In this document: one piece after another, positions 1-64,000 of the stretch
Position numbering within the stretch: position 1 is the first letter of the stretch
How the letters are laid out: each line of letters opens with the position of its first letter
IMG/VR virus record: IMGVR_UViG_3300016476_000256
Coordinates: 1-64,000 of that record
Reading direction: 5' to 3' (one strand)
Source of the DNA: a virus
Length of the DNA stretch: 64,000 bases
Made by a program: the position numbers and the translations under genes
Notes under the pieces: generated by a model
Databases searched by the model: none
Told to the model about the DNA's origin: nothing
Seen by the model: the letters and a program-made list of their open reading frames with translations, nothing else

Positions 1-367
1 TGATATCACCATGTCCAAATTCTCTGCGGCTTAATTTAATTCTAAAAGTAGAACCATCTACTCCTTTGAAGTCATTAAGTGGTTCAATGTCTTCAAGTAC
101 ATATGGAAGATCTGTAGAGACAGGAGTCTGCCACTTATACTCTCCACGAGCATTATCAACCATAATTACATTTTTGCCACCAAAGCTAGAAAGCTGGTAA
201 AGCGGCATTTCTACTTTCTGAGCCATAGCCCATAAATCAACTGGACCTAAATCCATAGGTTCAGCATCCTTTAACATATTCACTAAGTGATAAGAGTCTA
301 CATGCGATGAAGCTTGGTAGGCTGTATCTCTTAGGAATATCCCATTGTTTAAAATTGGAGTTGCCAT
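1..367 (-). CDS. major capsid protein candidate, N-terminal fragment (gene runs off the left edge)
   Basis: Reverse-strand ATG at 367-365, then an open frame to position 1 (MATPILNNGIFLRDTAYQASSHVDSYHLVNMLKDAEPMD...). Lies directly downstream of the portal and scaffold-like genes. Assigned by synteny only. Confidence 0.45.
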   Translation of the reverse strand, partial: MATPILNNGIFLRDTAYQASSHVDSYHLVNMLKDAEPMDLGPVDLWAMAQKVEMPLYQLSSFGGKNVIMVDNARGEYKWQTPVSTDLPYVLEDIEPLNDFKGVDGSTFRIKLSRREFGHGDI

Positions 368-395
368 TTTTATATTTGTTTTATTTGTTACTTAA

Positions 396-1643
396 TTATC
401 CTCTCTTGAAGAAATTTCCTCTTGAGATTGTTCTTTGTGGTTTTGGGGAAGAAGATTGTGTTCTTCTAGGAGCTTCTTCAGGCTCTACTACAGATGAACT
501 TATTCTTCTACCTTGTTCCGTTTTTAATTGTCTTACTGCTTTCTCTGTAGCTTGTCTTGATCCTTGCTCTCTCATTTTAGATTTATAACCATCTGGATCT
601 GCAAGTAACCATAGAGCTTCTGCAATAAGATCATGTCTTGGTTCTACAAACTGATACTTCTCTAACAAGTGCCCAAGTAAGTTTGTAGGTTTACCAGAAA
701 TAGAAGGATAGTTAGGTTGAACTAATCCTGAAAACAATAAACCTTGTACTTTTCTATCAAGTTTGATTCCTCCAAGCTCACCAGTAGATAGTGTATTATA
801 TACATTATCTTGGTATTGTTTTGCTGCTTCAGCTTGTTGTTCTCTTTTCATTTCTTGTTCAGCCAACTGTCTTTCAATAATAGACTCTTGCATCTTATCC
901 AATTTTGGTTTGAACTGTTGTGCTTTTTTATCAAGCCTTCCCATGTCCATCCAATCTTCTATTTCTGCTTCAATTTCTTCTGGCGTACCAAAATTTGTTG
1001 CATGTAAGTATTGTCTTGCAATAACTATCTGATCATTCTCATCATAAGGATCTAGGTCTCTCATCTCTTCTACATGAGCAAGAGTTCTAAACAATCCTTT
1101 AAGATCAGTACCACCATCTGCAACATACTTAGCAGCAATTTGAAGTTCTTCTGGTAAAGCTTGAAAAAATTCTTTTGGTGTGTTTTCTCTAATTGCATTT
1201 TCTCTTTCTTGAAAGTTTGCTTCAAATAGTTCACGGAAATCTTTTGTTGTGTAATCCTCTAATGGTTTATCATCATCAAAAGGAATAAGAGTTCCTTCCT
1301 CAATCATTTTAGTTGCTAACTCAGCAAGACCTGATTTATCAACCTTTGGTCTGCCTTTGTTACCAGCATCCTCTTCTTGAGTAATTAAACTATCTAACTC
1401 AGCAATAGTTTCTTCTACTTCTTCTTTCTTTGCTACTTCTTCTTTAGAAGCAGGCTTGTCAAGGAACGTTGTGTCTACATTTTCTTTTGAAAACATAGAC
1501 TTAGGTTTTTCTTCATCTGCTGGAAGCATTACACTTTCTGCTCCAGGCATGCCAAACATTTCATCAATGTTTACATCTACTTGATCTACCTTTGTAGTAT
1601 CTTGCACTTGGTCTTCACCAAGTACTTTATCTAATTCATCCAT
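396..1643 (-). CDS. scaffolding protein candidate
   Basis: 415 aa, highly charged and helical-looking (EEVAKKEEVEE, QLAEQEMKREQQAEAAKQ). Located between the portal and the capsid candidate. Position-based call. Confidence 0.5.
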   Translation of the reverse strand: MDELDKVLGEDQVQDTTKVDQVDVNIDEMFGMPGAESVMLPADEEKPKSMFSKENVDTTFLDKPASKEEVAKKEEVEETIAELDSLITQEEDAGNKGRPKVDKSGLAELATKMIEEGTLIPFDDDKPLEDYTTKDFRELFEANFQERENAIRENTPKEFFQALPEELQIAAKYVADGGTDLKGLFRTLAHVEEMRDLDPYDENDQIVIARQYLHATNFGTPEEIEAEIEDWMDMGRLDKKAQQFKPKLDKMQESIIERQLAEQEMKREQQAEAAKQYQDNVYNTLSTGELGGIKLDRKVQGLLFSGLVQPNYPSISGKPTNLLGHLLEKYQFVEPRHDLIAEALWLLADPDGYKSKMREQGSRQATEKAVRQLKTEQGRRISSSVVEPEEAPRRTQSSSPKPQRTISRGNFFKRG

Positions 1644-1727
1644 ATGTGTTGGTTTTGTTTATAATTTAATATAAGAAATAAACTTCAAAAATTTATCATT
1701 TTGAAATTAATTTTTTGCACTATATAG

Positions 1728-4484
1728 CTAAGACTTATCTTTTGATTTTGTAGAACCACCTTTATCATACTTATTTTTATTGACTTGAGCTATCTGCAAC
1801 TGTTTATCAGCTATTTCTCTTTGCATATTTATCTTCTCTCTTTCTAAAGCTATCTTATCTCTATCAGCATTTACTCTGTTATCTTCTTTAGTTTTTTGAA
1901 GATCAGTTTGTTGCTGATATTGTTGTGTTGCTCTAATATCTTTCATAGCATCTGCATAGTCTGACATTTCATTCTGATTAACATCTGCCATAGATCCATA
2001 ACCTGCTGCTCTAATTTCTGCTACCAAGATATCTCTTTGTCTATCTTTTTCTTTCTCAGCTGCAACTGAATCAATCTTCATTTTCTCAATTTCTTGTTGA
2101 GATTTGATTTGTTGTTCTTGCATTTGCTGTTGTTGTTGCATTTCTTGTTGTTTAAGCTCCTGTTGTTTTTGTTCAGAAGACTTAAGAACAGTATTAAGTT
2201 GTGCAATTGAATCAGACTGTACAATTTTACCAAGATCATAAATACTAGCACCAGCTGTATTATTAGTCATGGCCATTTGTTTTAACTGCTCAAGAACAGC
2301 TCTGTGGTTTGCAGTAGTGCTACAGAATATATTAAGATCTCTCATCAAAAGATCTGTACCATTTATTTCAAAATTAACTTTTTCATCTGCTGTAGTAATA
2401 TAAGTTAATCTTGTAGATGGTTTTGTAGAGTGATAGTATTGTGCTAAGTCTGTACGCATTTGATGTACTCTAGGCATTAGATAATCACAATGCTGAATGA
2501 AGAACACCTCTGTCTGTGCATAAGATGCTGCAGCAGCTTGTTCTACCCCTGTAGCTGTCATCTGAGATAACTGTTGTCCCATTCTTTGTGGGTTAACTCC
2601 AATTACTTCATAAGCTTGTTGCTTGAAGTAGTTTGCAATATTAATCCTAGACATTAATCTTTCTGTCTGAGATAGATCTAGTTTTTGGAAGTGCTGGAAG
2701 TTAAGAGCATTCTCAGTGTTAGTAATAGACGTATCTAATGGTAACATCTGAAAATTCTTCATTGCTACATAAGCTTTAGCATAGTTACCTTTACCCCAGT
2801 CTTCACCAAGAGAGTGCTTAGGTAAAGTATTCTGATCTAACATGATAATAGTACCAAGCTCATCTACTAAGATATCTGCTATCTGATTGTTTACAATATT
2901 ATATCCAATCTGATATGGCTTCATTAAGTCTAATAGAGCAGTAGACCTAGTATTTCTATCTGAGAATACAGATCCTTCTACAGGAAGTTTACACCCATAT
3001 AGTGTGCTATCACCTTTAAATTGGAAAGGAATAGGTCCAATCTTTGATTTATTTATTCCTATGTACATTGGAGTAAATCCACCTGGATTATTCATACCCC
3101 AGAAAGATGGAATATTTGGTCCAATCTTAATACCACCCCATACTTCATTGATCCAGATCCAGTCTATATGCTCACCATAAATAAGAGTATCTTTAGTTTT
3201 ATTCTTATTTAATCTAGTATCATAAATTGGTTTAGTTGTGATTTCATAATCTTCATCAACTATATCCATCTTAACTTCACCATTATCATCTATAGAAATT
3301 AGATGTCCAACCTTTCTTTGTGACTTCCAATAGATTGTACTTACTCTTAATAAGTATGCAATACCTTGGTCATAATAGTCTTCTCCTTCAGAAAGTATCT
3401 GTGCAATAATATCTCCACCACTGTATACTGAATTAGACATTGCTGTAGTATATTGTCTATATGCAAGAGAAGGCATATTGACATTCCAGTCATGTGATTT
3501 TGTAGCATCATATCTTGTACCATCATTTTGATAACCTCCAACAACATAACCAGCAGATCTAATAGGATAAATTGCCTCTAAAGCTTTTAACTGTTCTTCA
3601 TCCATTAAATAGCCATACTTGTCTATTACATCTGATGGAGTCATCATATCTGTTTTACCAACCCAGTTAGCTTGTGATATATATCTAGCATCTGGAGATT
3701 TGTGGTAGAAAGTAATTGCTGGATTCCAAAGCTCTACTTCATAGTCATCTTCCATCATTCTAAAATGCCAGAACTCTCTATCTGTAATAAGCATGTCTCT
3801 AAATGCTCTTTCTTCAAGTTCATCCATTCTAAATCTTTCTACATCTACTTTATGTTGATGAGAAGCCCACTCTTCAATCATTGATCTGTAATCTTTCTTG
3901 AAGTACATTTCTATCTCAGGAAGAGTTTTTAATTTTTCATCAGATGTTTCTTGCATAAATTCTTCAGATGCTGGATCTAATCCTTGATCCATTAATGCAG
4001 ATGAAATTTTCATCTTAGCATCTTCTAATAAAACATCCTCTACCATTTTTCTTTTTTGCTCTAGCATCTCATTATATGAGAACTCATCCACAGCACGGTA
4101 AGTAAGTTTAGTTGATCTCTTAGCAAATTCAGCTACAAGAACATTAATAACATTTGGAATAATAGGATAAAACTTTAATTCTAGTGCAGAAGCATCTTCC
4201 TTAGTGAGTAGTTCTACTATATCTCTATACTCATTATTATCTTCTACAATATAATCAGACTTATCTATAATACCTTTTGCAAGCTTGTAGTTTTTCATCA
4301 ACCTTCTGGCATTTCTACGGATTTGTTTTAATCCTTGCCATTCTACCCAATCCAAGTTCCAGGCAGCCCATGCTTCATCTTTTTCCTTTTTAGGTAAAAA
4401 CTGTAATGGCTGAGTAACAGTACCCATTCTACTGTTTTCAGCTTTTGCTCCTTTCTTTAACTGTAATGCGTTATATACTTGCAT
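1728..4484 (-). CDS. portal protein
   Basis: 918-aa ORF starting 3 nt after the terminase stop. Size and position are typical of a portal. Q/E/K-rich coiled C-terminal tail. No motif-level proof. Confidence 0.7.
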   Translation of the reverse strand: MQVYNALQLKKGAKAENSRMGTVTQPLQFLPKKEKDEAWAAWNLDWVEWQGLKQIRRNARRLMKNYKLAKGIIDKSDYIVEDNNEYRDIVELLTKEDASALELKFYPIIPNVINVLVAEFAKRSTKLTYRAVDEFSYNEMLEQKRKMVEDVLLEDAKMKISSALMDQGLDPASEEFMQETSDEKLKTLPEIEMYFKKDYRSMIEEWASHQHKVDVERFRMDELEERAFRDMLITDREFWHFRMMEDDYEVELWNPAITFYHKSPDARYISQANWVGKTDMMTPSDVIDKYGYLMDEEQLKALEAIYPIRSAGYVVGGYQNDGTRYDATKSHDWNVNMPSLAYRQYTTAMSNSVYSGGDIIAQILSEGEDYYDQGIAYLLRVSTIYWKSQRKVGHLISIDDNGEVKMDIVDEDYEITTKPIYDTRLNKNKTKDTLIYGEHIDWIWINEVWGGIKIGPNIPSFWGMNNPGGFTPMYIGINKSKIGPIPFQFKGDSTLYGCKLPVEGSVFSDRNTRSTALLDLMKPYQIGYNIVNNQIADILVDELGTIIMLDQNTLPKHSLGEDWGKGNYAKAYVAMKNFQMLPLDTSITNTENALNFQHFQKLDLSQTERLMSRINIANYFKQQAYEVIGVNPQRMGQQLSQMTATGVEQAAAASYAQTEVFFIQHCDYLMPRVHQMRTDLAQYYHSTKPSTRLTYITTADEKVNFEINGTDLLMRDLNIFCSTTANHRAVLEQLKQMAMTNNTAGASIYDLGKIVQSDSIAQLNTVLKSSEQKQQELKQQEMQQQQQMQEQQIKSQQEIEKMKIDSVAAEKEKDRQRDILVAEIRAAGYGSMADVNQNEMSDYADAMKDIRATQQYQQQTDLQKTKEDNRVNADRDKIALEREKINMQREIADKQLQIAQVNKNKYDKGGSTKSKDKS

Positions 4485-4486
4485 AG

Positions 4487-6688
4487 TTATTTTATATTTT
4501 TAAATGGTGATTTTTTAAAAGCCTGACCATTAATTAAGTTACTGCGTCCACCAATATGCCTAAATGGACTACTATTTAATTTAAACAAATTTTCTGACTT
4601 TTGCAAGTTTTTAGCTACATCATCCATGATAGTTCTTTTTGAATAACCTCTGTTAGATTGTTGTATTCTCATGAATGCAACCAATGCTGTAAATGCCACA
4701 AGTCTATCCACGTTAAGACCCTCTGTATATTCTTGCATTTCTTTAATAAGCATGGGGTCCGGGATTCTTTCTATTCCATATTTAGTTTTTACAATTGTTC
4801 CATCAGGTTTTGTTTCTACATCTAGTTCCTCTTTACAATACTCTATAACATAACTTAATAAGTGTGCCTTAAATAAAGTACCAGTATTTCTCCAACCATA
4901 CTCTTGATAAACATTAGTATTTGCACCAAGATCCTTTAAGAACATGATTTGATTCTTAGGTACAAGATATCTTTGTTTCTTTCTAGATATCATATATTGT
5001 ATAAACAAAGACACGTTACTTTCTATAAGTGCCCATGCATTATACCATTCTATTATTAGTTCTAATCTTTGGTGAGTTTTGTTAATGTCATCAAATCTAC
5101 CACACCAAGCAGCTACTATTTTATCTTGTTCTATATATGTTTCTGTTTCAGAACCAGTTACTTTAGTTACTTCTACCGGTGCTTTCATTACATATATAGA
5201 GCATAATGATTCTGATGTAGTTGTTTTACCTTCTGATACGGGGTCAATAGATGCATAATACTGACCAAATACCGGATCTTTAATTGGTCTTTCCCATACA
5301 ACAAGAGTTCCTGTTTTATCTTCTAATTTCTTAGATACAGGGAATTGCATAATAGGTAATTTATGAGTTTCCTTTACTGCAGGTTTTCCATTCTCATTAT
5401 AGAATATATCTAAGAATTCATATGCATATTCTTTTTCTTCTATTCTTCTCTGTTGTGCAGCTACAAGATGGGGCGGAAACACAGATACAGATCTATGTGC
5501 AAATGCTTCTTCAATATTTCTAGGGTGCTGAGATATCCTTAACTGGTAGTCTTCTGGAGATAAATCTTTCTTCCATTCTTCAAACTGTCTATCTAATGCT
5601 TCTAATGCATCTTCTACAAGTGAATTACCATATTGATCAATATGCGGAGGCATTGACCATTGCTCAGGAATAAACAAACCTGAGAGACCTTCTGTTCCAT
5701 TTTTATCAATAAGATTTGTTTCTACTGCATAAATATCTTTAGATGTAGGATTTAGAATCATATCTTTAAGTGGGTTACACTGAGATAAATCTCCCACAGA
5801 TCCTGCAGCTATAAACATACCTGTAGTAATTAAACCAGATCTCATTGCTGGTCTCATATACTCATAGGTCTGATCCATCTTTGGTGCAATACCAGCCTCC
5901 TCATGAAAGAAAAACTTTACTGGACCCCCTACACCATTTGTTGGATCTTTCTCAAATGACATTCCCTGCATTGTACCTTTGAGACCCACTTCATTTTTTC
6001 TATCTCCTTTTCTTACTTCAATCTTCTGTTGCCACATCATTACTTTATGTGGAGTCATTGGTCTATACCATGCAGTATGTTCATTTAAGAAAGCTGCATA
6101 TTCATCTAAGAACTTCCATGAACCTTTTTCATTTATATAGTCTTTAAGACTTGCTCCTATCTTCAAAGTAACCCCAGCTTCAAACCATATTTGATTTAAT
6201 AGCTTAGCCATGTGAAAATAAGAAGAGGCTATCTGACGTTTCTTAAGAATAGCTACGTGCTTATAGTTGAGCTCTGCCAATAGTTCATAGAGGGCCATGT
6301 GATACTGGGCATCACGTATTTTAGCAAAGTCAAAAATTTGCTGTTCTTTATCGAATATTGGTAAGAAGTTAAGCCACATGTAGTAATCTCTTGTAAGGTA
6401 CCAGGTGTTTTCTCCTGACTTATAGATAACTCCTCTTCTACATTTGAGTTTTTGATCATCCCAGTAATTGATAAAATCTTTGGATTTAAATGGAGAGTCA
6501 CAGTAGTATCCATTGTCTCTGAACTTTCTTGACTCTGCATTAAATAATAAGCTAGTTTCATTAAAATTATATTTACCCGGTTCTTTAAAAATATCTCTTA
6601 CAAACTTGGCAAACTCTTCTCTTGAGGAAAAATCTGTAATAGTCCAAGTTCCATTATCATATGTTGGTATGTTCTCAAATATTTCCAT
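4487..6688 (-). CDS. terL: terminase large subunit
   Basis: 733 aa, immediately upstream of the portal. The C-terminal half carries a nuclease-type segment (YYASIDPVSEGKTTTSESLCSIYV). Architecture and synteny fit TerL. Confidence 0.8.
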   Translation of the reverse strand: MEIFENIPTYDNGTWTITDFSSREEFAKFVRDIFKEPGKYNFNETSLLFNAESRKFRDNGYYCDSPFKSKDFINYWDDQKLKCRRGVIYKSGENTWYLTRDYYMWLNFLPIFDKEQQIFDFAKIRDAQYHMALYELLAELNYKHVAILKKRQIASSYFHMAKLLNQIWFEAGVTLKIGASLKDYINEKGSWKFLDEYAAFLNEHTAWYRPMTPHKVMMWQQKIEVRKGDRKNEVGLKGTMQGMSFEKDPTNGVGGPVKFFFHEEAGIAPKMDQTYEYMRPAMRSGLITTGMFIAAGSVGDLSQCNPLKDMILNPTSKDIYAVETNLIDKNGTEGLSGLFIPEQWSMPPHIDQYGNSLVEDALEALDRQFEEWKKDLSPEDYQLRISQHPRNIEEAFAHRSVSVFPPHLVAAQQRRIEEKEYAYEFLDIFYNENGKPAVKETHKLPIMQFPVSKKLEDKTGTLVVWERPIKDPVFGQYYASIDPVSEGKTTTSESLCSIYVMKAPVEVTKVTGSETETYIEQDKIVAAWCGRFDDINKTHQRLELIIEWYNAWALIESNVSLFIQYMISRKKQRYLVPKNQIMFLKDLGANTNVYQEYGWRNTGTLFKAHLLSYVIEYCKEELDVETKPDGTIVKTKYGIERIPDPMLIKEMQEYTEGLNVDRLVAFTALVAFMRIQQSNRGYSKRTIMDDVAKNLQKSENLFKLNSSPFRHIGGRSNLINGQAFKKSPFKNIK

Positions 6689-7203
6689 TACTGATCATAT
6701 GCCATTCCAATACCACCTCTTACTCTACTAGATTGTTCTTCCTGTAGATCTTTATATGCACCTTTAAATGATGCTCTAATTTGCTCAAAGTTTTTTGCTG
6801 CAGCTACCAGAGAGTTAATATTACCATCTCTACCGTGTGAGATAGGTGTAGTCTCCATATATTTAGCTAATCTATCTAACATAGATGCAATACCTTTATA
6901 TGCTCTAGATGTAGGTGTTTCATACATTCTCTGGCAGAACTGTAGTGCTATAAAGATATCTTGATCTTCTGTAGAAAACTCTGCATCTATTTGTTCAAGT
7001 ATGAGAGACTCCTTATCTACTTCTGGTGTATAAAAGAATGGGTTTAAGTCTGGATTAGGGCAAGTCATATAAAACAAGTATTGGTATATCTTGATATAAT
7101 CATCAGGATAGTTATCCATTACCATCTTAAGTGCCTTTAGTGTATAGCAATGCTCTGTTGGAATTACTTTACCATTCTGTATGTCAAATAGTTTTACAAT
7201 CAT
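6688..7203 (-). CDS. hypothetical protein (possible small terminase subunit, by position only)
   Basis: 171 aa. Its stop overlaps the TerL start by 1 nt. No recognisable motif. Confidence 0.5.
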   Translation of the reverse strand: MIVKLFDIQNGKVIPTEHCYTLKALKMVMDNYPDDYIKIYQYLFYMTCPNPDLNPFFYTPEVDKESLILEQIDAEFSTEDQDIFIALQFCQRMYETPTSRAYKGIASMLDRLAKYMETTPISHGRDGNINSLVAAAKNFEQIRASFKGAYKDLQEEQSSRVRGGIGMAYDQ

Positions 7204-8033
7204 TTCTTTTTGATTTTATCTTTATTATCATGCAAATAATGCATAATAGCTGTTACTTCATCTTTTAGATATGGTATTTCCATTTGTATTACATCTTTAA
7301 CAATTGGGTCACCATTTTCATCATAGCTTGTTAATGGATAACCATATCTATCTTCTCCATCTGTTTCAAATAGTATATGATGAATAAACATTTTCCCAGG
7401 TTGTAATTTAGGATTATGCTTTAATATCATATACATATAGATACTTAACTGTAAACTGTAATGATTAAAATTACAATCATCTAAGTTAGATACAGGAGAG
7501 AGTAGCTTTTCAGAAACTCCCTCCCAATCTTTGTAAGATTCAGTCTTAATCTCTTTATTAGTTTTGTAATCAATAATGTTTACTTTACCATTAACTACTT
7601 CTACGAGATCTGACTGACCACAGATGCCTGCTGATTTAAGATAAACCATATGCTCTGGATACACGCCTGGTTCTAATTTTTGTGAAGGAGCTATCTTAAT
7701 TCCATTTGCTAAATCATTTGGTTTAAACACTGGAACTGTAACACCTTCTCTTTCTATTGAAGCTAAAGAACATAAGTCAGCTTCTCTTTGATTATGATAG
7801 AATGTTCCAAGAGTAACTGCTCTTTCTGATTCTGCATTCCAAATAGATATAATATCTTTTGGTGAGAAACCATACCACTTAGATCTCTTGTTCTTACAAA
7901 CCTTCTTTGCAATCTTCTCTGCATCAAATGGTTTTTTAAAATGAGATACTAGTGTAGTAACACTTATCCAATTAATCTCTGAGCCATCATTGCTTTTATA
8001 GCTATGATCTTTGGCATTAAATACTATACTCAT
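7200..8033 (-). CDS. PD-(D/E)XK (RecB/Cas4-like) nuclease
   Basis: GQSDLVEV...VNIIDYKTNK gives the D...(D/E)xK core. A downstream QLSIYMY segment matches the QxxxY motif typical of the RecB nuclease family. Confidence 0.65.
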   Translation of the reverse strand: MSIVFNAKDHSYKSNDGSEINWISVTTLVSHFKKPFDAEKIAKKVCKNKRSKWYGFSPKDIISIWNAESERAVTLGTFYHNQREADLCSLASIEREGVTVPVFKPNDLANGIKIAPSQKLEPGVYPEHMVYLKSAGICGQSDLVEVVNGKVNIIDYKTNKEIKTESYKDWEGVSEKLLSPVSNLDDCNFNHYSLQLSIYMYMILKHNPKLQPGKMFIHHILFETDGEDRYGYPLTSYDENGDPIVKDVIQMEIPYLKDEVTAIMHYLHDNKDKIKKK

Positions 8034-8323
8034 AGTTTTTCTAATTCTTGTTCTTGTTCTTCAGTAATTAAAGCATCCCATTTACCTAATGGGCATGAAG
8101 ATGATAATGACCTGGTTTTAAAAGCAAGAGAACATCCACACTCATTACAGCAAGGAGCTGTACCTTTTACTGCACATTTCTTACCTTTGCTAGGACACTC
8201 ATCACAGATGTCATATCTAAGTCTAGATATTTCTTCAACTGTCTCATCTCTAATTACAGAGTTCTTAATTCCTTCAAGAATCTGTGATCTGTTTTGCCAA
8301 ATAAGATTAAGTACGTTCTTCAT
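8030..8323 (-). CDS. Cys-rich putative zinc-binding protein
   Basis: 97 aa with clustered cysteines (CDECPSKGKKCAVKGTAPCCNECGC...SSCPLGKW). ATGA overlap with its neighbour. Confidence 0.6.
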   Translation of the reverse strand: MKNVLNLIWQNRSQILEGIKNSVIRDETVEEISRLRYDICDECPSKGKKCAVKGTAPCCNECGCSLAFKTRSLSSSCPLGKWDALITEEQEQELEKL

Positions 8324-8681
8324 TGTTTTTGGTTTTTAAAAATTCTTCTTTTCTATTATTTACTTGTTCTAACTTAGAGCTTAACTTTAATAATAGCTCC
8401 AGTTTATTTTCCATTGCTTTTTTATTATGGTATGCTTTGAAGGTAGAAGTATCATGATTATCAAGTGATTTAGTTATCTTATCAATTGAACCAGCTACTG
8501 CTTTTGGCTTTGCTACAAACTGACCAAGACCATCTATATTTATTCTTGGATATTCTAGATTAGTAAGTAGCTTTCTAACATCTTTATAATAAAACTCTAC
8601 TAAGTCTTCAACTAAATCTTTTTTAATGTTTAGATCTTCAGATACTACATCATAGATTCTTTTAGCTTTCCTTGGATTCAT
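8307..8681 (-). CDS. hypothetical protein
   Basis: 124-aa ORF in the same-strand operon, overlapping both neighbours. No secure motif. Confidence 0.6.
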   Translation of the reverse strand: MNPRKAKRIYDVVSEDLNIKKDLVEDLVEFYYKDVRKLLTNLEYPRINIDGLGQFVAKPKAVAGSIDKITKSLDNHDTSTFKAYHNKKAMENKLELLLKLSSKLEQVNNRKEEFLKTKNNEERT

Positions 8682-9039
8682 CTCCTAAAAATTTATAATC
8701 TAAAAGAATAGTTCCTTCTGTCTGAATTTTTAAATCTGGATTTAGTTTAATTAACTTTTTGTTAGATGCATCTTTAATTACCAAATTATTTTTCTCAGCT
8801 TTATTTACACTGTTTCTTACAGTCTGCGGAGATTTAAAAATTGGCTCTTCTTCAGAAGATGCATCATAACAAAAGTCTGTTAATTCTATTGGTTCATTAA
8901 AACTTAGTAAAGTCAAGCAATTAAGATCTGAATCACTAAGATTAATTCTCTTAATGTAACAGTGTGTAAGAATCTGAAATTTAACTACATCCCATTTAGG
9001 CATTCTTACTCTTTTCTGTACTTGATTTACTATGGCCAT
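8662..9039 (-). CDS. hypothetical protein
   Basis: 125-aa ORF, tightly packed in the operon. Confidence 0.6.
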   Translation of the reverse strand: MAIVNQVQKRVRMPKWDVVKFQILTHCYIKRINLSDSDLNCLTLLSFNEPIELTDFCYDASSEEEPIFKSPQTVRNSVNKAEKNNLVIKDASNKKLIKLNPDLKIQTEGTILLDYKFLGDESKES

Positions 9040-9041
9040 GA

Positions 9042-9323
9042 TTACCCTCTTTTAAGCTTTCTACCCTCAGATTTAGTTGGCTCAGAAGATTCTTCTTGAT
9101 CATCTTCTGCTTCTTGTTGTGGACCATTCATCATCATGGCAAATTGATATTGAATACTAGATCTTTTAAATCTTGTTTCATCAATTTCTAAAAGCATTTT
9201 TTCATAATCTAACTGAGCTCTTAAATAAGGCATTGATTCTCTATAGAATTCAAGCATCTTTTCTTTTTGCTCAGCTAATTGTTCTGGAGTCATCTCCATT
9301 TCTGGTTGTTGGTTTGTTTCCAT
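9042..9323 (-). CDS. hypothetical protein (acidic, helical)
   Basis: 93-aa ORF. First gene after a terminator/promoter-like gap. Confidence 0.6.
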   Translation of the reverse strand: METNQQPEMEMTPEQLAEQKEKMLEFYRESMPYLRAQLDYEKMLLEIDETRFKRSSIQYQFAMMMNGPQQEAEDDQEESSEPTKSEGRKLKRG

Positions 9324-9349
9324 AAGACTTTAATTTATATTAGTTTACA

Positions 9350-9382
9350 CAAATATATATATAAAAAGTTTAAATAAAACAA
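9350..9382 (-). promoter_or_regulatory. Bacteroidota-type promoter candidate (TTG ... TATATTTG)
   Basis: On the minus strand, TATATTTG (plus coordinates 9357-9350) matches the TAnnTTTG -7 box. A TTG lies at 9382-9380, 22 nt upstream. The box ends 26 nt before the ATG at 9323. The spacer is slightly long. Confidence 0.35.
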
Positions 9383-9384
9383 GT

Positions 9385-9420
9385 TTAAATAAAAAATCCA
9401 GATATACTACATACCTGGAT
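9385..9420 (-). terminator. intrinsic terminator (minus strand)
   Basis: 6-bp stem 9396-9401/9415-9420 (ATCCAG/CTGGAT), followed on the minus strand by TTTTTTATTT. Downstream of the 9444..9758 gene. Confidence 0.55.
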
Positions 9421-9443
9421 TACCTTACCTATAGAGAAGTAAT

Positions 9444-9758
9444 TTATTTTTTTCTTTTAGTTGTAGAGCCAACTGATCTTTTTGTTTTAACTGATCCGCC
9501 TTTTTTGTTTTCTTTAAGGTCTTGAATTTTATCTTTAATTCCACCAACATTTTTAGCATATGCCAAAGCTCCAGCTGCTATTGAACCAATTGTTGTTCCA
9601 ATTTTTCTAAGGACAGGACCAGCACTATTTACAGCGGCTCTTCTACTATTAACTCTTTTTGCTCTTTTATGACCACATCCTCTTATAGGATCGCATTGTT
9701 CTGTTTTAACTCCTCCTGTCTCATATTTTTTAACAGACTTAATTTTTTTCATGATCAT
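9444..9758 (-). CDS. small basic protein with a Gly/Ala-rich hydrophobic segment
   Basis: 104 aa, K/R-rich at both ends. Central IGTTIGSIAAGALAYA segment. Flanked by non-coding gaps. Confidence 0.55.
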   Translation of the reverse strand: MIMKKIKSVKKYETGGVKTEQCDPIRGCGHKRAKRVNSRRAAVNSAGPVLRKIGTTIGSIAAGALAYAKNVGGIKDKIQDLKENKKGGSVKTKRSVGSTTKRKK

Positions 9759-9914
9759 CGATTTTTTATAGTTAAGTTTAATATAGTAAGTAAGTAAAAG
9801 TTTCTAGATATATCTATTTCAAATGATAGGATATCTAATGATGATAATCTTATTCTGATCATTATTTTATCCCACTGTTTTGTGGATGATTTCCAAGAGT
9901 TTCTAAATTTCATA

Positions 9915-10562
9915 TTATAGGTTTTTTAACATGTCTATTACTTTAGGATCTGGATACATATCACTCTTATCTTTTCTTACAGAGTTATGTGTATATATTC
10001 CAGGTGTCCCTTTAAATGCTTCTTTATCAATTGCCCAGATTTCTGATCTATAAGTCTTAGGAATATCATATGTTTCACATAAGTATTCTACTAGTTGTCT
10101 TAGAGATTCAATCTGTGCATCTGAATATTTGTACCAATATTTGGTACCTTTAAATGGTGTCTCAAGAGTTGTTACATTCTCCGGTTTAACAACACCATTT
10201 ACATAGTTATAGTATTTACCATTGCGGAGTTTTAATGGACCCCAGTTGCAAACTTCTATACCTACAGAAAGTTTATTTAAGTTCTGATACTTTGCACCAT
10301 TCTTAGTAAAGTCTTCTGAATCAATACCTAAATGCCAAGCCCAATGCTTACTTGAGAAACATTGTACAATGTCCCCATTCTCTCCAATAACAAATGCAGT
10401 TGCTATTCTTGTATCATTACTATTCCAGTACCGTGATACAGCTACTGCATTGCCTCCACCTGCTGTATGATGCAGATAGATTTGTGTCTTCTTAGACTCT
10501 TCAGCATAGAACTGATCTTTGTCTAATCTTGCTTGAACAATTTTATTAATATCCAGTTTCAT
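9915..10562 (-). CDS. N-acetylmuramoyl-L-alanine amidase (Amidase_2/PGRP-type endolysin)
   Basis: IYLHHTAGGG...WHLG...VGIEVCNWG pattern typical of amidase_2. Directly follows the holin-like gene. Confidence 0.85.
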   Translation of the reverse strand: MKLDINKIVQARLDKDQFYAEESKKTQIYLHHTAGGGNAVAVSRYWNSNDTRIATAFVIGENGDIVQCFSSKHWAWHLGIDSEDFTKNGAKYQNLNKLSVGIEVCNWGPLKLRNGKYYNYVNGVVKPENVTTLETPFKGTKYWYKYSDAQIESLRQLVEYLCETYDIPKTYRSEIWAIDKEAFKGTPGIYTHNSVRKDKSDMYPDPKVIDMLKNL

Positions 10563-11059
10563 TAGTTCTTGATGTCTTTGTAAGTGTCTGATACGTCTTT
10601 TAAACCTTTTCTTAATTTCTTTACAGTATCACAAGTTTTTCTAAGTACATTGTTTCCAGTAATATCAAACCAGTTTTCATTAATAGAAGCTAGTTCTATA
10701 ATTGAGAATATACCCAGTAAAATATTAGTTAAAATAGCTGGTACAGAAATTACAAAAGAAAAACCTAAGAAGTCAAGTAAGCTATTTGCAAATGGAGTTA
10801 ATGCATAATAGTCTAATGGAAATACTACACCTGCTGTAATATAATATCCTAGAGCTTTATACACATATCCTTGTCTAAGTATTCTAGATTTAAATACATC
10901 TCTGTACTTTCTATTACTTTCCTTAGCTATTTTTCTAAGTGAAATTAATTTAACTACAGTGTCCACAAAGATAATGAACATTAAAACAAGGACCATAATT
11001 TCGATTGGTGCAAAGAAAGAAGAGATTGCCAAGATTCCTAAAGTTAGATTTGTTTTCAT
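10562..11059 (-). CDS. holin candidate (multi-pass membrane protein)
   Basis: 165 aa with 3-4 hydrophobic helices and a charged C-terminus. Its stop overlaps the endolysin start by 1 nt. Confidence 0.55.
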   Translation of the reverse strand: MKTNLTLGILAISSFFAPIEIMVLVLMFIIFVDTVVKLISLRKIAKESNRKYRDVFKSRILRQGYVYKALGYYITAGVVFPLDYYALTPFANSLLDFLGFSFVISVPAILTNILLGIFSIIELASINENWFDITGNNVLRKTCDTVKKLRKGLKDVSDTYKDIKN

Positions 11060-11544
11060 ATTGTAGGTATTTGAGCTTTAATCAGACGGTATATAATATA
11101 TAATATAATAATTATTAACCATATACCACCCAACCATGCTAGGAAGTTGACCCAACCCGGGATGTATTTTATTTTTTGTGGCTTTTGAGTTTTTGTAACA
11201 AGTTTGGTTTTGTAAATTGTATTGCCCTTGATAGTTCTATAAATAGTATCTGTCTTTGCAATTACTTTATATTTATTATTTCTTATACGAGATTGTAACT
11301 TAATAATAGTCCCATCTTTTTCTGCTAGTCTAGATGCATATACATTACCTAATGAATCACAGAATAATGTATCTTCTATAAATACAGTTTCTCCTGGGAT
11401 ATTGATTGTAGTATCTCTAATTTGTGTTATAGTTACTACACTATCTTTTTGTGTACACAGTGGACAGTACTTAGCCAGTCTTCTCTCTAATGAACAAGAA
11501 GTAATAAATACTAACAGCAATGAAAGTATAAATACTCTTTTCAT
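11056..11544 (-). CDS. unimolecular spanin (u-spanin) candidate
   Basis: N-terminal lipoprotein signal with lipobox (LLLVFITSC). Single C-terminal TM helix (WVNFLAWLGGIWLIIIILYIIY). ATGA overlap with the holin gene. Confidence 0.5.
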   Translation of the reverse strand: MKRVFILSLLLVFITSCSLERRLAKYCPLCTQKDSVVTITQIRDTTINIPGETVFIEDTLFCDSLGNVYASRLAEKDGTIIKLQSRIRNNKYKVIAKTDTIYRTIKGNTIYKTKLVTKTQKPQKIKYIPGWVNFLAWLGGIWLIIIILYIIYRLIKAQIPTI

Positions 11545-11804
11545 TATAAAGTTGCAAAAGTTAAAAATGCTGCATATGTATTTGTTGATCCATCAAAAAA
11601 TACACTCTGAGAAATTAAATATGAATCTGGAGCATTTGCAAATTCCGCATTAATTAAAGACTCTAATGTTGATGCTGATAAATCAGACAAGTAAAGAGTT
11701 CTTAAGTTTCTATATTGCGGTAATGAAAGGCCTTGTAAAGTCTTTAATTGAAAAGGAAAGTTATTTCCTTTATTTCCGTAATCTTTTAAATTTCCTATTG
11801 ACAT
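11544..11804 (-). CDS. hypothetical protein
   Basis: 86-aa ORF between the fibre cassette and the lysis cassette. Confidence 0.55.
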   Translation of the reverse strand: MSIGNLKDYGNKGNNFPFQLKTLQGLSLPQYRNLRTLYLSDLSASTLESLINAEFANAPDSYLISQSVFFDGSTNTYAAFLTFATL

Positions 11805-11815
11805 AATTTATTATT

Positions 11816-12523
11816 TTAATATAGTTTATGAAGAACAAACAAATCTGTATACACACTATCTGAAGCACTTGCTTGTCCCCATTGTGCAGTAACATCTAAT
11901 GTGTTATTTATTGTAGTATCAAATGTTGTGTTATTTACAGTATTAAATCCTGTTCCTTCAAATGAAGTACTTGCGTTCTTTGTATAAGAATATATACCTC
12001 CAGAAACAATAGATGCTACCCCAGCAGCTCCTAAAGATTTAATAGTAAAATACACATTGATCTCAAAAGGTCTATTTGTTGAATTTCCAAGAGTTATTAC
12101 TCCAGTATCTGCAAGCAATACAGAACCACTTTTAATTCTAATTCTAATAGTATGATTATTAGCAGTTGACATCATACCAATTAATTTAGCATGAAAAGAA
12201 TCTCCAACTTGAAATCCATTTGCTGGAACTGACAATGATCCAACTCCAGTTCCAGTTATACTAGTTTCAGTAGTTGTATTTGTAACAGGAACACTATTTA
12301 CTGTTTGTGCAAATAAACCTGTACCAACTGGTGGTGGAGGTGGAAGCAGTGTTGCAATAGTATTTGCAAAATCCTGAATAGTCATACCATATGTTTGGTA
12401 ACTATCACCTCTTTGTATAGGACCAACATCAGCACCTAATGCAATAATATCTGTATTAGTATTATTAGCTGTAGGTCTAATTAACTCGTTAGTCTTAAGA
12501 TATATCCAGTTTAAAATATCCAT
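11816..12523 (-). CDS. tail fibre/receptor-binding protein paralog (divergent anchor module)
   Basis: Starts MDILNWIYLK...MTIQDF, related to the MDILNFISWI...TVQDF module of three upstream genes. PPPPP linker, then a T/N/S-rich beta-type C-terminus. Confidence 0.55.
   Translation of the reverse strand: MDILNWIYLKTNELIRPTANNTNTDIIALGADVGPIQRGDSYQTYGMTIQDFANTIATLLPPPPPVGTGLFAQTVNSVPVTNTTTETSITGTGVGSLSVPANGFQVGDSFHAKLIGMMSTANNHTIRIRIKSGSVLLADTGVITLGNSTNRPFEINVYFTIKSLGAAGVASIVSGGIYSYTKNASTSFEGTGFNTVNNTTFDTTINNTLDVTAQWGQASASDSVYTDLFVLHKLY
12374..12523 (-). repeat. anchor-module repeat, divergent copy
   Basis: The first ~50 codons of 11816..12523 share MDILN.I and M/TxQDF with the other copies. 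Confidence 0.5.
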
Positions 12524-12525
12524 GA

Positions 12526-12648
12526 TTATTTCTTAAGTGTCTCTAAAAACTTTTCATATACTGCAATTGCAGTAGCATCATTATCATTAAGATATGCGTA
12601 TGTTCTTTTTAATCTTTCTAAAAAAAGTTCTAAACTAAAATTTTTCAT
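12526..12648 (-). CDS. small ORF (40 aa), possible fibre accessory protein
   Basis: Hand-translated as MKNFSLELFLERLKRTYAYLNDNDATAIAVYEKFLETLKK. It exactly fills the gap between two fibre genes, with 2 nt on each side. Confidence 0.4.
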   Translation of the reverse strand: MKNFSLELFLERLKRTYAYLNDNDATAIAVYEKFLETLKK

Positions 12649-12650
12649 AA

Positions 12651-13163
12651 CTAGTTATATTTACGGATTGTTAATACACAAGGAAAACCAAAACTTAAAT
12701 CAGCACCTATTACATTATCTGCTGGTACACCATTTAAAAATGATTGAATAAACATTGCAGGTGGAAAAACAGCATATGCTTCAATTGTAATTAAATCTCC
12801 ACTTATAGGATCTGTAAAACCAGATGAAATAGTTATGTATTCATTTGGAGAATCAAATATATTTTTATCAAAAGTAACTGCATAACCACCAACTCCAGCA
12901 TAAAAAAATGTTGGATTAACATCTAATGTATTTTTTAATACAACTACTGTAGGGTCATTTATTCCTCTTTGTGTAATTAATACAGTGTATTCTTTATACC
13001 CATTAACTGTAGGTTCAAAGTTTTCTACTGTCATTGCACCAGGCAAATACTGATCATCTCTACGCTCATCTTTAAGACCAAGTGGAATTAAAGTTTTTTT
13101 GCGGTCTGCTGTAGTTGCATATCCTTTACCTTTAATCCAGGAGATAAAATTTAAAATATCCAT
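12651..13163 (-). CDS. tail fibre/receptor-binding protein paralog
   Basis: 170 aa. N-terminus is MDILNFISWIKGKGYATTADRKKTLIPLGLKDERRDDQYLPGAMTVENF (shared anchor module). Unique C-terminus. Confidence 0.6.
   Translation of the reverse strand: MDILNFISWIKGKGYATTADRKKTLIPLGLKDERRDDQYLPGAMTVENFEPTVNGYKEYTVLITQRGINDPTVVVLKNTLDVNPTFFYAGVGGYAVTFDKNIFDSPNEYITISSGFTDPISGDLITIEAYAVFPPAMFIQSFLNGVPADNVIGADLSFGFPCVLTIRKYN
13014..13163 (-). repeat. anchor-module repeat
   Basis: First ~50 codons conserved with the copies at 14024..14173 and 15456..15605. Confidence 0.7.
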
Positions 13164-13183
13164 GACTTTATTTATTTTATTTA

Positions 13184-14173
13184 TTAAATTCTTGTTACCG
13201 ATAAATACCTTGCAGCAATACTAGTTGTTCCACCAATAGATTCTACAACAACTACTATATAAGTATTTAAAGACCAGTTTATAGTTCCACCTGACATTGC
13301 ATTATCAAATATTCCTGAGTTATAAGTTACACCAGTATTACTTCCAATTCCTGAATCAGAAAATCCAGTATTTGGATTTGATCCATTATTTAAAAATTGA
13401 ACAGTATTATTTGTAAACCAAATGTCTTTTTCAATTTTAATTGCCCTTTGATTAACTCCACTCGTTGTTGTTTCTGCATCAGCAATTAATGTGGCTCCAA
13501 CAGTTCCATATGCAGCTCCTTGTGTAGGAGCAGTATTAGAAATATATACTCTTACTCGCATGGTTGTTGCAGAAGCAAGTTTTTGCAAAGCTGTTTTTAC
13601 ACAAAAAATTGGCCAAGAAGTATTGTTATAAGTATTGGCTGGAATAGTAGAAAAAGTTACTACTAAAGGTGTTGTGTCAACTGAAACAAGACCTGAAGGA
13701 ACTTTACTAAAACTTGGAGTTGCTGTTCCAGATGGCCCAACTGGACCTTGAATTCCTTGAGGACCCTGTGGACCAGTTGCTCCTTGAGAAGCTAATAATG
13801 CCCAGCTAGTTGGATCTGCAGGAGGATTAGCTCCACCTGGTCCAACATTATTAATACAAAACCAAGAAGCCCCAGCATAGCCTACTGCATCATCTACTAC
13901 ATAAGTACCTGCTGCTGACCATGCACCTTGCCAATTAAGGCCTGCTGGTCCTACTGGTCCTGGGACACCTTGTGGTCCTATTGGTCCTTGTGCACCAGCT
14001 GGTATACTTGCTGCAACTTGTGTTGTAAAATCTTGTACTGTAATAGCACCTGTTAAATATTCATCATCTCTTCTATCATCTTGAAGAGCCACAGGTAGCA
14101 ATGTTTTATTAGGGTCAACAGAATTTACAATTCTGCGACCTCTAATCCATGATATAAAATTTAAAATATCCAT
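13184..14173 (-). CDS. collagen-like tail fibre protein
   Basis: Shared anchor module, then two Gly-X-Y runs: GAQGPIGPQGVPGPVGPAG (about 13940-13999) and GATGPQGPQGIQGPVGPSG (about 13727-13783). Unique C-terminal domain. Confidence 0.75.
   Translation of the reverse strand: MDILNFISWIRGRRIVNSVDPNKTLLPVALQDDRRDDEYLTGAITVQDFTTQVAASIPAGAQGPIGPQGVPGPVGPAGLNWQGAWSAAGTYVVDDAVGYAGASWFCINNVGPGGANPPADPTSWALLASQGATGPQGPQGIQGPVGPSGTATPSFSKVPSGLVSVDTTPLVVTFSTIPANTYNNTSWPIFCVKTALQKLASATTMRVRVYISNTAPTQGAAYGTVGATLIADAETTTSGVNQRAIKIEKDIWFTNNTVQFLNNGSNPNTGFSDSGIGSNTGVTYNSGIFDNAMSGGTINWSLNTYIVVVVESIGGTTSIAARYLSVTRI
14024..14173 (-). repeat. anchor-module repeat
   Basis: MDILNFISWIRGRRIVNSVDPNKTLLPVALQDDRRDDEYLTGAITVQDF. 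Confidence 0.7.
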
Positions 14174-14175
14174 GA

Positions 14176-15264
14176 TTATTTATTATTTGCTTTTAATGTT
14201 TCTAGTTCTTCTTTTAAAGATTTAACTTCTGAACTTAACTCTTGAATAGCTTTAACTAATACAGGTAATAATTTACCGTAAGATGCTTCTAGTTTTTCAG
14301 GGTTTTCTTCATAAACTAAACCAAGGTAACTTGCATTTGCTTCTTCTTGTGATGCTTTTAGATCTTGAGCAATAAACCCAAAATCTTCTACATCATGCTT
14401 ACCTTCCTCATTTCTATCATCCCAGGTAAACTTAACAGGCTTTAATTTTTCTACAAACTCTAATCCTACTGGTAGTTCTTCTATTTCTTTTTTATCTCTA
14501 GCATCCGAAAGAGATGTAATTGTGGTTACAGCACATCTTAAAACATTATTTGAACTATTACCAAGAGTAATTGAGTTACTAGCACTATCACTTGCTTTTG
14601 TAGCATTTCTACCTATTACAATATTATTAGATCCTGTTTGCAGATTAAAATAAGGATTTGCTGCATCATATGCTCCAATGATAACATTGCTATCTCCCCC
14701 ACCATAATTAAGACAGGCATTAGTACCTAACCAAACATTATTATTACCAGATCCTCCAGTACCAACACCTGTTGTTCTTGAACCTAAAGCTGTATTATTA
14801 TTGCCAGAATTAAATTGTTGACCTGAACCATATCCAATAAACGTATTAAAATCACCAGAAAGAAGCTGGTCACCAGCTGCCAATCCTAATCCTGAATTGC
14901 CTTGTGTAGCTGTATTTAGATTTCCAAGAGCAAAAGTTCCAACTGCAGTATTACCATAACTAACTCCATTAATAGCAGCCAATGCACTTCTTCCAATTGC
15001 TACATCATTTACACCATCTCCAGCTTTATAAGCATCATATCCAACAGCAGTAGCTGCAATTCCAACGGTTGATAATTGCATTGCATTTACACCTACTACA
15101 GTATTTAATGTACCCATTTGTGGATTAATTCCACCAACAATTGACTGTCCTGCATTGTCTCCAATAATAGTATTATTAACAAGTGGATTTACAATTTCTA
15201 TCCCGTTTGCTGTTAGTACTGTTCCTGATTGAGGAAGTATTATATCTACATTAATTTGACTCAT
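14176..15264 (-). CDS. tail fibre with C-terminal intramolecular chaperone (peptidase S74-type) domain
   Basis: The C-terminal ~114 aa (14176-14520) read ITSLSDARDKKEIEEL...FGFIAQDL...LLPVLVKAIQEL plus a coiled tail. This matches the S74 auto-cleaving chaperone signature. Start moved to MSQINV (15264) because that ATG overlaps the upstream stop as ATGA. Confidence 0.8.
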   Translation of the reverse strand: MSQINVDIILPQSGTVLTANGIEIVNPLVNNTIIGDNAGQSIVGGINPQMGTLNTVVGVNAMQLSTVGIAATAVGYDAYKAGDGVNDVAIGRSALAAINGVSYGNTAVGTFALGNLNTATQGNSGLGLAAGDQLLSGDFNTFIGYGSGQQFNSGNNNTALGSRTTGVGTGGSGNNNVWLGTNACLNYGGGDSNVIIGAYDAANPYFNLQTGSNNIVIGRNATKASDSASNSITLGNSSNNVLRCAVTTITSLSDARDKKEIEELPVGLEFVEKLKPVKFTWDDRNEEGKHDVEDFGFIAQDLKASQEEANASYLGLVYEENPEKLEASYGKLLPVLVKAIQELSSEVKSLKEELETLKANNK

Positions 15265-15605
15265 GGTATTATTGTTAAGGTTGTTCCTACTGGAATGGTT
15301 AAAGTTTTCCCTACGCACATTGCTAGGGGTGATTTATATGTTAAATTGGAATTAGCAGGTAATGTAAGATTTTCATTAATACATCCTACTACTGTAAAGC
15401 CGTTAGCCCAAATAGATGAGGTAACAGCTGGACCTGGAGGTGTAGGAATTTGTGCAATGAAATCTTGAACAGTCATAGTGACTGGTACATAATCATCGTC
15501 TCTCCTATTAGTTTTTAAACCAAGAGGTAATAATGTTTTATTAGGGTCAGCAGTAGTAACAATTCTACTACCCTTAATCCAACTAATAAAATTTAAGATA
15601 TCCAT
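15261..15605 (-). CDS. anchor-module protein (114 aa), possible adaptor for the S74 fibre
   Basis: MDILNFISWIKGSRIVTTADPNKTLLPLGLKTNRRDDDYVPVTMTVQDF plus only ~65 further residues. Its TGA overlaps the ATG of the next fibre gene. Confidence 0.6.
   Translation of the reverse strand: MDILNFISWIKGSRIVTTADPNKTLLPLGLKTNRRDDDYVPVTMTVQDFIAQIPTPPGPAVTSSIWANGFTVVGCINENLTLPANSNLTYKSPLAMCVGKTLTIPVGTTLTIIP
15456..15605 (-). repeat. anchor-module repeat
   Basis: First ~50 codons conserved with the other fibre paralogs. Confidence 0.7.
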
Positions 15606-15665
15606 TTCTAAATAATTATATACTATATCTATAATATAATGAAAATTATTTAGATAACAAACTAA

Positions 15666-15800
15666 TTAAGATATTATATCTCCAATTTCTAATGTGTCAG
15701 AAATGATATAGGTTATTTCAGATAACATGTGCATATTATCTTCTTCAATTACAATTATATTCTCTACAATATTATCTACTATTATTGCTACGCGTATCAT
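15666..15800 (-). CDS. small ORF (44 aa)
   Basis: Hand-translated as MIRVAIIVDNIVENIIVIEEDNMHMLSEITYIISDTLEIGDIIS. Its ATG overlaps the TAA of the upstream fibre gene (TAATG). Confidence 0.35.
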   Translation of the reverse strand: MIRVAIIVDNIVENIIVIEEDNMHMLSEITYIISDTLEIGDIIS

Positions 15801-17449
15801 TAGAAATATGTTATAATTACACAATAACCATTACCTCCTGTACCACCAGCTCCTGATGCAGCTCCATTTGTAGATGCTCCTCCACCCCCACCTCCAGCAC
15901 ATATACCACCATTACCACCTCTTCCCCCAGCTATTGTTCCTGCTGCATCTCCTGATGCTCCACCTGCTCCCCCAGATGATAATACAGCAAAGTTTGCATC
16001 TGTTAATGAAAATGTACCATTTGCACCAACAGCACCTGCTGCTACTCCACCGGATGTAGTATAAAACAATGTAGCTAAATCCATTTTTCTATTTTGAATA
16101 GAAGAACCTGAGTATCTATTATTTGCTGTATCTATTCCACCACCATATACACCACATGAGATTGGCCTAACATTCAGTATGTTAGTAGTAGTAAAACCAT
16201 TTGCACTAAATGATCCTGTACCATAAGCATTAACACCATATACGCCATAGATAAGTTGTGCTGCTGATTGACCACTACTATTTGCAACGTTAGTTCCACC
16301 AAAACCACTTCCCCCACCTGGAGCTATTATCTTAGCAGTTGCTGCATTTCCAGTTCCACCCAAATATGAAGCACCTCCAACACTACCTGCAGAACCATTT
16401 GTATTATCTACAGTAACACCATTTGCACCATTTCCTCCAGTACCAATCCAAATATTTTCTGTAGCAGATAATACTGAAGCATCCATTTTATTAATTACAA
16501 CAGAACCAGTAGCTGCCCCACCACCACCATATCTCCCTGTTGTTGCAGCACCTCTTCTACCTGCGCCACCACCACCTCCTGCACCAAATATAAATACTTC
16601 TACTACTGTTGCATTTGCAGGTTTAGTCCATACTCCACTTGATGTAAACGTCTGTATATTAACTGGTGTTCCACCACTACTTGCATAATTAGGAATATTT
16701 AAAGTAGAGCCTGTAAGTGTAGCAGCACCTGATGTACCTGTTGTTGTTAAAGTTAATTTAGGTTGATATGTACTAGCAGCTGTTGCTGATGTAAGGTATG
16801 GTGTTAATGCAGAAGAATCAATATAACCAGCGGGGTTTGCTGCATCATATGGTGTATATCCAAGAGCACTTGTAACCATTGACCCAGATATAGAATTTAA
16901 ATATCCTGCAGGGTTACTACTATCATAAGGTGTATAACCTAACGCAGTAACAACATCTGATCCTGTTATACCTGAGATATATGCATTAGGATTTGTAAGT
17001 GGATAATAAGTACTAGCAGCTGCAGATGTAGTTAAATAACCTGAGAGAGCTGCATTTGTAATATATCCAGAAGGATTTGTCAAAGGATAGTAAGTACTAG
17101 CTGCAGTCGCTGAAGTTAAATAAGGAGTAAGTGCTGATGAGTCAATATATCCAGCAGGGTTTGCACTACTATATGGTGTGTATCCCAAAGCAGTTATTAC
17201 ATCAGATGATGTTATGCTTGTAAGATATCCTGCCGGGTTTAAACTTAATGGATAATACTGTAGATCATATACGGGTATACCATTAGACCATGTAACAGAG
17301 GGGTTAGGATAGGTACCAGAAAGATCCCCCCCAGCTGGACCAGAAGGAGTACCTCCCCCTCCTCCACCAGAAGTCTTTGGTTTACCATCTGGACCATTTA
17401 CTTGTAATCCACTTCCAAATACATTTCCATTATTATCAACTACTTGCAT
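15800..17449 (-). CDS. repeat-containing tail fibre with glycine-rich C-terminal domain
   Basis: 549 aa. Internal ALGYTPY / NPAGYI / LTSATAASTY repeats. The C-terminal half is dominated by GG/GxG runs (GGGGGAGRRG, GGRGGNGGICAGGGGGGAS). Confidence 0.65.
   Translation of the reverse strand: MQVVDNNGNVFGSGLQVNGPDGKPKTSGGGGGGTPSGPAGGDLSGTYPNPSVTWSNGIPVYDLQYYPLSLNPAGYLTSITSSDVITALGYTPYSSANPAGYIDSSALTPYLTSATAASTYYPLTNPSGYITNAALSGYLTTSAAASTYYPLTNPNAYISGITGSDVVTALGYTPYDSSNPAGYLNSISGSMVTSALGYTPYDAANPAGYIDSSALTPYLTSATAASTYQPKLTLTTTGTSGAATLTGSTLNIPNYASSGGTPVNIQTFTSSGVWTKPANATVVEVFIFGAGGGGGAGRRGAATTGRYGGGGAATGSVVINKMDASVLSATENIWIGTGGNGANGVTVDNTNGSAGSVGGASYLGGTGNAATAKIIAPGGGSGFGGTNVANSSGQSAAQLIYGVYGVNAYGTGSFSANGFTTTNILNVRPISCGVYGGGIDTANNRYSGSSIQNRKMDLATLFYTTSGGVAAGAVGANGTFSLTDANFAVLSSGGAGGASGDAAGTIAGGRGGNGGICAGGGGGGASTNGAASGAGGTGGNGYCVIITYF
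16760..17254 (-). repeat. intragenic tandem-like peptide repeats
   Basis: Residues ~66-230. The segment IDSSALTPYLTSATAASTY occurs twice and (V/I)TALGYTPY(D/S)..NPAGY(I/L) three times. The DNA copies have diverged at synonymous sites. Confidence 0.7.
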
Positions 17450-17747
17450 AATCTACACCGTATACATAATAAGTTGTTCCTGGGATATTGGAGTATACAA
17501 CTAATTCATCTCCTTCTTTTAGAGCATATATTAAATCATCTGTTACTGTATCTCCTGCTCCTAGTGTTAATTCATATATAACTTCACTAGTAGTAGTAAT
17601 AGCATCATATCTTTCAAGAGTCAGAACATATGGTAAAGCATTGTAAAACCTTAAGGTTGTTATCTTAGTTAATACGGGACTAGCTGTACCTATGTATAGT
17701 ATTGTACCAGCTACATCAACTTCCCCTTGTTTAACAAATTCTGCCAT
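17436..17747 (-). CDS. hypothetical protein (fibre-associated by position)
   Basis: 103-aa ORF overlapping the fibre gene start by 14 nt. First gene after a terminator. Confidence 0.55.
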   Translation of the reverse strand: MAEFVKQGEVDVAGTILYIGTASPVLTKITTLRFYNALPYVLTLERYDAITTTSEVIYELTLGAGDTVTDDLIYALKEGDELVVYSNIPGTTYYVYGVDYASS

Positions 17748-17758
17748 ACACTAATATA

Positions 17759-17788
17759 CAAAAAAATCCCCAGCTTTGCAACTGGGGA
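17759..17788 (-). terminator. intrinsic terminator (minus strand)
   Basis: 7-bp stem 17767-17773/17782-17788 (TCCCCAG/CTGGGGA), followed on the minus strand by TTTTTT. Confidence 0.65.
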
Positions 17789-17829
17789 CCATTTTGCTGT
17801 ATTGCTAGAAACATGGAAAGAAATACAGA

Positions 17830-18021
17830 CTAGAGTAGTAGGCCAATTGTTAGTGCAAGGGCTAACATAACTGCAATGCAAATATTTGCAATTTTGAAAT
17901 CATCTTCATTAATTACATACTGTTGTGATATCTTATCATATACTGGTTTGTATAAGATATGTGCTATTGCCCAAAGCATAGCAATGCATGTAAATAACAC
18001 AATGATCGCAACTATTTTCAT
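17830..18021 (-). CDS. small membrane protein
   Basis: 63 aa with two hydrophobic helices (IVAIIVLFTCIAMLWAI, ICIAVMLALALTIGLLL). Confidence 0.5.
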   Translation of the reverse strand: MKIVAIIVLFTCIAMLWAIAHILYKPVYDKISQQYVINEDDFKIANICIAVMLALALTIGLLL

Positions 18022-18275
18022 TATTTCATTTTTAATAGTTTCTCAGACATAAGTAAAGCTCTTGTCAAGTCACCAATTGTCTGATCAAATAATAAACTCT
18101 TTACTGGAGATCTATTAAGATTATAATTCTCTTTAAGATCTTCAGCTAATTTAGAAAATGTTTTTCTAAGTTCAATAATTTCTTCAGACTCATTAATTTC
18201 TTCTGAGTCTAAACCAACTAAAATATCCCCAAAGGAATAAATCTTAGTTTCTTTAAAAGCTACTTGCTCACTCAT
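18021..18275 (-). CDS. hypothetical protein
   Basis: 84-aa ORF, overlapping start/stop with its neighbours. Confidence 0.55.
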   Translation of the reverse strand: MSEQVAFKETKIYSFGDILVGLDSEEINESEEIIELRKTFSKLAEDLKENYNLNRSPVKSLLFDQTIGDLTRALLMSEKLLKMK

Positions 18276-18580
18276 AATCTATCAATTCTTCTTTGTAAAT
18301 ATACTAAAGCTTTTTGTAAGTCTTCTTTTTTGTTAGAAGTTTTTTTACCAGCTCTTGCTAAATACTTTATAACATTTCCTAGATAAAAGTCTTGATCTAG
18401 TTCCCAAGCTTCGAGTACATTAAATACTTCATAAGTATTTCCTGCACCACCATAATACTTAGGTCTATCAAGATTTACCAATCTATCTGTCAATGGTATC
18501 TGCTTAGATACTATCTTGTCAAATGGTGTTTTCATTTGACGTTGATACATCTCTTCTGATTCTTGTGTAAAGTTTACCAT
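18272..18580 (-). CDS. DUF3310-like protein
   Basis: YEVFNVLEAWELD...GNVIKYLARAGKK...DLQKALVYL matches the DUF3310 pattern as I recall it. Confidence 0.6.
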   Translation of the reverse strand: MVNFTQESEEMYQRQMKTPFDKIVSKQIPLTDRLVNLDRPKYYGGAGNTYEVFNVLEAWELDQDFYLGNVIKYLARAGKKTSNKKEDLQKALVYLQRRIDRL

Positions 18581-19047
18581 ACTATTGCAATATCTCTTTC
18601 AGCAACCATTAACTTTATTCCATCCTCAAGCTCTACTGCTTCAGACGCTTGTAGACCAGTGATTCCCATATACACTTTATCCCCCACCTTTACACTTGAT
18701 ACTTCATCCCCTATGGCATAAACTTCTAGTTTAGTCCATGTCTTTCTCATATCCATTTCAAGTGCAAGCTTGTCAGCTTCACTTAATTCAAATGGAGATT
18801 CTTTTACTTCTGGTTTATTTAATAAAACCCTTTTTCCTTTTAGTTGCATTTTATTGGTTTTTAGTTTTTCAAATAATTCTCTAGCTTGCAGGTTGTCTTC
18901 TGCAAGTGAAGTAGCCTTTTCCCAAAGTACTTTTTCCTCTAGAGTCACAGACAAATATAAACAAAATTTATTTACCTTGCCCTCTATATAACTTTTTATA
19001 TTTCTTACTAGATTTAAGTTGGCTAGTTTTAGTTTTAGCATGTACAC
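18574..19047 (-). CDS. GroES/gp31-like co-chaperonin candidate (start uncertain)
   Basis: The last ~92 aa (from the ATG at 18849) read MQLKGKRVLLNKPEVKES...VYAIGDEV..VKVGDKVY....ELEDGIKLMVAERDIAIVW. They parallel the GroES pattern (RVLV..E...G.V.AVG....VKVGD.V......G..YL...E.DILAV). Confidence 0.45.
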   Translation of the reverse strand: MYMLKLKLANLNLVRNIKSYIEGKVNKFCLYLSVTLEEKVLWEKATSLAEDNLQARELFEKLKTNKMQLKGKRVLLNKPEVKESPFELSEADKLALEMDMRKTWTKLEVYAIGDEVSSVKVGDKVYMGITGLQASEAVELEDGIKLMVAERDIAIVW

Positions 19048-19138
19048 CCGGACGGGATACTTTTGTCTTAGTAAGCTTTGTTGTTAGTTCTTTTATTTTT
19101 GCCATGATATATTATTTAGTACTATATAATATACTAAA

Positions 19139-19336
19139 TTATTTAATCACTCTATTAAAAGTTATATTACTTTTTGCGCGTATGTCTTTATGAGTATACT
19201 GCCAGAACTCACCTGTTTCATTTATTATCACAGTGTATATAGTATCTGTTTCATGCCCATAGTCAGTAACTAACCAAATAACCCCCGGGCCTTTTGGTGT
19301 AATAACTTCTATTCTATTAGTAGGTTCATAGATCAT
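19139..19336 (-). CDS. hypothetical protein
   Basis: 65-aa ORF. ATGA overlap with the upstream gene. Confidence 0.5.
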   Translation of the reverse strand: MIYEPTNRIEVITPKGPGVIWLVTDYGHETDTIYTVIINETGEFWQYTHKDIRAKSNITFNRVIK

Positions 19337-20001
19337 GGTAGTTCCATTTTAATTTTTTCATCCCGTTCTACTAATGTCTTATATAACTCTATATCTGTTG
19401 ACCATTCCCTACCTGTCCAAAACTCAAACCCAGAGTAGTTAGATTTATATAAACAACACTGCTCATACCCACCCAACAAATATATATATTCACAGCCTAA
19501 TATTCTAGCTGTTTCACATTCATACATTTGAGCTACAGTACCCAGTGATAATTTAGGATTAGTATAATCCCATATAAACTGGTATGCTACAAATTGATCA
19601 TTGAATGTTTTGTATAAACTAATCCCTATCAAATCTCCATCCCAGTATTCTATAACAGAGCAATCTTCAAATGATGATAAACTAATATCCCGTTTAAACC
19701 CATGATAGTCACAATACTTCTCATACAGTTCAGAATACTTTTCTCTTTCAGCAGATACATTACCTGCTTGAACTATAACTCTCTTTGATAATTTCTTAGT
19801 TGTCTTTGATGGGGAGTACTTAGATAAATCAATCCGGGTACTTCTTTCATTATACCATTTCCCCTCCCAGGGAATCCATCCTTGTTTAAGTGCGTCTGTA
19901 GAAGATTCATTTTCTTCTAGTATACCATAAGCACAATTGACTATAACTTCTAGATCACTTACTTTACCAAAACCATTAATGTGATCAAAGTAGACTTTCA
20001 C
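19333..20001 (-). CDS. aminoacyl-tRNA-protein transferase-like protein (Bpt/ATE C-terminal family)
   Basis: STRIDLSKYSPSKTTKKLSKRV and GDLIGISLY...PKLSLGTVAQ...YIYLLGGYEQCCLYKSNYSGFEFWTGREW align by eye with the Bpt/ATE core (..RI.....S.SQKRL..K ; L.AV...D...SLGT....YLYLGY...C..M.YK..F.....W). Confidence 0.6.
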   Translation of the reverse strand: MKVYFDHINGFGKVSDLEVIVNCAYGILEENESSTDALKQGWIPWEGKWYNERSTRIDLSKYSPSKTTKKLSKRVIVQAGNVSAEREKYSELYEKYCDYHGFKRDISLSSFEDCSVIEYWDGDLIGISLYKTFNDQFVAYQFIWDYTNPKLSLGTVAQMYECETARILGCEYIYLLGGYEQCCLYKSNYSGFEFWTGREWSTDIELYKTLVERDEKIKMELP

Positions 20002-20444
20002 TTTCTAGAGAAGAAGTTTTTCTTTGGTGTTTCTACCTTAGTATCTTTAAGTTTCTCAATGATCTTATTAGCTTGTTCTTCAGCAAAGCCAATAACCTCT
20101 TCTTCCTTGTCTTTGATATTCCAATTATTTAATAGAATACTCATGTGCATAGTTTCATGCATAATAGCTGTGGCTTTCTCTGTAGTTGAATACCTCTTGA
20201 AAGTACCCATGTTCAAAAACAAGAAAGGTTTGTATGGATCTTTTGCTGTTAACTTCTTATCAGCGGGATCATAGTTAGTTAAACCATACATATAAACCCC
20301 ATTACCTTTAGTCTTATCTACTTCTTCAGCTTGTGCATCTGCTCTATTCAAGCCATGCATCTCTGGAACTTTGTAGTAATCAAAGATCTCGGTAGCATCA
20401 TTACCAATGAGCAGAATATACTTACCCATGTCAAACTTCTTCAT
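19998..20444 (-). CDS. small HExxH-motif protein (possible metallopeptidase fold)
   Basis: 148 aa with AIMHETMHMS. ATGA overlap with the transferase-like gene. Confidence 0.4.
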   Translation of the reverse strand: MKKFDMGKYILLIGNDATEIFDYYKVPEMHGLNRADAQAEEVDKTKGNGVYMYGLTNYDPADKKLTAKDPYKPFLFLNMGTFKRYSTTEKATAIMHETMHMSILLNNWNIKDKEEEVIGFAEEQANKIIEKLKDTKVETPKKNFFSRK

Positions 20445-20459
20445 ATACTAATATACAAA

Positions 20460-20591
20460 TTATTTTCCAAACTTTGTATTACTATAAGCATCACACTTTT
20501 GGGTAGACTTGCACCCAGTCATAAGATACCCTATAGCCAGACCTACACATAAAGCAAATATATATAGGCAAAATAGTTTACACTTTTCCAT
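20460..20591 (-). CDS. small lipoprotein (43 aa) with CDAY motif
   Basis: Hand-translated as MEKCKLFCLYIFALCVGLAIGYLMTGCKSTQKCDAYSNTKFGK. Signal peptide plus lipobox LMTGC. A paralogous motif occurs at 25106..25249. Confidence 0.5.
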   Translation of the reverse strand: MEKCKLFCLYIFALCVGLAIGYLMTGCKSTQKCDAYSNTKFGK

Positions 20592-20695
20592 GTAGCAAAT
20601 ATAATAAAATAACAAAGGCCCGGGCTTTCAACTCCAGACCTTTGCCATTGTTTATGTTAGCGTGACAAATATACAACTGTATTTGGATATTCCAA

Positions 20696-20783
20696 ACGGG
20701 GGTGAAAATATTTTATATTAGAGGTGGTGTGGGATCATGCTACAGACACCCCCGGGGGGCCAAGCCAAGCGGTGCTACCCCCC
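20696..20783. other. GC-rich twin hairpin in the divergent intergenic region
   Basis: CGGGGGTG (20697-20704) is complementary to CACCCCCG (20747-20754). GGGGGG (20754-20759) is complementary to CCCCCC (20778-20783). CCCCCGGGGGG palindrome and CCAAG x2. Stands out in an AT-rich genome. Confidence 0.5.
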
Positions 20784-20987
20784 ATGAATCTGAGGCAGCA
20801 ATGTCATATTCTAGGTGCAAAACAAAAAAATATTCTACCAGGAAAAAGATGTAACCCACAGATGCATGGCTATCACATGTGCTATGTGTTACATATACTA
20901 TAGTACTATACAGCTTATGTGTTATGTGTAGTGTATGCTTGCTGCTGTGCTACATCATCTAGTATCTAGTACATACTATATATACAG

Positions 20988-21005
20988 GTACTGTGTCATA
21001 CTATT
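20988..21005 (+). promoter_or_regulatory. early promoter-like motif, copy 1 (GTACTGTGTCATACTATT)
   Basis: Core starts 41 nt upstream of the ATG at 21029. Followed by the conserved leader AACCATTAAA..ATTTA. Confidence 0.6.
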
Positions 21006-21028
21006 CATAACCATTAAATACATTTACC

Positions 21029-21217
21029 ATGAAGTTTTACTATGCAACTATTACAGATTACTCAGGAAAAGAAGTACTCACATTGCAATACACTGCTACT
21101 GCTAAACATGCAGCATTCTTAGCAAAGCAATACATAGACTACTGCCCACCTGCTGCTGGCTTTAAGATCCGCATGATGATACTCAAAGCTACTGATATTG
21201 TTAGGCTCCTAAACTAG
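21029..21217 (+). CDS. hypothetical early protein
   Basis: 62-aa ORF behind motif copy 1. Confidence 0.55.
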   Translation: MKFYYATITDYSGKEVLTLQYTATAKHAAFLAKQYIDYCPPAAGFKIRMMILKATDIVRLLN

Positions 21218-21235
21218 GGGCTTAACAATGTTATG

Positions 21236-21253
21236 GTACTGTGCTTTACTACT
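21236..21253 (+). promoter_or_regulatory. early promoter-like motif, copy 2 (GTACTGTGCTTTACTACT)
   Basis: Core starts 40 nt upstream of the ATG at 21276. Confidence 0.55.
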
Positions 21254-21275
21254 AATAACTATTAAATTTATTCTT

Positions 21276-21461
21276 ATGGAAACAACTGTAATTTGTGATT
21301 ATTCTAATTCTCATGATGTCCTAACAAAAGAAGAAATTCTTTTACTTCACATCTTTGAGTATGGTGGACCTGGTATACATGAAGAACCAATTGAGTTTTG
21401 GGAACCAAGGAGTTGGGAAAACCCAAGGTACTATGTTGAAGAAGATGAGCTGCCTTGTTAA
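21276..21461 (+). CDS. hypothetical early protein
   Basis: 61 aa (METTVICDYSNSHD...). Start moved from 21228, because the longer ORF would include the promoter motif and leader. Confidence 0.5.
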   Translation: METTVICDYSNSHDVLTKEEILLLHIFEYGGPGIHEEPIEFWEPRSWENPRYYVEEDELPC

Positions 21462-21476
21462 GGTGGCTCTTGTTTA
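21447..21476 (+). terminator. hairpin terminator candidate
   Basis: GAGCUGCC/GGUGGCUC stem (8 bp including 2 G-U pairs), then TTGTTTAT. Overlaps the stop codon. Confidence 0.4.
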
Positions 21477-21481
21477 TACAG

Positions 21482-21499
21482 GTACTGTGTTATACTACT
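21482..21499 (+). promoter_or_regulatory. early promoter-like motif, copy 3 (GTACTGTGTTATACTACT)
   Basis: Core starts 41 nt upstream of the ATG at 21523. Confidence 0.6.
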
Positions 21500-21522
21500 A
21501 ATAACCATTTAAATTATTTATC

Positions 21523-21672
21523 ATGAAAAATTTTAAGCACTATGCACTTGCTGTTGTATCTATGGGTTGTATAACAGGTTTACTTATTTCTATGGGATCT
21601 CAGATCTTATTAGCTATGGGAGTTATGTCATTATTTTGGGCGGGAATGTTTGCACCAATGTTAGGGGATTAA
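21523..21672 (+). CDS. small membrane protein (49 aa)
   Basis: Hand-translated as MKNFKHYALAVVSMGCITGLLISMGSQILLAMGVMSLFWAGMFAPMLGD. Not in the track because it is under 60 aa. Confidence 0.5.
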   Translation: MKNFKHYALAVVSMGCITGLLISMGSQILLAMGVMSLFWAGMFAPMLGD

Positions 21673-21686
21673 GTTCCCCTTTTGTT
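21663..21686 (+). terminator. intrinsic terminator
   Basis: AGGGGA/TCCCCT stem, then TTTGTT. Confidence 0.55.
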
Positions 21687-21689
21687 ATT

Positions 21690-21707
21690 GTACTGTGTTA
21701 TACTATT
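21690..21707 (+). promoter_or_regulatory. early promoter-like motif, copy 4 (GTACTGTGTTATACTATT)
   Basis: Core starts 42 nt upstream of the ATG at 21732. Confidence 0.6.
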
Positions 21708-21731
21708 CTTAAACCATTAAAACTATTTACT

Positions 21732-21956
21732 ATGGATTATTTAAAACACGCTGCGTTTATTTGTATTAGCTTTGAAGAACAATCTGTTTATCCACCTTAT
21801 GGAATAAATGACTGTAATGGAAAGTTAGAGTGTACAGACCCTAATAAATACATTCAAAGAATTGCAAAAGAAATACAAGATGCACATGAGCAAGGTTTTG
21901 AGAAACTAATTATCAAGTGGAACACTGTTAGGGGTCTACATGTAATAGGGGAGTAA
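21732..21956 (+). CDS. hypothetical early protein
   Basis: 74 aa (MDYLKHAAFICISFEEQ...). Start moved from 21567 for the same reason as above. Confidence 0.55.
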   Translation: MDYLKHAAFICISFEEQSVYPPYGINDCNGKLECTDPNKYIQRIAKEIQDAHEQGFEKLIIKWNTVRGLHVIGE

Positions 21957-21967
21957 TCCCCTTTTTT
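21947..21967 (+). terminator. intrinsic terminator
   Basis: AGGGGA-GTAA-TCCCCT (6-bp stem, GNRA-type loop), then TTTTTT. Confidence 0.65.
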
Positions 21968-21975
21968 AAATACAG

Positions 21976-21993
21976 GTACTGTGTCTTACTATT
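21976..21993 (+). promoter_or_regulatory. early promoter-like motif, copy 5 (GTACTGTGTCTTACTATT)
   Basis: Core starts 42 nt upstream of the ATG at 22018. Confidence 0.6.
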
Positions 21994-22017
21994 ATTGAAC
22001 CATTAAAAGTATTTATT

Positions 22018-22179
22018 ATGTTAGTAGAAATGATTATTGCACAAATCAGAGCAGAACTTATTAAAGCAAAACAAAAACCGGATACCAAGTATCTTAACTC
22101 ATTAAAGCAGTTAAAGAGAAAGGACTTGTATGTTTTGCTAGATTCCTATAAACAGGAGAACAAGCTTATGGTTGATTAA
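22018..22179 (+). CDS. hypothetical early protein (53 aa)
   Basis: Hand-translated as MLVEMIIAQIRAELIKAKQKPDTKYLNSLKQLKRKDLYVLLDSYKQENKLMVD. Confidence 0.5.
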   Translation: MLVEMIIAQIRAELIKAKQKPDTKYLNSLKQLKRKDLYVLLDSYKQENKLMVD

Positions 22180-22200
22180 GGGGGAAACCCCTTTTTTCTT
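22178..22200 (+). terminator. intrinsic terminator
   Basis: AAGGGG-GAAA-CCCCTT hairpin, then TTTTTCTT. Confidence 0.65.
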
Positions 22201-22209
22201 TTAATACAT

Positions 22210-22227
22210 GTACTGTGTCTTACTAAT
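22210..22227 (+). promoter_or_regulatory. early promoter-like motif, copy 6 (GTACTGTGTCTTACTAAT)
   Basis: Core starts 33 nt upstream of the ATG at 22243 (shorter leader). Confidence 0.55.
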
Positions 22228-22242
22228 CTTAAAATTAAAACT

Positions 22243-22425
22243 ATGATTGCAAAACTTATTTTCACTTGGTACCTAATTACAGGTACAGTTCAACCTATTG
22301 ACAATGTTGATGGAAGAACAATCTATGCTATGCCTGATTCTAATATAGAGTATGCTTATGAAGCAGAACTTATAGAGTATATAGAGACAGGCACATTTGA
22401 GTACAATGAAGACTTGGAGGATTAA
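22243..22425 (+). CDS. hypothetical early protein
   Basis: 60-aa ORF behind motif copy 6. Confidence 0.55.
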   Translation: MIAKLIFTWYLITGTVQPIDNVDGRTIYAMPDSNIEYAYEAELIEYIETGTFEYNEDLED

Positions 22426-22438
22426 TTCCTCTGAGTCT

Positions 22439-22456
22439 GTACTGTGTCTTACTACT
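22439..22456 (+). promoter_or_regulatory. early promoter-like motif, copy 7 (GTACTGTGTCTTACTACT)
   Basis: Core starts 42 nt upstream of the ATG at 22481. Confidence 0.6.
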
Positions 22457-22480
22457 GTTAAATAATTAAACCTAAATATT

Positions 22481-22630
22481 ATGGAAGAACAAATATGTAC
22501 ATATTGTGGAGTAGGAGAATTAGAAACCTACTATGATGACTGGACTGATAGTTACTTTACAGAGCAAGTCTGCCAAGGTTGTTTAGCAGAGGACTATTAT
22601 GAAAGCTTAAATGAAAGTAAAGGGGAGTAA
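22481..22630 (+). CDS. small CxxC..CxxC protein (49 aa)
   Basis: Hand-translated as MEEQICTYCGVGELETYYDDWTDSYFTEQVCQGCLAEDYYESLNESKGE. Two CxxC pairs suggest a zinc ribbon. Confidence 0.5.
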   Translation: MEEQICTYCGVGELETYYDDWTDSYFTEQVCQGCLAEDYYESLNESKGE

Positions 22631-22648
22631 TATCCCCTTTTTCTTTTT
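22621..22648 (+). terminator. intrinsic terminator
   Basis: AGGGGA-GTAATA-TCCCCT hairpin, then TTTTCTTTTT. Confidence 0.65.
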
Positions 22649-22741
22649 ATCCACACGGTGGAGCAAGTAGACTTTAGTGCTGATAATCAGGTAGTTAGAA
22701 AATGTAATGTTTTACCCAAAATACCTCCACACTAGTCCACC
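22647..22741. promoter_or_regulatory. DnaA-box-like cluster
   Basis: Perfect TTATCCACA at 22647-22655, plus ACCTCCACA (22723-22731) and TAGTCCACC (22733-22741), in a ~140-nt non-coding gap. Confidence 0.3.
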
Positions 22742-22770
22742 ACACTTAAGAGGCTTTGCCGTCTTTTTTT

Positions 22771-22788
22771 GTACTGTGTTCTACTACT
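22771..22788 (+). promoter_or_regulatory. early promoter-like motif, copy 8 (GTACTGTGTTCTACTACT)
   Basis: Core starts 57 nt upstream of the ATG at 22828. Its flanks are similar to those of copy 9. Confidence 0.55.
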
Positions 22789-22827
22789 ATTGTTGTTTTA
22801 TTTATTAACCCATTAAAATTTATTAAA

Positions 22828-23115
22828 ATGGAAAAAATTGTAAGTGGTATTTTGGTTTCTTGTTCTGACAATTCTAAACCTAATGTTAACGGTACAATGT
22901 ACCATAACTGTACTGTTGAGCACAACGGGGAACAGTACAGTGCTGTTATGTATGCTACTGTGTATGACCGTGGCATTGCTGTTGGTAGCACAGTTAACTT
23001 CAGTGTTAAAGTTACCAATCCTGAAACAGGTGATGTTATATTATCTGTGTTAGGTACAGGTGCTAAACGCGCTACTGCAGGTGCATTTGGCATTGAAATT
23101 CCTGCTACTGTATAG
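22828..23115 (+). CDS. hypothetical early protein
   Basis: 95 aa (MEKIVSGILVSCSDNSKPNVNG...). Start moved from 22756. Confidence 0.6.
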   Translation: MEKIVSGILVSCSDNSKPNVNGTMYHNCTVEHNGEQYSAVMYATVYDRGIAVGSTVNFSVKVTNPETGDVILSVLGTGAKRATAGAFGIEIPATV

Positions 23116-23128
23116 TAGGGTTCAACAA

Positions 23129-23165
23129 ACAGGGTATGTCTACAAAGGCATACTCTGTTTTTTTG
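23129..23165 (+). terminator. strong intrinsic terminator
   Basis: 12-bp stem 23129-23140/23147-23158 (2 G-U pairs), loop TACAAA, then a T-run at 23158-23165. Confidence 0.75.
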
Positions 23166-23194
23166 TTTAATACAAGAGCTTCGCGTCTTTCTTG

Positions 23195-23212
23195 GTACTG
23201 TGTTTTACTCCT
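23195..23212 (+). promoter_or_regulatory. early promoter-like motif, copy 9 (GTACTGTGTTTTACTCCT), no ORF behind it
   Basis: Same core and flanks as copy 8. The next ~170 nt contain no ORF, but they do contain the direct repeat GTTAAC(A)CCGGTC twice (23223-23235 and 23244-23255). Confidence 0.45.
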
Positions 23213-23364
23213 CTTGTTGTTAGTTAACACCGGTCTACAACCTGTTAACCCGGTCAACACTTGTAAAACTTATGAATTAAAATAAATTCCGAAATAAGTT
23301 TGTTTAAATAAGTGTATGTAACTAACTGATTATTAACCCCACTTATTATCCTTACTTAATTATC

Positions 23365-23382
23365 CTACTGTATTTTACTATA
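23365..23382 (+). promoter_or_regulatory. early promoter-like motif, copy 10, variant (CTACTGTATTTTACTATA)
   Basis: Degenerate copy, 72 nt upstream of the ATG at 23437. Confidence 0.4.
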
Positions 23383-23436
23383 CTAGTATAGTATAGTTAA
23401 GGATTTTATATAGCTAACCCTTTAATCTTATTACTT

Positions 23437-23664
23437 ATGCATAGAGCTACTTACTTCCTATATGGAGTACTATTCAGTCTTATACTATATACTGTGTTTT
23501 ACTCTATAAGAAAGACAGATAGAAAGACTCCGGTCAAAGGTATAGACCGAGAATATTATTTAGAAGTTTCCCAAGATAGTATTTGGGTTGAATCTAGATA
23601 TGGAAAAATTTACAGTGGTAAGTATTCAGACTTAGACAGTCTTATTACCATTGATAACTTGTAA
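23437..23664 (+). CDS. small membrane protein
   Basis: 75 aa with an N-terminal TM helix (YFLYGVLFSLILYTVFYSI). Confidence 0.5.
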   Translation: MHRATYFLYGVLFSLILYTVFYSIRKTDRKTPVKGIDREYYLEVSQDSIWVESRYGKIYSGKYSDLDSLITIDNL

Positions 23665-24412
23665 TTAATTGCAATATAGTTTCTAACAGCCAGTAATGGT
23701 CATCCGAAGGTAGAGCTATAAGTTGAGAAGGATATACTTATCTAGGTATTGCAATTATTTATCCTGAGCATGATATAAAACTGCTCTTATTATTCTAAAA
23801 TTCTAGTTATAATTAACTGGTAATATGACAGCTTAGACAACTGTATTCCTATACTAGATAGGTTCTTATTGCTCACGCTAGTGACTTGCGTGTAATAAAT
23901 TAAGACTGTCTTATGATATATATAGAGTTACCTGGAATATGGTTGCACGGCTTGTTGGTACATCGTGTGTAAAAGAAAACAACCTTCTATGGGATGAAGT
24001 CCTACACCTAAGCAAGTGTTTAAACTGCTTTTATTTACTCTCATCCAAGCAGGATGTATATTCTATGATTGTTTTCCAAAGAATAACATTGGTTATATAT
24101 CTACCCATGACTTATGATGTCCGGAGGGTGTGTATATCAAGGGTTGCAACCTTGTGAGAGTATTATTAATGCACCATTCCTGATTCCCAAGGTCAGGCAG
24201 TTGTAGAAAATATAGCGGGTCTGAATTAACAGACTACATTGCTGAAAGCTGAGAGGTTACTAAAGTACACAGTGTAAAATAAAACACCTCGCTATTAGTA
24301 TATTACAAGTTACTTAATCCTTAAAAGGAAGATAATTGGAATATACACTACAACTGAGTGCAGAGGGGTATTTAACTTATAGAAACTTAATTATTAACTC
24401 AAAACTAAACTT
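23665..24412 (+). other. region without a credible ORF, locally GC-enriched; candidate structured RNA or origin
   Basis: About 750 nt with only one atypical 72-aa ORF. Several local hairpins (24042-24056, 24179-24197, 24219-24234). Long-range complementarities: 23666-23676/23747-23757 (11 bp) and 24198-24206/24348-24356 (9 bp). Bipartite motif TTATGAT-N23-GGTTGCA occurs twice, 201 nt apart. Confidence 0.3.
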
Positions 24413-24715
24413 ATGAAAAAGGTATACATTGTTTTTTTAACATACATTCATGATGTAGATGATTACGATTGTCAACCTAAACCTAGCATAGTAGGTGTTT
24501 ATAGCACCGAAGAACTTGCCAAGCAAAAAATTGCTGATATAGTAAGCTCTACTAAAGAAGAAAAAATTCTTAGTTATGATGAGTATATATCAGAACTTGG
24601 TGATGGTTACGGTGAGATAGACTATAGTAACTACTTGTATGATATGAGAGATACTAGTAGTAGTAGTTATCACTATGAAGAATGGTCAGTACTAGAAAAG
24701 TGGGATGAAAAATAG
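24413..24715 (+). CDS. hypothetical acidic protein
   Basis: 100-aa ORF. First gene after the ORF-free region. Confidence 0.6.
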   Translation: MKKVYIVFLTYIHDVDDYDCQPKPSIVGVYSTEELAKQKIADIVSSTKEEKILSYDEYISELGDGYGEIDYSNYLYDMRDTSSSSYHYEEWSVLEKWDEK

Positions 24716-24761
24716 TAATCCCACTAATTATCTTGATTATTAACTATTTAAAATTACACTT

Positions 24762-25100
24762 ATGAATAAGTCTATCCCCTTTGGTTACCACTTTATAGGT
24801 AGCCACACAATTGTTAAACTTAATATGAACCTTACAGCTACTGATGCAGATGAAATTAGAAATCTATTTGACTTTAATGTTACACATGTAGGAAGATATG
24901 AATCTATGCTATGCAGAATAGAAGGAGTTGTTGGTATAAATGGTTTAGGAAGTGAAAAATTTGCACAATGGTTTAATAGACTTGAAGTGTATAAGATCAA
25001 TGCCAAGATGGAAAAACTGGCAAACAGAAAAGCAACATTGCTAGATGTAGCAATAGGTGCTGAAAATTTATTAGCTGATTTGAATGATTTACCCTTTTAA
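24762..25100 (+). CDS. hypothetical protein
   Basis: 112-aa ORF. Confidence 0.6.
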   Translation: MNKSIPFGYHFIGSHTIVKLNMNLTATDADEIRNLFDFNVTHVGRYESMLCRIEGVVGINGLGSEKFAQWFNRLEVYKINAKMEKLANRKATLLDVAIGAENLLADLNDLPF

Positions 25101-25105
25101 AATTT

Positions 25106-25249
25106 ATGATTATGAAAACAATTGGAATTGTATTATTATGGTTTGTATTTATTGGTGCTATAGCAACTTTAGTTAGTTGTGGTACCACTCATCACTGTGA
25201 TGCTTATGGTCAAACAGAGCAAGTACAGAATAAAACTGTAAGCAAATGA
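25106..25249 (+). CDS. small lipoprotein (47 aa) with CDAY motif
   Basis: Hand-translated as MIMKTIGIVLLWFVFIGAIATLVSCGTTHHCDAYGQTEQVQNKTVSK. Lipobox LVSC. Its stop overlaps the next ATG. Confidence 0.5.
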   Translation: MIMKTIGIVLLWFVFIGAIATLVSCGTTHHCDAYGQTEQVQNKTVSK

Positions 25250-25494
25250 TTTACAGAAAGCTTAGAAAACTGGAACAGCATAAGAGGGATTTACAGTCCC
25301 TCATTATTGCTGCTTATCAGTCAGGGGCAGATCCTGAAGTAGTTATGATTAGAGTGAGTGACCTACAATGGGACATGGATATACTAGACAGAGAAATAGA
25401 AGAAGAGAAAATCTTCTTAGGTTTCAAATGGGGTTTAGCTATATTCTTGGCCAGTATGGTAGGACTCATTATTGTTACACTAATTTATAAATAA
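25246..25494 (+). CDS. tail-anchored membrane protein
   Basis: 82 aa with a C-terminal TM helix (LAIFLASMVGLIIVTLI). Confidence 0.55.
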   Translation: MIYRKLRKLEQHKRDLQSLIIAAYQSGADPEVVMIRVSDLQWDMDILDREIEEEKIFLGFKWGLAIFLASMVGLIIVTLIYK

Positions 25495-25498
25495 GATT

Positions 25499-25786
25499 AT
25501 GATTCAAAAATTAATTGTACTATTGATTCTCCCAATGTTTTTAGCATCATTTAAAGATGATACTAAATATGTGGGACTTACTAAAGATGAAGTAAGATTT
25601 GTAAAGAACATTGAAAGAATGGAAGCAGAAGAACTTACAAAAGTTTATAAAACTGCTGATGGAAAAGTTATGGTAGAATTTGGTAGTGTTAAGTATTTAC
25701 TAAACACATCTACCGGATTTGTAGATAACATGTGGGTTCTAGGTGATGATGATACCACTTGGGAAGAGCTTGGACCAGAATATTAA
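25499..25786 (+). CDS. small secreted/membrane-anchored protein
   Basis: 95 aa with an N-terminal hydrophobic signal (LIVLLILPMFLASF). Confidence 0.55.
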   Translation: MIQKLIVLLILPMFLASFKDDTKYVGLTKDEVRFVKNIERMEAEELTKVYKTADGKVMVEFGSVKYLLNTSTGFVDNMWVLGDDDTTWEELGPEY

Positions 25787-25850
25787 TTATATTTGCGTGC
25801 ACCTATAACCGCAATAAACAGATGAAAGGTGTTATAGTCTGTTTAATATT

Positions 25851-25924
25851 GGTCCTGTAGCTCAGCTGGATAGAGCAACTGCCTTCTAAGCAGTAGGTCT
25901 TTGGTTCGAATCCAAACAGGATCA
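25851..25924 (+). tRNA. tRNA-Arg: tRNA-Arg (anticodon UCU)
   Basis: Cloverleaf folded by hand: acceptor GGTCCTG/CAGGATC (one G-T pair), D arm GCTC/GAGC, anticodon stem ACTGC/GCAGT with loop CTTCTAA, variable loop AGGTC, T arm TTTGG-TTCGAAT-CCAAA, discriminator A. No encoded CCA. Confidence 0.9.
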
Positions 25925-25942
25925 CTATTATTAACTAAACCT

Positions 25943-26173
25943 ATGCATATGAGAGATGACAAACTTATACAGTCTGTAATGGGATTTAATTTCAAGATTG
26001 CAGTTAAAGATGAGAATAACCAAATGGTTAAAACAGGTATCAAATATACTATTCAACGTAGTGAAGGTAGTATAACTGCATTTAAAAATAGGATAGCTGA
26101 TAAAAAATGGTTTACTCACTTTAATGATGGTCTTTACAACAAAATTCTAGACTACAGAAAAAACAATGACTAA
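25943..26173 (+). CDS. hypothetical protein
   Basis: 76 aa (MHMRDDKLIQSV...). Start moved from 25901, because the longer ORF overlaps the tRNA. Confidence 0.5.
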   Translation: MHMRDDKLIQSVMGFNFKIAVKDENNQMVKTGIKYTIQRSEGSITAFKNRIADKKWFTHFNDGLYNKILDYRKNND

Positions 26174-26224
26174 GATTTTTAAGATAGTGTATTCTGTGAA
26201 TATACTTTTCCAATCCAAATAATA

Positions 26225-26249
26225 GGGGGTAGTAATGCCCCCTTTTATT
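26225..26249 (+). terminator. intrinsic terminator
   Basis: GGGGG/CCCCC stem with loop TAGTAATG, then TTTTATT. Confidence 0.6.
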
Positions 26250-26330
26250 GTTAGCTATATATTGCATTATTTTATTTTCTACAAGCAATTCTACTTGATT
26301 TTATCACGTATTTTTACTACAGAATAAATA

Positions 26331-26603
26331 ATGTTATATCAATTACCAAGCGGAAAAGTTGTTCATCTAAGCATTGAAGAGTACCTAGATCTTACAGATT
26401 TGGATATACAGTTCTTAATGTCTATAGATTATGGTGAACATATCATAGACCCTTTTACCGGTTCTGCTGTTGAGAAAAACACCAGAGAAAAATTTATTGA
26501 TACAGACTTTCTTCCACTAGAAGATTATGACATTAATGATATACCATCAGATGATATTCCATTTGATGATATCATTGATTTACAGGATCCAATGGATAAC
26601 TAG
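26331..26603 (+). CDS. strongly acidic small protein
   Basis: 90 aa. By my count, 23 D/E versus 4 K/R. The C-terminus is DYDINDIPSDDIPFDDIIDLQDPMDN. Confidence 0.6.
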   Translation: MLYQLPSGKVVHLSIEEYLDLTDLDIQFLMSIDYGEHIIDPFTGSAVEKNTREKFIDTDFLPLEDYDINDIPSDDIPFDDIIDLQDPMDN

Positions 26604-26630
26604 TATTGCTAATCGCGATATGCAATACTA
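26601..26630. promoter_or_regulatory. 30-bp near-perfect palindrome (operator-like)
   Basis: TAGTATTGC-TAATCGCGATAT-GCAATACTA: 9-bp arms plus a central ATCGCGAT palindrome. Lies between 26331..26603 and 26723..27196. Confidence 0.45.
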
Positions 26631-26722
26631 ACACTTATCACTTAGCTTGAGTAACTAATGATATAGTAAACACTACACTCAAACAATCTATTTATTTATT
26701 TATTTATTAAAAACCAAGAATT

Positions 26723-27196
26723 ATGAATTCAACAGTTAAAATTGTAGCTGATGCTACTACAGGTGCAGTAGTTAGAGTTTCTGAAACAAATCCAGAGTTT
26801 GCTTCTGTAAGATTAGAACAAGTACGTACAGTTATTGGAAGCAATAACTTTGTTGAGCGTAAAACAGTTTCTACTTTATTACAAGGTGCTACTGAAGATT
26901 TAACCGCAATGGGCTTTTATGCAGGACAAGAACTACCAGGAACTATTGTTGTAGAAGAGTCTTTGACTCCATTTAACAAGAAGAATCCTGAGCGTGATCT
27001 TAAAATTGCTGGAGAAACAGGTATTGTATGCCGTGTAGGTGACCAACCAATTTACCGCAGATCTATTTATTCTACAGCATCTAATGCACAAGACACACTT
27101 ATTAAGCATGACAATGTAGAGCAATTACGTTCTGCATATGCACAAGCAAATACTTCTGCTATCAGAAATGCAGCAGGTCAAGACTTTAATATCTAA
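26723..27196 (+). CDS. hypothetical protein
   Basis: 157-aa ORF with its own upstream gap, followed by a strong terminator. No motif recognised. Confidence 0.65.
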   Translation: MNSTVKIVADATTGAVVRVSETNPEFASVRLEQVRTVIGSNNFVERKTVSTLLQGATEDLTAMGFYAGQELPGTIVVEESLTPFNKKNPERDLKIAGETGIVCRVGDQPIYRRSIYSTASNAQDTLIKHDNVEQLRSAYAQANTSAIRNAAGQDFNI

Positions 27197-27218
27197 GATA
27201 TAAGGTTGATAGGTAGAG

Positions 27219-27250
27219 GAGGGCTGGGCAACTAGCCCTCTTTTATTTTT
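27219..27250 (+). terminator. intrinsic terminator
   Basis: GAGGGCT/AGCCCTC stem (27219-27225/27234-27240), then TTTTATTTTT. Confidence 0.75.
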
Positions 27251-27271
27251 TATGATTTATTAATATGAAAA

Positions 27272-27772
27272 ATGTATAAAATGGAAAAGTTAAAACAGGA
27301 AATTAGAAATTATCAGTTGAATGCAGGTAAAACTTACATGCAGTATGAATCAGATGGGTACTCTCAGTATCAAAACTATTTGTACAAAAGAGCACTGTAT
27401 GGTTTAAATTCACTGACAGAAGAAGAGCTTGCTTCTATGTGCAGCAAAAAGAAACAGAGAGTAATCAATGTTTATAAACGTGCACAGAAAGTACTTAATG
27501 TATTCAAGCAACAGGTAACAAACCAGTATAGTAACTACATCTTCAAAACTCTGTTTCCAAAGAGTCCATGGACTGATGATATGCTTGCATATTCAGAGAC
27601 AGATGAGAAGTTTACTAACACTTTAACTTTTAAAGATTTAAATATCTCTAAACAAGATATTATTGGTATCTTTATTACTGAAGGAATTCTTCCTAAAAAC
27701 TTTTTAAGTTTAAAGGAAGCACCAGTAACATTACCAAGATTAAAAACTAAAGAAAATGAAAACATTTTATGA
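27272..27772 (+). CDS. hypothetical protein
   Basis: 166-aa ORF. An alternative start exists at 27281. Confidence 0.6.
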   Translation: MYKMEKLKQEIRNYQLNAGKTYMQYESDGYSQYQNYLYKRALYGLNSLTEEELASMCSKKKQRVINVYKRAQKVLNVFKQQVTNQYSNYIFKTLFPKSPWTDDMLAYSETDEKFTNTLTFKDLNISKQDIIGIFITEGILPKNFLSLKEAPVTLPRLKTKENENIL

Positions 27773-28088
27773 CAAAAGAGGATGTCGTGGAGTAGATGAT
27801 AGTCCTAATATTGAAGCATTACAAGGAAGAGTTCTTTGGAAAACAAAGACACATTGGCTTATTTATATAAACAAGGATGATTATTACAATTCCTTTATTA
27901 GCAATCTAGAACAAAGAGATGTGTATCACACTACACTAATTGGGTACATTGTAATTCCAAGAGGTGTAATTATACATCAATGCTATCTTGCTACTGGCTT
28001 TTGGGATGGTCTTAAAGCTTTATATAGAAGCGGTTTAGATAGTTATACTAGTAATAGTAAGGGTGAGTTTCCTGAAGAGTTACTATGA
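27756..28088 (+). CDS. hypothetical protein
   Basis: 110-aa ORF, overlapping its neighbours. Confidence 0.6.
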   Translation: MKTFYDKRGCRGVDDSPNIEALQGRVLWKTKTHWLIYINKDDYYNSFISNLEQRDVYHTTLIGYIVIPRGVIIHQCYLATGFWDGLKALYRSGLDSYTSNSKGEFPEELL

Positions 28089-28489
28089 AACTTAAAACTT
28101 GTGATGGCTGTCAGAAAGAGACGGTCATTTGGAAGAACCATGGGGGATTTAAATACTGTAAATATTGTTGGAGTTGCCAAAAAGCCATTGATAGTGACAG
28201 TGTACAGAAACCAACTGACTATAAAGTTCCCCAGGTTTCTTCTAAACGGAAAAAAAAAGATCAAGAGTATTTAAAGTTAAGAAACAGATTTCTTACTGAT
28301 TTCAGTCTATGTCAGATTGCAGTAAAAGGTTGTTCTGTTAATGCCACAGATGTACATCATACATATGCTGGTGCTAATAGAGATGCCTTTTACTTAGTAC
28401 AATCTACATGGCTTGCAGTCTGTAGAAATTGCCATGATTGGGTGCATAGTCATCCAAAAGAATCAAGGGCACTGGGATATTTAAAATGA
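28085..28489 (+). CDS. HNH-type nuclease-fold protein with N-terminal zinc ribbon
   Basis: CDGCQ...CKYCW ribbon. VHHTYAGANRD...CRNCHDWVHSHP fits the HNH pattern HH..N..C..CH..H. Confidence 0.5.
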   Translation: MKLKTCDGCQKETVIWKNHGGFKYCKYCWSCQKAIDSDSVQKPTDYKVPQVSSKRKKKDQEYLKLRNRFLTDFSLCQIAVKGCSVNATDVHHTYAGANRDAFYLVQSTWLAVCRNCHDWVHSHPKESRALGYLK

Positions 28490-28510
28490 TTTAAAAACAA
28501 ATTAAAATTT

Positions 28511-29254
28511 ATGATTATGAACATGATTGGAAAAGAATTTAAAGTAAACACAACTACAGATTATTCAAAATTTGCAGTATTACCCATGAATAGAGGTATT
28601 GATAGCAAGCATGTACAAAAGATGATTGCTAGTATCCGTAAAATGGGAGTACTAAGATGTGTTATTACTACAACCACTGATATAATAGAGGGTGAAAAGA
28701 AAAGATATATTATTGATGGTCAACATTTAGCTACTGCATTAGAGAGAGAAGAAATGCCTATTCCTTTTATTGATATTAATGTAGAATCAGAAGAAGACCT
28801 AATAATGAAGATGGCTTATCTAAATAACTCATCTAAATCTTGGGACTTAATGAATTATATTAATTCATGGAAGATGATCCGGCCAGACTACATGAAGTTA
28901 TTCAAGTGGAAGAACATGTATGACATAGAAATAACTATGTTAGCTGCAATTGGTATTAATAATGCTAGTATTAAATATAGTACTCAAAGCATTAAAACAG
29001 GTGATTTTAGAATTACTAATCCAAATGCAGAAGATATGTGTAAAGCATTTAATGATATCTTCTTAAAGATTGGTATGTCTGAGCGGTCAGTAAAGTTTCA
29101 GTTTCTTACAGCATTCTTACAGGCTTATGGTAATTATAACCATCAGAAGGTAGTTACTAATCTTGACAAGCATCTTAAGACTGTAAAGCTTATGTTGAAT
29201 GGAGAAGAAACTGCTACTTATATTAGACGTAAAATATTTAATTTACCAAAATAA
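28511..29254 (+). CDS. ParB N-terminal-domain-like protein
   Basis: LPMNRGIDSKHVQKMIASIRKMGVL...YIIDGQHLATAL resembles the ParB/Srx-fold DGQHR-type motif. Confidence 0.55.
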   Translation: MIMNMIGKEFKVNTTTDYSKFAVLPMNRGIDSKHVQKMIASIRKMGVLRCVITTTTDIIEGEKKRYIIDGQHLATALEREEMPIPFIDINVESEEDLIMKMAYLNNSSKSWDLMNYINSWKMIRPDYMKLFKWKNMYDIEITMLAAIGINNASIKYSTQSIKTGDFRITNPNAEDMCKAFNDIFLKIGMSERSVKFQFLTAFLQAYGNYNHQKVVTNLDKHLKTVKLMLNGEETATYIRRKIFNLPK

Positions 29255-30348
29255 TGGAAAGACAGGAAATACAAGATGAAGCTTTAAAAGCTACTGAGGG
29301 TAAACAAAGATGCACAATTGTACTTGGTACAGGTGTAGGTAAAACCCTTGTTGGTTTAAAGCACATGGAGAAACATTATTCTCCATTACAAAGCATTCTG
29401 ATTGTTGCTCCCAAACTGTCTATCATTAGCTCATGGAGATATGAAGCTGAGAAATTTGGGTTAAGTAAAGTATTGGAAAATGCTAAGTTTACTACTTATC
29501 TCAGCTTAAATAAACATAATCCTGATGAATATGATGCAGTTTACTTTGATGAAGTGCACAGTTTATTAGATAGTCACAGATCTTTTCTTAATAATTATGC
29601 AGGTAGAGTACTGGGTTTAACTGGTACTCCACCAAAGCATAAGACATCTGAAAAGGGTAAGATAATATCTGAATACTGCCCAGTTGTCTATACTTTTAAG
29701 GCAGATGATGCAATAGAAAATGGTATTATTAATGATTATCAAATAATTGTGCATGAGATTAATCTAGATACAGCAAAGAACTACAAAGTTTCAACACAGA
29801 AAGGAAGTTTTATGACATCTGAGTTGCAGAACTATGGTTATTGGGGTACAAGGATTGATACAGGGTCAGGGCAACCTCATATTCTTAGAGTAATGAGAAT
29901 GAAAGCAATGATGGAGTATCCAAGTAAAGAGAGATATGCAAAAGCTTTGTTAAACAGTATAACAAGCAAGTGTATTGTATTTGCTAACACTCAAGAGCAG
30001 GCTGACAGAATGTGTGAACATAGCTATCACAGTACCAATGAAAGTTCTCATGAGAACCTACTTGATTTTAAGAAAGGTAAGATAAATAAACTTTCATGTG
30101 TGCTGCAGTTAAATGAAGGTGTAAACATACCAGGTTTAAAACAAGGTATTATTATGCATGCATATGGTAATGAGCGTAAGGCTAGTCAAAGAATAGGAAG
30201 ACTTTTGCGTTTAAATCCAGATGACAAGGCTATTGTGCACATACTATGTTATGTAAATACAGTTGATGAGAAATGGGTTAAAGATGCTTTAGAAGACTTT
30301 AACCAAAGTAAAATAGTGTGGAGAAATTATAGCTTGCAAGGCACATAA
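29254..30348 (+). CDS. SF2 (DEAD/DEAH-box type) helicase
   Basis: Walker A LGTGVGKT, DEVH box (YFDEVHS), LTGTPP (motif III), QRIGRLLR (motif VI). Confidence 0.75.
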   Translation: MERQEIQDEALKATEGKQRCTIVLGTGVGKTLVGLKHMEKHYSPLQSILIVAPKLSIISSWRYEAEKFGLSKVLENAKFTTYLSLNKHNPDEYDAVYFDEVHSLLDSHRSFLNNYAGRVLGLTGTPPKHKTSEKGKIISEYCPVVYTFKADDAIENGIINDYQIIVHEINLDTAKNYKVSTQKGSFMTSELQNYGYWGTRIDTGSGQPHILRVMRMKAMMEYPSKERYAKALLNSITSKCIVFANTQEQADRMCEHSYHSTNESSHENLLDFKKGKINKLSCVLQLNEGVNIPGLKQGIIMHAYGNERKASQRIGRLLRLNPDDKAIVHILCYVNTVDEKWVKDALEDFNQSKIVWRNYSLQGT

Positions 30349-30364
30349 TTCTTATATTTATTAT

Positions 30365-30619
30365 ATGGAAGATGTTAAGACACATAAACTTATTCTGCAT
30401 AATGACAAGAAAAATACATTTGCATATGTAATGGCTTGTCTCATAAGATTTTGTGAGCACCATCCAACACAAGCAGAACAGTGTGCTTTGCTTGCACATG
30501 AGATGGGAAGATGCACAGTAAAATCTGGTGACTTACTAGAAATGCTTGAGATTTCAGAATCTTTGCGTAATTTAGAGCTCAAAACATCAGTAGAACAGTA
30601 TGAGAGCAATATGCATTGA
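30365..30619 (+). CDS. clpS: ATP-dependent Clp protease adaptor ClpS homolog
   Basis: HKLILHNDKKNTFAYVMACLIRFCEHHPTQAEQCALLAHEMGRCTV aligns by eye with the E. coli ClpS core [24 protein letters not shown]....A.QLMLAVHYQGKAICGV. Confidence 0.8.
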   Translation: MEDVKTHKLILHNDKKNTFAYVMACLIRFCEHHPTQAEQCALLAHEMGRCTVKSGDLLEMLEISESLRNLELKTSVEQYESNMH

Positions 30620-30875
30620 TGCTTCAAATAAACCAAGCAAAGTACCTGAAAGTGAGTGGGTTATAGAAGGTGAAGTTTATACTATTACCAGAGTTGTTAG
30701 AATGGGATTACAGGATAATAAGTTTGGTGTTTTATTAAAAGAAGTTAAGCTATCAAGCAGTTCTTTTCCTTATGAGTTATATGACGCAGAAAGGTTTTTA
30801 CCAATTGATTTACTAGCAGAAGCATTTCAAGATAAAGAAGAAACAGTTAAAGAAGCTGACTTAGAACTAATTTAA
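30600..30875 (+). CDS. hypothetical protein
   Basis: 91-aa ORF. Confidence 0.55.
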   Translation: MRAICIDASNKPSKVPESEWVIEGEVYTITRVVRMGLQDNKFGVLLKEVKLSSSSFPYELYDAERFLPIDLLAEAFQDKEETVKEADLELI

Positions 30876-30880
30876 ATTTT

Positions 30881-31369
30881 ATGGAAGATGATGTTTTAGC
30901 ACTTTATAAAGTTGCAAATAAAGACATTGTAGATATTATTGAGAAGTTTAATCTCACAGCTAAAACTAGAAAACGAGGTATAGTCTACAAAAGATATTAC
31001 TTGTATCATGTGTTAACATCAAGAAGATTTCTTACTTGTAGTATGACGGGTAAGTTTTTTGGTAAAGACCATTCAACTGTTATTCACGGACTTAAGCTAC
31101 ATGATTATTGGTGGAAAGTAAAAGATATGAACTATCTAACTGAAATTAATCCAATACATGAGTTATTAAAAAATGAAAAAATAAGTGATGGTAAATTTGG
31201 TTTTGAGGTTCAACACCTTGGTGAGGAAGAAACAAAAGTTATTATAACAGGTAACTTTGATTGGAGAGTATTAGAAAAACTACCCAGTAGAATGTCAAAA
31301 GAAGAATTAACTAAAATTTTTAAAGAACATGGGAAGAATGAAAGAGGCATATATTCAGTTAATGAATAA
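30881..31369 (+). CDS. DnaA C-terminal (domain IV)-like DNA-binding protein
   Basis: SMTGKFFGKDHSTVIHGLK resembles the DnaA domain IV signature (..DH(S/T)TV(I/L)HA..K). Confidence 0.5.
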   Translation: MEDDVLALYKVANKDIVDIIEKFNLTAKTRKRGIVYKRYYLYHVLTSRRFLTCSMTGKFFGKDHSTVIHGLKLHDYWWKVKDMNYLTEINPIHELLKNEKISDGKFGFEVQHLGEEETKVIITGNFDWRVLEKLPSRMSKEELTKIFKEHGKNERGIYSVNE

Positions 31370-31559
31370 TAATGACGGTATACCAGAGGATATGACTCTT
31401 GCTGACTTAATAAGAATGAGAGAGTTAAACATCTATAATTGGCAAGAATATGAAAGAGCGCAAGAAAGAACCAGACTACAACTTAATAAACAAACAGATC
31501 TGGGAGAGACTACAAAAGATTCTGAAGGAGAGTCCATCAGAAGAAAAGAAAACAATTAA
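31329..31559 (+). CDS. hypothetical protein
   Basis: 76-aa ORF. Start uncertain (41-nt overlap with the upstream gene; internal ATGs available). Confidence 0.45.
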   Translation: MGRMKEAYIQLMNNNDGIPEDMTLADLIRMRELNIYNWQEYERAQERTRLQLNKQTDLGETTKDSEGESIRRKENN

Positions 31560-31571
31560 AAAACCAAAAAA

Positions 31572-32030
31572 ATGAAAAAATTATTATTAGCCTTAGTAAC
31601 AGTTATATTATTTGCAACTACATCTTTCTCACAATGGGTGAGTAAAAAGATTGACAATGGATTTGATACTCCATATTATATAGCATATACACAAGATGGT
31701 CAAAATGCATATCTTAAATTAGAAAACTATAATGGAATTGCATTCTACATGGGTGGAGTATACATTTGTGAAGATGCTGTTAATGTAGATATTTCTTTTC
31801 TAGTTAATGGAGAGTATCAAAAGTATTATACAAAAGGTAATGTATCTGAAAACCGTAAAACAGTTTTTATGGTAGATGATCTTAATTCAGACCCAGAGTT
31901 TCTGGCTGACTTTAAAGCTGCCTCTGTTGTAAGAATTAGAGTTAATGATACCACTTGTGATACAGAAATCTATGAATTTAAAATGACAGGCAGTACAGCA
32001 GCCTTTAATACAGTGTCTAATCAAAAGTAA
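31572..32030 (+). CDS. secreted protein
   Basis: 152 aa with an N-terminal signal peptide (MKKLLLALVTVILFATTSFSQ). Confidence 0.6.
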   Translation: MKKLLLALVTVILFATTSFSQWVSKKIDNGFDTPYYIAYTQDGQNAYLKLENYNGIAFYMGGVYICEDAVNVDISFLVNGEYQKYYTKGNVSENRKTVFMVDDLNSDPEFLADFKAASVVRIRVNDTTCDTEIYEFKMTGSTAAFNTVSNQK

Positions 32031-32032
32031 TT

Positions 32033-32227
32033 GTGAAGCACTTTATTAAATATCTATTGGTATGGATAAGCCAAAACTTGTCCATACCATTTTGGATGGT
32101 AGGTCATATACATCTATCAGTAAATGTATATGAAGATATCCATGAGATACTAATGTCATTTGGTATGAACATCATAGTAGCTATAGGATTTACTATAGAT
32201 TACTTAGAACAAAGAAAACAAAAATGA
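32033..32227 (+). CDS. small membrane protein (GTG start)
   Basis: 64-aa ORF with hydrophobic segments. Non-ATG start, so uncertain. Confidence 0.4.
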   Translation: MKHFIKYLLVWISQNLSIPFWMVGHIHLSVNVYEDIHEILMSFGMNIIVAIGFTIDYLEQRKQK

Positions 32228-32589
32228 AAGTATTACTAATATTTGCCGTGTTGTTCAGCTTTGTAGATCCTAATCCTTTAATTACTAAGGGAAGAGTAAG
32301 CTACTATGGACAGCACTGGACAGGAAGATTAACTGCTTCCGGAGAAAGATTTCATGCAGATAGTTTAACATGTGCACACAAGACTTATAAATTTGGAACT
32401 CTTCTTAAAGTAACAGACTCAAGAAATGATTCTGTTATATATGTGAAGGTAAATGATAGGCTACCAAAGTCTTCTCATTTTATTGCAGATTTAAGTTATG
32501 GAGCTGCAAAAAAGTTAAATTTTATAAAAGCTGGAGTTATTTCTGTAACTTTGGAAGTTGTTGATACAGTGCAAATTAATAAAAAATAA
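32224..32589 (+). CDS. RlpA-like double-psi beta-barrel (DPBB) protein, secreted
   Basis: Signal peptide, then GRVSYYGQHWTGRLTASGERFHADSLTCAHKTYKFGTLLKVT......IYVKVNDRLP, which is the RlpA/DPBB_1 signature. Confidence 0.85.
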   Translation: MKVLLIFAVLFSFVDPNPLITKGRVSYYGQHWTGRLTASGERFHADSLTCAHKTYKFGTLLKVTDSRNDSVIYVKVNDRLPKSSHFIADLSYGAAKKLNFIKAGVISVTLEVVDTVQINKK

Positions 32590-32592
32590 GTT

Positions 32593-32811
32593 ATGCCGGA
32601 TATAACTATGTGCCATGGATTTGAATGTCCTGTAAAAGAAAAGTGTAAGAGATTTACTGCAAAGCCTGATGAGCATTGGCAAGCATATTTCCTAGAACCA
32701 CCATATGATAAAACTAATACAAGGTTTACATGTGACTATTATTGGGGGGATAATGCTGAAGCTATATGGAAACAGTTAAATGATATTATGGGTATATCTC
32801 TACCAGAGTAG
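32593..32811 (+). CDS. Cys-rich small protein
   Basis: 72 aa: MCHGFECPVKEKCKRF...FTCDYYW. Confidence 0.55.
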   Translation: MPDITMCHGFECPVKEKCKRFTAKPDEHWQAYFLEPPYDKTNTRFTCDYYWGDNAEAIWKQLNDIMGISLPE

Positions 32812-32860
32812 TGTTAACTTGTAAGACCAAAAAACTTTACAAATTTTAAACCTATAAGCT

Positions 32861-33112
32861 ATGAAACAAACAGCAGTAGAATGGTTCTTCAAATGGTTTA
32901 ATGATAATCCTGAAGCAACACACAAAGAATATGCGGAAGCATTTAATCAAGCCAAAGCAATGGAGAAGGAGCAGATGATTAATTTTGCAGAGTTTGTAGC
33001 AACATATCCAGACAAGAATATAAATATCAATGGAGAAATGTTACATGCAAAGTCTAAGTATGATGGTGCTGAAAGAACAGTAGACTTATTAGAAACCTTT
33101 AAATCAGAATAA
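32861..33112 (+). CDS. hypothetical protein
   Basis: 83-aa ORF. Confidence 0.55.
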   Translation: MKQTAVEWFFKWFNDNPEATHKEYAEAFNQAKAMEKEQMINFAEFVATYPDKNININGEMLHAKSKYDGAERTVDLLETFKSE

Positions 33113-33113
33113 G

Positions 33114-33335
33114 ATGAAGGCACGCTTAACATTTAACCTTCCAGAAGACCAAGCAGAGTTTGACTTTGCTATACAAGGTAGCAAAATGTACTCAGCTCTA
33201 TGGGACATCTCTCAGGAGTTAAGAACACTATGGAAGTATGAAGAACTTAATGATGAGGAGTGGAAGATTGTAGAAAGAATTAGAAATAAATTTTATGAGA
33301 TATTAGATGAAAATCAGATTAAACTAGACAAGTAA
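33114..33335 (+). CDS. hypothetical protein
   Basis: 73-aa ORF. Confidence 0.55.
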   Translation: MKARLTFNLPEDQAEFDFAIQGSKMYSALWDISQELRTLWKYEELNDEEWKIVERIRNKFYEILDENQIKLDK

Positions 33336-33353
33336 CCAAATAAACCAACATAT

Positions 33354-33572
33354 ATGATTATTTTAAGAAAAGGAGAGGAAAGGAAGGGATACAGAGTATT
33401 AATTGTAAAAGAGAATGAACAAGCCGGGACTAAGTTTGCAGTGCAACAGAAGGGCAAGTTCTTATTGTTTTTTACTAAATGGACATTTGTTAAGGATCAA
33501 GCTGGAGATATTAAGCTGTTTGATTCTAACAAGAACGCAAGTGCTTATATCAACTTTAAAAATAGGTGGTAG
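33354..33572 (+). CDS. hypothetical protein
   Basis: 72-aa ORF. Confidence 0.5.
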   Translation: MIILRKGEERKGYRVLIVKENEQAGTKFAVQQKGKFLLFFTKWTFVKDQAGDIKLFDSNKNASAYINFKNRW

Positions 33573-34429
33573 AAAAAGTCACGCGGAAAACATTTAAGAT
33601 AAGACCAAGTGGAAGGAGCACTGATTTCATTGCTCCTTCTTTTGGTTTTGGCTGTTTATTTAACTGTAGTTATTGCTACATGAAAAGACATAAGCCAGAA
33701 GGACTGTCTGTAGCAACAAATACTATGGATATCCTGACAGAGATTAATTCACATGTTTGGTTTGCTGATGTAGAGAAGCCTAACCAGACAGGAGAGTATA
33801 TTACTTACGATATCTCATGTAATGAGGACTTTGCTCTGCATGCTAAGTACTATGACTGGGAGACTATCTTTAAGTTCTTTAGAGATCATCCACTTGCTAT
33901 GGGTTCATTTGCTACTAAGTATGTAAATGCAGATTTGTTTGAATTTAATCCAGAAGGTAAGATTAGAATTAGATTTAGTCTGATGCCGGAGAAATGGAGA
34001 AAGATACTAGAACCTAATACCAGTCCAATTGATTTAAGATTAAATGCTGTACCAAGATTTATAGATGCTGGTTATGAAGTTCATCTTAACTTTAGTCCTG
34101 TAATAGTACATGACAATTGGTTAACTGAATATGAGTTTTTGTTTGATATAATTAAGAAACATGCAACATATAACAGTTGGATTACAGATGCTGTAAAAGC
34201 TGAAGTAATCTTTCTTACTCATAATGAACAAAAGCATCTGTATAATCTACAACATAAAATTCCAGGTGAGCATTTACTTTGGGCACCCAAAATACAAGAA
34301 GCTAAAACTTCTCAGTATGGTGGTAAGAACATCCGGTATGAGCACAACAGAAAGGCTGATTATATTAAGCAGTGGACTGAGTTACACGACAGTATAATAC
34401 CCTGGAATACAATCAGATATATATTTTAA
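33566..34429 (+). CDS. radical SAM enzyme of the spore photoproduct lyase (SplB) family
   Basis: CLFNCSYC gives the CxxxCxxC cluster. Collinear by eye with B. subtilis SplB: IAPSFGFGCLFNCSYCYMK vs AIPFATGCMGHCHYCYLQ, and KIRIRFSLMPEKWRKILEPNTSPIDLRLNAVPRFIDAGYEVHLNFSPVIVHDNW vs KTRFRFSINADYVIKNFEPGTSPLDKRIEAAVKVAKAGYPLGFIVAPIYIHEGW. GTG start. Confidence 0.85.
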   Translation: MVEKVTRKTFKIRPSGRSTDFIAPSFGFGCLFNCSYCYMKRHKPEGLSVATNTMDILTEINSHVWFADVEKPNQTGEYITYDISCNEDFALHAKYYDWETIFKFFRDHPLAMGSFATKYVNADLFEFNPEGKIRIRFSLMPEKWRKILEPNTSPIDLRLNAVPRFIDAGYEVHLNFSPVIVHDNWLTEYEFLFDIIKKHATYNSWITDAVKAEVIFLTHNEQKHLYNLQHKIPGEHLLWAPKIQEAKTSQYGGKNIRYEHNRKADYIKQWTELHDSIIPWNTIRYIF

Positions 34430-34451
34430 GTTAAAGTAAATCTTTGAGAAT

Positions 34452-34613
34452 ATGAGCATGAAAATAGAAATGATGGTCAAAGATATTAGAGATAATAACA
34501 AGGACTATAAGAAAATGCATAAGGATACTATTAAGTCCTATCTTAAGATCAGATACAAATGTTCCTCATATTTAGCAAAGAAGGTTGTTGAAATATTATT
34601 TGCAGAGTCATGA
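34452..34613 (+). CDS. small ORF (53 aa)
   Basis: Hand-translated as MSMKIEMMVKDIRDNNKDYKKMHKDTIKSYLKIRYKCSSYLAKKVVEILFAES. ATGA overlap with the next gene. Confidence 0.45.
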   Translation: MSMKIEMMVKDIRDNNKDYKKMHKDTIKSYLKIRYKCSSYLAKKVVEILFAES

Positions 34614-35191
34614 GTAAGATTTTTAACATGAAGTGGTTAAAAAGAAGATATGGAGCTGACAATAAAATATCTGCAGAAGAGGCGGCTTTGGGTTCAGGAG
34701 CAGATATAAGTTGGGTTACACTAAATAATCTACAGAAGTTTCAATTTGGAGCTGACCCAGAAGTATTACTATTTATATCTTTCAAAATGGAAACACAAGA
34801 ACTTAAGAAATTATGTGCAGCAATAGCTGAAGAACATTATAATATAACAAATGGTGCAGATGGTAATCTAAACTATTTATGGTATATGTATTATAAGGGC
34901 AGTAAGAAGGATGAGTTCCGGCCCTTTGTATATATGGCTGAGTTAATGTTGCTAAAGAAGTATAATTATCTTACAGAAACTGAAATCAGAAACCTTATAG
35001 GTATGATGAAGTCAGATGACAGAGATAATCTTACTATGGTTACATTAACTATAGAGAATCTTAGAAATTTAAGAATTAAAGAACACGGGGTATATTCAAA
35101 AGAAAACAAAGCATATGCTGAACTAGAGTATACATATGCATTTGAAGTATTGAATCATACTGTGTTTTTACAAACAATGGCAGAAAAATGA
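34610..35191 (+). CDS. hypothetical protein
   Basis: 193-aa ORF. Confidence 0.6.
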   Translation: MSKIFNMKWLKRRYGADNKISAEEAALGSGADISWVTLNNLQKFQFGADPEVLLFISFKMETQELKKLCAAIAEEHYNITNGADGNLNYLWYMYYKGSKKDEFRPFVYMAELMLLKKYNYLTETEIRNLIGMMKSDDRDNLTMVTLTIENLRNLRIKEHGVYSKENKAYAELEYTYAFEVLNHTVFLQTMAEK

Positions 35192-35454
35192 CAGAACAAG
35201 AATTAATTGATTTAGGCTTTGATAAAGTAGAAGTCTCAGATAGTGAGAGTCAAAATGGTTATGACTATTATTACTATGTGCTAGACTTATTACCAGGACT
35301 CAGTCTAATATCATCTGGCAATGATGAGAGTCAAGATGGCTGGTGTGTATACAACTTTGATTGGATAAATGGAGATAAGCTAACAAAAGCTTCTATTCTT
35401 CATCTGAAAGAGGTTGCCGTTTCCCAGGGTTATCTAGGTCAACATCCCCACTAA
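35188..35454 (+). CDS. hypothetical acidic protein
   Basis: 88-aa ORF. Its last 62 nt overlap the convergent minus-strand ORF. Confidence 0.5.
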   Translation: MTEQELIDLGFDKVEVSDSESQNGYDYYYYVLDLLPGLSLISSGNDESQDGWCVYNFDWINGDKLTKASILHLKEVAVSQGYLGQHPH

Positions 35455-35710
35455 GTTTAGTAAGTTGTGCTTTTTCAGCAAGTATGTTGAACATAATCAT
35501 TGCAGCAGCAGACTTATAACAATCATCTATTTCAGTTTGAACTATATCCATAGGGACAGGAGTTGTTAAAACTTCTCCTGTTCTTAAGTGGATTCTAGTA
35601 CCTGCATCAGGATTCATTACATTAACAAATGAGGTTCTAGTAATGTGAGTAATATTGAGATGCTCAATATACTCTCCATCTTTGTCTTTTAGTACTATTG
35701 GTAGAAACAT
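35393..35710 (-). CDS. hypothetical protein
   Basis: 105-aa ORF. 1-nt overlap with the metallophosphoesterase stop. Part of the inverted island. Confidence 0.55.
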   Translation of the reverse strand: MFLPIVLKDKDGEYIEHLNITHITRTSFVNVMNPDAGTRIHLRTGEVLTTPVPMDIVQTEIDDCYKSAAAMIMFNILAEKAQLTKLSGDVDLDNPGKRQPLSDEE

Positions 35711-36735
35711 TAGATAATTGTGTTGCCTTCTATTTTGTAATTATTTACGGACACTAAATTATCAATTTTTGTTAGAATAGCAAAGCCATGATTCCATTCA
35801 TTTATTTCCATGTAGTCTGGTGCTAGTTCACATAGACATCCAAGGCTATAAGCACGGATAGTTGTAGACTCACCAGTTCCATAAACTCTTTGTGAGCTTT
35901 GAGAACTTTTGTGAAAGTGATTAATAATGCAATTGGTTTTAAGTCTCATTAAAGCAGTTCTAGCTGGTACTACACCACCTGCTCCAGGAATCTTATCACC
36001 ATGCTCTATAAGGAAGTCTCCAAAAATTACTTTGGTTCTAAATGGAATGTATTCTATTTTGTACTCTGCAACATGTAAGATTACATCTAACCTGAATTCA
36101 TCCATGTCAAGTAGCTCAGATGCTTTTATTCTGAGATATCTTTCAAATCTGTTTTCATGGTTACCAGGTATAAAATAAATAGGAATACCAGGGAATCTTG
36201 AGCGCATGTATTCAAAGAACTGTTTACCTGCTTCTATTTCATTCTTAAAATGAACCTTTCTAGGATCTTTCTCATGAAAAGAAAGCTGATAGAAGTCAAG
36301 TAAGTCTCCATTGATTAGGATACTATCTACACCTTCTGCTTCCATTTTGTCACATGCAGTTTCTATTGCATCTTCATCATGGTAAGGAATGTGTAGGTCA
36401 CCAATTACACCTAATTTCTTACACCCTGTAGGAAAAGTAAAAGTTCCTCTTTTTTGTGTAAGAGAAGATGGTAATGATACAAAATTATTCATAACTTTAG
36501 TTTTAAGTTCTTTTTGAAAGTCTCTAGTAGCTAAGTTCTTTCTATGAGAGTTTCCAGCTTGACCTCTGTAATATCTAACTCTAATGTAAACATGTTCAAA
36601 AGTGTTAAAGAAACCTTTGTTCTCTTCATATATTTTGCGAGCTAAAGTTTTGCTGGGTGCATTTGGGAACTTTTCAAGATATTCTAAAACAATTTTAGTA
36701 TTTTTCTTGGCGTTAGGTTTAAGTTCTTTACTCAT
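35710..36735 (-). CDS. calcineurin-like metallophosphoesterase
   Basis: GDLHIPYHD, NGDLLD, IPGNHE and EHGD motifs in canonical order. Has an N-terminal ~100-aa extension. Confidence 0.8.
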   Translation of the reverse strand: MSKELKPNAKKNTKIVLEYLEKFPNAPSKTLARKIYEENKGFFNTFEHVYIRVRYYRGQAGNSHRKNLATRDFQKELKTKVMNNFVSLPSSLTQKRGTFTFPTGCKKLGVIGDLHIPYHDEDAIETACDKMEAEGVDSILINGDLLDFYQLSFHEKDPRKVHFKNEIEAGKQFFEYMRSRFPGIPIYFIPGNHENRFERYLRIKASELLDMDEFRLDVILHVAEYKIEYIPFRTKVIFGDFLIEHGDKIPGAGGVVPARTALMRLKTNCIINHFHKSSQSSQRVYGTGESTTIRAYSLGCLCELAPDYMEINEWNHGFAILTKIDNLVSVNNYKIEGNTII

Positions 36736-36766
36736 AAGTACAATATAATATACAAAAAATAATCAT

Positions 36767-37141
36767 ATGTTTAGTTTCAAACTTACAAAGAAGAATGGAA
36801 ATTTAGTGCATATTAATGAAAGCACAAAGATTTCTTATCAATTATTTCTTGATAAACTTCAAGAGGGTCAGGAAGTTGAAGTCTTTATGGGACTAACTTC
36901 AGACAATGGTAGCTTAGCACAATTAGCTAAGATACATGCATGCATTAGAGAACTAGCCAAAGAGTCTGGCTATACATTTGATGAGATGAAATTTATAGTA
37001 AAAAAGCACTCTGGTTTATGCTATGATGGTGGAGGTGCTGAGTACTGTAAATCTTTTAAAGATTGTAGTAAAGAAGAATTAGCAATGGCAATAGAGTCTG
37101 CTATTGAACTTGGAAGAGATTTAAATATTAATCTGGCTTAA
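36767..37141 (+). CDS. hypothetical protein
   Basis: 124-aa ORF. Confidence 0.55.
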   Translation: MFSFKLTKKNGNLVHINESTKISYQLFLDKLQEGQEVEVFMGLTSDNGSLAQLAKIHACIRELAKESGYTFDEMKFIVKKHSGLCYDGGGAEYCKSFKDCSKEELAMAIESAIELGRDLNINLA

Positions 37142-37439
37142 TCATAGATTTTGTTATTTCATCTAAGTCTTTTTCCTCAAGTTGATTAGTTTTTTCAGCT
37201 TGAGCTTCAATTTCAGCTAATAAAAGAAATAAAGTTTTGAAAGCAAACTCTTGTTCAGTATGTTCTTCATTATCTGAGTTTTTATCAGTTACTTTTTTGA
37301 TAAGTTCAGTAATTTTATCATTATCAGTTTCTTGCTTAAAAACATACAATAATGTTTTCTTTAACATTAAATAGAATGTTTTATTAAGTTTTATCTCAAT
37401 AAGAGCATTGTCTTTAATTTCTTTAACCTTATTAGACAT
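37128..37439 (-). CDS. hypothetical helical protein
   Basis: 103 aa from MSNKVKEIKD. Start moved from 37505, because the longer version overlaps the UDG start and is low-complexity. Confidence 0.5.
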   Translation of the reverse strand: MSNKVKEIKDNALIEIKLNKTFYLMLKKTLLYVFKQETDNDKITELIKKVTDKNSDNEEHTEQEFAFKTLFLLLAEIEAQAEKTNQLEEKDLDEITKSMIKPD

Positions 37440-37469
37440 ACAAATAGTTTTAACAAAAATAATAAAAAA

Positions 37470-38171
37470 ATGAAAATAGAACCAGAAATTGATGATATTA
37501 AACAAAAATTGTTTAATCAGCTTGAACCCAGTGGTTGGGGTAGAATTTTTAAATCTTTTATATTTAGTTCTGAGTTTACAGATATTTTAAACAATCTCTA
37601 TACACTAAGTACAAGTGGTAAAAGATTTACTCCACCATTAAAACAAGTATTTAGAGCATTTGAAGAGTGCCCGTATGATAAACTACAAGTAGTGATGGTG
37701 GGTCAGGATCCATATCCACAGTTGGGTGTTGCAGATGGTATAGCTTTCAGTTGTAGTAACTCTGAGAAAGAGCAACCGTCTTTAAGGTTTATTCTTGATG
37801 AAGTACAGAAGATGTACCCTTTCTATGATAGACCTCTAGATTTAGCAAGATGGTCTAATCAAGGTGTACTAATGTTAAACACAGCCCTTACAGTAGAAGT
37901 TGGTAAAATTGGTAGTCATTATGACATTTGGAAACCATTTACTGCTTACTTGTTAGATTGGTTAAATAATTATAACACAGGACTAGTATATGTATATATG
38001 GGTAAAAAAGCTGAAGAATGGTCTGAACTTACTGGAGATAATAACCATAAGTTTACTGTTAAACATCCTGCTTCTGCCGCTTATAATGGTTCTAAATGGG
38101 ATAGTAATGATATATTTGTTAAGATACAAAATATAGTAAAAGAGTCTACTGGTAATACAATACATTGGTAA
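37470..38171 (+). CDS. ung: uracil-DNA glycosylase (family 1)
   Basis: VGQDPYP...DGIAFS, GVLMLNTALTV and KHPASAAY match the UNG motifs GQDPYH, GVLLLN and HPSPLS. Confidence 0.9.
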   Translation: MKIEPEIDDIKQKLFNQLEPSGWGRIFKSFIFSSEFTDILNNLYTLSTSGKRFTPPLKQVFRAFEECPYDKLQVVMVGQDPYPQLGVADGIAFSCSNSEKEQPSLRFILDEVQKMYPFYDRPLDLARWSNQGVLMLNTALTVEVGKIGSHYDIWKPFTAYLLDWLNNYNTGLVYVYMGKKAEEWSELTGDNNHKFTVKHPASAAYNGSKWDSNDIFVKIQNIVKESTGNTIHW

Positions 38172-38172
38172 T

Positions 38173-38760
38173 ATGGAAGATATATTTTTAAAACTTGTTA
38201 GAGAGGGTATAACCCCAAATAGTTATTACATTTTACATTGTGTAAAACAAAGTATAATTCCTTGTTCGTTTGTAAACAAGGAATTAGAGACAAAAAGATT
38301 AATTTCTGAAGGATGGTTAAATGAAGACTTGACATTAACAGATAAAAGCATTATCTTTACTACTGAGATTGACGGATATTTTAAGAAGTCAAAAAAGAAA
38401 ACATCTAAACTTTTATTGGGAGATAATTTTGAAGACTGTGTAAAAAAGTACTCAGAAACATTTCCAAGTATTAAACTTGCCAGTGGTAAGTATGCAAGAT
38501 CTAACTCTAAGAATTTAGAAAATGCATTTAGATGGTTCTTTGAAACTTATGATTATGATTGGGACACAGTTTTGTTAGCAACAAAGAAATATGTTTTGGA
38601 ATACAGAGAGATAAACTATCAGTACATGAGAACATCTCAATATTTTATTAGAAAACAAAGCACTGACAAAACTTGGGACTCAGACCTGGCTGATTATTGT
38701 GAGATGATTTTAAACAAACCAGATGATGAAGTAATATTTATAAAAGAAAGACTATTTTGA
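38173..38760 (+). CDS. hypothetical protein
   Basis: 195-aa ORF. Confidence 0.6.
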   Translation: MEDIFLKLVREGITPNSYYILHCVKQSIIPCSFVNKELETKRLISEGWLNEDLTLTDKSIIFTTEIDGYFKKSKKKTSKLLLGDNFEDCVKKYSETFPSIKLASGKYARSNSKNLENAFRWFFETYDYDWDTVLLATKKYVLEYREINYQYMRTSQYFIRKQSTDKTWDSDLADYCEMILNKPDDEVIFIKERLF

Positions 38761-38945
38761 TACACATAAATTTTAAGAAGTTGTTAATTGCAATTATAGG
38801 GAGCGCGTGCTTGTACTTGATAATTAACAATTACATTATAGAGATGAGTATTTGGAAATATATAGCTATAGAGGCTATAATAACTGTTTCTCATCATCTA
38901 TATGAGCTAATTAAACCTTCCACAGAAGGTACCGAAGAAGATTAA
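38757..38945 (+). CDS. small membrane protein (TTG start)
   Basis: 62-aa ORF with TM-like LLIAIIGSACLYLIINNYII. Non-ATG start. Confidence 0.4.
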   Translation: MIHINFKKLLIAIIGSACLYLIINNYIIEMSIWKYIAIEAIITVSHHLYELIKPSTEGTEED

Positions 38946-38955
38946 TCTATAGAAT

Positions 38956-39930
38956 ATGTATAATAATGCAAGCCCTTTAAAGGCTGTGAGTGAAAGAGAT
39001 GCTCTTAAAAAAGCACTCTATAAAATGAAAGCTAGACACAATGGTGAGTTGAAGTCATTGAAGACAGCTTGGGTGAATTTTAATAATGCTTTTTGTGATG
39101 GTTTAGAATGGAGAACTATTACAGTTGTTGGTGCAAGGCCAGGAACTGGTAAGACTTTATTCATGGAACAATTGGTTAATGATGTCATAAAGATGAATGC
39201 TGACCAAAAGTTCAGAGTACTAAAGTTTCAGTTTGAGATGCTAGATGAGACAAATGGTATTAGAAAATTGTCTATGAATGTTGGTTCTGATTATAATACT
39301 CTGATGAGTAAGGAAAAGCCTGTAGATAAAGGTATTTTTCAAAAGTGTGTTCAGTTTTATGAAAGTACAGAAAAGTATGACTTAGTAGATGTGGTGTATG
39401 ATCCATGTACAGTGGATGAGATGTGTGCTACTATTCATGCTTATATGGAGAAACATAAGACAGAAGATGGCTATACAAATACTTTGGTTACTATAGATCA
39501 CTCAGCTTTATTTAGAGTTGGTAAGGGGCAGAAGGATAAGTTTGAGATGCTTTATACACTAGGTGAAGGCCTTACAGAAATGAAGAAGAAGTTTCCTGTG
39601 GCATTCTTAGTTCTTAGTCAGTTAAATAGAAATGTTGAAACTATTGAGAGAACAAAAGATGGTACATATGGGAACTATATTCTTGACTCTGATTTATATG
39701 GTTCTGATGCTTTATTACAACATGCTGATGTAGTATTGGGTATTAACCGTCCATTCAACAGAAGGATTAAATTCTATGGTCCAGAAAAGTATATCATTAA
39801 TGACCCAGATCTTCTAGTATTTCACATACTAAAATCAAGAAATGGTTTCATGGGCATGAACTTTTATAAGTTGGACAACACTGTAATGAGACTTGTTGAG
39901 ATTGACCCACCACCTACATCATCACATTAA
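38956..39930 (+). CDS. DnaB-family replicative helicase (RecA-like domain only)
   Basis: Walker A GARPGTGKT, Walker B-like VTIDHSAL, and the SQLNR motif (VLSQLNRN). Lacks the DnaB N-terminal domain. Confidence 0.8.
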   Translation: MYNNASPLKAVSERDALKKALYKMKARHNGELKSLKTAWVNFNNAFCDGLEWRTITVVGARPGTGKTLFMEQLVNDVIKMNADQKFRVLKFQFEMLDETNGIRKLSMNVGSDYNTLMSKEKPVDKGIFQKCVQFYESTEKYDLVDVVYDPCTVDEMCATIHAYMEKHKTEDGYTNTLVTIDHSALFRVGKGQKDKFEMLYTLGEGLTEMKKKFPVAFLVLSQLNRNVETIERTKDGTYGNYILDSDLYGSDALLQHADVVLGINRPFNRRIKFYGPEKYIINDPDLLVFHILKSRNGFMGMNFYKLDNTVMRLVEIDPPPTSSH

Positions 39931-39939
39931 TTTTAAAAT

Positions 39940-40521
39940 ATGTATAACAGAAAAGAAAAAGAAAAAGAGTTGATGGAAGATCACTCTGGTTATCTAGACA
40001 AGCTAGGTTCTAGTTACCAATTTACTGCAAAAACTGCTTTTTATAGCAAAGGTAAATCTGGAAGACAGATTCAGTTGTTTGAAAATGAATTAAATAAGGG
40101 CTCTGATATTTATGTAGAATTAGTGGATATTGTTAGAGATGCTAAAGGCATGGAAACAGATATGGTCCCAATGTATTGGGAAAGACCGCTATTTAAATAC
40201 AGATACAATCCTTATTTTAAAGAAGAGTATGAAGTTAAAGTTTCTACAAATTCAAGGGGTGATGAATACTCTGCTTATATTATACCTACATCAGAGTTGG
40301 TATGTGTAAACAAAGGTTCTGAAGAAATTCCTTACAATGAGTATGAGAAGAACAGAACTACTGAGCCAGTAGAGCAAAAGAAGTTAAGTGTTTTTCCAGA
40401 CTTTGAAGAGGAGTTTATTCCAAAACTCAAGGATGTAGAGAGTTCAGATGATGTATCTACTATCTTATTAGAGATTGCATCTGGATTTCAGAAACTTGCA
40501 GTAGCACTAAAAAACAAATAA
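39940..40521 (+). CDS. hypothetical protein
   Basis: 193-aa ORF. Confidence 0.6.
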   Translation: MYNRKEKEKELMEDHSGYLDKLGSSYQFTAKTAFYSKGKSGRQIQLFENELNKGSDIYVELVDIVRDAKGMETDMVPMYWERPLFKYRYNPYFKEEYEVKVSTNSRGDEYSAYIIPTSELVCVNKGSEEIPYNEYEKNRTTEPVEQKKLSVFPDFEEEFIPKLKDVESSDDVSTILLEIASGFQKLAVALKNK

Positions 40522-40522
40522 C

Positions 40523-41242
40523 ATGAGTATAGTACTTCCAACTAAAAAAGTAAAAGCTGATAGGGTTAATCCTAAAAGATTAATTATCTATTCTAAGCCT
40601 AAAACTGGTAAGACAAGTGCATTTGCTGGTCTTGAGGGTAATTTGATTATTGACTTAGAAAATGGTGCAGACTATGTTGAAGCCATTAAAGTAAAAGCAA
40701 ATAATCTACAAGAACTCAAAGAGATTGGTAAAGCAATTAAAGAAGCAGGCTATCCTTACAAGTATGTTACAATTGATACTGTGACAGCTTTGGAAGATAT
40801 GGTTATGCCACTTGCAATTAACTTATATAAACAAACACCAATGGGTAAGAACTATTCTGGAGACAGTATTTTGACTTTACCAAATGGTGCGGGTTACTTA
40901 TATGTTAGGCAAGCATTCTTTCAAGTTTTAGATTTTATTGATACATTAGCACCCCAAATTATTTTATCTGGTCATATTAAAGACAAGCAGGTAGATGATA
41001 AAGGTGAGATGGTTATGTCTGCAAACATTGATTTGACAGGTAAAATAAAATCTTTAATTTGTGCAAATGCAGATGCTATTGGTTATATGTTTAGAAGAGG
41101 TGACCAAACTATTCTAAGCTTTAAGACTAATGAAGAAGTGACTTGTGGTGCAAGACCTGAGCACTTAAGAAATGAAGAGATAGTAATTTCTGAAATGGTA
41201 AATGGTGAGCTAATAACTCACTGGGAAAAAGTATATAAATAA
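40523..41242 (+). CDS. AAA_24/Sak4-like RecA-fold ATPase
   Basis: Walker A IYSKPKTGKTS, Walker B YVTIDTVTALED. Size and context are typical of phage Sak4-like recombination ATPases. Confidence 0.65.
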   Translation: MSIVLPTKKVKADRVNPKRLIIYSKPKTGKTSAFAGLEGNLIIDLENGADYVEAIKVKANNLQELKEIGKAIKEAGYPYKYVTIDTVTALEDMVMPLAINLYKQTPMGKNYSGDSILTLPNGAGYLYVRQAFFQVLDFIDTLAPQIILSGHIKDKQVDDKGEMVMSANIDLTGKIKSLICANADAIGYMFRRGDQTILSFKTNEEVTCGARPEHLRNEEIVISEMVNGELITHWEKVYK

Positions 41243-41257
41243 TAAACAATAACAAAA

Positions 41258-41950
41258 ATGGGATTAAGTACAAAAGATCTAGTAAGTGAGAACAATGGTG
41301 GTGGAATGGCAAAAACAATTGCACCGGGTAACCACACATTAAGAATTAACAGTATTGTGTTAGAGGACTTTCAATTTATTGATGGTGCTAAACACTTAAT
41401 ACTAAATGTTGAGACAGAGCCAATTGAAGGGTTTGAAGGTTTTCTGATTGATAAAGATGATGAGAGCAAGGGAAAGTATAAGGGACAGATTGGTCGTGTA
41501 AAAGCTAGTCAATATGCATTTGCAGATGGACAAACAAAGTCTGGAATTAAAATTCAAAGAGATAGATCTTTGATGATGTTCTTAGCTAACTTGTCTAAAG
41601 CAACTGGTATAATGAAATGGTTTGAGGAGCAAGATAATAAGTTTAATACTATTGAGGATTTTGTAAAAAACTTCAGTAACAATGCTCCACTTAAAGATAA
41701 GTATCTAGATTTCTGCATTGCTGGTAAAGAATATGAGAACAAGTCTGGTTATACTGCATATGACATGTGGTTGCCAAAAGCTGAAAATAATAAGTATGCT
41801 TATGGTGAGGAAGGTTCTGATAGAATTCTTAAGTATGATGAGGCTAAGCACCTTAAGAAACTTGAGGTAAAACCAGTAGATAATTTTGGTGATGATGATG
41901 ATGATTTTCCAACACCTGGAAGAACATCTTCAGACTTTAGTTTAGATTAA
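41258..41950 (+). CDS. hypothetical protein, possibly SSB-like (acidic C-terminal tail)
   Basis: 230 aa ending FGDDDDDFPTPGRTSSDFSLD. Directly follows the Sak4-like gene. Functional call is weak. Confidence 0.35.
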   Translation: MGLSTKDLVSENNGGGMAKTIAPGNHTLRINSIVLEDFQFIDGAKHLILNVETEPIEGFEGFLIDKDDESKGKYKGQIGRVKASQYAFADGQTKSGIKIQRDRSLMMFLANLSKATGIMKWFEEQDNKFNTIEDFVKNFSNNAPLKDKYLDFCIAGKEYENKSGYTAYDMWLPKAENNKYAYGEEGSDRILKYDEAKHLKKLEVKPVDNFGDDDDDFPTPGRTSSDFSLD

Positions 41951-41965
41951 CAGCTCCTACATAAT

Positions 41966-41986
41966 GGGGAGTTAGTCTAGCTCCCC
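41966..41986 (+). terminator. hairpin (terminator candidate, weak T-run)
   Basis: GGGGAGTT/AGCTCCCC stem (8 bp, one G-T pair), loop AGTCT. Confidence 0.4.
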
Positions 41987-42008
41987 TTATGTACTAAATT
42001 GAGTTGCT

Positions 42009-42992
42009 ATGATTTCTACAAAGAATTTAATATATGATTTAGCTGATGTTCCAAGAGAATGGGCATTTGAACACTATCTAAACCTTACAGAAAAACTTAC
42101 AGGCCAAGATATTAAAATGAAGTCAGTATTTAATACACGGGAGAAGACACCTTCTATGTGTATTTATATTGACAGAAATAATATCTATAAGTTTAAAGAT
42201 TTTTCTTCAGGTATTGGTGGTGATGCAATAAGTCTTGTCCAAAATCTCTTTAATTTACCTACTAGAGGTTCCGCAAGTTATAAGATAATTGAAGACTATA
42301 ACCAGTATGTTTTAACTAATGGTTGTAACACAATAAGATCTTATAAACAACACAGTAAATTTAAAGTTACTGATTATGAGATGCGGCACTGGAATACTCT
42401 TGATCAAAAATATTGGATGGGATATCACATTGGTTCTAGATTGTTATCTAGATATAATGTTGTTCCACTAGAATATTATGTGATGACAAAGACAGATGAA
42501 AATGATGTTGTGTCAAGCATAACTATCAGGGGTAACTACATCTATGGGTATTTTAGAGAAGATGGGACACTCTATAAGATCTATCAGCCAAAGGTTAAAG
42601 AAAGTAAATTTATCAAGGTAAGAGATTATATACAAGGTACTGAACAATTAGTGTTTGATAAACCTTATTTGATAATTACATCTTCCCTTAAAGATTTGAT
42701 GGCATATCAAAAACTAAAGATTAGTAATTCAGAAGCAATTGCACCAGACAGTGAGAATACTATGATACCTGAGAATATAATGAGTAACATTAGTTCTAAG
42801 TATCAAAAAGTATGTATATTGTTTGATAATGATGAGGCTGGTATAAAAGCTGCTGAAAAGTATAAGTCTAAGTATGGTTTTAATTATGTTATTCTTGATC
42901 TTGAGAAAGATTTATCAGATGCTATTAAAGTACATGGTATAGATAAAGTAAGAGACAATCTTTTACCATTACTAAAAAATGCAATACTATGA
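42009..42992 (+). CDS. DnaG-type (TOPRIM) DNA primase
   Basis: TOPRIM DxD segment CILFDNDEAGIKAAEKY. The N-terminal region EKTPSMCIY...FKDFSSGIGGDAISLV parallels the DnaG zinc-finger region but lacks the cysteines. Confidence 0.7.
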   Translation: MISTKNLIYDLADVPREWAFEHYLNLTEKLTGQDIKMKSVFNTREKTPSMCIYIDRNNIYKFKDFSSGIGGDAISLVQNLFNLPTRGSASYKIIEDYNQYVLTNGCNTIRSYKQHSKFKVTDYEMRHWNTLDQKYWMGYHIGSRLLSRYNVVPLEYYVMTKTDENDVVSSITIRGNYIYGYFREDGTLYKIYQPKVKESKFIKVRDYIQGTEQLVFDKPYLIITSSLKDLMAYQKLKISNSEAIAPDSENTMIPENIMSNISSKYQKVCILFDNDEAGIKAAEKYKSKYGFNYVILDLEKDLSDAIKVHGIDKVRDNLLPLLKNAIL

Positions 42993-43417
42993 GTAAATGG
43001 TCATACCAGGGACAAGACTTTGAAAGCTCCATGATTCCTGAAGGAGCAGAAGGTTTTGTGTATGAAATGCAGGCTATAATAGACGGTAAACTTGTAAGGT
43101 ATATTGGAAAGAAGAACTTTTATTCTGTAACAAAGAAGAGATTTGGCAAGAAAGCCTTGTCTTCTATGCAAGATAAGAGAGCTAAGAAATATACTATGCA
43201 AAAGAAACTTACCTATCTAGACTATTATAGTAGCAATGCTGTGCTGAAAGATGCACATAAAGCCGGGATAGAAATTAGAAGATACATGCTTAAGATATGT
43301 TTCTCTAAAATGGAACTTACTTATTATGAGACTAAGTTTCAGTTTGTTAGAGGTGTATTAGAGAGTGATGAGTTCTTAAATGGTAATATCCTAGGCAGGT
43401 TTTACAAATTCAAATAA
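42989..43417 (+). CDS. hypothetical protein, weak GIY-YIG-like pattern
   Basis: GFVYEM...(12 aa)...RYIGKK with downstream R, E and N candidates. Spacing is atypical. Confidence 0.3.
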   Translation: MSKWSYQGQDFESSMIPEGAEGFVYEMQAIIDGKLVRYIGKKNFYSVTKKRFGKKALSSMQDKRAKKYTMQKKLTYLDYYSSNAVLKDAHKAGIEIRRYMLKICFSKMELTYYETKFQFVRGVLESDEFLNGNILGRFYKFK

Positions 43418-43419
43418 TT

Positions 43420-43815
43420 ATGACAGAACAAGAATTAACACAAACCTTGATCCAGTTAGCGGATCTGGGAGTTACTGGTATTAGAATAAATTATGAAGGT
43501 GGAGGAGATAGTGGTTGTATAGAAGATATATTTTATACAGATAAAGAGGGTGTTTCACTTGATGAAGTTCAAAGCTTACCTTGGGATTCTAAGAATCTAA
43601 GAGAATTAAGTAATGAACTTGCAAACAATATAGAAAACTTTACTACAGATACAATTCTTGATACCATAGAAGATTGGTGGAATAATGAGGGTGGTAGTGG
43701 TACATTATCTATATTAGTTCCTTCCGGAGAGTATACTGTAGAAAACAATATCAGAAGAATTGATTATGATGAGTTTTTCCATGAGGGTAATTTATTTAGA
43801 AAAACAGAAGACTAA
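43420..43815 (+). CDS. hypothetical acidic protein
   Basis: 131-aa ORF. Confidence 0.6.
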   Translation: MTEQELTQTLIQLADLGVTGIRINYEGGGDSGCIEDIFYTDKEGVSLDEVQSLPWDSKNLRELSNELANNIENFTTDTILDTIEDWWNNEGGSGTLSILVPSGEYTVENNIRRIDYDEFFHEGNLFRKTED

Positions 43816-43847
43816 TGGCACATCCTTGGGAACATGCAAAATTTTAA
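43815..43847 (+). pseudogene. 10-codon remnant resembling the 5' end of the gene at 44848
   Basis: ATGGCACATCCTTGGGAACATGCAAAA (MAHPWEHAKF*) versus ATGCATCCTTGGGTACACAGCAAA (MHPWVHSK...) at 44848. Confidence 0.4.
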
Positions 43848-43858
43848 ATTGATTAATT

Positions 43859-44044
43859 ATGAGTTATTGTGAAGATTGTGGAAGCAAAATGGGTCATCAT
43901 GGATGTACTTGGTGTAATGAAGAATCATATATTGTTGACCAGTATTATGAAGAAGAGATGCCTTTGCCAAATGATGATACAGAGTTTATGAAAAAATATT
44001 ATGAACAACAAAAAAAGTTAAGAAATAATGACACATCCAAATAA
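43859..44044 (+). CDS. small zinc-ribbon protein
   Basis: 61 aa, CEDCGSKMGHHGCTWC. Confidence 0.5.
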   Translation: MSYCEDCGSKMGHHGCTWCNEESYIVDQYYEEEMPLPNDDTEFMKKYYEQQKKLRNNDTSK

Positions 44045-44088
44045 ATAAATATATTTTGTATATTTGTTTAAATTTAAAAGGATGAGCC

Positions 44089-44844
44089 ATGAAACATGTA
44101 TTACAACCAGGAGAAATAATCAAAAATAAGTTTGACATTGAAACAAAACTGCAGTATTTAAGTGAAGCAGGTTACAAAGGAAAGGGTATGAGATATATCA
44201 ATGTCTTATGTACTTCTTGTAATACTGAGCACATAAAACAATTTGCTTCAATAAGAGCTGGTTATATTACATCTTGTGGAAACAAGTCTTGTAAAATTTC
44301 TATAAGTCCTTTACATAAAGTTATTTATAAGAAAGGAGATGCTGTGAGTTCTAGCTTAATATATCTTGAAGAAGATGCTGAAAGAACAACTAGTAATCAT
44401 AGATATTTTAAAGTACAATGTACTTGTGGAGAAATATTTAGCACAAGAGTGGATAGAAAGAAAGACTGTTGTACAAAATGCAGTTTTAAAGAAAAAAGAG
44501 AAACATTAACTGATTCAAATAAGAAAGCTTTAATTAATTCATTACTTCAATCTTATAAAAAGAATGCTGAATTAAGAGGTTATAAGTTTGAACTTACTGC
44601 TGATGTTTTTGAGAGTTACTTGTTTGCTTCTTGCTATTACTGTGGAGTTTTACCAACAAATAAAATTCAAAAAGGTAATAAGTCTATTTACTATAATGGT
44701 ATTGATAGAAAAGATAATACTCTTGGTTATGAAGGTGATAACTGTGTTACCTGTTGTGGAAAGTGTAATATGATGAAGAATAAATATTCTCATGATGACT
44801 TTATATTACACATTAAATCTATTATTAACAATTTAAACTTATAA
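44089..44844 (+). CDS. HNH homing endonuclease
   Basis: YCGVLP...YYNGIDRKDNTLGYEGDNCVTCCGKCNMMKNK is a classic HNH_3-type motif. Cys-rich N-terminal DNA-binding region. Confidence 0.75.
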   Translation: MKHVLQPGEIIKNKFDIETKLQYLSEAGYKGKGMRYINVLCTSCNTEHIKQFASIRAGYITSCGNKSCKISISPLHKVIYKKGDAVSSSLIYLEEDAERTTSNHRYFKVQCTCGEIFSTRVDRKKDCCTKCSFKEKRETLTDSNKKALINSLLQSYKKNAELRGYKFELTADVFESYLFASCYYCGVLPTNKIQKGNKSIYYNGIDRKDNTLGYEGDNCVTCCGKCNMMKNKYSHDDFILHIKSIINNLNL

Positions 44845-44847
44845 TTT

Positions 44848-45186
44848 ATGCATCCTTGGGTACACAGCAAATCATCTGCTAGAAAATGGGGAGGTAAACC
44901 AGAAGAATACATGATATATCATGAATGGTTTGATGAAACTAAAGCTTGGATAGGACATTCTAAACATAGAATGTTCAGACATCACAGTGAAGGTATATTT
45001 GAGATGGAGAGCATCTTTGGAGTAAGCTTTGTAAATAGTGATAACAGAGTTGTCTATACCAGGTATATTGGTGAGCAACATGTAAAGGAAGATTGCAATG
45101 GCTATATTCCAAGTGCTAAGGAGTGGGTTGATAATATAAATACACCTACAGAGTGGATGATTAAAACTTTAAAAATTGAAGACTGA
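44848..45186 (+). CDS. hypothetical protein
   Basis: 112-aa ORF (MHPWVHSKSSARKWGGKPEEY...). Confidence 0.6.
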   Translation: MHPWVHSKSSARKWGGKPEEYMIYHEWFDETKAWIGHSKHRMFRHHSEGIFEMESIFGVSFVNSDNRVVYTRYIGEQHVKEDCNGYIPSAKEWVDNINTPTEWMIKTLKIED

Positions 45187-45611
45187 TGATTTTAACAAAA
45201 GAAGAAGTAAAGAATCTGATTGGAATGCTAAGATCTCCCGACAAGGATAATAGACTTGTAGCCTTTAAGATAATAGAGGATCTAAATCTTAAAAAACATG
45301 TTGGGGAGATAATGGTAATGTATAAATATGGTGAGTATAATTTAGAGAGTTGGGAAGCTGACTGTAAACCTGCTTATGAGTTTATAGTAAAGAGGATTGA
45401 AAAGTTCAATGGAGATTGGGAAAACAAACTAAGATCTGGAGAAATACTTTCACTAATGACAGCAAATAAATCTAGTAAGCAATCAATAGAATTATTCTTA
45501 GAATATTTTATTAGAGACATGACTAAAATGTTAGATGCTATGGGGTATCCCACAGATAAATTTGAGTTAGGTATAAAACTAAAAGAAGATGGACAAACAA
45601 AAGAGTCTTAG
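45186..45611 (+). CDS. hypothetical protein
   Basis: 141-aa ORF. Confidence 0.6.
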   Translation: MILTKEEVKNLIGMLRSPDKDNRLVAFKIIEDLNLKKHVGEIMVMYKYGEYNLESWEADCKPAYEFIVKRIEKFNGDWENKLRSGEILSLMTANKSSKQSIELFLEYFIRDMTKMLDAMGYPTDKFELGIKLKEDGQTKES

Positions 45612-46767
45612 TAAAATTAGTAAAGAGCTGATGTTAAAAGAGCCCTATTATGGGTTCTTTCTTATTATGCTCAACAAAGTATGGAGAAAAGATCTTCCTA
45701 CTGCAGGTGTGAGTAAGAATGGTATCAACTTTCAGTTGGCTATCAATGAGGATTTTTGGACAAGCCTGAGTGAGATGCATCAAATGGGATTACTAAAGCA
45801 TGAATTACTTCATATTGCTTTTGGTCATCTTACAAGTTTCAAGTCTTTTAAGAATCATAGACTTGCAAATGTAGCAATGGACATGGAAATCAATCAGTAT
45901 ATAGATGAAGATTGGTTACCAAAGGGAGGAATAGATATAAATGACTATGAAGATCTAAATCTTGAAAGAAAAGCTGGTTGTAGATATTACTATGACAAGT
46001 TGAATCAGTTTCAAGATGAGAAGGATAAGAATGGTAGCTGTGGTAATGAAGATATGGATAAGTTACTTGACCAAGTAGCTAATGGAGAAGGACCAGACCA
46101 CAGTACATGGGGAGAGTTTGAAGATCTTAGTGAAGCTGAGCAAAAGCTAATAGAGAAACAATTACAGAAAGTTTTGCAAGATGCTAAAGAACAGACTATC
46201 AAGAAGCGCGGAAATATTCCAGGTGAGATAGAAGGAGTAATTGTTATTGAGGAAATAGTTCCACCTAAGTTTGATTGGCGGGGATATATTAGAAGATTTA
46301 CTGGAGTGAGCACAAAGGTATTTACAAAGAAAATCCGCAGAAAAGAAAACAGGAGATATGATGAAAATCCAGGTCTGAAGATTAAGATGAGACAGCATAT
46401 GTTGTTGGCTATTGATACTTCAGGTTCTGTGAGTGATAATGAGCTACAAGAGTTCATGGGTGAGATTCACCATATTTACAAAACAGGTGTAGATGTGACT
46501 GTAATGCAGTGTGATACTAGCATTAGATCTATTGAGCCCTATAAAGGTAAGAATGAAATAAAAGTAGCAGGAAGAGGAGGAACAGAGTTTGATCCTGTCT
46601 TGGATTATTATAATGCTAACCAAAAGAAATATACTAGCCTGGTGTATTTTACTGATGGTGAGTGTTATACATCTGTAGTACCAAAAGGTAATGTCCTTTG
46701 GGTATTGTCAGAAAGATCACATATGAATGAAAGTTTACCAGGTAGAGTAATAAAATTAGAATTATAA
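45589..46767 (+). CDS. metallopeptidase-like (HExxH) + VWA domain protein (DUF2201-like)
   Basis: HELLHIAFGH in the N-terminal half. MIDAS-type LLAIDTSGSV in the C-terminal half. Confidence 0.7.
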   Translation: MDKQKSLSKISKELMLKEPYYGFFLIMLNKVWRKDLPTAGVSKNGINFQLAINEDFWTSLSEMHQMGLLKHELLHIAFGHLTSFKSFKNHRLANVAMDMEINQYIDEDWLPKGGIDINDYEDLNLERKAGCRYYYDKLNQFQDEKDKNGSCGNEDMDKLLDQVANGEGPDHSTWGEFEDLSEAEQKLIEKQLQKVLQDAKEQTIKKRGNIPGEIEGVIVIEEIVPPKFDWRGYIRRFTGVSTKVFTKKIRRKENRRYDENPGLKIKMRQHMLLAIDTSGSVSDNELQEFMGEIHHIYKTGVDVTVMQCDTSIRSIEPYKGKNEIKVAGRGGTEFDPVLDYYNANQKKYTSLVYFTDGECYTSVVPKGNVLWVLSERSHMNESLPGRVIKLEL

Positions 46768-46772
46768 AAATT

Positions 46773-47942
46773 ATGAACACAGTACAATTAAACGTAGAAG
46801 AGTTAAAAGGATTTATCCGTCACATGGTTAAAAATAACCAGCATATTCAAGCTGAAGGCAAAGTGCCTGTTGCAATTAATATAGAGGGTGATGCCGGTCT
46901 TGGTAAGACTTCTGCTATTATGCAGTTGGGTAAAGAGCTTGGTATGGATGTAGTAAAATTGAATCTATCTCAGATAGAAGAGCTAGGTGACCTTGTTGGT
47001 TTTCCTGTGAAAGAATTCTTGGTAAGAAATAAAGAAGGTAAACAAAGATGGATAACTGAAGCTCAAGTTCCTGGAGCTCTGAAAGCAGAATATACTGTTG
47101 TTGATAAGAGAATGGCTCATGCTGCTCCTGAGTGGATTCAAGGTAAAGGTGAGGGTGGCTTCTTGGTATTGGATGATTATACTCGTGCAGACCACAGATT
47201 TATGCAAGCTACTATGGAGATTTTAGATAGACAAGAATATGTTTCTTGGAAGCTACCTAAGAACTGGCATGTTATCTTAACCACTAATCCAGACAATGGT
47301 GACTATAATGTTACTAGCTTAGATGTTGCTCAGAAGACTAGATTTATTTCTGTAGAGATGAAGTATGATTCTGATGTATGGGCTAAGTGGGCAGAGAAAG
47401 CAGGGATAGATGGTAGATGTATTAACTTTATGTTGATGCATCCTGAGCTTGTAACTCAAAGAGTTAACCCAAGATCTATTACTACATTCTTTAATGCTAT
47501 TAGTTCTATTCCTAAGTTTGAAGATGATCTACCTCTAATCCAAATGATTGGTGAGGGTTCTGTGGGAGCAGATTTTAGTTCTATGTTTACTATGTTTATC
47601 AATAATAAACTAGATAAGTTGATTTCTCCTGAAGATATCTTGACTAAAGATAAGGATTATGTAATGGGAGCTTTGACAAATGCTGTTGGTAAGGATGATG
47701 ACTTTAGAGCAGACATCTCTAGTATTATTGCAACACGGGTAATTAACTATTCACTTGTTCAAGCTGAGAAAGGTGCAATTGCTCCAGCAGTAATTGACAG
47801 ATTAGCAATTCTAACTACTGAATGTGATGCATTTACAAATGACCTTAGATATTATATGGTCAAAGAAATAGTAAATGGAAACAAAGTTAAGTTTGCTAAG
47901 CTTATGCAGAATACGAATGTGGTGAAGATGGCTATCCAGTAA
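46773..47942 (+). CDS. MoxR-like AAA+ ATPase
   Basis: Walker A GDAGLGKTS, Walker B FLVLDDYTRA. Paired with the VWA gene, as in MoxR-VWA systems. Confidence 0.7.
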   Translation: MNTVQLNVEELKGFIRHMVKNNQHIQAEGKVPVAINIEGDAGLGKTSAIMQLGKELGMDVVKLNLSQIEELGDLVGFPVKEFLVRNKEGKQRWITEAQVPGALKAEYTVVDKRMAHAAPEWIQGKGEGGFLVLDDYTRADHRFMQATMEILDRQEYVSWKLPKNWHVILTTNPDNGDYNVTSLDVAQKTRFISVEMKYDSDVWAKWAEKAGIDGRCINFMLMHPELVTQRVNPRSITTFFNAISSIPKFEDDLPLIQMIGEGSVGADFSSMFTMFINNKLDKLISPEDILTKDKDYVMGALTNAVGKDDDFRADISSIIATRVINYSLVQAEKGAIAPAVIDRLAILTTECDAFTNDLRYYMVKEIVNGNKVKFAKLMQNTNVVKMAIQ

Positions 47943-48001
47943 AACAAAGGTGGGCAATCACCCCCTTTAAACAAACAGTAAACTAATCAAAAACTAAGAT
48001 G

Positions 48002-48021
48002 GGGGAAGGTAATACTTCCCC
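48002..48021 (+). terminator. hairpin (GGGGAAG-GTAATA-CTTCCCC), terminator candidate
   Basis: 7-bp stem with the same GTAATA loop as the hairpin at 22621. Weak T-run. Confidence 0.4.
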
Positions 48022-48041
48022 TAATCTTTATAAATTAAACT

Positions 48042-49316
48042 ATGGAAAAATTTGTTCATATTGAATTGACCAATGGGTCAGACCACAGTATTGTGCGTGG
48101 ATTAGATGTAAATATTATAGAAGGTTTAGGAGATTCATTAGATACTTTTGTAAATGCAAAAGGATATGTTCCTACAAAAGGAGACACAATATATCTATTG
48201 CCGGGAGTTAATATCCCAAGAATGAAACTAAAAGACCTTGCACTAAATCTTGGTATCAGAGTAGTAAGAGACCCGGAAAAAGCTACTGTTGTTTTCAGTG
48301 GTAAAAGCAGTGTTGGTAAACTAACTACATCTACTTGGTATTATTTTGCAGATGCAAACACTATTCTTGAAAATGTAAAGAAGCTTTGTAAGGATGACTA
48401 TTACATTGACAAATTAGATGTAGCAATATCAAGCACAGGTGCTACAAGAGTTTGTTCAAATTGGTCAGACATGAGAAATACTCTGTGCAATGGAAACCCA
48501 AGCATCTATGAAAGTCAGTATTTTTATGGTATTGAACCAGAGTATCAAGAAACATATGATGCTATTCAGGGTAAACCAATCTATTGTGAGTCAGAGTTAA
48601 TTACAAATATCAATGGTGATGATTCTACAGTTATAGACTATGATGTTTACAAACAGTTAAATAGTATGTTTGAAAGCTCTGATGATGACAATCATATCCT
48701 GGCTATGGAAATTATGGCTAATTCTCATTATGAGAAAAGTGTGTTGTACTTACTAATGCTTATAAGTGATTTTAGTGGTGTAATATCTAATACACATACT
48801 AAAAATCATGTAAACTTCAAGTCTATGCTTGCTTATTTCAATTGGGTTCCAAGACAAATAAGTAGTTTGGATGCTGATGATATAATCAAGATAATAGATG
48901 GAAAGGGTCTGTTAACTCTAGATATGATTCAAGTATTGTATAAAGAGTATACTGATTATATTCATAGAAGCATTGCATATGATGAGGTCTTTGAAATCAA
49001 AGAAGTTACTATTAAACAAGACTATCTTGACAAACTTAATTTAACATCTCTTAACTTAATTAATCCTGAAGAACTTGAGGTCACAGATCCGGTAGATGAA
49101 GTAGTTACTAATGAAGCTGAGTTATCTGACCTTAAGGATGAAATATTTACAGATGAACTTATAGAAGCTGCAATAACTAACATTAAGAGAGCTGAACTTA
49201 AGTCAGAGTTAATAGCTATTGAAGAAGAATTAAGTGCTGCCCAGGAGACACCTGAAGAACAATCAAATAACAATCAAATAGAAGAAACAAATGGAGATGA
49301 CTTTGAATGGTTCTGA
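48042..49316 (+). CDS. hypothetical protein with acidic C-terminus
   Basis: 424-aa ORF. Confidence 0.65.
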   Translation: MEKFVHIELTNGSDHSIVRGLDVNIIEGLGDSLDTFVNAKGYVPTKGDTIYLLPGVNIPRMKLKDLALNLGIRVVRDPEKATVVFSGKSSVGKLTTSTWYYFADANTILENVKKLCKDDYYIDKLDVAISSTGATRVCSNWSDMRNTLCNGNPSIYESQYFYGIEPEYQETYDAIQGKPIYCESELITNINGDDSTVIDYDVYKQLNSMFESSDDDNHILAMEIMANSHYEKSVLYLLMLISDFSGVISNTHTKNHVNFKSMLAYFNWVPRQISSLDADDIIKIIDGKGLLTLDMIQVLYKEYTDYIHRSIAYDEVFEIKEVTIKQDYLDKLNLTSLNLINPEELEVTDPVDEVVTNEAELSDLKDEIFTDELIEAAITNIKRAELKSELIAIEEELSAAQETPEEQSNNNQIEETNGDDFEWF

Positions 49317-50334
49317 GGAACTAGAAAAATTCTATAAAGAAAAGTTTTACTTTAGCTACTCTAGCATTAGTAAACTTCTTTATTCTCCGGTAGCATTCTA
49401 TAATCATTATGTGCTCAACAACAGAGAAGATAGTGTTGGCCCTCACCTGGTAGCAGGTAGGGTCATACACTGTCTCTTGTTTGAAGAGGATAAGTATGAT
49501 GATTATTTTACAAGCATGCCGGGAAAACTACCAACAGATAGTCAGAAGAAAATTATTGATAATATTTTTAAGACGCACTTGACAATAGAAAATAATTCTC
49601 TATCTTTGGAAGACTACTCACAAGATATACTTACAGAGCTACTCACAGCTAATCTCTATCAAAATCTTACTGATGATAAAAAAGATAAATCTATAACAGG
49701 AGATTCAAAAAGACTTGATAAGATACTCACAGAGGAAAACAAACAATACTTTAATTTTCTTAAAGAAGCCCGTGAAAAAACGGTAGTAGATCAACCTACT
49801 CTAGATGGCTGTAGAGCAAGTGTTGAGGTACTTAAGTCTAATAAAGACATAAGACAATTACTACAATTTGATAGGGCTGAAACAGATGACCACATAGAGG
49901 TGTACAGTGAGTTGCCAGTACAAGTTGACGTGGATTATCTACCTTATGGTTTTAAGGGTATAATAGATAACCTTGTGATAGATAGAGAATCTAAAACAAT
50001 ATTTATCAATGACCTTAAGACTACAGGTAAATCTCTTTTAGAGTTTCCTGAGTCAGTACAGTATTACAAATATTGGATTCAGGCTGTGGTATATGAGAAA
50101 CTTGTATTCCACAAGTTCTTAAAGGATTTACCCGATCTGGCTGAGTGGCAGTTGTACTTTACATTTATTGTAATAGACAAATACAACCAAGCTTATCCAT
50201 TTCAAGTCTCAGCTGAGACAATGGCTGTATGGCAGCAGGACTTTGATGAAATAACTGATATGCTTAAATATCATTATGAAAGCAAGGACTTTACACTGCC
50301 ATATGATTTAATTATGGGTAATGTAAAATTGTAA
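49291..50334 (+). CDS. PD-(D/E)XK (RecB/Cas4-like) exonuclease
   Basis: GIIDNLVID...IFINDLKTTGK core, plus YKYWIQAVVYEK (a QxxxY-type motif). Confidence 0.6.
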   Translation: MEMTLNGSEELEKFYKEKFYFSYSSISKLLYSPVAFYNHYVLNNREDSVGPHLVAGRVIHCLLFEEDKYDDYFTSMPGKLPTDSQKKIIDNIFKTHLTIENNSLSLEDYSQDILTELLTANLYQNLTDDKKDKSITGDSKRLDKILTEENKQYFNFLKEAREKTVVDQPTLDGCRASVEVLKSNKDIRQLLQFDRAETDDHIEVYSELPVQVDVDYLPYGFKGIIDNLVIDRESKTIFINDLKTTGKSLLEFPESVQYYKYWIQAVVYEKLVFHKFLKDLPDLAEWQLYFTFIVIDKYNQAYPFQVSAETMAVWQQDFDEITDMLKYHYESKDFTLPYDLIMGNVKL

Positions 50335-50337
50335 AAC

Positions 50338-50904
50338 ATGGTAATTAATGCACTGTACGGTAAATATTTTCAAAAGTCCAAGATATTCTTATATCCGCTC
50401 TTGGGCATTAAAAGAGGGACAAGTGTAACTCCAGATGAAACATACATCAGTTGGAATGAAAAGTATTCTCCCGAGGATATGAAGTTAGTGTGCATGTATA
50501 AAACAAGACAAGATGAAGAGTATAAGAACTTTGAAGCTAATGTTTTATTAAAGCACTCAAGATTATATGATTACGTAAAAGTAAATGAAACCACCAGTGT
50601 ATTTATATTTGATTTTTCAGATCAGAAAGATAATTGGCAAATGTTTATTGAAGGAAAATTCAGTAAATTTGACAATAAAATTAAAAACAAAATCCTAGAT
50701 TTCTTTGAGAAGAATAGTGGAAACTATGTATATGTGCATAGCTTTTTGTACCCAAACAAGTGGTATGATAGATATGCAGAGCTGTTGGGTGTTAAGCCAG
50801 ATTTGCTAAAAGAAGTGGGGGAATTGTGTTCAATAACTGATGTTGATAAAGAAAATTTATCTATTCAGGTAGCAGATTTGGAAAATATAAGAATTCTAGA
50901 TTAA
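50338..50904 (+). CDS. hypothetical protein
   Basis: 188-aa ORF. Confidence 0.6.
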   Translation: MVINALYGKYFQKSKIFLYPLLGIKRGTSVTPDETYISWNEKYSPEDMKLVCMYKTRQDEEYKNFEANVLLKHSRLYDYVKVNETTSVFIFDFSDQKDNWQMFIEGKFSKFDNKIKNKILDFFEKNSGNYVYVHSFLYPNKWYDRYAELLGVKPDLLKEVGELCSITDVDKENLSIQVADLENIRILD

Positions 50905-50931
50905 TTTGTATTAAATTTAAAAAAACCAATA

Positions 50932-51288
50932 ATGAGTGAAAAATCAATGATGCTAGTTCAGTCTAGCTGGCAAGAAAGCCAAACCTTTAGAATGATTCCT
51001 ATTACAGAGTCATGTCCCTATGTAGAATGTATCTTTGACCCGGGTACAAAAGTATTTGTTATTATCTCTAAAACTACTAAGCATACATTACATATGCTTC
51101 CTAAGTTGGATGATTATGGACAAGTAATCACTGGTGCAAAGGGTACTAAACAAGACAGACATAAGATTGAAGTCTTCCAAGAGTTTTATATTGAGAGTGC
51201 TGAAGCTATTAAAGAAATAGTAGAGCACTTTGCAATTAATGCTAAGAAGTTTGACTACAAGTCTTTTATGACTGCATCTGAGAAATAA
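50932..51288 (+). CDS. hypothetical protein
   Basis: 118-aa ORF. Confidence 0.6.
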   Translation: MSEKSMMLVQSSWQESQTFRMIPITESCPYVECIFDPGTKVFVIISKTTKHTLHMLPKLDDYGQVITGAKGTKQDRHKIEVFQEFYIESAEAIKEIVEHFAINAKKFDYKSFMTASEK

Positions 51289-51302
51289 GTAATTTAGGTC
51301 AC

Positions 51303-51328
51303 CATGGGGTGGCTTAGGTTGCCCCATG
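51303..51328 (+). other. conserved hairpin, copy A (CATGGGG-TGGCTTAGGTTG-CCCCATG)
   Basis: 7-bp stem. The 12-nt loop is nearly identical to the loop of the hairpin at 54498-54521. No T-run. Confidence 0.5.
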
Positions 51329-51364
51329 TGATATTATACGGGGAAACAGCTTAACTGAATTAAC

Positions 51365-53263
51365 ATGAGACAACACTATGTAATGGACTATGAAACTTTG
51401 TGCAATTGTTTCATTGGAGTCTTTGAGGGAGTAAAATCTGCAGATCAAGAAATCTTTATTATCCATGAGTCTAAGAATGATATTCTAGAACTAATTACAT
51501 TTCTAGAAAGAAACATAGCTTATAATGAATGGCATGTAAGTTTCAATGGTCTTGGATTTGACAGCCAAATTACCGAGCACATTTTAAGAAATAAAGAACA
51601 ACTACTTGAGCAACCTGGCGGTAAAATTGCCAAGTTCATTTACAGAAAAGCTCAAGATGTAATTAACAGAAGCAACAATGGTGAGTTTCAGGAGTATTCT
51701 CCTAGAGACCTCAGCATCAGACAGCTTGATGTTTATAAACTAAATCATTGGGATAACAATGCAAAGAGATCTAGTCTAAAGTGGATACAGTATACTATGG
51801 ACTGGCATAACATTATTGATATGCCTATTCATCATACTACTGAAGTTACAGCAGAACAAATACCTGAGATAGTCAGATATTGTATTAATGATGTTCAGTC
51901 CACTAAAAAGATTATGCATCTCTGTAAAGATCAAATAGATTTACGGAGAACCTTGACAGATGAGTATGGGATAGATTTATACTCTGCATCTGAGCCAAGG
52001 ATATCTAAAGAATTATTTTTATTGTTTCTAAGTAAACAGACTGGTATCAAAAAGTATGAGCTCCGCCAGATGAGGACCAACAGACTAAAGATTACTGTTA
52101 AAGACATCATACTACCTTATATAGAATTTAAAACAGCTACCTTTCAGAATCTTCTGAAAAAGTTCCAGGATGTAGTTATCTATCCCGGAGAAACAAAAGG
52201 TGGGTTTAAATATTCTGTAAGGTATAAAGGTGTACAGACAGATTTTGGTTTGGGTGGTGTTCATGGTGCACGCTCTACTAAAGTATATGAGTCTAATGAG
52301 GACATGATAATAATGACGTCTGACGTTACTAGTTTCTATCCTAATCTTGCTATTAGAAATAAGTGGGCACCTGCTCATTTACCTAAAGAAGAATTCTGTA
52401 ATCTGTATGAGTGGTTCTTTGAGGAAAGGAAGAAGATTCCTAAGAAAGATCCCAAGAACTATGTATACAAGATTATTCTGAATTCAACTTATGGGCTTAG
52501 TAATGATGAGAATAGTTTCTTGTATGACCCAGAGTTTACTATGAGAATTACTATCAATGGTCAGCTTAGTCTTACTATGTTGTATGAGATGATCTGTGAA
52601 GAAATACCAAATGCTCTGCCACTTATGCAGAATACAGATGGTTTGGAGACTATGATCCCTAGACAGTATGTAGATAAGTATATGGAGATTTGTGAAAGAT
52701 GGGAGAAGATTACTAATCTACAACTAGAGCACGACAAGTATTCTAAGATCATTCTAGGTGATGTAAATAATTACATTGCTATAACAGAAGATGGTAAGTC
52801 TAAGTGCAAGGGCCGTTTTGAGTTTGCTAATCTAGCAATGCATAAGAATAAAAGTTTCCTAGTTATTCCTAAAGCTATCCATGCATATTTTGTGGATGGA
52901 ATTAAACCCGAGGATTATATTAAATCTAACACAGATATATTTGATTTCTGTGGGGGTGTAAAGATAAAGGGAGACTGGAGCTTTTATCAACACAAGATTG
53001 TTGATGGCGAATATTTAGTTGAAAAACTGCAACACACTATCAGGTATTTTATTTCTACCAAAGGGACCAAAGTTATTAAGAAAAATAACACCGATGATAG
53101 AGAGATACAGATAGAAGCAGGTAGATGGTTACAAACTACAATGATTGACTATGTAGAAAAACCGTTTACCGAATATGATATTAATTATGATTATTACTTG
53201 GACAAGATCAATAAAGAGATAAGAGATCTTGAGCCTATTGTTACACAATATAGTTTATTTTAA
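51365..53263 (+). CDS. family B DNA polymerase (compact, exonuclease domain at the extreme N-terminus)
   Basis: Exo I YVMDYET, Exo II FNGLGFD, Exo III YCINDVQ. Pol motif A DVTSFYPN, motif B KIILNSTYG, motif C QNTDG. Confidence 0.85.
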   Translation: MRQHYVMDYETLCNCFIGVFEGVKSADQEIFIIHESKNDILELITFLERNIAYNEWHVSFNGLGFDSQITEHILRNKEQLLEQPGGKIAKFIYRKAQDVINRSNNGEFQEYSPRDLSIRQLDVYKLNHWDNNAKRSSLKWIQYTMDWHNIIDMPIHHTTEVTAEQIPEIVRYCINDVQSTKKIMHLCKDQIDLRRTLTDEYGIDLYSASEPRISKELFLLFLSKQTGIKKYELRQMRTNRLKITVKDIILPYIEFKTATFQNLLKKFQDVVIYPGETKGGFKYSVRYKGVQTDFGLGGVHGARSTKVYESNEDMIIMTSDVTSFYPNLAIRNKWAPAHLPKEEFCNLYEWFFEERKKIPKKDPKNYVYKIILNSTYGLSNDENSFLYDPEFTMRITINGQLSLTMLYEMICEEIPNALPLMQNTDGLETMIPRQYVDKYMEICERWEKITNLQLEHDKYSKIILGDVNNYIAITEDGKSKCKGRFEFANLAMHKNKSFLVIPKAIHAYFVDGIKPEDYIKSNTDIFDFCGGVKIKGDWSFYQHKIVDGEYLVEKLQHTIRYFISTKGTKVIKKNNTDDREIQIEAGRWLQTTMIDYVEKPFTEYDINYDYYLDKINKEIRDLEPIVTQYSLF

Positions 53264-53265
53264 TT

Positions 53266-54459
53266 ATGCCAAAGAAAATTGCTGAATGTACAAAGGCGCA
53301 CTTAGTTAGTGTGCCTCTACCAAATCATGGTGCTACTTATACTGTAATTAGTCACCAATCTGTTATGGATTATGTATATACTGAGCTTGCTACTGCAGGT
53401 TTCAGCGTTGTTCATGAGGAGTATAGATGTACTGCCGATGGACAGATTGCTCATGGGATTTACAAGTTGAATTACAACAATGACCCTGAGCTATCAATGA
53501 TGTTTGCTTGGACAAACAGTTATAACAAACAAGTACGATTTAAGTGTGGTGTTGGTGGTTATATTAACTTAACCGGAACAACTATGGTTTGTGGAGATAT
53601 GGGAAGCTGGGCTCGTAAACATACTGGAACAGCTGATGAGGAGACAATTAAAACCATACAAGAGCAAATAGCTAATGCACACATGTATTATAATCAGTTA
53701 TGTGCAGACAAAGAGTCTATGAAAGGTATCACACTAAACAAGAGAAAGCAAGCTCAGCTATTGGGTATCTTGTTTGCGGAGTATCAGATTCTTACTACAG
53801 AGCAAGCTAGTATTGTAAGACAACAAATGGACAGACCTAGTCATGTCTATGTAGATAGTAACAGCTTGTGGGCATTCTACAACTTTGTGACTATAGCTCT
53901 ACAGCATTCTCATCCTAAGACTTGGATGGAAGATCAACGTGTCTTACATTATTTTATCTCAACTGTTAATAACTTCCAACAGTGCAGTGCACCTGCACAG
54001 GTGATTACACCTGCTCCTGTAGTTGTTGAAGCTGAGGTACCTTCAGTTGATCCTAATCAAGTAGACCTGGAAGATCTTATTGCACAAGTAGAAGCAGAAG
54101 CAGCTATGTCAGATGCAGTAGTAACTTATACTGATCCAGCTGGAAATACTTTTGAAGCTCCTGTAGTTAATGAGAATGACCCAGAAGATGAAGAAGATCT
54201 AAATGATTGGGTAAATCTTCCAGTAGAGGAATTAGCTAGGCCAGAAGATTTTCCTGGATATGAGCCTGATGAGAATCAAGAGTATACAGGTGAGAATTCA
54301 TCTTATATGAGTCTAGAAGTATCACCAGAAGAAAGAGATCAAGCAGAACTAGACATTATTAAGTTAGAAGAAAAGGATGTATCAGAAGATACTAACTTAG
54401 ATGACTTAATATTTAATATTAAAGATGAAGATGATGATGATTCATCAGACTTTTTCTAA
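53266..54459 (+). CDS. DUF932-like protein with long acidic C-terminal tail
   Basis: AWTNSYNKQVRFKCGVGGYINLTGTTMVCGD resembles the DUF932 core as I recall it. The C-terminus is D/E-rich. Confidence 0.45.
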   Translation: MPKKIAECTKAHLVSVPLPNHGATYTVISHQSVMDYVYTELATAGFSVVHEEYRCTADGQIAHGIYKLNYNNDPELSMMFAWTNSYNKQVRFKCGVGGYINLTGTTMVCGDMGSWARKHTGTADEETIKTIQEQIANAHMYYNQLCADKESMKGITLNKRKQAQLLGILFAEYQILTTEQASIVRQQMDRPSHVYVDSNSLWAFYNFVTIALQHSHPKTWMEDQRVLHYFISTVNNFQQCSAPAQVITPAPVVVEAEVPSVDPNQVDLEDLIAQVEAEAAMSDAVVTYTDPAGNTFEAPVVNENDPEDEEDLNDWVNLPVEELARPEDFPGYEPDENQEYTGENSSYMSLEVSPEERDQAELDIIKLEEKDVSEDTNLDDLIFNIKDEDDDDSSDFF

Positions 54460-54497
54460 AGGTCCTGAAAAGGGTAATAAATAACAACGGAAAGATG

Positions 54498-54530
54498 GGG
54501 GAATGGCTTAGGCTGTTCCCCTATTTTTTT
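54498..54530 (+). terminator. intrinsic terminator, conserved hairpin copy B (GGGGAA-TGGCTTAGGCTG-TTCCCC)
   Basis: 6-bp stem 54498-54503/54516-54521, then TATTTTTTTT. Confidence 0.7.
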
Positions 54531-54542
54531 TAATTTTACAAC

Positions 54543-54953
54543 ATGAAAGAACAATTAAAAGCAGTGGCTGAGTTCCACAAAGCATTCAAACAAAAAGATG
54601 GTAAATGGCCACAACCATTAGAACAAAGTGAGTATGTACTTAGACATGCTCTTATGAAAGAAGAAAATGATGAGTATCTAGAGGCATGTGAGAAAAACTC
54701 CCTTGTAGAAATAGCTGACGCACTAGGTGATCAGTTATATATCTTATGTGGAACTATTCTAAAACATGGTATGCAGGATGTAATTATAGATGTATTTAAT
54801 GAGATACAGGCTAGTAATATGAGTAAGTTAGGAGAGGATGGTAGACCTATTCTTAGAGAAGATGGAAAAATACTAAAAGGTCCTGGGTATTTTAAACCAA
54901 ATCTTAGTAAATTTATAAACCAACCATATGAAAAAAAAGAAAATGAAGATTGA
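54543..54953 (+). CDS. MazG-like nucleoside triphosphate pyrophosphohydrolase
   Basis: EENDEYLEA...EIADALGDQLY is the typical MazG EExxE/ExxD metal-binding helix pair. Confidence 0.75.
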   Translation: MKEQLKAVAEFHKAFKQKDGKWPQPLEQSEYVLRHALMKEENDEYLEACEKNSLVEIADALGDQLYILCGTILKHGMQDVIIDVFNEIQASNMSKLGEDGRPILREDGKILKGPGYFKPNLSKFINQPYEKKENED

Positions 54954-55119
54954 ACTTAACGGTAAAGAAATGTATATCACCTTTGTTTCAGAAGATAGCA
55001 ACTATGTTCTTGTAAGCAAAGACAAAGAAGGTACACTTGGTAAGTTTAAACTTAATACAAGTGAACTTGAAGGAGTTGATATAAGTAAACTTAAAAAAGT
55101 TAAAAAGGGGAAGAGATAA
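54928..55119 (+). CDS. hypothetical basic protein
   Basis: 63-aa ORF. Last gene of the plus-strand block. Confidence 0.5.
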   Translation: MKKKKMKIELNGKEMYITFVSEDSNYVLVSKDKEGTLGKFKLNTSELEGVDISKLKKVKKGKR

Positions 55120-55137
55120 TCTTCCCCTTATTTTTTT
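55102..55137. terminator. bidirectional terminator between convergent blocks
   Basis: GGGGAAG/CTTCCCC stem (55107-55113/55121-55127), flanked by AAAAA on the 5' side and TTATTTTTTT on the 3' side. Confidence 0.7.
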
Positions 55138-58100
55138 ACTGTAAATTTTCAAATGCTTGGTATTTCTTAATAGCCCAAATACCACCTTCTGTTAATTCAT
55201 TTTTACCTTTAAGTCCATAAAGTGACCCTAAGTGATTCCAAAGTTTATATTCTCCTTCTTTTTGCCATCTATAAGGTCCTATATCTTGACTATATCTAGC
55301 TTCTTTTTCATCACCTTCTGCAATATTATAAAGATCCTGACCTATTTTAGTATACAACACAACTGTATTATCTAATGCTATTGTTGTTGTTTTAAAATAC
55401 TTTGTTCCTTGCTCTGGAAGATAAATAGGTACAAAAGATTGGTTTTCCATTTTAGTCATTATCAAAAGATAAAGCAAATGGTTTTCAAGTTGACCTTGTG
55501 TTGTTGTACCTCTTGCTTTTAATTTTTTCCACTTATCTTCATCATCTGGGTCATATCCAAAATACCATGACCCAATAATCATTGCTAATAAGAAGTATCC
55601 AACATTTTCAACAATTACTTTTTTGGCTGCAGCTTTTTCATCCTCAGTCATTATTGCAGTATCTTTACCTACTGATCTAATAAGTCTCAAGGCATTCTGT
55701 AGAGTATTCATGTAATAACCTTTATCTAAAGTATTAGTATCCCAGTTATATACATATCCACCTCTATTACCTTTATCAGTATCTATTTGAAACTTATCAA
55801 GGAACATTCCTGTAGCAAATCTTTTGTAGAAAGTAAATGCGCGGTATCCTAAATATTTTTCAGCTTGTGGTGTATCAAATACATCCATTAAACCTGTTGT
55901 CTTTTTCTGTGCAGATTGTAGTAAGAATTTCATATTTAAGAATTCTTCCATGTTACCTACAGTGATTTTATCTCCGGGTTCAAGTTTTGATATATCAGTT
56001 ATACCACTTCTTCTTTTAACTTGTTCAGGTGTTATATTATATCTTTTAGCAATACTTTCAAAAGTATCTCCACGTTTATATTCATGATCTACTTTTTTAT
56101 AGTCATATGCTGGATCAATACCTTCTTTTAGTTTTAAAATACCTTTATCATCTGTTTCCCATGCATCAGCATAAGCTATATCCTCAGAAGATCCTGCTTG
56201 AGGAATGTATTTATTATACATCATACCCCAGAACATTTCTAAAGCTGCCTCAAGTTCCATTGTTCTTCTAAAGTCATATGCATAAGTTAAATCTGCTAAG
56301 TCTTTTAGTTTTGATCTAGAAGATGATTTACCAAAGTTTTTATCAAACATTGCTGTAGGATCCATTCTTTCTACTAACTGTATGTCAGCTGATTTAATTC
56401 CTTGCTCATAAATATCTTTGAAGACCCAGTACATTGCAGATTGTTTAGCTTTTGCATATCCTTTAGCTAATGACATTGGTGTAACATTTTTACCACCTGC
56501 TGCGTATATAGCATTTTGATAAAGCATCCCCCAGCGGTTTTTAATAGCTGACTGTGGATCAAATGCAATAAATGCTCTTGATGATCTTCTAAATAAACCT
56601 TGAACAATTTTAGTTATCCATGCATTTTCTTCATCAAATGTTCCAGTAGTTTTACCATAGAAGATTTTTCTGACCTGATGTTTTACTGCACCTAGTCTTC
56701 TATTATCCTCTTTACTGATAAATTCTTTTTTACCTGTTCTTTGATATTCTTGTTTATCAATTTTTGATAAATCTTTAATACCATTCTGATCAAGAACACT
56801 TTCTAAAGCTTCAGCAATTGGTTCATTTTCTAATAATACTTTTTGTTCTTCTAGAGAGAGTAGATAGTCATACATTCCTCTTAGTACATCTTTAGAGACG
56901 CGCTTTTGATCTAAATTATATAAACCTCTAATTCTAACTTTATTAACTGGTCTTCCATCTAAGTCTGTTGTAACTAAATTAAAATTAGCATCATGATTAA
57001 ATCCAAACTCTGAATCATCCACATCTCTACCAAACCAGGTTTTCCATAAACCTTTAAATCCACCAACTTTTTCTAATAAGTTTTCTTTAGCTTCTCCAGA
57101 TGCAACATATTCTAAATTACCTCTTTTTCTAAACCTTGGCATTTCTAAGTACAATCTACTTGAAACAGGTTTATCTTTTTGAATTTGTAGCATAGATTCA
57201 GTAATTGCATTTAATAACTGAAACTCTGGACCACCAGCATTTTGCATTTCTAAATATTCTTCATTTTGATATTTTTTATCAAATGCAGAATTAGGATCAC
57301 CAATTTTATACTCCCTAGGTAAATAGTTACCTTTATTATCTACAATGGTTCCAACATAATTATCCCAACTTTCACCTCTTGGTATTGTTAAGAATTCACT
57401 TTTTATTCTACTCTTAGTATATTTACCAGCAGGTCTTCCTATAATTTTTCTTTCTGTCTTAGTTAGGGGGTCAATAATTTCTGTTGTAACATAATGATCA
57501 GTATTATTTGGAACCTTCATTGTCCAAGCAGCAATTCTAAAGTTTTTAATTACATCCCTATTTAAGTCTATATCAAATACTTCTTTTTGATAATGATTCC
57601 TACCATACCATTTTGCAAACTCTGGATTTTCTAAAGCTTTAACTAAATTTTCTCCATTTATCCACTTATCTGCATTGTCTAAATTTATTTCAGGAAGTTC
57701 CATATCTCTTATAGCATAGTTAAATGCTTCAAGATAATAGTCTGTTGGAATTTTACTTTCAAGTTCTCTTAGTTCTGCAAATCTTGCTTTAAGTGCTGCT
57801 AATTCTGCAGTAGTTAATCCCATTTCATTTTTAATAGAAAGTATTTCTGCATAATCTTTTCTTTCTTCTGGAGTTAATTTAGTTCCAGCAGCAGCTTTTG
57901 CAATGTATGAATCATACCTTTTAGTTTGATCTTTTGTCAATCCAGTCTTTCTATCAAACTGTTCTTCTAATGCTACTATTTCATCTTCTATTTTCTTTAA
58001 AAGATTAATTTGTTCTGGAGAAAGGTTTAACCCGTTAGGTTGTCCATTAGCATCAGATGTAGAAGTAGATAAATTAAATCTAGTTTTATAAAGTTCAGCT

Positions 58101-61100
58101 AAGTCTAATGCTATTTGAGATTTTTTATTAGCAACCTTTGAAGTTATTTTTCTGATTTCTTCTAATATTCTTTTTCTTTCAGCATAAAACTTAGATGTAT
58201 AGGCTATTTTAAAATTAGACTTTAAGAATTTACTAATTTGTTTTTGATATTCATTTTGAGTTTCCCCTTCTTTAGGTTCAGCTTCCGGGTCTATACCTTT
58301 AGCTATCAATCTATTATGAAAATTATCTAGATCTTTTTGTACTCTATCTACATCTACATCATAGTCATACATGTTTCTGGATAACTCTCTGTGTTTTTTT
58401 CTTAGTAAAACTCTTTGAAGTTCTTCACCTTCTTTTGGCTCACCTTGTAGATTATATATATCAAATAATCTGTTATACTCTAATCTTGCTTGTTCTTCTG
58501 AATCATTAAAGTCATATAAGTCTTCTAGGTCTAAGAAGTTAACATTTTTTAAAGTATTCATTTTAGAAAGCTGATTCTGTCTTTCTACATAAGAATCAAA
58601 AGCAACTTTAGGAGATACTGTAATTTCTTTTCCTGTAAATGGATCAGTTACTACAGCCCCTGTGTTCCAGATTTTTTGAATATCATAGAAAGCTTTTGTA
58701 TATCTTCTATGCATGTATTTTTCTTCAAAGTCTTGAATAGCCTGATAAGCATCTTTCATACCTTGCTTATCATTTCTATTTCTAGCCTCTTTAAAGTTAT
58801 TTTGAAGTTTAGCTAAATCATATCTATAGTTTTTAAACTTGTTCTTAAAAGTCCAAACTTCTTTTTCTTGAAAGTCTCCATTATTGTCTACATAACCAAC
58901 CTTATCCAAAAACAATAGCATGTCACCAAGCTGATTTGTTTTAAACGGTTGATAACCAACAGCATTTAATAGTGGTAATAACTTGTATGTTATTTCATCT
59001 GCCTGATCTTGGGCAGCTTGTTGAGCTTCAAATATTTTAGTTTTTACAAATCTTGTAAATGAACCAGCAATAGGATCATCCATATTTGCATAAGGAGTGA
59101 TAAATGCAGTATAGAATGATATGTCTCCTCTTTCTCCTCTTAAGTATTCTTCAATTTGTTCTTTACCTAAGCGTTTGAACATGTATTCATTTACTGCTTT
59201 AACAACCAACTTAGCTCTTCTAGGAGTAATATTTTTTAAACCTATATTCTCTAATGTATATGTTTCTCTACCTTTAGTATTAACTACATTTTCTATAAAG
59301 GTTTCTATATCTTTTTCAGAATATCCTTCTGCTTTTAATATTATACCAACTCTTTCCTTCAAGTTTTTTTCAATAGAACCCTGCATTAACTCTGTTTGAT
59401 CTGCAAAGAAGTCAGAGATAAACTTAAATTCTATTTCCGCTATTTTTTTATTAGCTTTTTCAACTGAGTTTTGTATTGAGTTAAGTGTCTTATAAAACAA
59501 ACTTTCTTTATCAAGCGGTAAATCTTTTAACTTATCAAGTAAGGCCTGTTGATTTTTTAAAGATGTTTTATAATAAATAACTCTTGAAATATTTTCATTA
59601 GTTTGACTTTCTACTTTTGTTAAATCATCAAGAATTTTTTCAATACTTTCAACAAAGGTTTCTATTTCATTTAATGAGTTTGTAAGTGCTAATGCTCTAA
59701 GTCTTGTTTCAGCTTCTATATCTTCTACAGCTCTAATAACATTTTCTGGATCTATATCTTCTGCTTTTACATTGACTGTTTGATACTTAGAAAGCTCTTC
59801 ACGGATGTAATTTAAAATCTTTGTTCCACCACTTTTAACCAATAGATCTTTTACTTTAAATGGAACTTGCTTCAAACTATTAAGCTGACGCATGTTATTA
59901 TCATAGATTCTATTGATCTCTTCTTGTAATCTTTCAACTGGAATACCTTTAAGCTCATCAATCCTTCTAGCTACTTCACTCTCTAGTTTTTTAAACTCAG
60001 GATTATTAACATCAAAAATTTCAAAAGATTCTATCTCAAACTCCTCATTAGCAAGCATGTTAGCTAACTGATCTAAAGTAGTACTTTGACTTAGTTTATT
60101 TAAATTAATCTTTGAAGCTACTTGTGGACTAAATGCTTTTCTAATTACTTTCTTAATGGCAAACATTAATTTGTCTAAGAACTTTTTAAATTGAGAAGAT
60201 GGAGCTGTACCTTTTCTTTCAATAGAGGTAACTAATGCTTCTCTAATAAAAGCTTTTGACCCTTTCTGAAGATTAGGGTATACTCTTTCTATATATGCTA
60301 TAACATCCAGACCTTCTGGTGTCATGCTTAATTCAGCATATAGATTATCAAATAGCTGAGGGTTCTCTTGTTCAATACCTTTTATTAAGGGATGTGCAAA
60401 CTCATGTAATACATTATCTACTGATAAATTACCTTCTACAAAGTATACTTTATTACCAAAGAAGAATGCTGGTTCTCCGGCATATTCTGTTGGAGTATTT
60501 TTTAATAATATTTCAGCAGCTTCAGGAGTTACTAACTCCCATTCTACATTTAAAGAATCCGATAATTTATTTGCAAGTGTAGTAGCAATTTCTATTGCTC
60601 TTTCACTTTCAGCATTATATGTATCTGCAGAAGCTTCTTCAGCTGTCATTCTAGTTATAATATCTGCTTGTCTTCTAAACTCTGCTTCTGTAATATTTGG
60701 ATCTACACCCAATGTTTCTTCAGAGTTTCTTCCAAACAGGTAGTCATCACTATAATCTACACCTGCTCTTTTAGCATCTTCCTCTTGTATCTTTCTTGCC
60801 TCCTCTTCATATAATTGTTCTTCAGGAGTTTTTTCTCTTACCTCTGGTTTTATATAAGCTCCAGTCTTAATTATATTTTCTAAATCTGACACAGGTTTAT
60901 TTGATTGAGTAGCATCTACAATTCTAGACTGTGCTCTTTCTATTTTACCTTCAATGTCTAATTTACCACGAACTTTTCTAAGACCCCATGTATGTAAATC
61001 TGCTTGACCAATTCTTTCTACATTATATGTCATATATACTGTAGAGATATTATTATTTCTGTTGTAATTATTTTTTCTAGAAACAGCTTGAAATAATTTT

Positions 61101-61333
61101 ATTTTTTGACTTTCACTAATTTCTTTTGAGAAACTTTTACCAATTTCTTCTTTGACTTTAGATATTGGTATTAGACCTAATGCTTCTTTAACATTTTTAT
61201 TTTTAATAAAATCATTATAGGCAGGTGTTTCACTATTAAAAAATTCCTGGATGAGATTAGAGACTTTTGTTTCTCCAAAATCTTTTACCATTTTTTGTAC
61301 ATCAGGATCACCAAAGTTTAAACAGAATGACAT
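55136..61333 (-). CDS. giant virion-associated/ejection-type protein candidate (HExxH motif, LysM domain, C-terminal TM segments)
   Basis: 2065-aa uninterrupted ORF. HEFAH at 60392-60406. LysM-type segment YKRGDTFESIAKRYNITPEQVKRRSGITDISKLEPGDKITVG at 55955-56080. Hydrophobic YFLLAMIIGSWYFGY near the C-terminus. Long coiled K/E-rich middle. Confidence 0.55.
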   Translation of the reverse strand: MSFCLNFGDPDVQKMVKDFGETKVSNLIQEFFNSETPAYNDFIKNKNVKEALGLIPISKVKEEIGKSFSKEISESQKIKLFQAVSRKNNYNRNNNISTVYMTYNVERIGQADLHTWGLRKVRGKLDIEGKIERAQSRIVDATQSNKPVSDLENIIKTGAYIKPEVREKTPEEQLYEEEARKIQEEDAKRAGVDYSDDYLFGRNSEETLGVDPNITEAEFRRQADIITRMTAEEASADTYNAESERAIEIATTLANKLSDSLNVEWELVTPEAAEILLKNTPTEYAGEPAFFFGNKVYFVEGNLSVDNVLHEFAHPLIKGIEQENPQLFDNLYAELSMTPEGLDVIAYIERVYPNLQKGSKAFIREALVTSIERKGTAPSSQFKKFLDKLMFAIKKVIRKAFSPQVASKINLNKLSQSTTLDQLANMLANEEFEIESFEIFDVNNPEFKKLESEVARRIDELKGIPVERLQEEINRIYDNNMRQLNSLKQVPFKVKDLLVKSGGTKILNYIREELSKYQTVNVKAEDIDPENVIRAVEDIEAETRLRALALTNSLNEIETFVESIEKILDDLTKVESQTNENISRVIYYKTSLKNQQALLDKLKDLPLDKESLFYKTLNSIQNSVEKANKKIAEIEFKFISDFFADQTELMQGSIEKNLKERVGIILKAEGYSEKDIETFIENVVNTKGRETYTLENIGLKNITPRRAKLVVKAVNEYMFKRLGKEQIEEYLRGERGDISFYTAFITPYANMDDPIAGSFTRFVKTKIFEAQQAAQDQADEITYKLLPLLNAVGYQPFKTNQLGDMLLFLDKVGYVDNNGDFQEKEVWTFKNKFKNYRYDLAKLQNNFKEARNRNDKQGMKDAYQAIQDFEEKYMHRRYTKAFYDIQKIWNTGAVVTDPFTGKEITVSPKVAFDSYVERQNQLSKMNTLKNVNFLDLEDLYDFNDSEEQARLEYNRLFDIYNLQGEPKEGEELQRVLLRKKHRELSRNMYDYDVDVDRVQKDLDNFHNRLIAKGIDPEAEPKEGETQNEYQKQISKFLKSNFKIAYTSKFYAERKRILEEIRKITSKVANKKSQIALDLAELYKTRFNLSTSTSDANGQPNGLNLSPEQINLLKKIEDEIVALEEQFDRKTGLTKDQTKRYDSYIAKAAAGTKLTPEERKDYAEILSIKNEMGLTTAELAALKARFAELRELESKIPTDYYLEAFNYAIRDMELPEINLDNADKWINGENLVKALENPEFAKWYGRNHYQKEVFDIDLNRDVIKNFRIAAWTMKVPNNTDHYVTTEIIDPLTKTERKIIGRPAGKYTKSRIKSEFLTIPRGESWDNYVGTIVDNKGNYLPREYKIGDPNSAFDKKYQNEEYLEMQNAGGPEFQLLNAITESMLQIQKDKPVSSRLYLEMPRFRKRGNLEYVASGEAKENLLEKVGGFKGLWKTWFGRDVDDSEFGFNHDANFNLVTTDLDGRPVNKVRIRGLYNLDQKRVSKDVLRGMYDYLLSLEEQKVLLENEPIAEALESVLDQNGIKDLSKIDKQEYQRTGKKEFISKEDNRRLGAVKHQVRKIFYGKTTGTFDEENAWITKIVQGLFRRSSRAFIAFDPQSAIKNRWGMLYQNAIYAAGGKNVTPMSLAKGYAKAKQSAMYWVFKDIYEQGIKSADIQLVERMDPTAMFDKNFGKSSSRSKLKDLADLTYAYDFRRTMELEAALEMFWGMMYNKYIPQAGSSEDIAYADAWETDDKGILKLKEGIDPAYDYKKVDHEYKRGDTFESIAKRYNITPEQVKRRSGITDISKLEPGDKITVGNMEEFLNMKFLLQSAQKKTTGLMDVFDTPQAEKYLGYRAFTFYKRFATGMFLDKFQIDTDKGNRGGYVYNWDTNTLDKGYYMNTLQNALRLIRSVGKDTAIMTEDEKAAAKKVIVENVGYFLLAMIIGSWYFGYDPDDEDKWKKLKARGTTTQGQLENHLLYLLIMTKMENQSFVPIYLPEQGTKYFKTTTIALDNTVVLYTKIGQDLYNIAEGDEKEARYSQDIGPYRWQKEGEYKLWNHLGSLYGLKGKNELTEGGIWAIKKYQAFENLQ

Positions 61334-61338
61334 AATCT

Positions 61339-64000
61339 TTATCTTTTACAATTCATATAATAATCTAGAGCATCAAAGATATCTAAATCTGGGTTTTTAG
61401 TTGCTTCATTTGTAAACCAATTTTTAAATTCTGGTTTATTTAGTGTGTTGATTTTTTCTTGCTTTTCCTGTGAGGTTTCTAATTCTATTTCCTGACTTTC
61501 CATTTCTTCATTGTACATGAACTCATTTAAGTTTGTTCTATTTAAGAAACTATCAGTTAATACTTGTAACACCTGCTTATCAGACAATAGATTTAAGATA
61601 AAGTTAGTGAACTTTTTCCACCAATTGTAGGCATCTCCTTTTTGTTTTACAACTTGTTCTCCAATTGCCTGTACTAATGCCTCTTCACTACCAAATCTTT
61701 TAATACCTTCTTGAACAATAGGCGTATTTCTAAACCATGCAATATAGTGGTGAGCATACTCATGTGGTAATGTATCTTGTCTTTGATTTACAGCATCAAT
61801 TAATACTGTCATAGCTTTAATATTAGCTTGACCTATAATTTTATTAGCTTCATTTTTTTGTAATAATACATTTTGTAAATCTCTAGCTTGGTTAATTGTT
61901 ACCTCATTCCAAGTATTACCATACTCATCTGTAAATTTTGTAGGTGTATAGCCTTGTTTTTTAAGAACATTAGCCACTACATTTTCATAGAAGTTGTAAA
62001 TTGGTTTTAAAGCACCAAATCCTTCTGGTCCTTCTACTCTTTCAAGTTCTTGTTTAAGTTGGTTTATTTCTCTCTCTGTAGCTTCTCTTTGAAGTTCTCC
62101 TTTTTTACCTTTATCATATATCTCTTTAGTTATTTCTATAACTGATTCCCCTCCAAATTGACCGGCTTGTAAATCTTCCCAATAATATTTTCCATTTTCT
62201 TCAAAGTAATAGTTAGGAGATAATTCATAGTTATAGTCATCCATTCCTTCTTCAAGCTCTTTAATCCTATCTTCTTTTTGTTTTTTAAACTCCTCTAAAG
62301 TAGTATGACCTTCAACCTTACTAGCTGTATCACCAGAAGGAAACAACACTTTTTCATATCCTTTCTTAGCACTATCTTGTATAATAGATTTAATAAAGAA
62401 GTTTACCCAGTTATTGTCTTTGTTTAGAAGTTGTAGGAATTGATTGCCTTTTTGAGGATCTTCAGTTAATCCTAAAAATTTAGCTGCTTCTTTTCTAGTA
62501 GGAAATGTATCTAATATTCCAATTCTACCATTATGAGCTTCCCATTCTTTACCATTAAATTCAATCCACTCTTCATCTCCACTATAAGAATCTGTACCTA
62601 TTTCACTAATTAAATCCTCTCTATCTCTACCTTTCTGAAATAAATCAGATTGTACTTCTAGTATTCTACGGGTTTTAGTAGGTGTTCCTTTTTGTAAATA
62701 ATTTATATTACCATATTGATTATCATATATAGCATATACATCAGTATCTGTTAAATCATCTCTTTTATGAGTTATACCATCAGAGTCTATACTATACCAG
62801 ATATTATTTCTTTTTTCCCAAATACTCCCATAATTACCTTTAAAAGATAAAGGATATTCTTTAGATGTAATAAATTCATCATCACTTCTAAACCAACCTA
62901 TACCATTCTCTGTAGCAAACTGAGCATGCCCTTTAATATTAGGAACAATACCCGGTGTTGTTACTTCTTGTTCAGTATAGTTAGTACCACCTGGGACTTT
63001 TAGATTAGAATAGTATTGTGTATTTTCTCCTTCTGAACCTACAATAAAAGATTCTCTTTGTTCTAAACCTGAACTTCCCCAACTATCATCTTCAAATCTT
63101 GTACCTGTTATTTTCCATTGTTTATTATCAATAGTAATATAATCTCCAATTTTTTTATTAGGATATTTATCAACCCAAACATTACCAAAAGCATCTTCAA
63201 TTTTATCTTTAGAAGTATTAATCTCAATAGTATAGTTATAAGTAGAAGCAATAGCATATGCAAGTTGAGCATTAAAAGGTATGCCTTCAAAGTATGGCAT
63301 TGTTTCTATTACTTTTTCTATAAGTTCTTTTTGATTTTTAGGTATCTGAAGTTCTGTTAAGATTTTATCCAGTGTCCATTTATTTTTAATACCCTTAGCA
63401 AATACTTGATCAGCTTTTGGTGTAAGTAAAATATCAACTGTTTTAATCCTATAGTTTACTTGATTATTGTACTGCTCTTGATTAAGTACATTATTACCTT
63501 CTTCCCAAACTGGAGTATTGCTAATGTTTAATTTAATCTCAGGATATAGTTTTTCAAGTTTGTCTTGTATTTTTTTAGCAAGTTCTTTATCAAACTTCTG
63601 ATTTGGATTTATACTGCGTTGATTAAATAAATCTAATTGCTCACCTGGTTGTGGACCTTGTTTAGGTTGAGTAGTTCTAGATTTACTCCATGTTCCTATT
63701 TTTACACCATCTATTGTAATCTCAGAATAGTTATAACCTTTGGCTTCAAGATTTTGGAACAATCTTTTTTCTCCGGTGTTGTAAGTATTTTTAGAATCAA
63801 AAGTATAAGCTTTATTATCTACGAGAATAGTTGCTCCAGCTTCTATGGCTTTAATTGCTTCTCTGATTGTCTTATCCTGTTCTCTTTTAACAATAGCTAC
63901 ATCACCTCTTAGTCCAGGAACAGATACAAAGATTACATCAGTACCACTGTATTTACCAGTATTTGCCAAAATGCCAACTTGCTCTCTATATATTTGAGTA
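61339..64000 (-). CDS. second large protein with HExxH motif (5' end probably outside the window)
   Basis: The track gives 876 aa from a TTG at 63969, but the frame stays open to position 64000. HEYAH at 61750-61764. 5-nt gap to the 2065-aa ORF. Confidence 0.55.
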   Translation of the reverse strand, partial: TQIYREQVGILANTGKYSGTDVIFVSVPGLRGDVAIVKREQDKTIREAIKAIEAGATILVDNKAYTFDSKNTYNTGEKRLFQNLEAKGYNYSEITIDGVKIGTWSKSRTTQPKQGPQPGEQLDLFNQRSINPNQKFDKELAKKIQDKLEKLYPEIKLNISNTPVWEEGNNVLNQEQYNNQVNYRIKTVDILLTPKADQVFAKGIKNKWTLDKILTELQIPKNQKELIEKVIETMPYFEGIPFNAQLAYAIASTYNYTIEINTSKDKIEDAFGNVWVDKYPNKKIGDYITIDNKQWKITGTRFEDDSWGSSGLEQRESFIVGSEGENTQYYSNLKVPGGTNYTEQEVTTPGIVPNIKGHAQFATENGIGWFRSDDEFITSKEYPLSFKGNYGSIWEKRNNIWYSIDSDGITHKRDDLTDTDVYAIYDNQYGNINYLQKGTPTKTRRILEVQSDLFQKGRDREDLISEIGTDSYSGDEEWIEFNGKEWEAHNGRIGILDTFPTRKEAAKFLGLTEDPQKGNQFLQLLNKDNNWVNFFIKSIIQDSAKKGYEKVLFPSGDTASKVEGHTTLEEFKKQKEDRIKELEEGMDDYNYELSPNYYFEENGKYYWEDLQAGQFGGESVIEITKEIYDKGKKGELQREATEREINQLKQELERVEGPEGFGALKPIYNFYENVVANVLKKQGYTPTKFTDEYGNTWNEVTINQARDLQNVLLQKNEANKIIGQANIKAMTVLIDAVNQRQDTLPHEYAHHYIAWFRNTPIVQEGIKRFGSEEALVQAIGEQVVKQKGDAYNWWKKFTNFILNLLSDKQVLQVLTDSFLNRTNLNEFMYNEEMESQEIELETSQEKQEKINTLNKPEFKNWFTNEATKNPDLDIFDALDYYMNCKR

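Follow-up and report, generated by a model that had tools for sequence, protein, structure and literature searches.

Eight tiny genes of a freshwater crAss-like phage each follow a copy of one 21-base start signal, a candidate early promoter with genome-specific variants

Organization of the array

The window analyzed here is a stretch of 64,000 nucleotides (positions 1 to 64,000 of IMG/VR record IMGVR_UViG_3300016476_000256) from an uncultured freshwater crAss-like phage with a genome of 113,498 bp. Eight tiny genes, each behind one 21-base start signal, open the non-structural arm of this phage, in an array that adjoins the divergence point and lies ahead of the replication genes (Table 1). 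The promoter-like unit has the consensus GTACTGTGy-nn-TACTm-n-T-nn-T followed by an A/T leader, and its nine copies, all on the plus strand at 20988-23210, are confined to the array, with no further copy across the 113.5-kb genome. When up to two mismatches to GTACTGTGTNNTACT were allowed, the 64-kb window yielded 14 matches against 2.4 expected, a count reached in 0 of 100 shuffles, and 11 of these 14 fall on the plus strand at 20988-23503. At no more than one mismatch, the whole genome yielded 10 matches, all forward and all within the array stretch; the reversed-motif control returned none in the whole genome. The motif is missing from the replication module of the studied genome, a module that in crAss001 and phi14:2 is also transcribed in the early or middle phase.

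Eight of the nine units precede an ORF of 49-95 aa by 23-46 nt, with fixed spacing to the ATG, and their A/T leaders are unstructured and carry no Shine-Dalgarno sequence. Folded as single-stranded DNA, the units reach -0.2 to -2.7 kcal/mol (z -0.3 to +1.2) and form no hairpin.

A sequence-only reading of the region had described nine tiny ORFs of 49-95 aa, each with its own promoter motif and hairpin terminator. All nine ORFs are present, with three starts moved to the ATG set by the conserved leader (ORF2 to 21276, ORF4 to 21732 and ORF8 to 22828), and self-contained units of promoter, leader, ORF and terminator do make up the region. The assignment of a motif to every ORF is correct for ORF1 to ORF8 but not for ORF9; the ninth true unit (P9, at 23195) instead starts a conserved, structured 220-nt leader 5' of ORF9, which contains a long hairpin (23348-23404) around a palindrome (23377-23392). 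Look-alike sites at 23365 and 23489 were considered as units of ORF9 and rejected: they are type-invariant in relatives, and one lies within the conserved palindromic hairpin. Similarly, a hairpin with a T-run was found for ORFs 2, 3, 4, 5, 7 and 8, whereas the hairpins of ORF1 and ORF6 are weak and lack a T-run, and ORF9 has none. At six sites, the hairpin and T-run lie directly 5' of the next unit. Terminator-like sites number 13 at 20-26 kb, against 2.6 expected, and 9 in the replication block, against 6.5 expected. The proposed sharing of hairpin sequences was confirmed at 21663, 21947 and 22621 (family D7), as was the hairpin at 48002.

Table 1. Features of the array, with positions in the window.
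Feature	Position	Strand	Evidence and remarks
Unit P1: 9-mer GTACTGTGT, TACTA box, leader to ORF1 ATG	20988..21028	+	Orthologues in relatives are types B-E
ORF1, 62 aa, family F5	21029..21217	+	In 7 arrays; pN/pS 0.44; weak hairpin without T-run 3'
Unit P2, GTACTGTGC variant	21236..21275	+	Motif matches
ORF2, 61 aa from leader-set ATG, family F18	21276..21461	+	This genome only
Hairpin + T-run 3' of ORF2	21447..21469	+	Terminator scan
Unit P3	21482..21522	+	Motif matches
ORF3, 49 aa, hydrophobic, family F7	21523..21672	+	3 arrays
Hairpin + T-run, loop contains ORF3 stop codon	21663..21680	+	Terminator scan
Unit P4	21690..21731	+	Motif matches
ORF4, 74 aa, family F8	21732..21956	+	pN/pS 0.32; in three genomes, behind units of types A, B and C
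Hairpin AGGGGA-GTAA-TCCCCT + T-run	21947..21962	+	Terminator scan
Unit P5	21976..22017	+	Motif matches
ORF5, 53 aa, core family F2	22018..22179	+	10 arrays; pN/pS 0.23
Hairpin + T-run 3' of ORF5	22178..22194	+	Terminator scan
Unit P6, short leader	22210..22242	+	Motif matches
ORF6, 60 aa, core family F3	22243..22425	+	pN/pS 0.22; 67 representative clusters
Weak 5-bp hairpin without T-run, overlaps ORF6 end	22416..22431	+	Kept in all relatives
Unit P7	22439..22480	+	Motif matches
ORF7, 49 aa, CxxC...CxxC, family F19	22481..22630	+	Two 49-aa relatives, 88% and 80% identity
Hairpin + T-run 3' of ORF7	22619..22640	+	Terminator scan
Conserved 130-nt non-coding element, hairpin + T-run at end, no unit 5'	22641..22770	+	
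Unit P8, long leader	22771..22827	+	Motif matches
ORF8, 95 aa, core family F1, OB fold (predicted)	22828..23115	+	31 metagenome loci; pN/pS 0.36
15-pair hairpin + T-run 3' of ORF8	23127..23160	+	Terminator scan
Unit P9	23195..23215	+	Type switches with other units; no ORF at set distance
Conserved structured leader or non-coding RNA	23216..23436	+	Stem 23228-23232 / 23249-23253
ORF9, 75 aa, hydrophobic N-terminus, without own unit	23437..23664	+	pN/pS 0.38

Cassette genes and their exchange

The array ORFs are real genes under purifying selection, as pN/pS values of 0.22-0.44 in six of them (ORFs 1, 4, 5, 6, 8 and 9) indicate. The CxxC pairs noted in one peptide are those of ORF7 (residues 6-9 and 31-34), and the hydrophobic small proteins are ORF3 and, at its N-terminus, ORF9, both read from translations. 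Searches of the array ORFs returned no Pfam or PHROGs family match. The predicted structure of ORF8 is a small OB fold (pLDDT 88) with Z scores of 7-7.8 to IF1, PriB and SSB, and that of ORF6 is an alpha-beta3-alpha fold with an acidic tail (pLDDT 94.8) that matched no known fold in a structure search. The anti-defence or host-takeover role suggested for these genes gained support from none of the analyses.

The view that the region evolves by cassette gain, loss and replacement agrees with what related arrays contain: 25 ORF families occur across 11 of them, one identical leader precedes four or five different families, and ORF swaps are bounded exactly by the leader-ATG junction and the terminator. 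The cassette boundaries are shared, as had been proposed, but mere duplication does not describe them, since some bases of the signal change together from one close relative to another.

Concerted variation of the unit among relatives

Across 13 related contigs, the unit takes five forms at positions 1, 2, 3, 5 and 6, here called patch types A (GTACTGTGT), B (TAACTGTGT), C (TCACCTTGT), D (TTACCTTGT) and E (TCCCCTTGT). The type of its own contig is carried by 106 of the 109 units, and three arrays are of mixed type. A position-by-position comparison reveals a constant core common to all relatives (C4, T7, G8, TACT at 12-15, T18 and T21), five patch positions that differ only between types, and positions 10-11, 16-17 and 19-20, at which paralogues differ and orthologues keep the same bases. 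This pattern argues against homogenization via ordinary gene-conversion tracts.

The patch is concerted within genomes and decoupled from the ancestry of the cassette genes. One gene clade includes types A-D and another types B, C and E, and patch type differs even where two phages have cassette genes that are 92-100% identical; for instance, the ORF6 DNA of G000 (type A) and L226 (type C) is 100% identical. The presence of the same array in close relatives, with a few bases of the signal altered in all copies at once, makes the unit a strong candidate for a promoter of the virion RNA polymerase.

Candidate readers of the unit

The virion RNA polymerase of this phage is an ORF of 3841 aa (61339-72864, minus strand) with a DFDxD motif at residue 2202. 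In a tblastn search, all 82 matched records were crAss-like phages, phi14:2 included, and those that name the matched gene by function call it an RNA polymerase gene, as in crAss001 and Carjivirus. A search of the genome for the T7-like RNA polymerase domain PF00940 gave no match, as was also the case for the control genomes.

The presence of the signal tracks the polymerase lineage and not the rest of the genome, in four comparisons in which whole modules are swapped. G006, whose TerL is 93% and virion polymerase 91% identical, has the same array in type B; G002 and L234, with polymerases about 46-56% identical, have a looser homologous unit; and G001, with a 94% identical terminase and a 35% identical polymerase, has no array. 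In the block swapped between relatives, the polymerase is accompanied by several further giant virion proteins. Between the polymerases of G000 (A) and G006 (B), identity falls to 60% at residues 2501-2600 and the C-terminus is swapped; the gene clades of the two also differ. No contig combines an array of type C, D or E with a polymerase gene.

Judged from sequence comparisons, the explanation we favor, and consider somewhat probable, is that the units serve as early promoters whose specificity patch is recognized by the crAss-type RNA polymerase injected on infection. Three parts of it are inferred: that the units are promoters, that they act early, and which protein reads them. Early expression is plausible in that it would fit both the position of the array and crAss-like biology. 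Two observations weigh against the explanation: phi14:2, whose homologous polymerase works on single-stranded templates only, showed no early motif in common, and the motif here is missing from the replication module.

A different arrangement, which we regard as unlikely, would make the core a promoter for either polymerase and the patch an operator or RNA-level site for a different phage factor produced after infection, such as an activator, a repressor that shuts off early genes, or an RNA-binding protein or endoribonuclease that targets the 5' leader in a type-specific manner. A constant core beside a variable patch is the layout expected of a promoter next to an operator, and a patch concerted genome-wide needs some type-specific trans factor, not a polymerase specifically; yet the patch is non-palindromic, the unit is unstructured as a single strand, and no antisense copy of any patch was found in G000 or G006. 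Moreover, no protein family of the array varies with type (F1-F3 track gene clade, and the length of F5 is independent of type), and a search for Sigma70_r2 and Sigma70_r4 revealed no sigma-type DNA-binding domain in the genome.

It is quite improbable that the units are ordinary promoters of the host polymerase, with a primary or alternative sigma factor, and that the uniform patch reflects functionless short-tract conversion or hitch-hiking. Although crAss-like middle and late genes do use the host polymerase (bioRxiv 10.1101/2020.03.07.982082) and the units are A/T-rich, with a TA-rich box plausibly spaced from the ATG, they contain neither TTTG nor the Bacteroidota TAnnTTTG box; the latter was found in the same genome 5' of a tRNA and of ORF 44089. 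Sigma-70-like sites are not enriched (26 against 27.7 expected), and a search for the unit through 596 Gb of bacterial genomes returned eight single matches, which is chance level, and no array. Conversion tracts would need to cover 6 bases yet spare the cassette-specific positions 10-11 and 16-20, identical cassette genes have different patches between phages, and G001, with the same backbone, is wholly without the unit. Least probable of all is a unit that serves mainly as a recombination signal for cassette insertion or exchange (compare integron attC/attI), with transcription from elsewhere: ORF replacement ending exactly at the leader-ATG junction and terminator, four or five unrelated ORF families behind one leader and the three mixed-type arrays would suit it, but the fixed ATG spacing and single orientation suit expression signals better, a type-specific patch is useless for homology-driven exchange, and no recombinase lies beside the array among the listed ORFs.

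Proposed mechanism and significance

If the units are promoters of the injected polymerase, the stretch would hold the early genes of a distant crAss-like phage, as an array in which every tiny gene forms a separate transcription unit of 21-base promoter, A/T leader, ORF and, usually, intrinsic-type terminator. The promoter would be bipartite, with a constant core and a genome-specific patch, and its reader a phage-encoded protein already there at the onset of infection, most likely the 3841-aa virion RNA polymerase injected together with the DNA. If so, phage lineages that differ in their patch would also differ in their polymerase or a co-injected factor, each suited to its own patch. Homology in the leaders and terminators may let recombination among co-occurring phages shift ORFs freely from one array to another, and selection would act against a wrong-type unit. 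As a more tentative extension, which we hold to be possible, at least five mutually orthogonal transcription types may exist among co-occurring, near-identical phages, the 5-base patch being matched to a determinant in the polymerase or a co-injected factor, such that in a mixed infection each phage would express its own early genes only. Cassettes crossing types would stay silent until they acquired the resident patch.

No promoter for a crAss-like virion RNA polymerase is named in the papers searched, and a 2023 review of the order does not contain the word promoter. The array offers a precise 21-base candidate, and its five natural specificity variants on near-identical backgrounds are material for a clean biochemical test. 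If true, this would be the first promoter, together with a set of natural specificity variants, for a crAss-type virion polymerase, and would reveal promoter and polymerase diverging within a freely recombining phage population and leaving five-base islands of divergence. It would also explain the shuffling of early-gene cassettes and might supply orthogonal expression parts for Bacteroidota.

Comparison with known systems

The array resembles the PeSLs (promoter-early stem-loop), mobile regulatory cassettes of T4-type phages (PMC2839356, PMC4122927). In both, the early region is hyperplastic, its small ORFs of unassigned function are each flanked by a terminator stem-loop and an early promoter (putative here), and insertions, deletions and replacements between close relatives stop at the composite motifs. 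However, PeSL promoters are early promoters of host sigma-70 type, whereas the signal here is unlike a host promoter and its patch switches in concert; the phage here is crAss-like and not a T4-type myovirus. Should the polymerase reading fail, the region still stands as a well-documented equivalent, in a crAss-like phage, of the T4 PeSL cassettes.

Phages of the T7 group (T7, T3, SP6 and K11) have many phage-specific promoters of about 20 bases per genome, paired with polymerase specificity. As in the present array, a constant initiation part is combined with a few specificity positions, which do not vary among the copies of one phage but do vary from one relative to the next. The candidate reader here is instead a giant two-barrel virion protein, and the switch occurs at 92-100% cassette-gene identity, far closer than T7 is to T3.

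In phi14:2, the virion polymerase gp66 transcribes the early genes, upstream of which no common motif was found (bioRxiv 10.1101/2020.03.07.982082; Nature 2021), and this homologous polymerase is active on single-stranded templates only (bioRxiv 10.1101/2020.03.07.982082). The two crAss-like genomes share a giant DFDxD protein (the homologue of the gp66 region), early genes of small size and long early stretches without coding sequence, but the putative early cassettes here follow a sharply conserved unit. Coliphage N4 likewise injects a virion polymerase that reads its early promoters (PMC4496689), and in both phages a few phage-specific promoters (here putative) stand at the start of the early region with short early genes next, the virion-borne polymerase being a candidate reader in ours. 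N4 promoters, in contrast, are DNA hairpins with a stem of 5-7 bp and a loop of 3 nt, and the domain that recognizes them is T7-like, whereas the units here are hairpin-free and the polymerase is of the two-barrel type.

In Thermus phage P23-45, a two-barrel virion polymerase fused to the tape measure reads its own AT-rich pre-early promoter (PMC10770324). That phage group and its motif are unrelated to ours, and no specificity types within a lineage are reported there; the likeness lies in a single-subunit two-barrel polymerase and a conserved A/T-rich motif, which there occurs in no relative that lacks the polymerase.

Organisation of the array

The array is built from nine copies of one promoter-like unit. 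In the window, GTACTGTGTNNTACT is strongly over-represented (14 matches against 2.4 expected), and the whole genome holds ten matches with at most one mismatch, all on the plus strand and all within 20988-23503. Once aligned, the copies (P1-P9) form a single unit composed of GTACTGTGy, two free bases, TACTA and nTnnT, followed by a leader of A and T (commonly AACCATTAAA..TATTTA) and then by an ATG; the ATG set by the leader was taken as the start of each ORF. The array region has 13 terminator-like hairpins with a T-run where 2.6 are expected, a five-fold enrichment; no comparable excess was seen in the 19-kb replication block (9 where 6.5 are expected). These counts confirm the micro-gene array with promoter-like motifs and hairpins described in the sequence-only reading. 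The interpretation given there is supported in part. It had assigned a hairpin terminator to every ORF; a hairpin with a T-run follows ORFs 2, 3, 4, 5, 7 and 8, and not the other three. Several cassettes have their stop codon inside the hairpin loop or adjoining it, and the final Gly-Glu or Gly-Asp codons make up the 5' arm of the stem, so that the 3' cassette boundary constrains the protein C-terminus. GE or GD is also C-terminal in many families of relatives.

Coordinates of the array and of associated features in the phage genome
Feature	Position	Description
ORF1	21029-21217	62 aa
ORF2	21276-21461	61 aa
ORF3	21523-21672	49 aa
ORF4	21732-21956	74 aa
ORF5	22018-22179	53 aa
ORF6	22243-22425	60 aa
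ORF7	22481-22630	49 aa
ORF8	22828-23115	95 aa
Terminators with the stop codon in or near the loop	21663-21680, 21947-21962, 22178-22194, 22619-22640	5' stem arm formed by last codons
Non-coding element	22641-22770	130 nt, between the ORF7 terminator and P8
P9	23195	no ORF at the set distance
Conserved structured stretch	23216-23436	stem 23228-23232 / 23249-23253, variable loop
Long hairpin	23348-23404	surrounds perfect 16-nt palindrome ACTATACTAGTATAGT (23377-23392)
Second motif, TATCCTGAGCATGATATAAAACTGCTC	~23755-23782	one copy in the window, ORF-poor stretch
-7 box, TATATTTG	25788	intergenic, just before tRNA-Arg(TCT) (25851-25925)
-7 box, TATATTTG	44059	intergenic, just before ORF 44089
Block differing from G001	55136-97668	55136-64000 in the window
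3841-aa ORF	61339-72864	minus strand; DFDxD at residue 2202
Swapped C-terminal module of the 3841-aa ORF	61339-63720	~790 aa; 61339-64000 in the window

Against 50,697 phage records, the array DNA matched only at the tRNA, which was also the only RNA family found by an Rfam search. Exact-pattern scans of IMG/VR returned chance single matches only for the 14-base core, no match for the extended type A unit and, for the P9 leader, two relatives only, both known before.

Concerted switch of the upstream patch

Among related contigs, the upstream 9-mer of the unit occurs in five versions: type A (GTACTGTGT) in this genome (G000), type B (TAACTGTGT) in G006, L225 and L231, type C (TCACCTTGT) in L221, L226, L227 and L378, type D (TTACCTTGT) in L229, and type E (TCCCCTTGT) in L230, L232 and L384. 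Across 13 contigs, 106 of the 109 units carry their contig's own type. Foreign-type units are a single C in the B array of L225 and another in the D array of L229; L228 is a mixture of B and C. Such units would come either from recently imported cassettes or from chimeric assembly of strains that co-occur.

Among units picked with positions 1-9 and 12-15 fixed in the search pattern, positions 1, 2, 3, 5 and 6 (the patch) vary between types only, and positions 4, 7, 8, 12-15, 18 and 21 are invariant. Positions 10-11, 16-17 and 19-20, together with the leader, differ among the cassettes of one genome and are kept between orthologous cassettes of different genomes. Detection from TACT and a following ORF alone gave the same patch uniformity in the genomes other than G000; in G000 this check is confounded by the TACT present within GTACTGTGT. 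Two further sites resemble the unit (at 23365 and 23489) and show no change with type, and are therefore not members of the unit series.

Patch type is independent of gene ancestry: one gene clade comprises G000 (A), L225 (B), L226 (C) and L229 (D), with DNA identities of 97-100% for ORF6 and 91-99% for ORF5, and another comprises G006 (B), L221 (C) and L230 (E). Ordinary conversion tracts do not account for the uniform 6-base patch lying beside cassette-specific neighbouring bases. The simplest account is that cassettes would recombine freely between co-occurring phages and that selection would keep each patch in step with a trans-acting reader specific to the type.

Micro-protein families and cassette exchange

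A metagenome scan with the ORF8 alignment yielded 31 loci, and further loci were found in IMG/VR. The 11 arrays compared encode 25 protein families. Those of ORF5 (F2), ORF6 (F3) and ORF8 (F1), along with the ORF-less ninth unit, occur in nearly every array in constant order, and the remaining families are gained or lost between them. In ten arrays, the unit just downstream of ORF6 shows no more than two versions of its leader: the first precedes F20, F12, F9 or F22, and the second F8, F15 or F25. As the same leader stands before differing families, ORFs have been replaced exactly from ATG to terminator with the regulatory boundary kept, which bears out the earlier proposal that the region evolves by cassette gain and loss. 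The same replacement behaviour has been described for the promoter-early stem-loop (PeSL) cassettes of T4-type phages (PMC2839356, PMC4122927), which the present array resembles in exchanging ORFs between fixed regulatory boundaries.

Judged from their sequences, the micro-ORFs are real genes. Pairwise pN/pS is 0.22-0.44 for F1-F6, 0.32 for ORF4 and 0.38 for ORF9; two relatives of ORF7, likewise 49 aa long, are 88% and 80% identical to it, and no relative of ORF2 was found among the related arrays compared. None of the nine micro-proteins has a significant match in Pfam or PHROGs. ORF8 is predicted to form an OB barrel (pLDDT 88) with IF1, PriB and SSB as best matches; their Z scores of 7-7.8 indicate the fold and not the function. 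ORF6 belongs to a widespread family of ~60-aa proteins (67 representative clusters at 50% identity), and its helix, three strands, helix fold is predicted with very high confidence (pLDDT 94.8). This fold matched nothing in PDB or BFVD, so that no known anti-defence fold, for which a search by structure prediction had been suggested, can be claimed for it. The ORF6 family also occurs in G001 and G002, outside any array.

Candidate readers of the unit

The window covers the initial 64 kb of a complete IMG/VR virus genome of 113,498 bp. In PHROGs, the families matched by the portal and large terminase of this genome are of crAss type (6547 and 6681), and a related terminase is encoded on at least 598 IMG/VR contigs, which indicates a large environmental group. 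The catalytic region of the 3841-aa ORF, a candidate crAss-type two-barrel virion RNA polymerase, matched 82 phage records by tblastn, all 82 of them crAss-like. Matched genes with a function name are RNAP genes (crAss001, crAss002, Carjivirus communis); Cellulophaga phage phi14:2 was also matched. Its catalytic part, at about residues 1300-3050, is conserved with G006. Neither this protein nor the 2065-aa protein had a match by PDB sequence search or in PHROGs.

Comparison between genomes gives our strongest lead to the reader. In G001 the proteins for head, packaging and replication are 80-98% identical to those of this phage (terminase 94%), its giant virion proteins are replaced (2065-aa protein 31% identity, polymerase 35%, 2215-aa protein 27%), and neither motif nor array was found in it. 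G006, with a polymerase 91% identical, has the same array in type B. G002 and L234, whose polymerases are about 46-56% identical, carry between two and seven copies of a homologous but looser unit, ACARCTTnnnACTnnTAnGGATA, most of which follow a hairpin. The signal thus follows the virion block and not the backbone. Across the whole block that differs from G001, giant virion proteins are 27-50% identical or absent, which looks like modular exchange of an ejected-protein set.

We lean towards the units being early promoters that would be read by the injected virion polymerase. In phi14:2 the homologous polymerase transcribes early genes, for which a common motif was not found (bioRxiv 10.1101/2020.03.07.982082), and in P23-45 the two-barrel virion polymerase uses an A/T-rich promoter of its own (PMC10770324). 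We place this reading only a little above even, because patch type is not tied to polymerase residues and the block holds other injected candidates, which could equally be the reader. Between the polymerases of G000 (A) and G006 (B), residues 2501-2600 are 60% identical and the C-terminal 790 residues are swapped, and the gene clades also differ; arrays of types C-E lie on short contigs only, with no linked polymerase gene. The swapped C-termini share 13% identity: the G006 version (L277:18683-19900) contains a NADAR domain (E 2e-11), and no match was found for the G000 version.

That a separate phage factor acts on the patch is possible, if rather unlikely. No Sigma70_r2 or r4 domain was found in the genome, and a search for a T7-type RNA polymerase (PF00940) had no match in it or in the control genomes either.

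A host promoter is improbable. The units lack TAnnTTTG, the Bacteroidota box (host phylum assumed), good copies of which precede a tRNA gene and an ORF elsewhere in the window, and a scan of bacterial and archaeal genomes (596 Gb) with the extended type A/B unit turned up no more than 8 matches, all isolated. The sequence of the unit is thus not that of a Bacteroidota promoter. The boxes at 25788 and 44059 are likely host-polymerase promoters, contrasting with the array units.

A pure recombination signal is very improbable. An N4-like hairpin promoter was rejected, the units being unstructured and without a hairpin, as was antisense RNA, reverse-complement copies of any patch being no more frequent than by chance.

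Phage promoter-terminator cassette arrays and promoter-polymerase specificity pairs are kinds already known; the virion polymerase promoter of this phage order is undescribed in the literature searchable here.

Non-coding elements and a second motif

P9 switches type along with the other units, and the next 220 nt are as conserved as coding sequence and structured (MFE z-score -2.3). ORF9 follows, and then 750 nt of ORF-poor DNA without a strong terminator; a search of the replication module for another promoter motif found none. P9 may head a long transcript entering that module.

Every relative with an array retains the conserved 130-nt non-coding element, and part of it is also present in G004 and G011, both without arrays. 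The element contains GTAGACTTTAGTGCTGATAAT, similar to the looser unit of the distant relatives, and ends in a hairpin and T-run; it could represent a small RNA or the relic of a promoter. The second motif occurs in three copies in the early region of G001 (contig L219), 50-85 nt before ORFs, and is common to phages with unrelated virion polymerases.

Follow-up and report, generated by a model that had tools for sequence, protein, structure and literature searches.

What occupies the 748 nucleotides at 23665-24412 of this phage genome, where no credible open reading frame (ORF) is found? The initial annotation had singled out this gap as the longest such stretch in the window (the 64,000-nucleotide stretch of IMG/VR record IMGVR_UViG_3300016476_000256 analysed here), and the next longest are indeed only 395 and 347 nucleotides. 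The readings it offered were a large structured phage RNA of the GOLLD/ROOL kind, an origin with iteron-like sites, or a decayed gene. Our analysis supports the core of that interpretation, a functional structured RNA rather than coding sequence, and speaks against the GOLLD/ROOL, origin and decayed-gene readings. The gap is assembled from short RNA modules on the + strand, a mosaic whose order is repeated in more than 160 freshwater phage contigs, and the 3'-most element is an unannotated variant of the twister ribozyme that is missed by Rfam 15. We consider it likely that the gap holds non-coding + strand RNA cassettes of an early unit, the last of which is a twister ribozyme that processes or insulates the next cistron.

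The gap does not encode protein

The DNA polymerase of this phage is at most 36% identical to those of cultured phages, and a search of 50,697 phage records gave no DNA match to the gap, only tRNA matches. A Bacteroidota host is hinted at by the lack of Shine-Dalgarno sequences and by Bacteroidota-labelled MAG contigs, which make up two of nine genome matches.

The sole ORF of the gap, a 72-aa frame at 23939-24157 on the + strand, had been regarded with suspicion, and it has neither a PHROG match nor protein-level conservation in about 200 related loci. Its tblastn fragments fall only on nucleotide-conserved modules, in frames that differ among relatives; we judge it spurious, and it overlaps module Y, a second M1 hairpin and motif X, all described below. 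The small ORFs of the gap show no conservation by tblastn among related loci. The gap is non-coding.

The gap had also been described as GC-enriched, which does not hold for the interval as a whole: G+C is 34.0% where the window has 32.8%, and among windows of equal size 30% reach at least the value of the gap. The rise is restricted to 24100-24300 (40%), and the count of 27 G+C among the 60 nucleotides of 24121-24180 (45%) is correct. Folding energy is unremarkable across the whole gap (z = -1.9 for the + strand, -2.0 for the - strand) and ranges from z = -1.1 to -3.0 for the individual modules. As these scores are too weak on their own, the case presented here is built on comparative evidence.

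The 3'-most cassette is a probable twister-type ribozyme variant

The last cassette of the gap (24164-24370, + strand) is a twister-type ribozyme variant of type P1 with a P5 stem, its elements following in the order P1, U|AA, P2, P4 with loop UUCCCAAGG, P5 and then GAGGG. P1 (24164-24166 with 24368-24370) comprises 3 bp in the window, one wobble included, and P2 (24170-24174 with 24358-24362) comprises 5 bp. P4 (24179-24183 with 24193-24197) reads CCUGA-UUCCCAAGG-UCAGG and is extended by U24184.G24192; within its loop L4 (24184-24192, U-UCCCAAG-G), C24186-24188 pair with G24365-24367 in the L4-L1 pseudoknot (T1/PK2), and C24175 pairs with G24191 in a one-pair pseudoknot (T2/PK1). The internal loop between P1 and P2 bears U24167|A24168-A24169, where the bond between U24167 and A24168 is the predicted scissile bond, opposite G24363-A-GGG, of which G24363 is the predicted general base. 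Stem P5 (24198-24356) has the base helix CAGUUGUAG / CUACAACUG, encloses an insert of 141 nt and closes a three-way junction.

The P5 base is the helix that had been noticed from the sequence as a 9-bp pairing of 24198-24206 with 24348-24356 enclosing further helices; this pairing exists, lengthens to a 16-nt arm pair and is far above chance. P2, P4 and P5 all appear in the MFE structure predicted for the full gap. When the window was left out of the training set, the resulting covariance model scored 55.2 bits (E = 3e-13) on 24159-24263 of the window and 15.3 bits on 24272-24375.

P5 ranges from 10 to 312 nt across the family. The 141-nt insert is specific to the window, with no homologue in any locus, and folds alone at z = -3.0. 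Covariance-model alignment places a degenerate pseudo-copy of the ribozyme 3' half within it, at about 24233-24263. This pseudo-copy is decoy-like and could misfold.

Other readings of the gap were tried against this fold. A group I intron, suggested by a GIY-YIG gene lying in a loop of the copy in locus L034, has neither flanking exons nor a P3-P9 core here, and the helix topology is that of a twister-matching three-way junction. For tRNA-like, SRP-like, riboswitch and put/nut-like readings there was no matching consensus or model match.

Covariation supports the fold and its strand

Two blocks, 24137-24205 and 24349-24411, are 94-99% identical where the flanking protein is only 53% identical. 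Covariation was assessed by counting pair types in a set of 180 unique copies from 166 loci, and P1, P2, P4, P5 and all three pairs of the L4-L1 pseudoknot covary. The third pair of P2 is C-G in 150 of the 180 copies, U-A in 23 and U.G in 6, and the fifth is C-G in 168 and U-A in 8. Each of the five P4 pairs is formed in at least 98% of the copies, with three to four pair types, and the first nine pairs of the P5 base are 90-100% paired with covariation among 126 homologues. The short P1 also covaries, being paired at 67.7% compared with 50.2 +/- 1.8% for partner shuffles and 36-44% for slid registers.

The T1 pseudoknot is paired in 175-177 of 180 copies at each position, with compensatory changes at all three of its three pairs (CCA/UGG in 19 copies, CAC/GUG in 12, CCU/AGG in 2 and GCC/GGC in 1), and its A/A is kept in 176. 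Overall, 92.5% of cells are paired, while shuffles give 81.9 +/- 0.7% (none of 500 as high as the observed value) and slid partners 34-45%. The U.G wobbles seen in P1, P2 and P4 point to the + strand, since read from the opposite strand they would turn into A.C mismatches.

The N-1 position at the predicted cleavage site is U in 177 of 180 copies, and the U and A on either side of the pseudoknot nucleotides of L4 are unchanged in all 180. A1, A2 and the general-base G are fixed in these copies by the patterns used to extract them; among sequences aligned without that constraint they are invariant in 35 of 35. Copies that lack GAGGG or L4 do occur (L174, L218 and L002:3040-3130), and these are degenerate.

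The variant departs from canonical twisters

The twister models of Rfam 15 (types P1, P3 and P5) report neither the window nor the copy in L014, with its 47-nt P5, nor the minimal copy in L060, scanned as 54 nt, at E <= 10. More broadly, Rfam scans of the window, the gap (E <= 10) and 33 relatives returned no family for the gap. At the gathering threshold the whole window yields a tRNA only, and at E <= 10 the gap yields only chance-level matches to unrelated families; the weak matches to 6S-Flavo, icd-II, snoR8a and mir families in these scans are attributable to chance, with 18-28 bits against gathering scores of 37-99. A literature search by sequence strings found no relevant match.

Compared with the described twisters of type P1, with their optional P5 (Roth et al., 2014; RF03160, RF02684, RF03154), the variant has the same order of elements from P1 through G-A-GGG to P1', the same L4 core U-CCC-A-A-G, and the same T1 between the CCC of L4 and the GGG of L1, plus A.A. 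A short, variable P1 and the association with phage genes and other ribozymes are also common to both. The P4/L4 of the rice twister Osa-1-4 reads CCGG-UCCCAAGC-CCGG (PMC11662667). Twisters are recognised by an 'NA' cleavage site, an A as general acid, a G as general base, 'NC' on the 5' side of PK1 and a complementary PK2, and all of these are found in the window element except the N of 'NC'. The stems that a twister needs, P2, P4 and a short P1, are supported in the variant by covariation (130-180 copies).

The differences concern T2, the closing of P4, and the peripheral stems. Twister T2 consists of two pairs, with a conserved 'GC' in L2, whereas the variant can form a single pair, C24175:G24191, which is invariant in 179 of 180 copies. 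A two-pair PK1 (CC:GG) was considered and rejected: the 5' C instead covaries with the G located 5' of UGCA, extending P2 (U-A in 8 copies), and position 9 of L4 varies independently (G in 162, A in 16) and pairs with U1 of L4. The informative PK1 variants, U-A and G-to-A, came from a metagenome scan; variant scans of IMG/VR gave mostly random matches. P4 is closed by an essentially invariant G-C in the canonical twister and by U.G (162 copies) or U-A (16) among the 180 copies of the variant. Finally, 78% of known twisters have P3, which the variant never has, and 1% have P5, which the variant always has, at 10-312 nt.

Twister-sister (RF02681) resembles the variant in its helical connectivity and in the logic of its terminal loop. 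It cuts the opposite L1 strand and is devoid of Watson-Crick pseudoknots (PMC5408937). Unlike twister-sister, with its C|A cut on the 3' L1 strand, the variant has a T1 established by covariation and the twister-specific CCCAAG and GAGGG, and no Rfam twister-sister match was obtained for the window, L014 or L060 at E <= 10.

These departures bear on the alternative that weighs most against cleavage, namely a twister-derived fold that has lost this activity and serves as a structural or protein-binding element such as a 5'-UTR stabiliser, decoy or regulator. T2 has been described as the most critical tertiary contact of the twister (PMC5408937), and PK1 imperfections reduce activity in the twisters tested (PMC11662667); here T2/PK1 is down to one pair, the closing G-C is lost, the Rfam models miss the element, and the ever-present and highly variable P5 could be a platform for another role. 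We nevertheless regard this alternative as unlikely. The active-site residues (A1, A2, the general-base G, A.A and the L4 U and A) are invariant or nearly so, and the active site is kept alongside compensatory change in T1 across 180 copies. The three degenerate copies show the look of relaxed selection, and the family co-occurs with hatchet ribozymes, as described below.

Motif X and the modules upstream

Immediately upstream of the ribozyme lies a second conserved structured RNA, motif X (24036-24162, + strand; z = -2.2). It is closed by an 8-bp helix of 24036-24043 (UACUCUCA) with 24155-24162 (UGAGAGUA), within which follow an invariant junction, UCCAAGCAGG, with a mini-hairpin (24044-24054), variable hairpins (24055-24137) and the hairpin CAAGG-GUUGCAA-CCUUG (24138-24154). 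Both halves of the motif are found in about 62 loci, separated by inserts of 21-175 nt, and the RNAalifold consensus retains the closing helix and the hairpin. The closing helix shows compensatory changes (ACUCUUG/CAAGAGU, ACUUCUG/CAGAAGU and UCUCUCA/UGAGAGA), and five loci carry additional hairpins between CCUUGU and GAGAG. Motif X is invariant, tolerates insertions and has compact minimal forms of 45-48 nt; its place is always 5' of the twister-like element, on that element's strand. It has no Rfam match (gap scanned at E <= 10), and a by-eye comparison with the cores of hammerhead, pistol, hatchet, twister-sister, HDV-like and hairpin ribozymes found none that fits. We put motif X forward as a candidate new structured RNA, in the type of neighbourhood that yielded pistol, hatchet and twister-sister.

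At the 5' end of the gap, hairpin H1 (23662-23761, + strand) begins directly 3' of the stop codon of a 75-aa gene. Its arms (23662-23676 and 23747-23761, with about 70 nt between) contain the 11-bp pairing of 23666-23676 with 23747-23757 that had been picked out by eye, which exists as part of 15-nt arms that are 93% complementary. The helix is retained in the MFE structure (z = -1.5) and is kept at 82-94% only in the close relatives L010-L017. A recombination junction is marked in L010, where a motif-X-like hairpin has its 3' end fused to the 3' arm of H1.

H1 is followed by the M1 hairpin (23766-23786, + strand; GAGCA-UGAUAUAAAAC-UGCUC; z = -2.2), a recurrent 'punctuation' hairpin that was matched in about 27 loci and stands 5' of motif X or the twister in other phages. 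Its stem occurs as GAGCA/UGCUC, GAGUA/UGCUC, GAGUA/UACUC and AAGCA/UGCUU, of which GAGUA/UGCUC contains a wobble possible on the + strand only. A diverged second M1 hairpin (24010-24030, + strand; AAGCA-loop-UGCUU), recovered by repeat search as a copy 76% identical to 23763-23791, directly abuts motif X; M1 is also directly 5' of motif X in L004 and L025.

Between the two M1 copies is module Y (23800-23992, + strand), a multi-hairpin element with CACGC/GCGUG and GGUUG[GCACG..CGUGU]CAACC hairpins. Its energy signal is weak (z = -1.1). In an alignment with five loci (L103, L157, L166, L034 and L138), to which it is 75-79% identical, its hairpins survive sequence change (CUUGCA/UGCAGG to CUUGUA/UACAGG, and CACGC/GCGUG to CACGG/CCGUG), and the innermost hairpin pair changes from G-C to C-G. 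The bipartite motif of the initial annotation does occur twice, 201 nt apart, as had been claimed; since its two copies lie in different conserved modules, the upstream one in Y and the downstream one in X, this is a partial resemblance and not a true repeat.

A mosaic of this kind could in principle act at the DNA level. Promoter-stem-loop cassettes shuffle genes in T4-type phages, and the modules might be promoters, operators or recombination cassettes with protein-bound palindromes (GGTTGCAACC, TTGCAA) whose folding as RNA is incidental. The region is mosaic, the window being about 390 nt longer than L010 between two GCAA-type hairpins; modules are shuffled, duplicated and interrupted by genes, a GIY-YIG endonuclease gene being inserted in the L034 copy; and GGTTGCAACC is a perfect DNA palindrome. 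Such a role would leave unexplained the strand-specific G.U wobbles, the compensatory changes seen both in stems and in a long-range pseudoknot that bridges 10-312 nt of variable sequence, the confinement of insertions to loop and junction positions, and the fixed orientation and order of the modules relative to genes. Hairpins of the A1 type retain their stem and lose the central palindrome (AAGGGUAGCAACCUU, AAGGAUCGCAACCUU), and promoter-like matches are at chance level (11 found, 10.1 expected). We therefore consider a DNA-level explanation very improbable.

Equally remote, in our estimation, is one large ornate RNA, GOLLD/ROOL-like or new, spanning about 23665-24412. The gap shares with GOLLD and ROOL a long ORF-free phage region near a tRNA, here tRNA-Arg(TCT) at 25851-25925, 1.4 kb downstream as first noted; it contains several nested complementarities, and its modules, on one strand and in conserved order, may belong to a single primary transcript. 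Against this stand the lack of any Rfam match to the gap even at E <= 10, whole-region z-scores of only about -2 on either strand, and the absence of conservation, outside the twister and motif X, of the long-range pairings noticed by eye or in the repeat search. The gap is modular rather than one conserved fold: its modules are independent, and in relatives they are separate, duplicated or interrupted by other modules, with protein genes between them. That the gap is a replication origin, or a small gene that has decayed or escaped recognition, is scarcely credible: a long non-coding stretch in an early region with the ORF at 23939-24157 would suit it, yet we found no iteron-like repeat families (two-copy short matches only), no AT-rich unwinding block and no shift or inflection in skew, while the ORF has no homologues or family by family search and tblastn, and the RNA motifs it overlaps are conserved by nucleotide, not by codon.

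Gene position and the hatchet neighbourhood

The 3' end of the ribozyme lies 44 nt upstream of the next start codon (ATG at 24413), within the modal position of the family, 30-60 nt 5' of the next start codon on the same strand; only 12 of 130 copies examined fall inside any ORF. The intervening A/U-rich leader, B2 (24371-24412, + strand), carries ATTATTAAC, which occurs 8 times where 2.35 are expected. B2 is conserved in 40-65 loci and is a separate module: it is also found 5' of other early genes, and in L013 and L023 inserted genes split it from the ribozyme.

In 9 of 33 scanned relatives, a hatchet ribozyme (RF02678; 78-83 bits, gathering score 51) is present upstream in the same gap and on the same strand, about 0.9-1.7 kb from the twister-like element. 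The window itself has no hatchet match, either as a whole or in the gap at E <= 10. The hatchet has an unrelated fold and shares with the variant the gap, the strand and a phage-associated 'ribozyme neighbourhood'. In the two relatives with ORFs listed, L025 and L029, the hatchet lies upstream of a small conserved gene of 78 aa, and motif X plus the twister follow downstream of it, so that this cistron has a ribozyme on either side. It is established that self-cleaving ribozymes tend to occur in clusters, close both to one another and to phage genes (PMC10085705, PMC6765202, PMC4604425).

A proposed role in processing the early transcript

The conserved fold, its pseudoknot, its strand, its placement relative to genes and its distribution are established by the comparisons above; transcription, catalysis and an effect on expression are inferred. 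We propose that the gap supplies the non-coding portion of an early transcription unit on the + strand, and that the ribozyme probably cleaves the early transcript shortly before the next gene. In such a transcript P1, P2, P4 and the long P5 would assemble the double-pseudoknot, three-stem twister architecture. By homology to twisters, the 2'-OH of U24167 would attack the adjacent phosphate, with G24363 acting as general base and A24168 as general acid. The upstream product would end in a 2',3'-cyclic phosphate one nucleotide past motif X, and the downstream product would start with a 5'-OH and consist of the folded ribozyme, the 42-nt leader and the gene at 24413. Cleavage may thereby uncouple the downstream cistron from the long stretch of structured RNA ahead of it and give it a defined, structured 5'-OH end, so that the element would serve as a natural 'insulator' or mRNA-processing site. 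Synthetic insulators of the RiboJ type likewise place a self-cleaving ribozyme 30-60 nt 5' of a start codon, although here the role is read only from position. A polycistron-processing role has been proposed for bacterial twister and hammerhead ribozymes (PMC6765202).

A bolder extension, which we hold as a single proposition and consider doubtful, is that the gap is a phage 'ribozyme array' in which motif X, and possibly Y, represent new catalytic or ligand- or protein-responsive RNA classes, and in which hatchet and twister cuts would release a defined RNA with 5'-OH and 2',3'-cyclic-phosphate ends. If so, that RNA would be a substrate for ligation or circularisation by RtcB and, during infection, could function as a free structured RNA. 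The same doubtful reading has a structural side, in which the twister active site would work with a one-pair T2 because an obligatory P5 three-way junction takes its place.

What underlies this clustering of ribozymes around phage genes and around one another is still an open question (PMC6765202, PMC10085705). The locus described here represents a large natural family, with more than 160 contigs, a gene-proximal position, a hatchet partner and a fixed module order, and this makes the hypothesis of mRNA processing or insulation directly testable. Curated covariance models miss this abundant twister variant, and ribozyme censuses of viromes are therefore incomplete. With half a T2 and an obligate P5, the variant is also a natural experiment for asking which tertiary contacts are really needed by the twister active site.

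A structured-RNA array within the early gene block

The window is a low-GC (32.8%) segment of the genome of an uncultured tailed phage, in which structural genes occupy the - strand up to ~20 kb and are followed, on the + strand, by a run of numerous small early genes and then the replication genes. The DNA polymerase of this phage is at most 36% identical to those of cultured phages, and no DNA relatives of the gap were found among 50,697 phage records. Flanked by genes for proteins of 75 aa (23437-23664) and 100 aa (24413-24715), the 748-nt gap is the longest ORF-free stretch of the window, and its lone 72-aa ORF is not credible, having neither a family nor protein-level conservation; on both points, and on the positions of the pairings, the initial annotation was borne out. 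The GC enrichment it described is local (45% in 24121-24180), while the whole gap, at 34.0%, is reached or exceeded by 30% of equal-sized windows. The bipartite motif reported there does occur twice, the two occurrences reflecting a partial resemblance of a module Y hairpin to the 3' portion of motif X. A GOLLD/ROOL-like RNA had been proposed as one option; no Rfam family matched the gap even at E <= 10, and its folding energy is unremarkable (z ~ -2 on both strands). We regard the initial observation as largely right and its interpretation as half right. As judged from comparative sequence analysis, structured-RNA modules make up the gap as an array, and its core, a putative twister-type ribozyme, belongs to a structurally deviant, unannotated family that abounds in freshwater phages.

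A strong intrinsic-terminator-like hairpin at 23127-23160 (a 15-bp stem, then a T-run), right behind ORF 22756-23115, points to a new transcription unit beginning ahead of the 75-aa gene. The tRNA-Arg(TCT) gene at 25851-25925 shares 88-89% identity with the tRNA-Arg genes of cyanophages and is conserved at syntenic positions in L010, L011, L014, L016, L029-L032, L037 and L038, 1-3 kb 3' of the ribozyme array. The sequence ATTATTAAC is present in 8 copies in the window, against 2.35 expected, all on the + strand (23329, 24390, 24736 and 25927; also 11111, 15172, 44821 and 60002). Three of its four early-region copies lie 23-108 nt upstream of a gene start and the fourth immediately behind the tRNA gene. 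The sequence may serve as a promoter or leader element of the phage.

Comparative evidence for the twister-like element

Among 43 IMG/VR loci retrieved via both flanking proteins, three short blocks of the gap (24137-24162, 24163-24205 and 24349-24369) are nearly invariant in those where the flanking protein is just 45-65% identical, and the sequence between them varies in length from 0 to several hundred nucleotides. Stem changes in the middle-block hairpin are fully compensated (CCUGA/UCAGG, CUCAC/GUGAG, UCUAC/GUAGA and others) around the loop UUCCCAAGG, which is invariant. Searched with a degenerate pattern for this block, IMG/VR gave more than 119 contigs among the matches listed, and 185,579 species genomes gave only 9 contigs, all from freshwater MAGs.

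Across 180 unique copies of the element from 166 loci, all five P4 pairs covary, each at least 98% paired, as do two of the five P2 pairs. In 126 homologues, P5 is 90-100% paired across nine pairs. The short P1 is 67.7% paired, far above the 50.2 +/- 1.8% for shuffled partners and 36-44% for slid controls. Each of the three pairs in the L4-L1 pseudoknot shows compensatory changes among the copies that targeted scans for L4 variants recovered (CCA/UGG, 19 copies; CAC/GUG, 12; CCU/AGG, 2; GCC/GGC, 1). In a tool-based count on a 35-sequence alignment, 92.5% of cells were paired, compared with 81.9% in shuffles (0/500 reaching the observed value) and 34-45% with slid partners. The U-A-A of the predicted cleavage site, the G-A facing it and the U..A of L4 vary little or not at all; the A-A and G were held fixed by the extraction patterns of the 180-copy count, and the invariance of both comes from the 35-sequence alignment. 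G.U wobbles identify the + strand as the RNA strand. A covariance model made without the window recovered the window copy in two pieces, as the long P5 insert splits it: 24159-24263 scored 55.2 bits (E = 3e-13), the 3' half 15.3 bits.

Relationship to known twisters

The element (24164-24370, + strand) runs P1, U|AA, UGCAC, C, AUU, P4 (5 bp), U-UCCCAAG-G, P4', P5, A, GUGCA, G-A-GGG, P1', which matches a type-P1 twister with optional P5 in both element order and conserved nucleotides (consensus features: PMC5408937, PMC6154101; recognition criteria: PMC11662667). The P4/L4 of the rice Osa-1-4 twister is CCGG-UCCCAAGC-CCGG (PMC11662667). The element also departs from canonical twisters. Even a minimal 54-nt copy escaped the Rfam twister models. 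Where the canonical T2 pseudoknot has two pairs, the element keeps one invariant C:G; the neighboring C belongs to P2, covarying from C-G to U-A with the G that precedes UGCA. L4 positions 1 and 9 form U.G or U-A in place of an 'essentially invariant' G-C pair. P3, found in 78% of known twisters, is absent from the family, whereas P5, found in 1%, is universal (10-312 nt). Therefore we file the element as a probable deviant form of the twister kind, short of certified family membership.

The window's P5 is 159 nt long, with a 141-nt interior found in the window alone. Within it, 24233-24263 is a degenerate copy of the ribozyme 3' half (CUACAUUGCUGAAAGCUGAGAGGUUACUAA, compared with the genuine CUACAACUGAGUGCAGAGGGGUAUUUAA), which may be a tandem-pair relic or a misfolding decoy.

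A twister-derived fold that has lost catalysis is the sole serious rival to a twister-type ribozyme, and we consider it unlikely. That the conserved blocks are DNA-level regulatory or recombination cassettes is very improbable: the mosaic nature of the region is clear, and the modules may also act as recombination points, but strand-specific wobbles and pseudoknot covariation contradict this explanation. A single large ornate RNA, which we give equally little credence, and an origin or decayed gene, the least probable of all, agree with none of the tests.

Accompanying modules and variation among relatives

Motif X (24036-24162) comprises an 8-bp closing helix (UACUCUCA/UGAGAGUA), an invariant junction (UCCAAGCAGG) and an invariant hairpin (CAAGG-GUUGCAA-CCUUG). 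It is insertion-tolerant, with variable hairpins inserted among the invariant parts. It occurs in ~62 loci with a few compensatory changes, always 5' of the twister-like element, and had no match in Rfam; it may represent a new class of RNA. Module Y (23800-23992), with covarying hairpins, is common to the window and five loci. The M1 hairpin (23766-23786) is present again in diverged form at 24010-24030 and is found elsewhere ahead of motif X or the twister, and hairpin H1 (23662-23761) is restricted to close relatives.

Motif-X-type hairpins (AAGGGUAGCAACCUU) or the entire motif X 3' part lie within P5 inserts at L030:1062-1076 and L176:7548-7575; modules can therefore nest. Conserved sub-modules also recur in P5 inserts (..GAUAGAUGUAUGUAUAUGACACAUACUACCUUG..; L011, L023, L069, L096) and in the interval separating motif X from the twister (L010, L016, L006 and L011, L029, L037, L038), one of them resembling an H-type pseudoknot (GGGUUUGGUCUAUAUCCCUUAAAGACUA) in which GGUCU/AGACU changes to GGUCC/GGACU. 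The L4 loop holds a GIY-YIG homing-endonuclease-like ORF (MKISIYTLTDPNTNKIRYVGQTNDPKRRLSRH...) at L034:3838-4460, where the 3' half of P4/L4 is partially duplicated, and a 140-nt non-coding insert in L016. Tandem copies of the twister-like element are found at L038:7615-7796 and 7985-8118, at L068:9204-9543 (2 nt between copies), and in L111, L164, L053 and L097. The 3' GAGGG is lost in L174 and L218. A divergent relative of the fold at L002:3040-3130 (ACACCAC..GUGGUGU, a UUAG-loop hairpin and an identical P5 base) lacks both the CCCAAG loop and GAGGG, and so appears to be a non-catalytic derivative.

Genomic position and proposed role

The ribozyme ends 44 nt upstream of the ATG of the gene at 24413. 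In the family as a whole, spacing to the following start codon on that strand peaks sharply at 30-60 nt, and the preceding gene lies far back (median 259 nt). Module order and strand are constant: [hatchet], [M1 hairpin], [motif X], [twister]. Of the 33 relatives scanned, 9 have an Rfam-certified hatchet ribozyme (78-83 bits, against a gathering score of 51) in the same gap and on the same strand, 0.9-1.7 kb 5' of the twister-like element (L025:6233-6369, L029:6331-6468, L032:2447-2609, L034:2975-3112, L036:3341-3477, L037:1118-1284, L038:6387-6553, L045:5635-5767 and L055:191-325); the Rfam scan found none in the window. A conserved 78-aa gene separates the hatchet from motif X and the twister in L025 and L029. 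L055 also encodes, at 8424-8820, a tmRNA (62.7 bits) and two tRNAs near its hatchet plus twister-like array.

A transcript-processing role for bacterial and phage ribozymes has been suggested, never demonstrated (PMC6765202). We infer transcription, catalysis and an effect on expression for the twister-like element, and the most economical reading is that hatchet and twister-type ribozymes process a polycistronic early transcript. Cleavage at the predicted site, U24167|A24168, would free an upstream structured RNA ending one nucleotide past motif X, and the downstream cistron would keep a folded leader with a 5'-OH.

Follow-up and report, generated by a model that had tools for sequence, protein, structure and literature searches.

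An 84-residue ClpS-family protein without the N-terminal extension, encoded as a core gene in a large uncultured phage family, may act as a decoy adaptor

A natural ClpS protein that has no N-terminal extension, is Bacteroidota-derived and is encoded at a fixed place behind a helicase gene occurs in a large family of uncultured phages with distant kinship to crAss-like and Flavobacterium phages. We describe the gene from the window, that is, the whole 64,000-nucleotide stretch analyzed (positions 1 to 64,000 of IMG/VR record IMGVR_UViG_3300016476_000256), in which it occupies 30365..30619 on the plus strand and encodes 84 aa from an ATG start. By analogy with the dissected E. coli protein, we propose tentatively, at a probability of about 0.4, that the phage protein is a decoy or inhibitor that would dampen host ClpS-dependent (N-end-rule) proteolysis, a reading favored because about 13 N-terminal residues are missing and E. 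coli ClpS needs 14 for delivery. The initial annotation had put forward three roles, namely cooperation with a Bpt-like enzyme, redirection of host ClpAP and blocking of ClpAP, and it is the last of these that fits best.

Membership in the ClpS family, which the initial annotation had proposed from the letters alone, is borne out by profile and by fold. The Pfam ClpS profile (PF02617) gives 49.3 bits (E=4.1e-13), above its gathering threshold of 23, with phage residues 5-67 aligned to profile positions 4-66 of 80. The AF2 model has a pLDDT of 92 and the element order E7-12, H19-30, H34-47, E49-55, H57-69 and E73-78, and all 38 Foldseek matches in the PDB at E<=0.001 are ClpS; the M. smegmatis protein superposes with a TM score of 0.87, Arabidopsis ClpS1 with 0.86 and E. 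coli ClpS with about 0.77. After the ClpS entries comes the ClpS-like domain of Ubr1; the C-terminal domain of ribosomal protein L7/L12 first appears at rank 49 (E=0.026) and was ruled out as the true family. JGI automatic annotation likewise labels the members of this family's cluster as ClpS. The protein lies far from the curated equivalogs, however: the best NCBIfam model, NF000671, gives 26 bits against a cutoff of 107, the lowest ClpS cutoff being at least 86 bits, and in all seven further NCBIfam ClpS models reported the phage protein falls below the cutoff. A PHROGs search returned a marginal match (E=0.049), a TPR-repeat match from a single-sequence search of PDB sequences was dismissed as spurious, and megablast of the phage DNA against GenBank phages gave zero matches. 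Residues ~5-78 make up the fold, and the final 6-7 residues form an added tail outside the core.

The residues expected of an N-degron pocket are retained by alignment. The phage motif reads L-H12-N13-D14-K15-K16-N-T-F, and N13, D14 and H45 correspond to E. coli N34, D35 and H66, as the initial annotation had recognized; in solved ClpS structures the equivalent residues hold the alpha-amino group of the N-degron. Within the window's own ClpS family, 114 of 116 homologs have H45 and all have N13 and D14. The Lys reported for the second Asp of the NDD motif is equally real, with K15 at the position of E. coli D36. Judged by the same 116 sequences, it is nevertheless no family-wide feature, the position being K in 51, D in 43, N in 12, S in 5, E in 2 and G in 1, compared with D in 81%, E in 17% and N in 3% of host ClpS proteins. 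With the Asp of the host at position 20 replaced by T, L, E or A and position 15 being K, D or N, two acidic residues are gone from the pocket rim. The pocket loop N17-T18-F19 is that of host Bacteroidota ClpS and not the proteobacterial T-P-M with its gatekeeper Met40. For docking, D56 and E59 on helix 3 correspond to E. coli E79 and E82, an acidic pair whose part in docking is conserved whether ClpS is linked to ClpA or to ClpC; across the family, position 56 is D or E in 75% and position 59 E or D in 77%. Docking may be altered, because the equivalent of K84 is Leu in the window protein (alignment continued by hand) and Leu or Phe in the family, and the conserved host Pro after this position is Glu in the phage protein.

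A further departure from cellular ClpS lies at the N-terminus. With phage T6 standing opposite E. coli M27, the protein has no N-terminal extension, in agreement with the initial annotation; only 4-5 residues precede the core, and the reading frame contains zero upstream ATG, GTG or TTG codons, the annotated ATG being the first possible start. Host Bacteroidota ClpS proteins are mostly 90 aa long with the N-D pair at about residue 26 rather than 13, a shortfall of ~13 residues; by NF000671, in which phage residues 7-78 cover model positions 17-89 of 91, the shortfall is ~10 residues, and by alignment the extension-equivalent segment comprises ~17 residues in host Bacteroidota ClpS and 4 in the phage protein. 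Length is 83-87 aa in 110 of 120 listed homologs. Of the 150 best cluster representatives drawn from 1.84 billion proteins, the majority have their start 12-20 residues ahead of that in the phage family, and other viral ClpS proteins (BFVD) measure 90-118 aa. In E. coli ClpS, strong complex formation depends on residues 20-25, ssrA inhibition on residues 17-25 (9 residues) and delivery on residues 12-25 (14 residues), with the length of the extension counting and its sequence not (PMC8666677). Acting as a degron mimic, the extension enters and binds the pore of ClpA, and delivery stops when it is kept out (PMC9663308). These length rules hold for E. coli ClpA and may not apply to ClpC-type partners. 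In sequence terms, then, the phage protein is the equivalent of the laboratory "ClpS core", having the pocket and the docking surface and lacking the delivery arm.

Comparison with host proteins separates what the phage lineage has kept from what it has changed. Conservation reaches 99-100% in both phage and host ClpS at N13, D14, F19, C30, H32, Q36-C40 and G55, and 96-100% at H45, G48 and K53; T/S18, P34 and C50 are also essentially identical and E59 largely so, and N17 is found in 88% of phage and 99% of host proteins. Phage and Bacteroidota ClpS have in common the motifs L-[YFH]-N-D-D-x-N-T-F (the second Asp being variable in phage), C30-x-H32-x-P, Q-A-E-Q-C and G-K-C-x-V-K-x-G. Conserved surface substitutions specific to the phage proteins fall at T6-H7-K8, A24, R28-F29, L61-E62 and L70. 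As a separate observation, the C-x-H...C...C arrangement formed by C30, H32, C40 and C50 (30452-30514 in the window; host loci L006-L083) is 99-100% conserved in phage and Bacteroidota ClpS, the E. coli residues at these positions being F, Y, L and C, and may represent a structural metal-binding site found only in this line of ClpS proteins.

The phage gene derives, as its sequence relationships indicate, from a Bacteroidota-type host ClpS captured by an ancestor of the phage family. Scanning one genome from each prokaryotic species yielded 568 confirmed cellular relatives, and the best 80 of these, at 40-62% identity, are almost all from Bacteroidota, among them Flavobacteriales, Bacteroidales and Chitinophagales. 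The top two "cellular" matches, L004 (JBIKJV010000380.1) and L005 (JBIPNK010000148.1, 117,852 bp), are evidently phage contigs mis-binned as bacterial: they carry the phage-type 84-aa ClpS in Phycisphaerales and Chitinophagaceae MAGs, and L005 additionally has the phage anchor gene (27272..27772, see below). The longest contig of the ATE-like cluster P0189 is also 117,852 bp. No unfoldase gene lies next to clpS in 10 host loci. Literature searches returned nothing useful on the partner unfoldase of Bacteroidota ClpS or on ClpS together with crAss-like phages, and no biochemistry on the Bacteroidota-type ClpS lineage with its N-T-F pocket loop.

The window itself is phage DNA of ~33% GC. Its minus-strand genes include portal, large terminase, tail fibers, holin and amidase, and a plus-strand replication block encodes helicase, UDG, DnaB, an AAA_24 ATPase, a primase-like gene and a family-A polymerase. 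The terminase shows ~24% identity to Flavobacterium psychrophilum phages, with weaker matches that include crAss-like Bacteroides phages. Near relatives are plentiful in metagenomes, and since their contigs cluster at 113-118 kb (reaching 160 kb), the genomes appear to be ~115 kb. Neither a Clp unfoldase nor ClpP was found by Pfam and PHROGs among the ~42 ORFs scanned of the window's 92 ORFs of at least 80 aa. Other features of the window include a divergent switch region between the transcription blocks (20450-24400) in which all ORFs are short and poorly conserved; a tRNA-Arg(TCT) at 25851-25925; a spore photoproduct lyase-like homolog (radical SAM DNA repair) at 33566-34429 on the plus strand (Pfam PF20903, 80.7 bits); a DUF2201 metallopeptidase plus VWA-like protein adjoining a MoxR-like ATPase (PHROG 1297) at 45589-47942 (plus), a pair recurrent in phages; a 2065-aa protein at 55136-61333 (minus) whose sole Pfam or PHROG match is a LysM domain near residue 1753; and an 876-aa giant protein at 61339-63969 (minus).

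Within the replication block, the position of the ClpS gene is constant. Its start lies 16 nt downstream of the stop codon for a 364-aa helicase (29254..30348, plus strand; ResIII/Helicase_C, SNF2-like) that matches PHROG 16, DNA helicase, at E=3.7e-41 and whose ResIII and Helicase_C domains are also found in the syntenic loci. Using the anchor gene at 27272..27772, we fetched 80 related loci, of which 60 were informative in that they contained the helicase and at least 1.5 kb beyond; all 60, spanning 50-98% identity, have the order helicase then ClpS, and a more distant 73-aa ClpS relative has the same place. Pairwise dN/dS of ClpS is ~0.25 (0.22 in the core and 0.48 in the tail). The gene is thus a core gene of the phage family under purifying selection and an early or replication-block gene, and its constant place together with its dN/dS argues that it is functional. 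These data contradict the idea that a host-derived gene persists as a decaying or neutral passenger without phage function. The small size of the gene, its host derivation and a length below that of the host gene would suit such a passenger, but the unchanging position across divergent relatives, the low dN/dS and a length fixed at 84 aa make it extremely improbable.

Downstream, a 91-aa ORF (30600..30875, plus strand) with no Pfam match and a conserved N-terminus, M[KR][AV]ICID, begins within the last 20 nt of ClpS. Of 85 distinct contexts, 70 have precisely this -20 nt overlap, which suggests translational coupling. The C-terminal tail of ClpS (pLDDT ~51) occurs as YESNMH, YAGNMH, HESYMY and EDESSVY, and since its variation preserves the downstream ATG and M[KR][AV]ICID, the tail is largely a by-product of the overlap; a functional docking motif Y-E-S-x-M-[YH] was ruled out as the main explanation for it, given this overlap with a conserved downstream gene. 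In one database protein, P0422, the N-terminal half of ClpS is fused to the 91-aa protein, probably through a deletion or as an assembly artifact.

The second gene that drew attention is an ATE/Bpt-like aminoacyl-tRNA-protein transferase homolog of 222 aa (19333..20001, minus strand). The initial annotation had described it as a Bpt-like enzyme, and ATE_C (PF04377) matches residues 108-193 at 36.7 bits against a cutoff of 25. There is no match to the ATE_N domain, and with 33 bits the protein reaches none of the NCBIfam arginyltransferase cutoffs (at least 170), a profile from which we regard the gene as genuine but divergent. No counterpart was found in GenBank phages, nor any phage-encoded member of the ATE/Bpt family in GenBank phages or in the literature searched. 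The gene is second in the leftward block, in a variable slot, and overlaps by 4 nt a 65-aa ORF (19139..19336, minus strand) without a Pfam match. This ORF nearly always accompanies ATE: it comes directly after it in 10 of 14 ATE loci and in 4 of the 6 ATE-bearing anchor loci (L279 and L296 being cut at the locus edge), and is missing from every ATE-minus slot examined. Across 41 relatives in which the slot is covered, 12 have ATE, 28 have an unrelated 210-aa gene, one has neither and none has both; similarly, the two genes are together at no locus among 92 ATE and 33 ALT210 loci. The ATE-like and 65-aa genes therefore constitute an accessory, swappable cassette that is independent of ClpS.

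The alternation can be seen at 19139-20001 (minus) in the window, where the ATE cassette lies, and at 2394-3026 (minus) in L252 and 1135-1767 (minus) in L299. The 210-aa ORF (MAYIEHNFFPLKVF...) is ~92% conserved and occurs on many other large contigs. The idea that it is an analogous N-terminal-modifying enzyme found no support: Pfam gives no match, the protein does not resemble ATE, the predicted structure is mainly beta with a pLDDT of 65, and no PDB fold matches at E<=0.001 (TM ~0.2).

These distributions bear on the earlier suggestion that ClpS is the second half of an N-degron module. A distance of 10.4 kb separates the two genes, which belong to divergent blocks, ClpS on the plus and the ATE-like gene on the minus strand, with the GC skew changing sign near 20 kb, so that the initial annotation was right to place them in separate transcription blocks. 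Loci centered on ClpS or ATE with 10-kb flanks contain both genes in only 2 cases. An obligate pairing was not borne out: ClpS is found in 60 of 60 relatives and ATE in 12 of 41, and because ClpS is invariant, its co-occurrence with the transferase-like gene cannot exceed the random expectation, an outcome that the initial annotation had itself named as refuting the idea. Moreover, ATE-plus and ATE-minus phages with the same ClpS N-D-x pocket motif exist, which together with the 12 of 41 argues that ClpS is independent of ATE. The residue at position 15 does not track the presence of ATE either, and Lys15 as an adaptation to Bpt-made Leu-Asp or Leu-Glu N-termini was discarded, given that Asp15 occurs with and without ATE and Lys in one close clade. 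The module idea is only weakly supported, and ClpS may cooperate with the ATE-like enzyme in those phages that carry it.

Two further explanations deserve weight besides the decoy. The protein could be a working adaptor that binds N-degron proteins and delivers them to host ClpAP or ClpCP, redirecting proteolysis toward host or defense proteins and, in ATE-carrying phages, ATE-tagged substrates as well. The conserved pocket and docking residues, the ATE/Bpt-like gene in the window and in 12 of 41 relatives, and the interpretation of jumbo-phage ClpS in just this sense (PMC7824862) speak for such a role, and ClpC-type partners may depart from the length rule established for the E. coli extension. 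Nevertheless, the 4-5 residues before the core contrast with the 14 that delivery requires in E. coli, the longer arm is kept by host and huge-phage ClpS, ClpS is universal but ATE is missing from 29 of 41 relatives, the two genes belong to opposite transcription blocks, and the residue at position 15 is unlinked to the presence of ATE. We hold a working adaptor to be rather unlikely.

An unlikely reading, by our estimate, is that the ClpS fold has been repurposed for a Clp-independent job in the replication module, such as binding the N-terminus or some other part of a phage protein, for instance the adjacent helicase or the overlapping 91-aa product. The fixed place after the helicase, the 20-nt overlap with the downstream gene, the conserved phage-specific surface changes (T6-H7-K8, A24, R28-F29 and L61-E62) and the distance from every NCBIfam ClpS equivalog cutoff (26 against at least 86 bits) would accord with it. 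So would the more distant extension-less representatives (71-85 aa), in 7 of 19 of which D, N, S or E stands in place of the pocket His; because of this loss N-degron binding is not invariant in the wider clade, which hints that the clade's conserved role may not be N-degron binding. The representatives concerned are P0366, P0369, P0374, P0381, P0470, P0488 and P0494 (with locus L319, 460-681), and at least one of them, P0381, occupies this position behind the helicase. Adjacency of genes is by itself a weak argument, however, and in the window's own family it is exactly the N-degron-binding residues that are unchanged, N13 and D14 in all members and H45 in all but two of 116.

The decoy reading could account for both the retained pocket and the missing arm. 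An ancestor of the phage family would have captured the ClpS core from a Bacteroidota host and kept it directly after the helicase. Like host ClpS, the protein would hold the free N-terminus of a substrate with N13, D14, H45 and its N-T-F loop, and D56 and E59 would dock it on the N-domain of ClpA/ClpC-type unfoldases. With the disordered extension lost, the segment that in E. coli ClpS is threaded into the unfoldase pore, the decoy would occupy N-degrons, unfoldase N-domains or both without delivery, and host ClpS-dependent proteolysis would be shut down or dampened during infection, with no need for the ATE-like transferase. We infer N-degron binding, host-unfoldase binding and the inhibitory outcome for the phage protein from residues and from the E. 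coli precedent, by which an anti-adaptor role is plausible. A short-armed ClpS might bind the unfoldase weakly, because the equivalents of E. coli residues 20-25 are largely missing.

Relative to known systems, the closest counterpart is the chromosomal ClpS of Bacteroidota (~90 aa; NF000671), with which the phage protein shares 40-62% identity, the lineage motifs and the fold, and from which it differs by the loss of ~13 N-terminal residues, a 7-residue C-terminal tail made by the gene overlap, surface residues A24, R28, F29, L61, E62 and L70, and a variable second Asp. The E. coli ClpS core (residues 26/27-106), a laboratory truncation, has the same domain boundaries, with phage residue 6 at M27, and the equivalents of N34, D35, H66, E79 and E82 are kept, although identity is only ~20% and TM ~0.77 and although Met40 is replaced by Phe, Thr38-Pro39 by Asn-Thr, D36 by Lys and K84 by Leu. 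In contrast to that engineered truncation, the phage version is a natural gene.

ClpS genes of jumbo phages are already known, at the level of annotation only, and have been interpreted as delivery adaptors with which the phage probably manipulates Clp proteolysis in its host (PMC7824862, PMC6102473). Those of jumbo and huge phages (Atu_ph07 gp708, RaK2-like, LR756504 and LR745206) are 90-179 aa long and keep an extension of host length, whereas the window protein has 84 aa, no extension, a genome of apparently ~115 kb and core-gene status behind a helicase. Bacteroidota-type ClpS also occurs in three huge uncultured phages, and the two examined, from phages of ~635 kb that belong to the same host phylum (L317 2950-3234, LR756504.1; L318 2947-3228, LR745206.1), are full-length and host-like at 93-94 aa with a host-length N-terminus, probably a separate capture of the same host gene. 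Compared with the bacterial Leu/N-degron pathway of Bpt or Aat, ClpS and ClpAP, the window encodes two part homologs, ATE/Bpt-like and ClpS, but the pair is neither co-transcribed nor co-varying, the ClpS lacks the delivery arm, and no unfoldase or ClpP was present among the ORFs scanned.

This phage family offers a natural experiment, in which a core-only ClpS has become fixed in every member of a large uncultured phage group, and the ATE/Bpt-like transferase near it is an independent, swappable cassette. If the decoy reading is true, it would constitute a new phage route to disarm regulated proteolysis in the host, and the physiology of the bacterial N-degron pathway would become testable through what the phage must protect. 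A more ambitious picture, doubtful though conceivable at present, is that of a widespread family of freshwater Bacteroidota phages whose ClpS-core anti-adaptor, a core gene product, would cap N-degrons, block the unfoldase N-domain or do both and so switch off the host N-end-rule pathway during infection, and, in a subset of members, an ATE/Bpt-like enzyme would rewrite N-termini to be read by the decoy and not by host ClpS.
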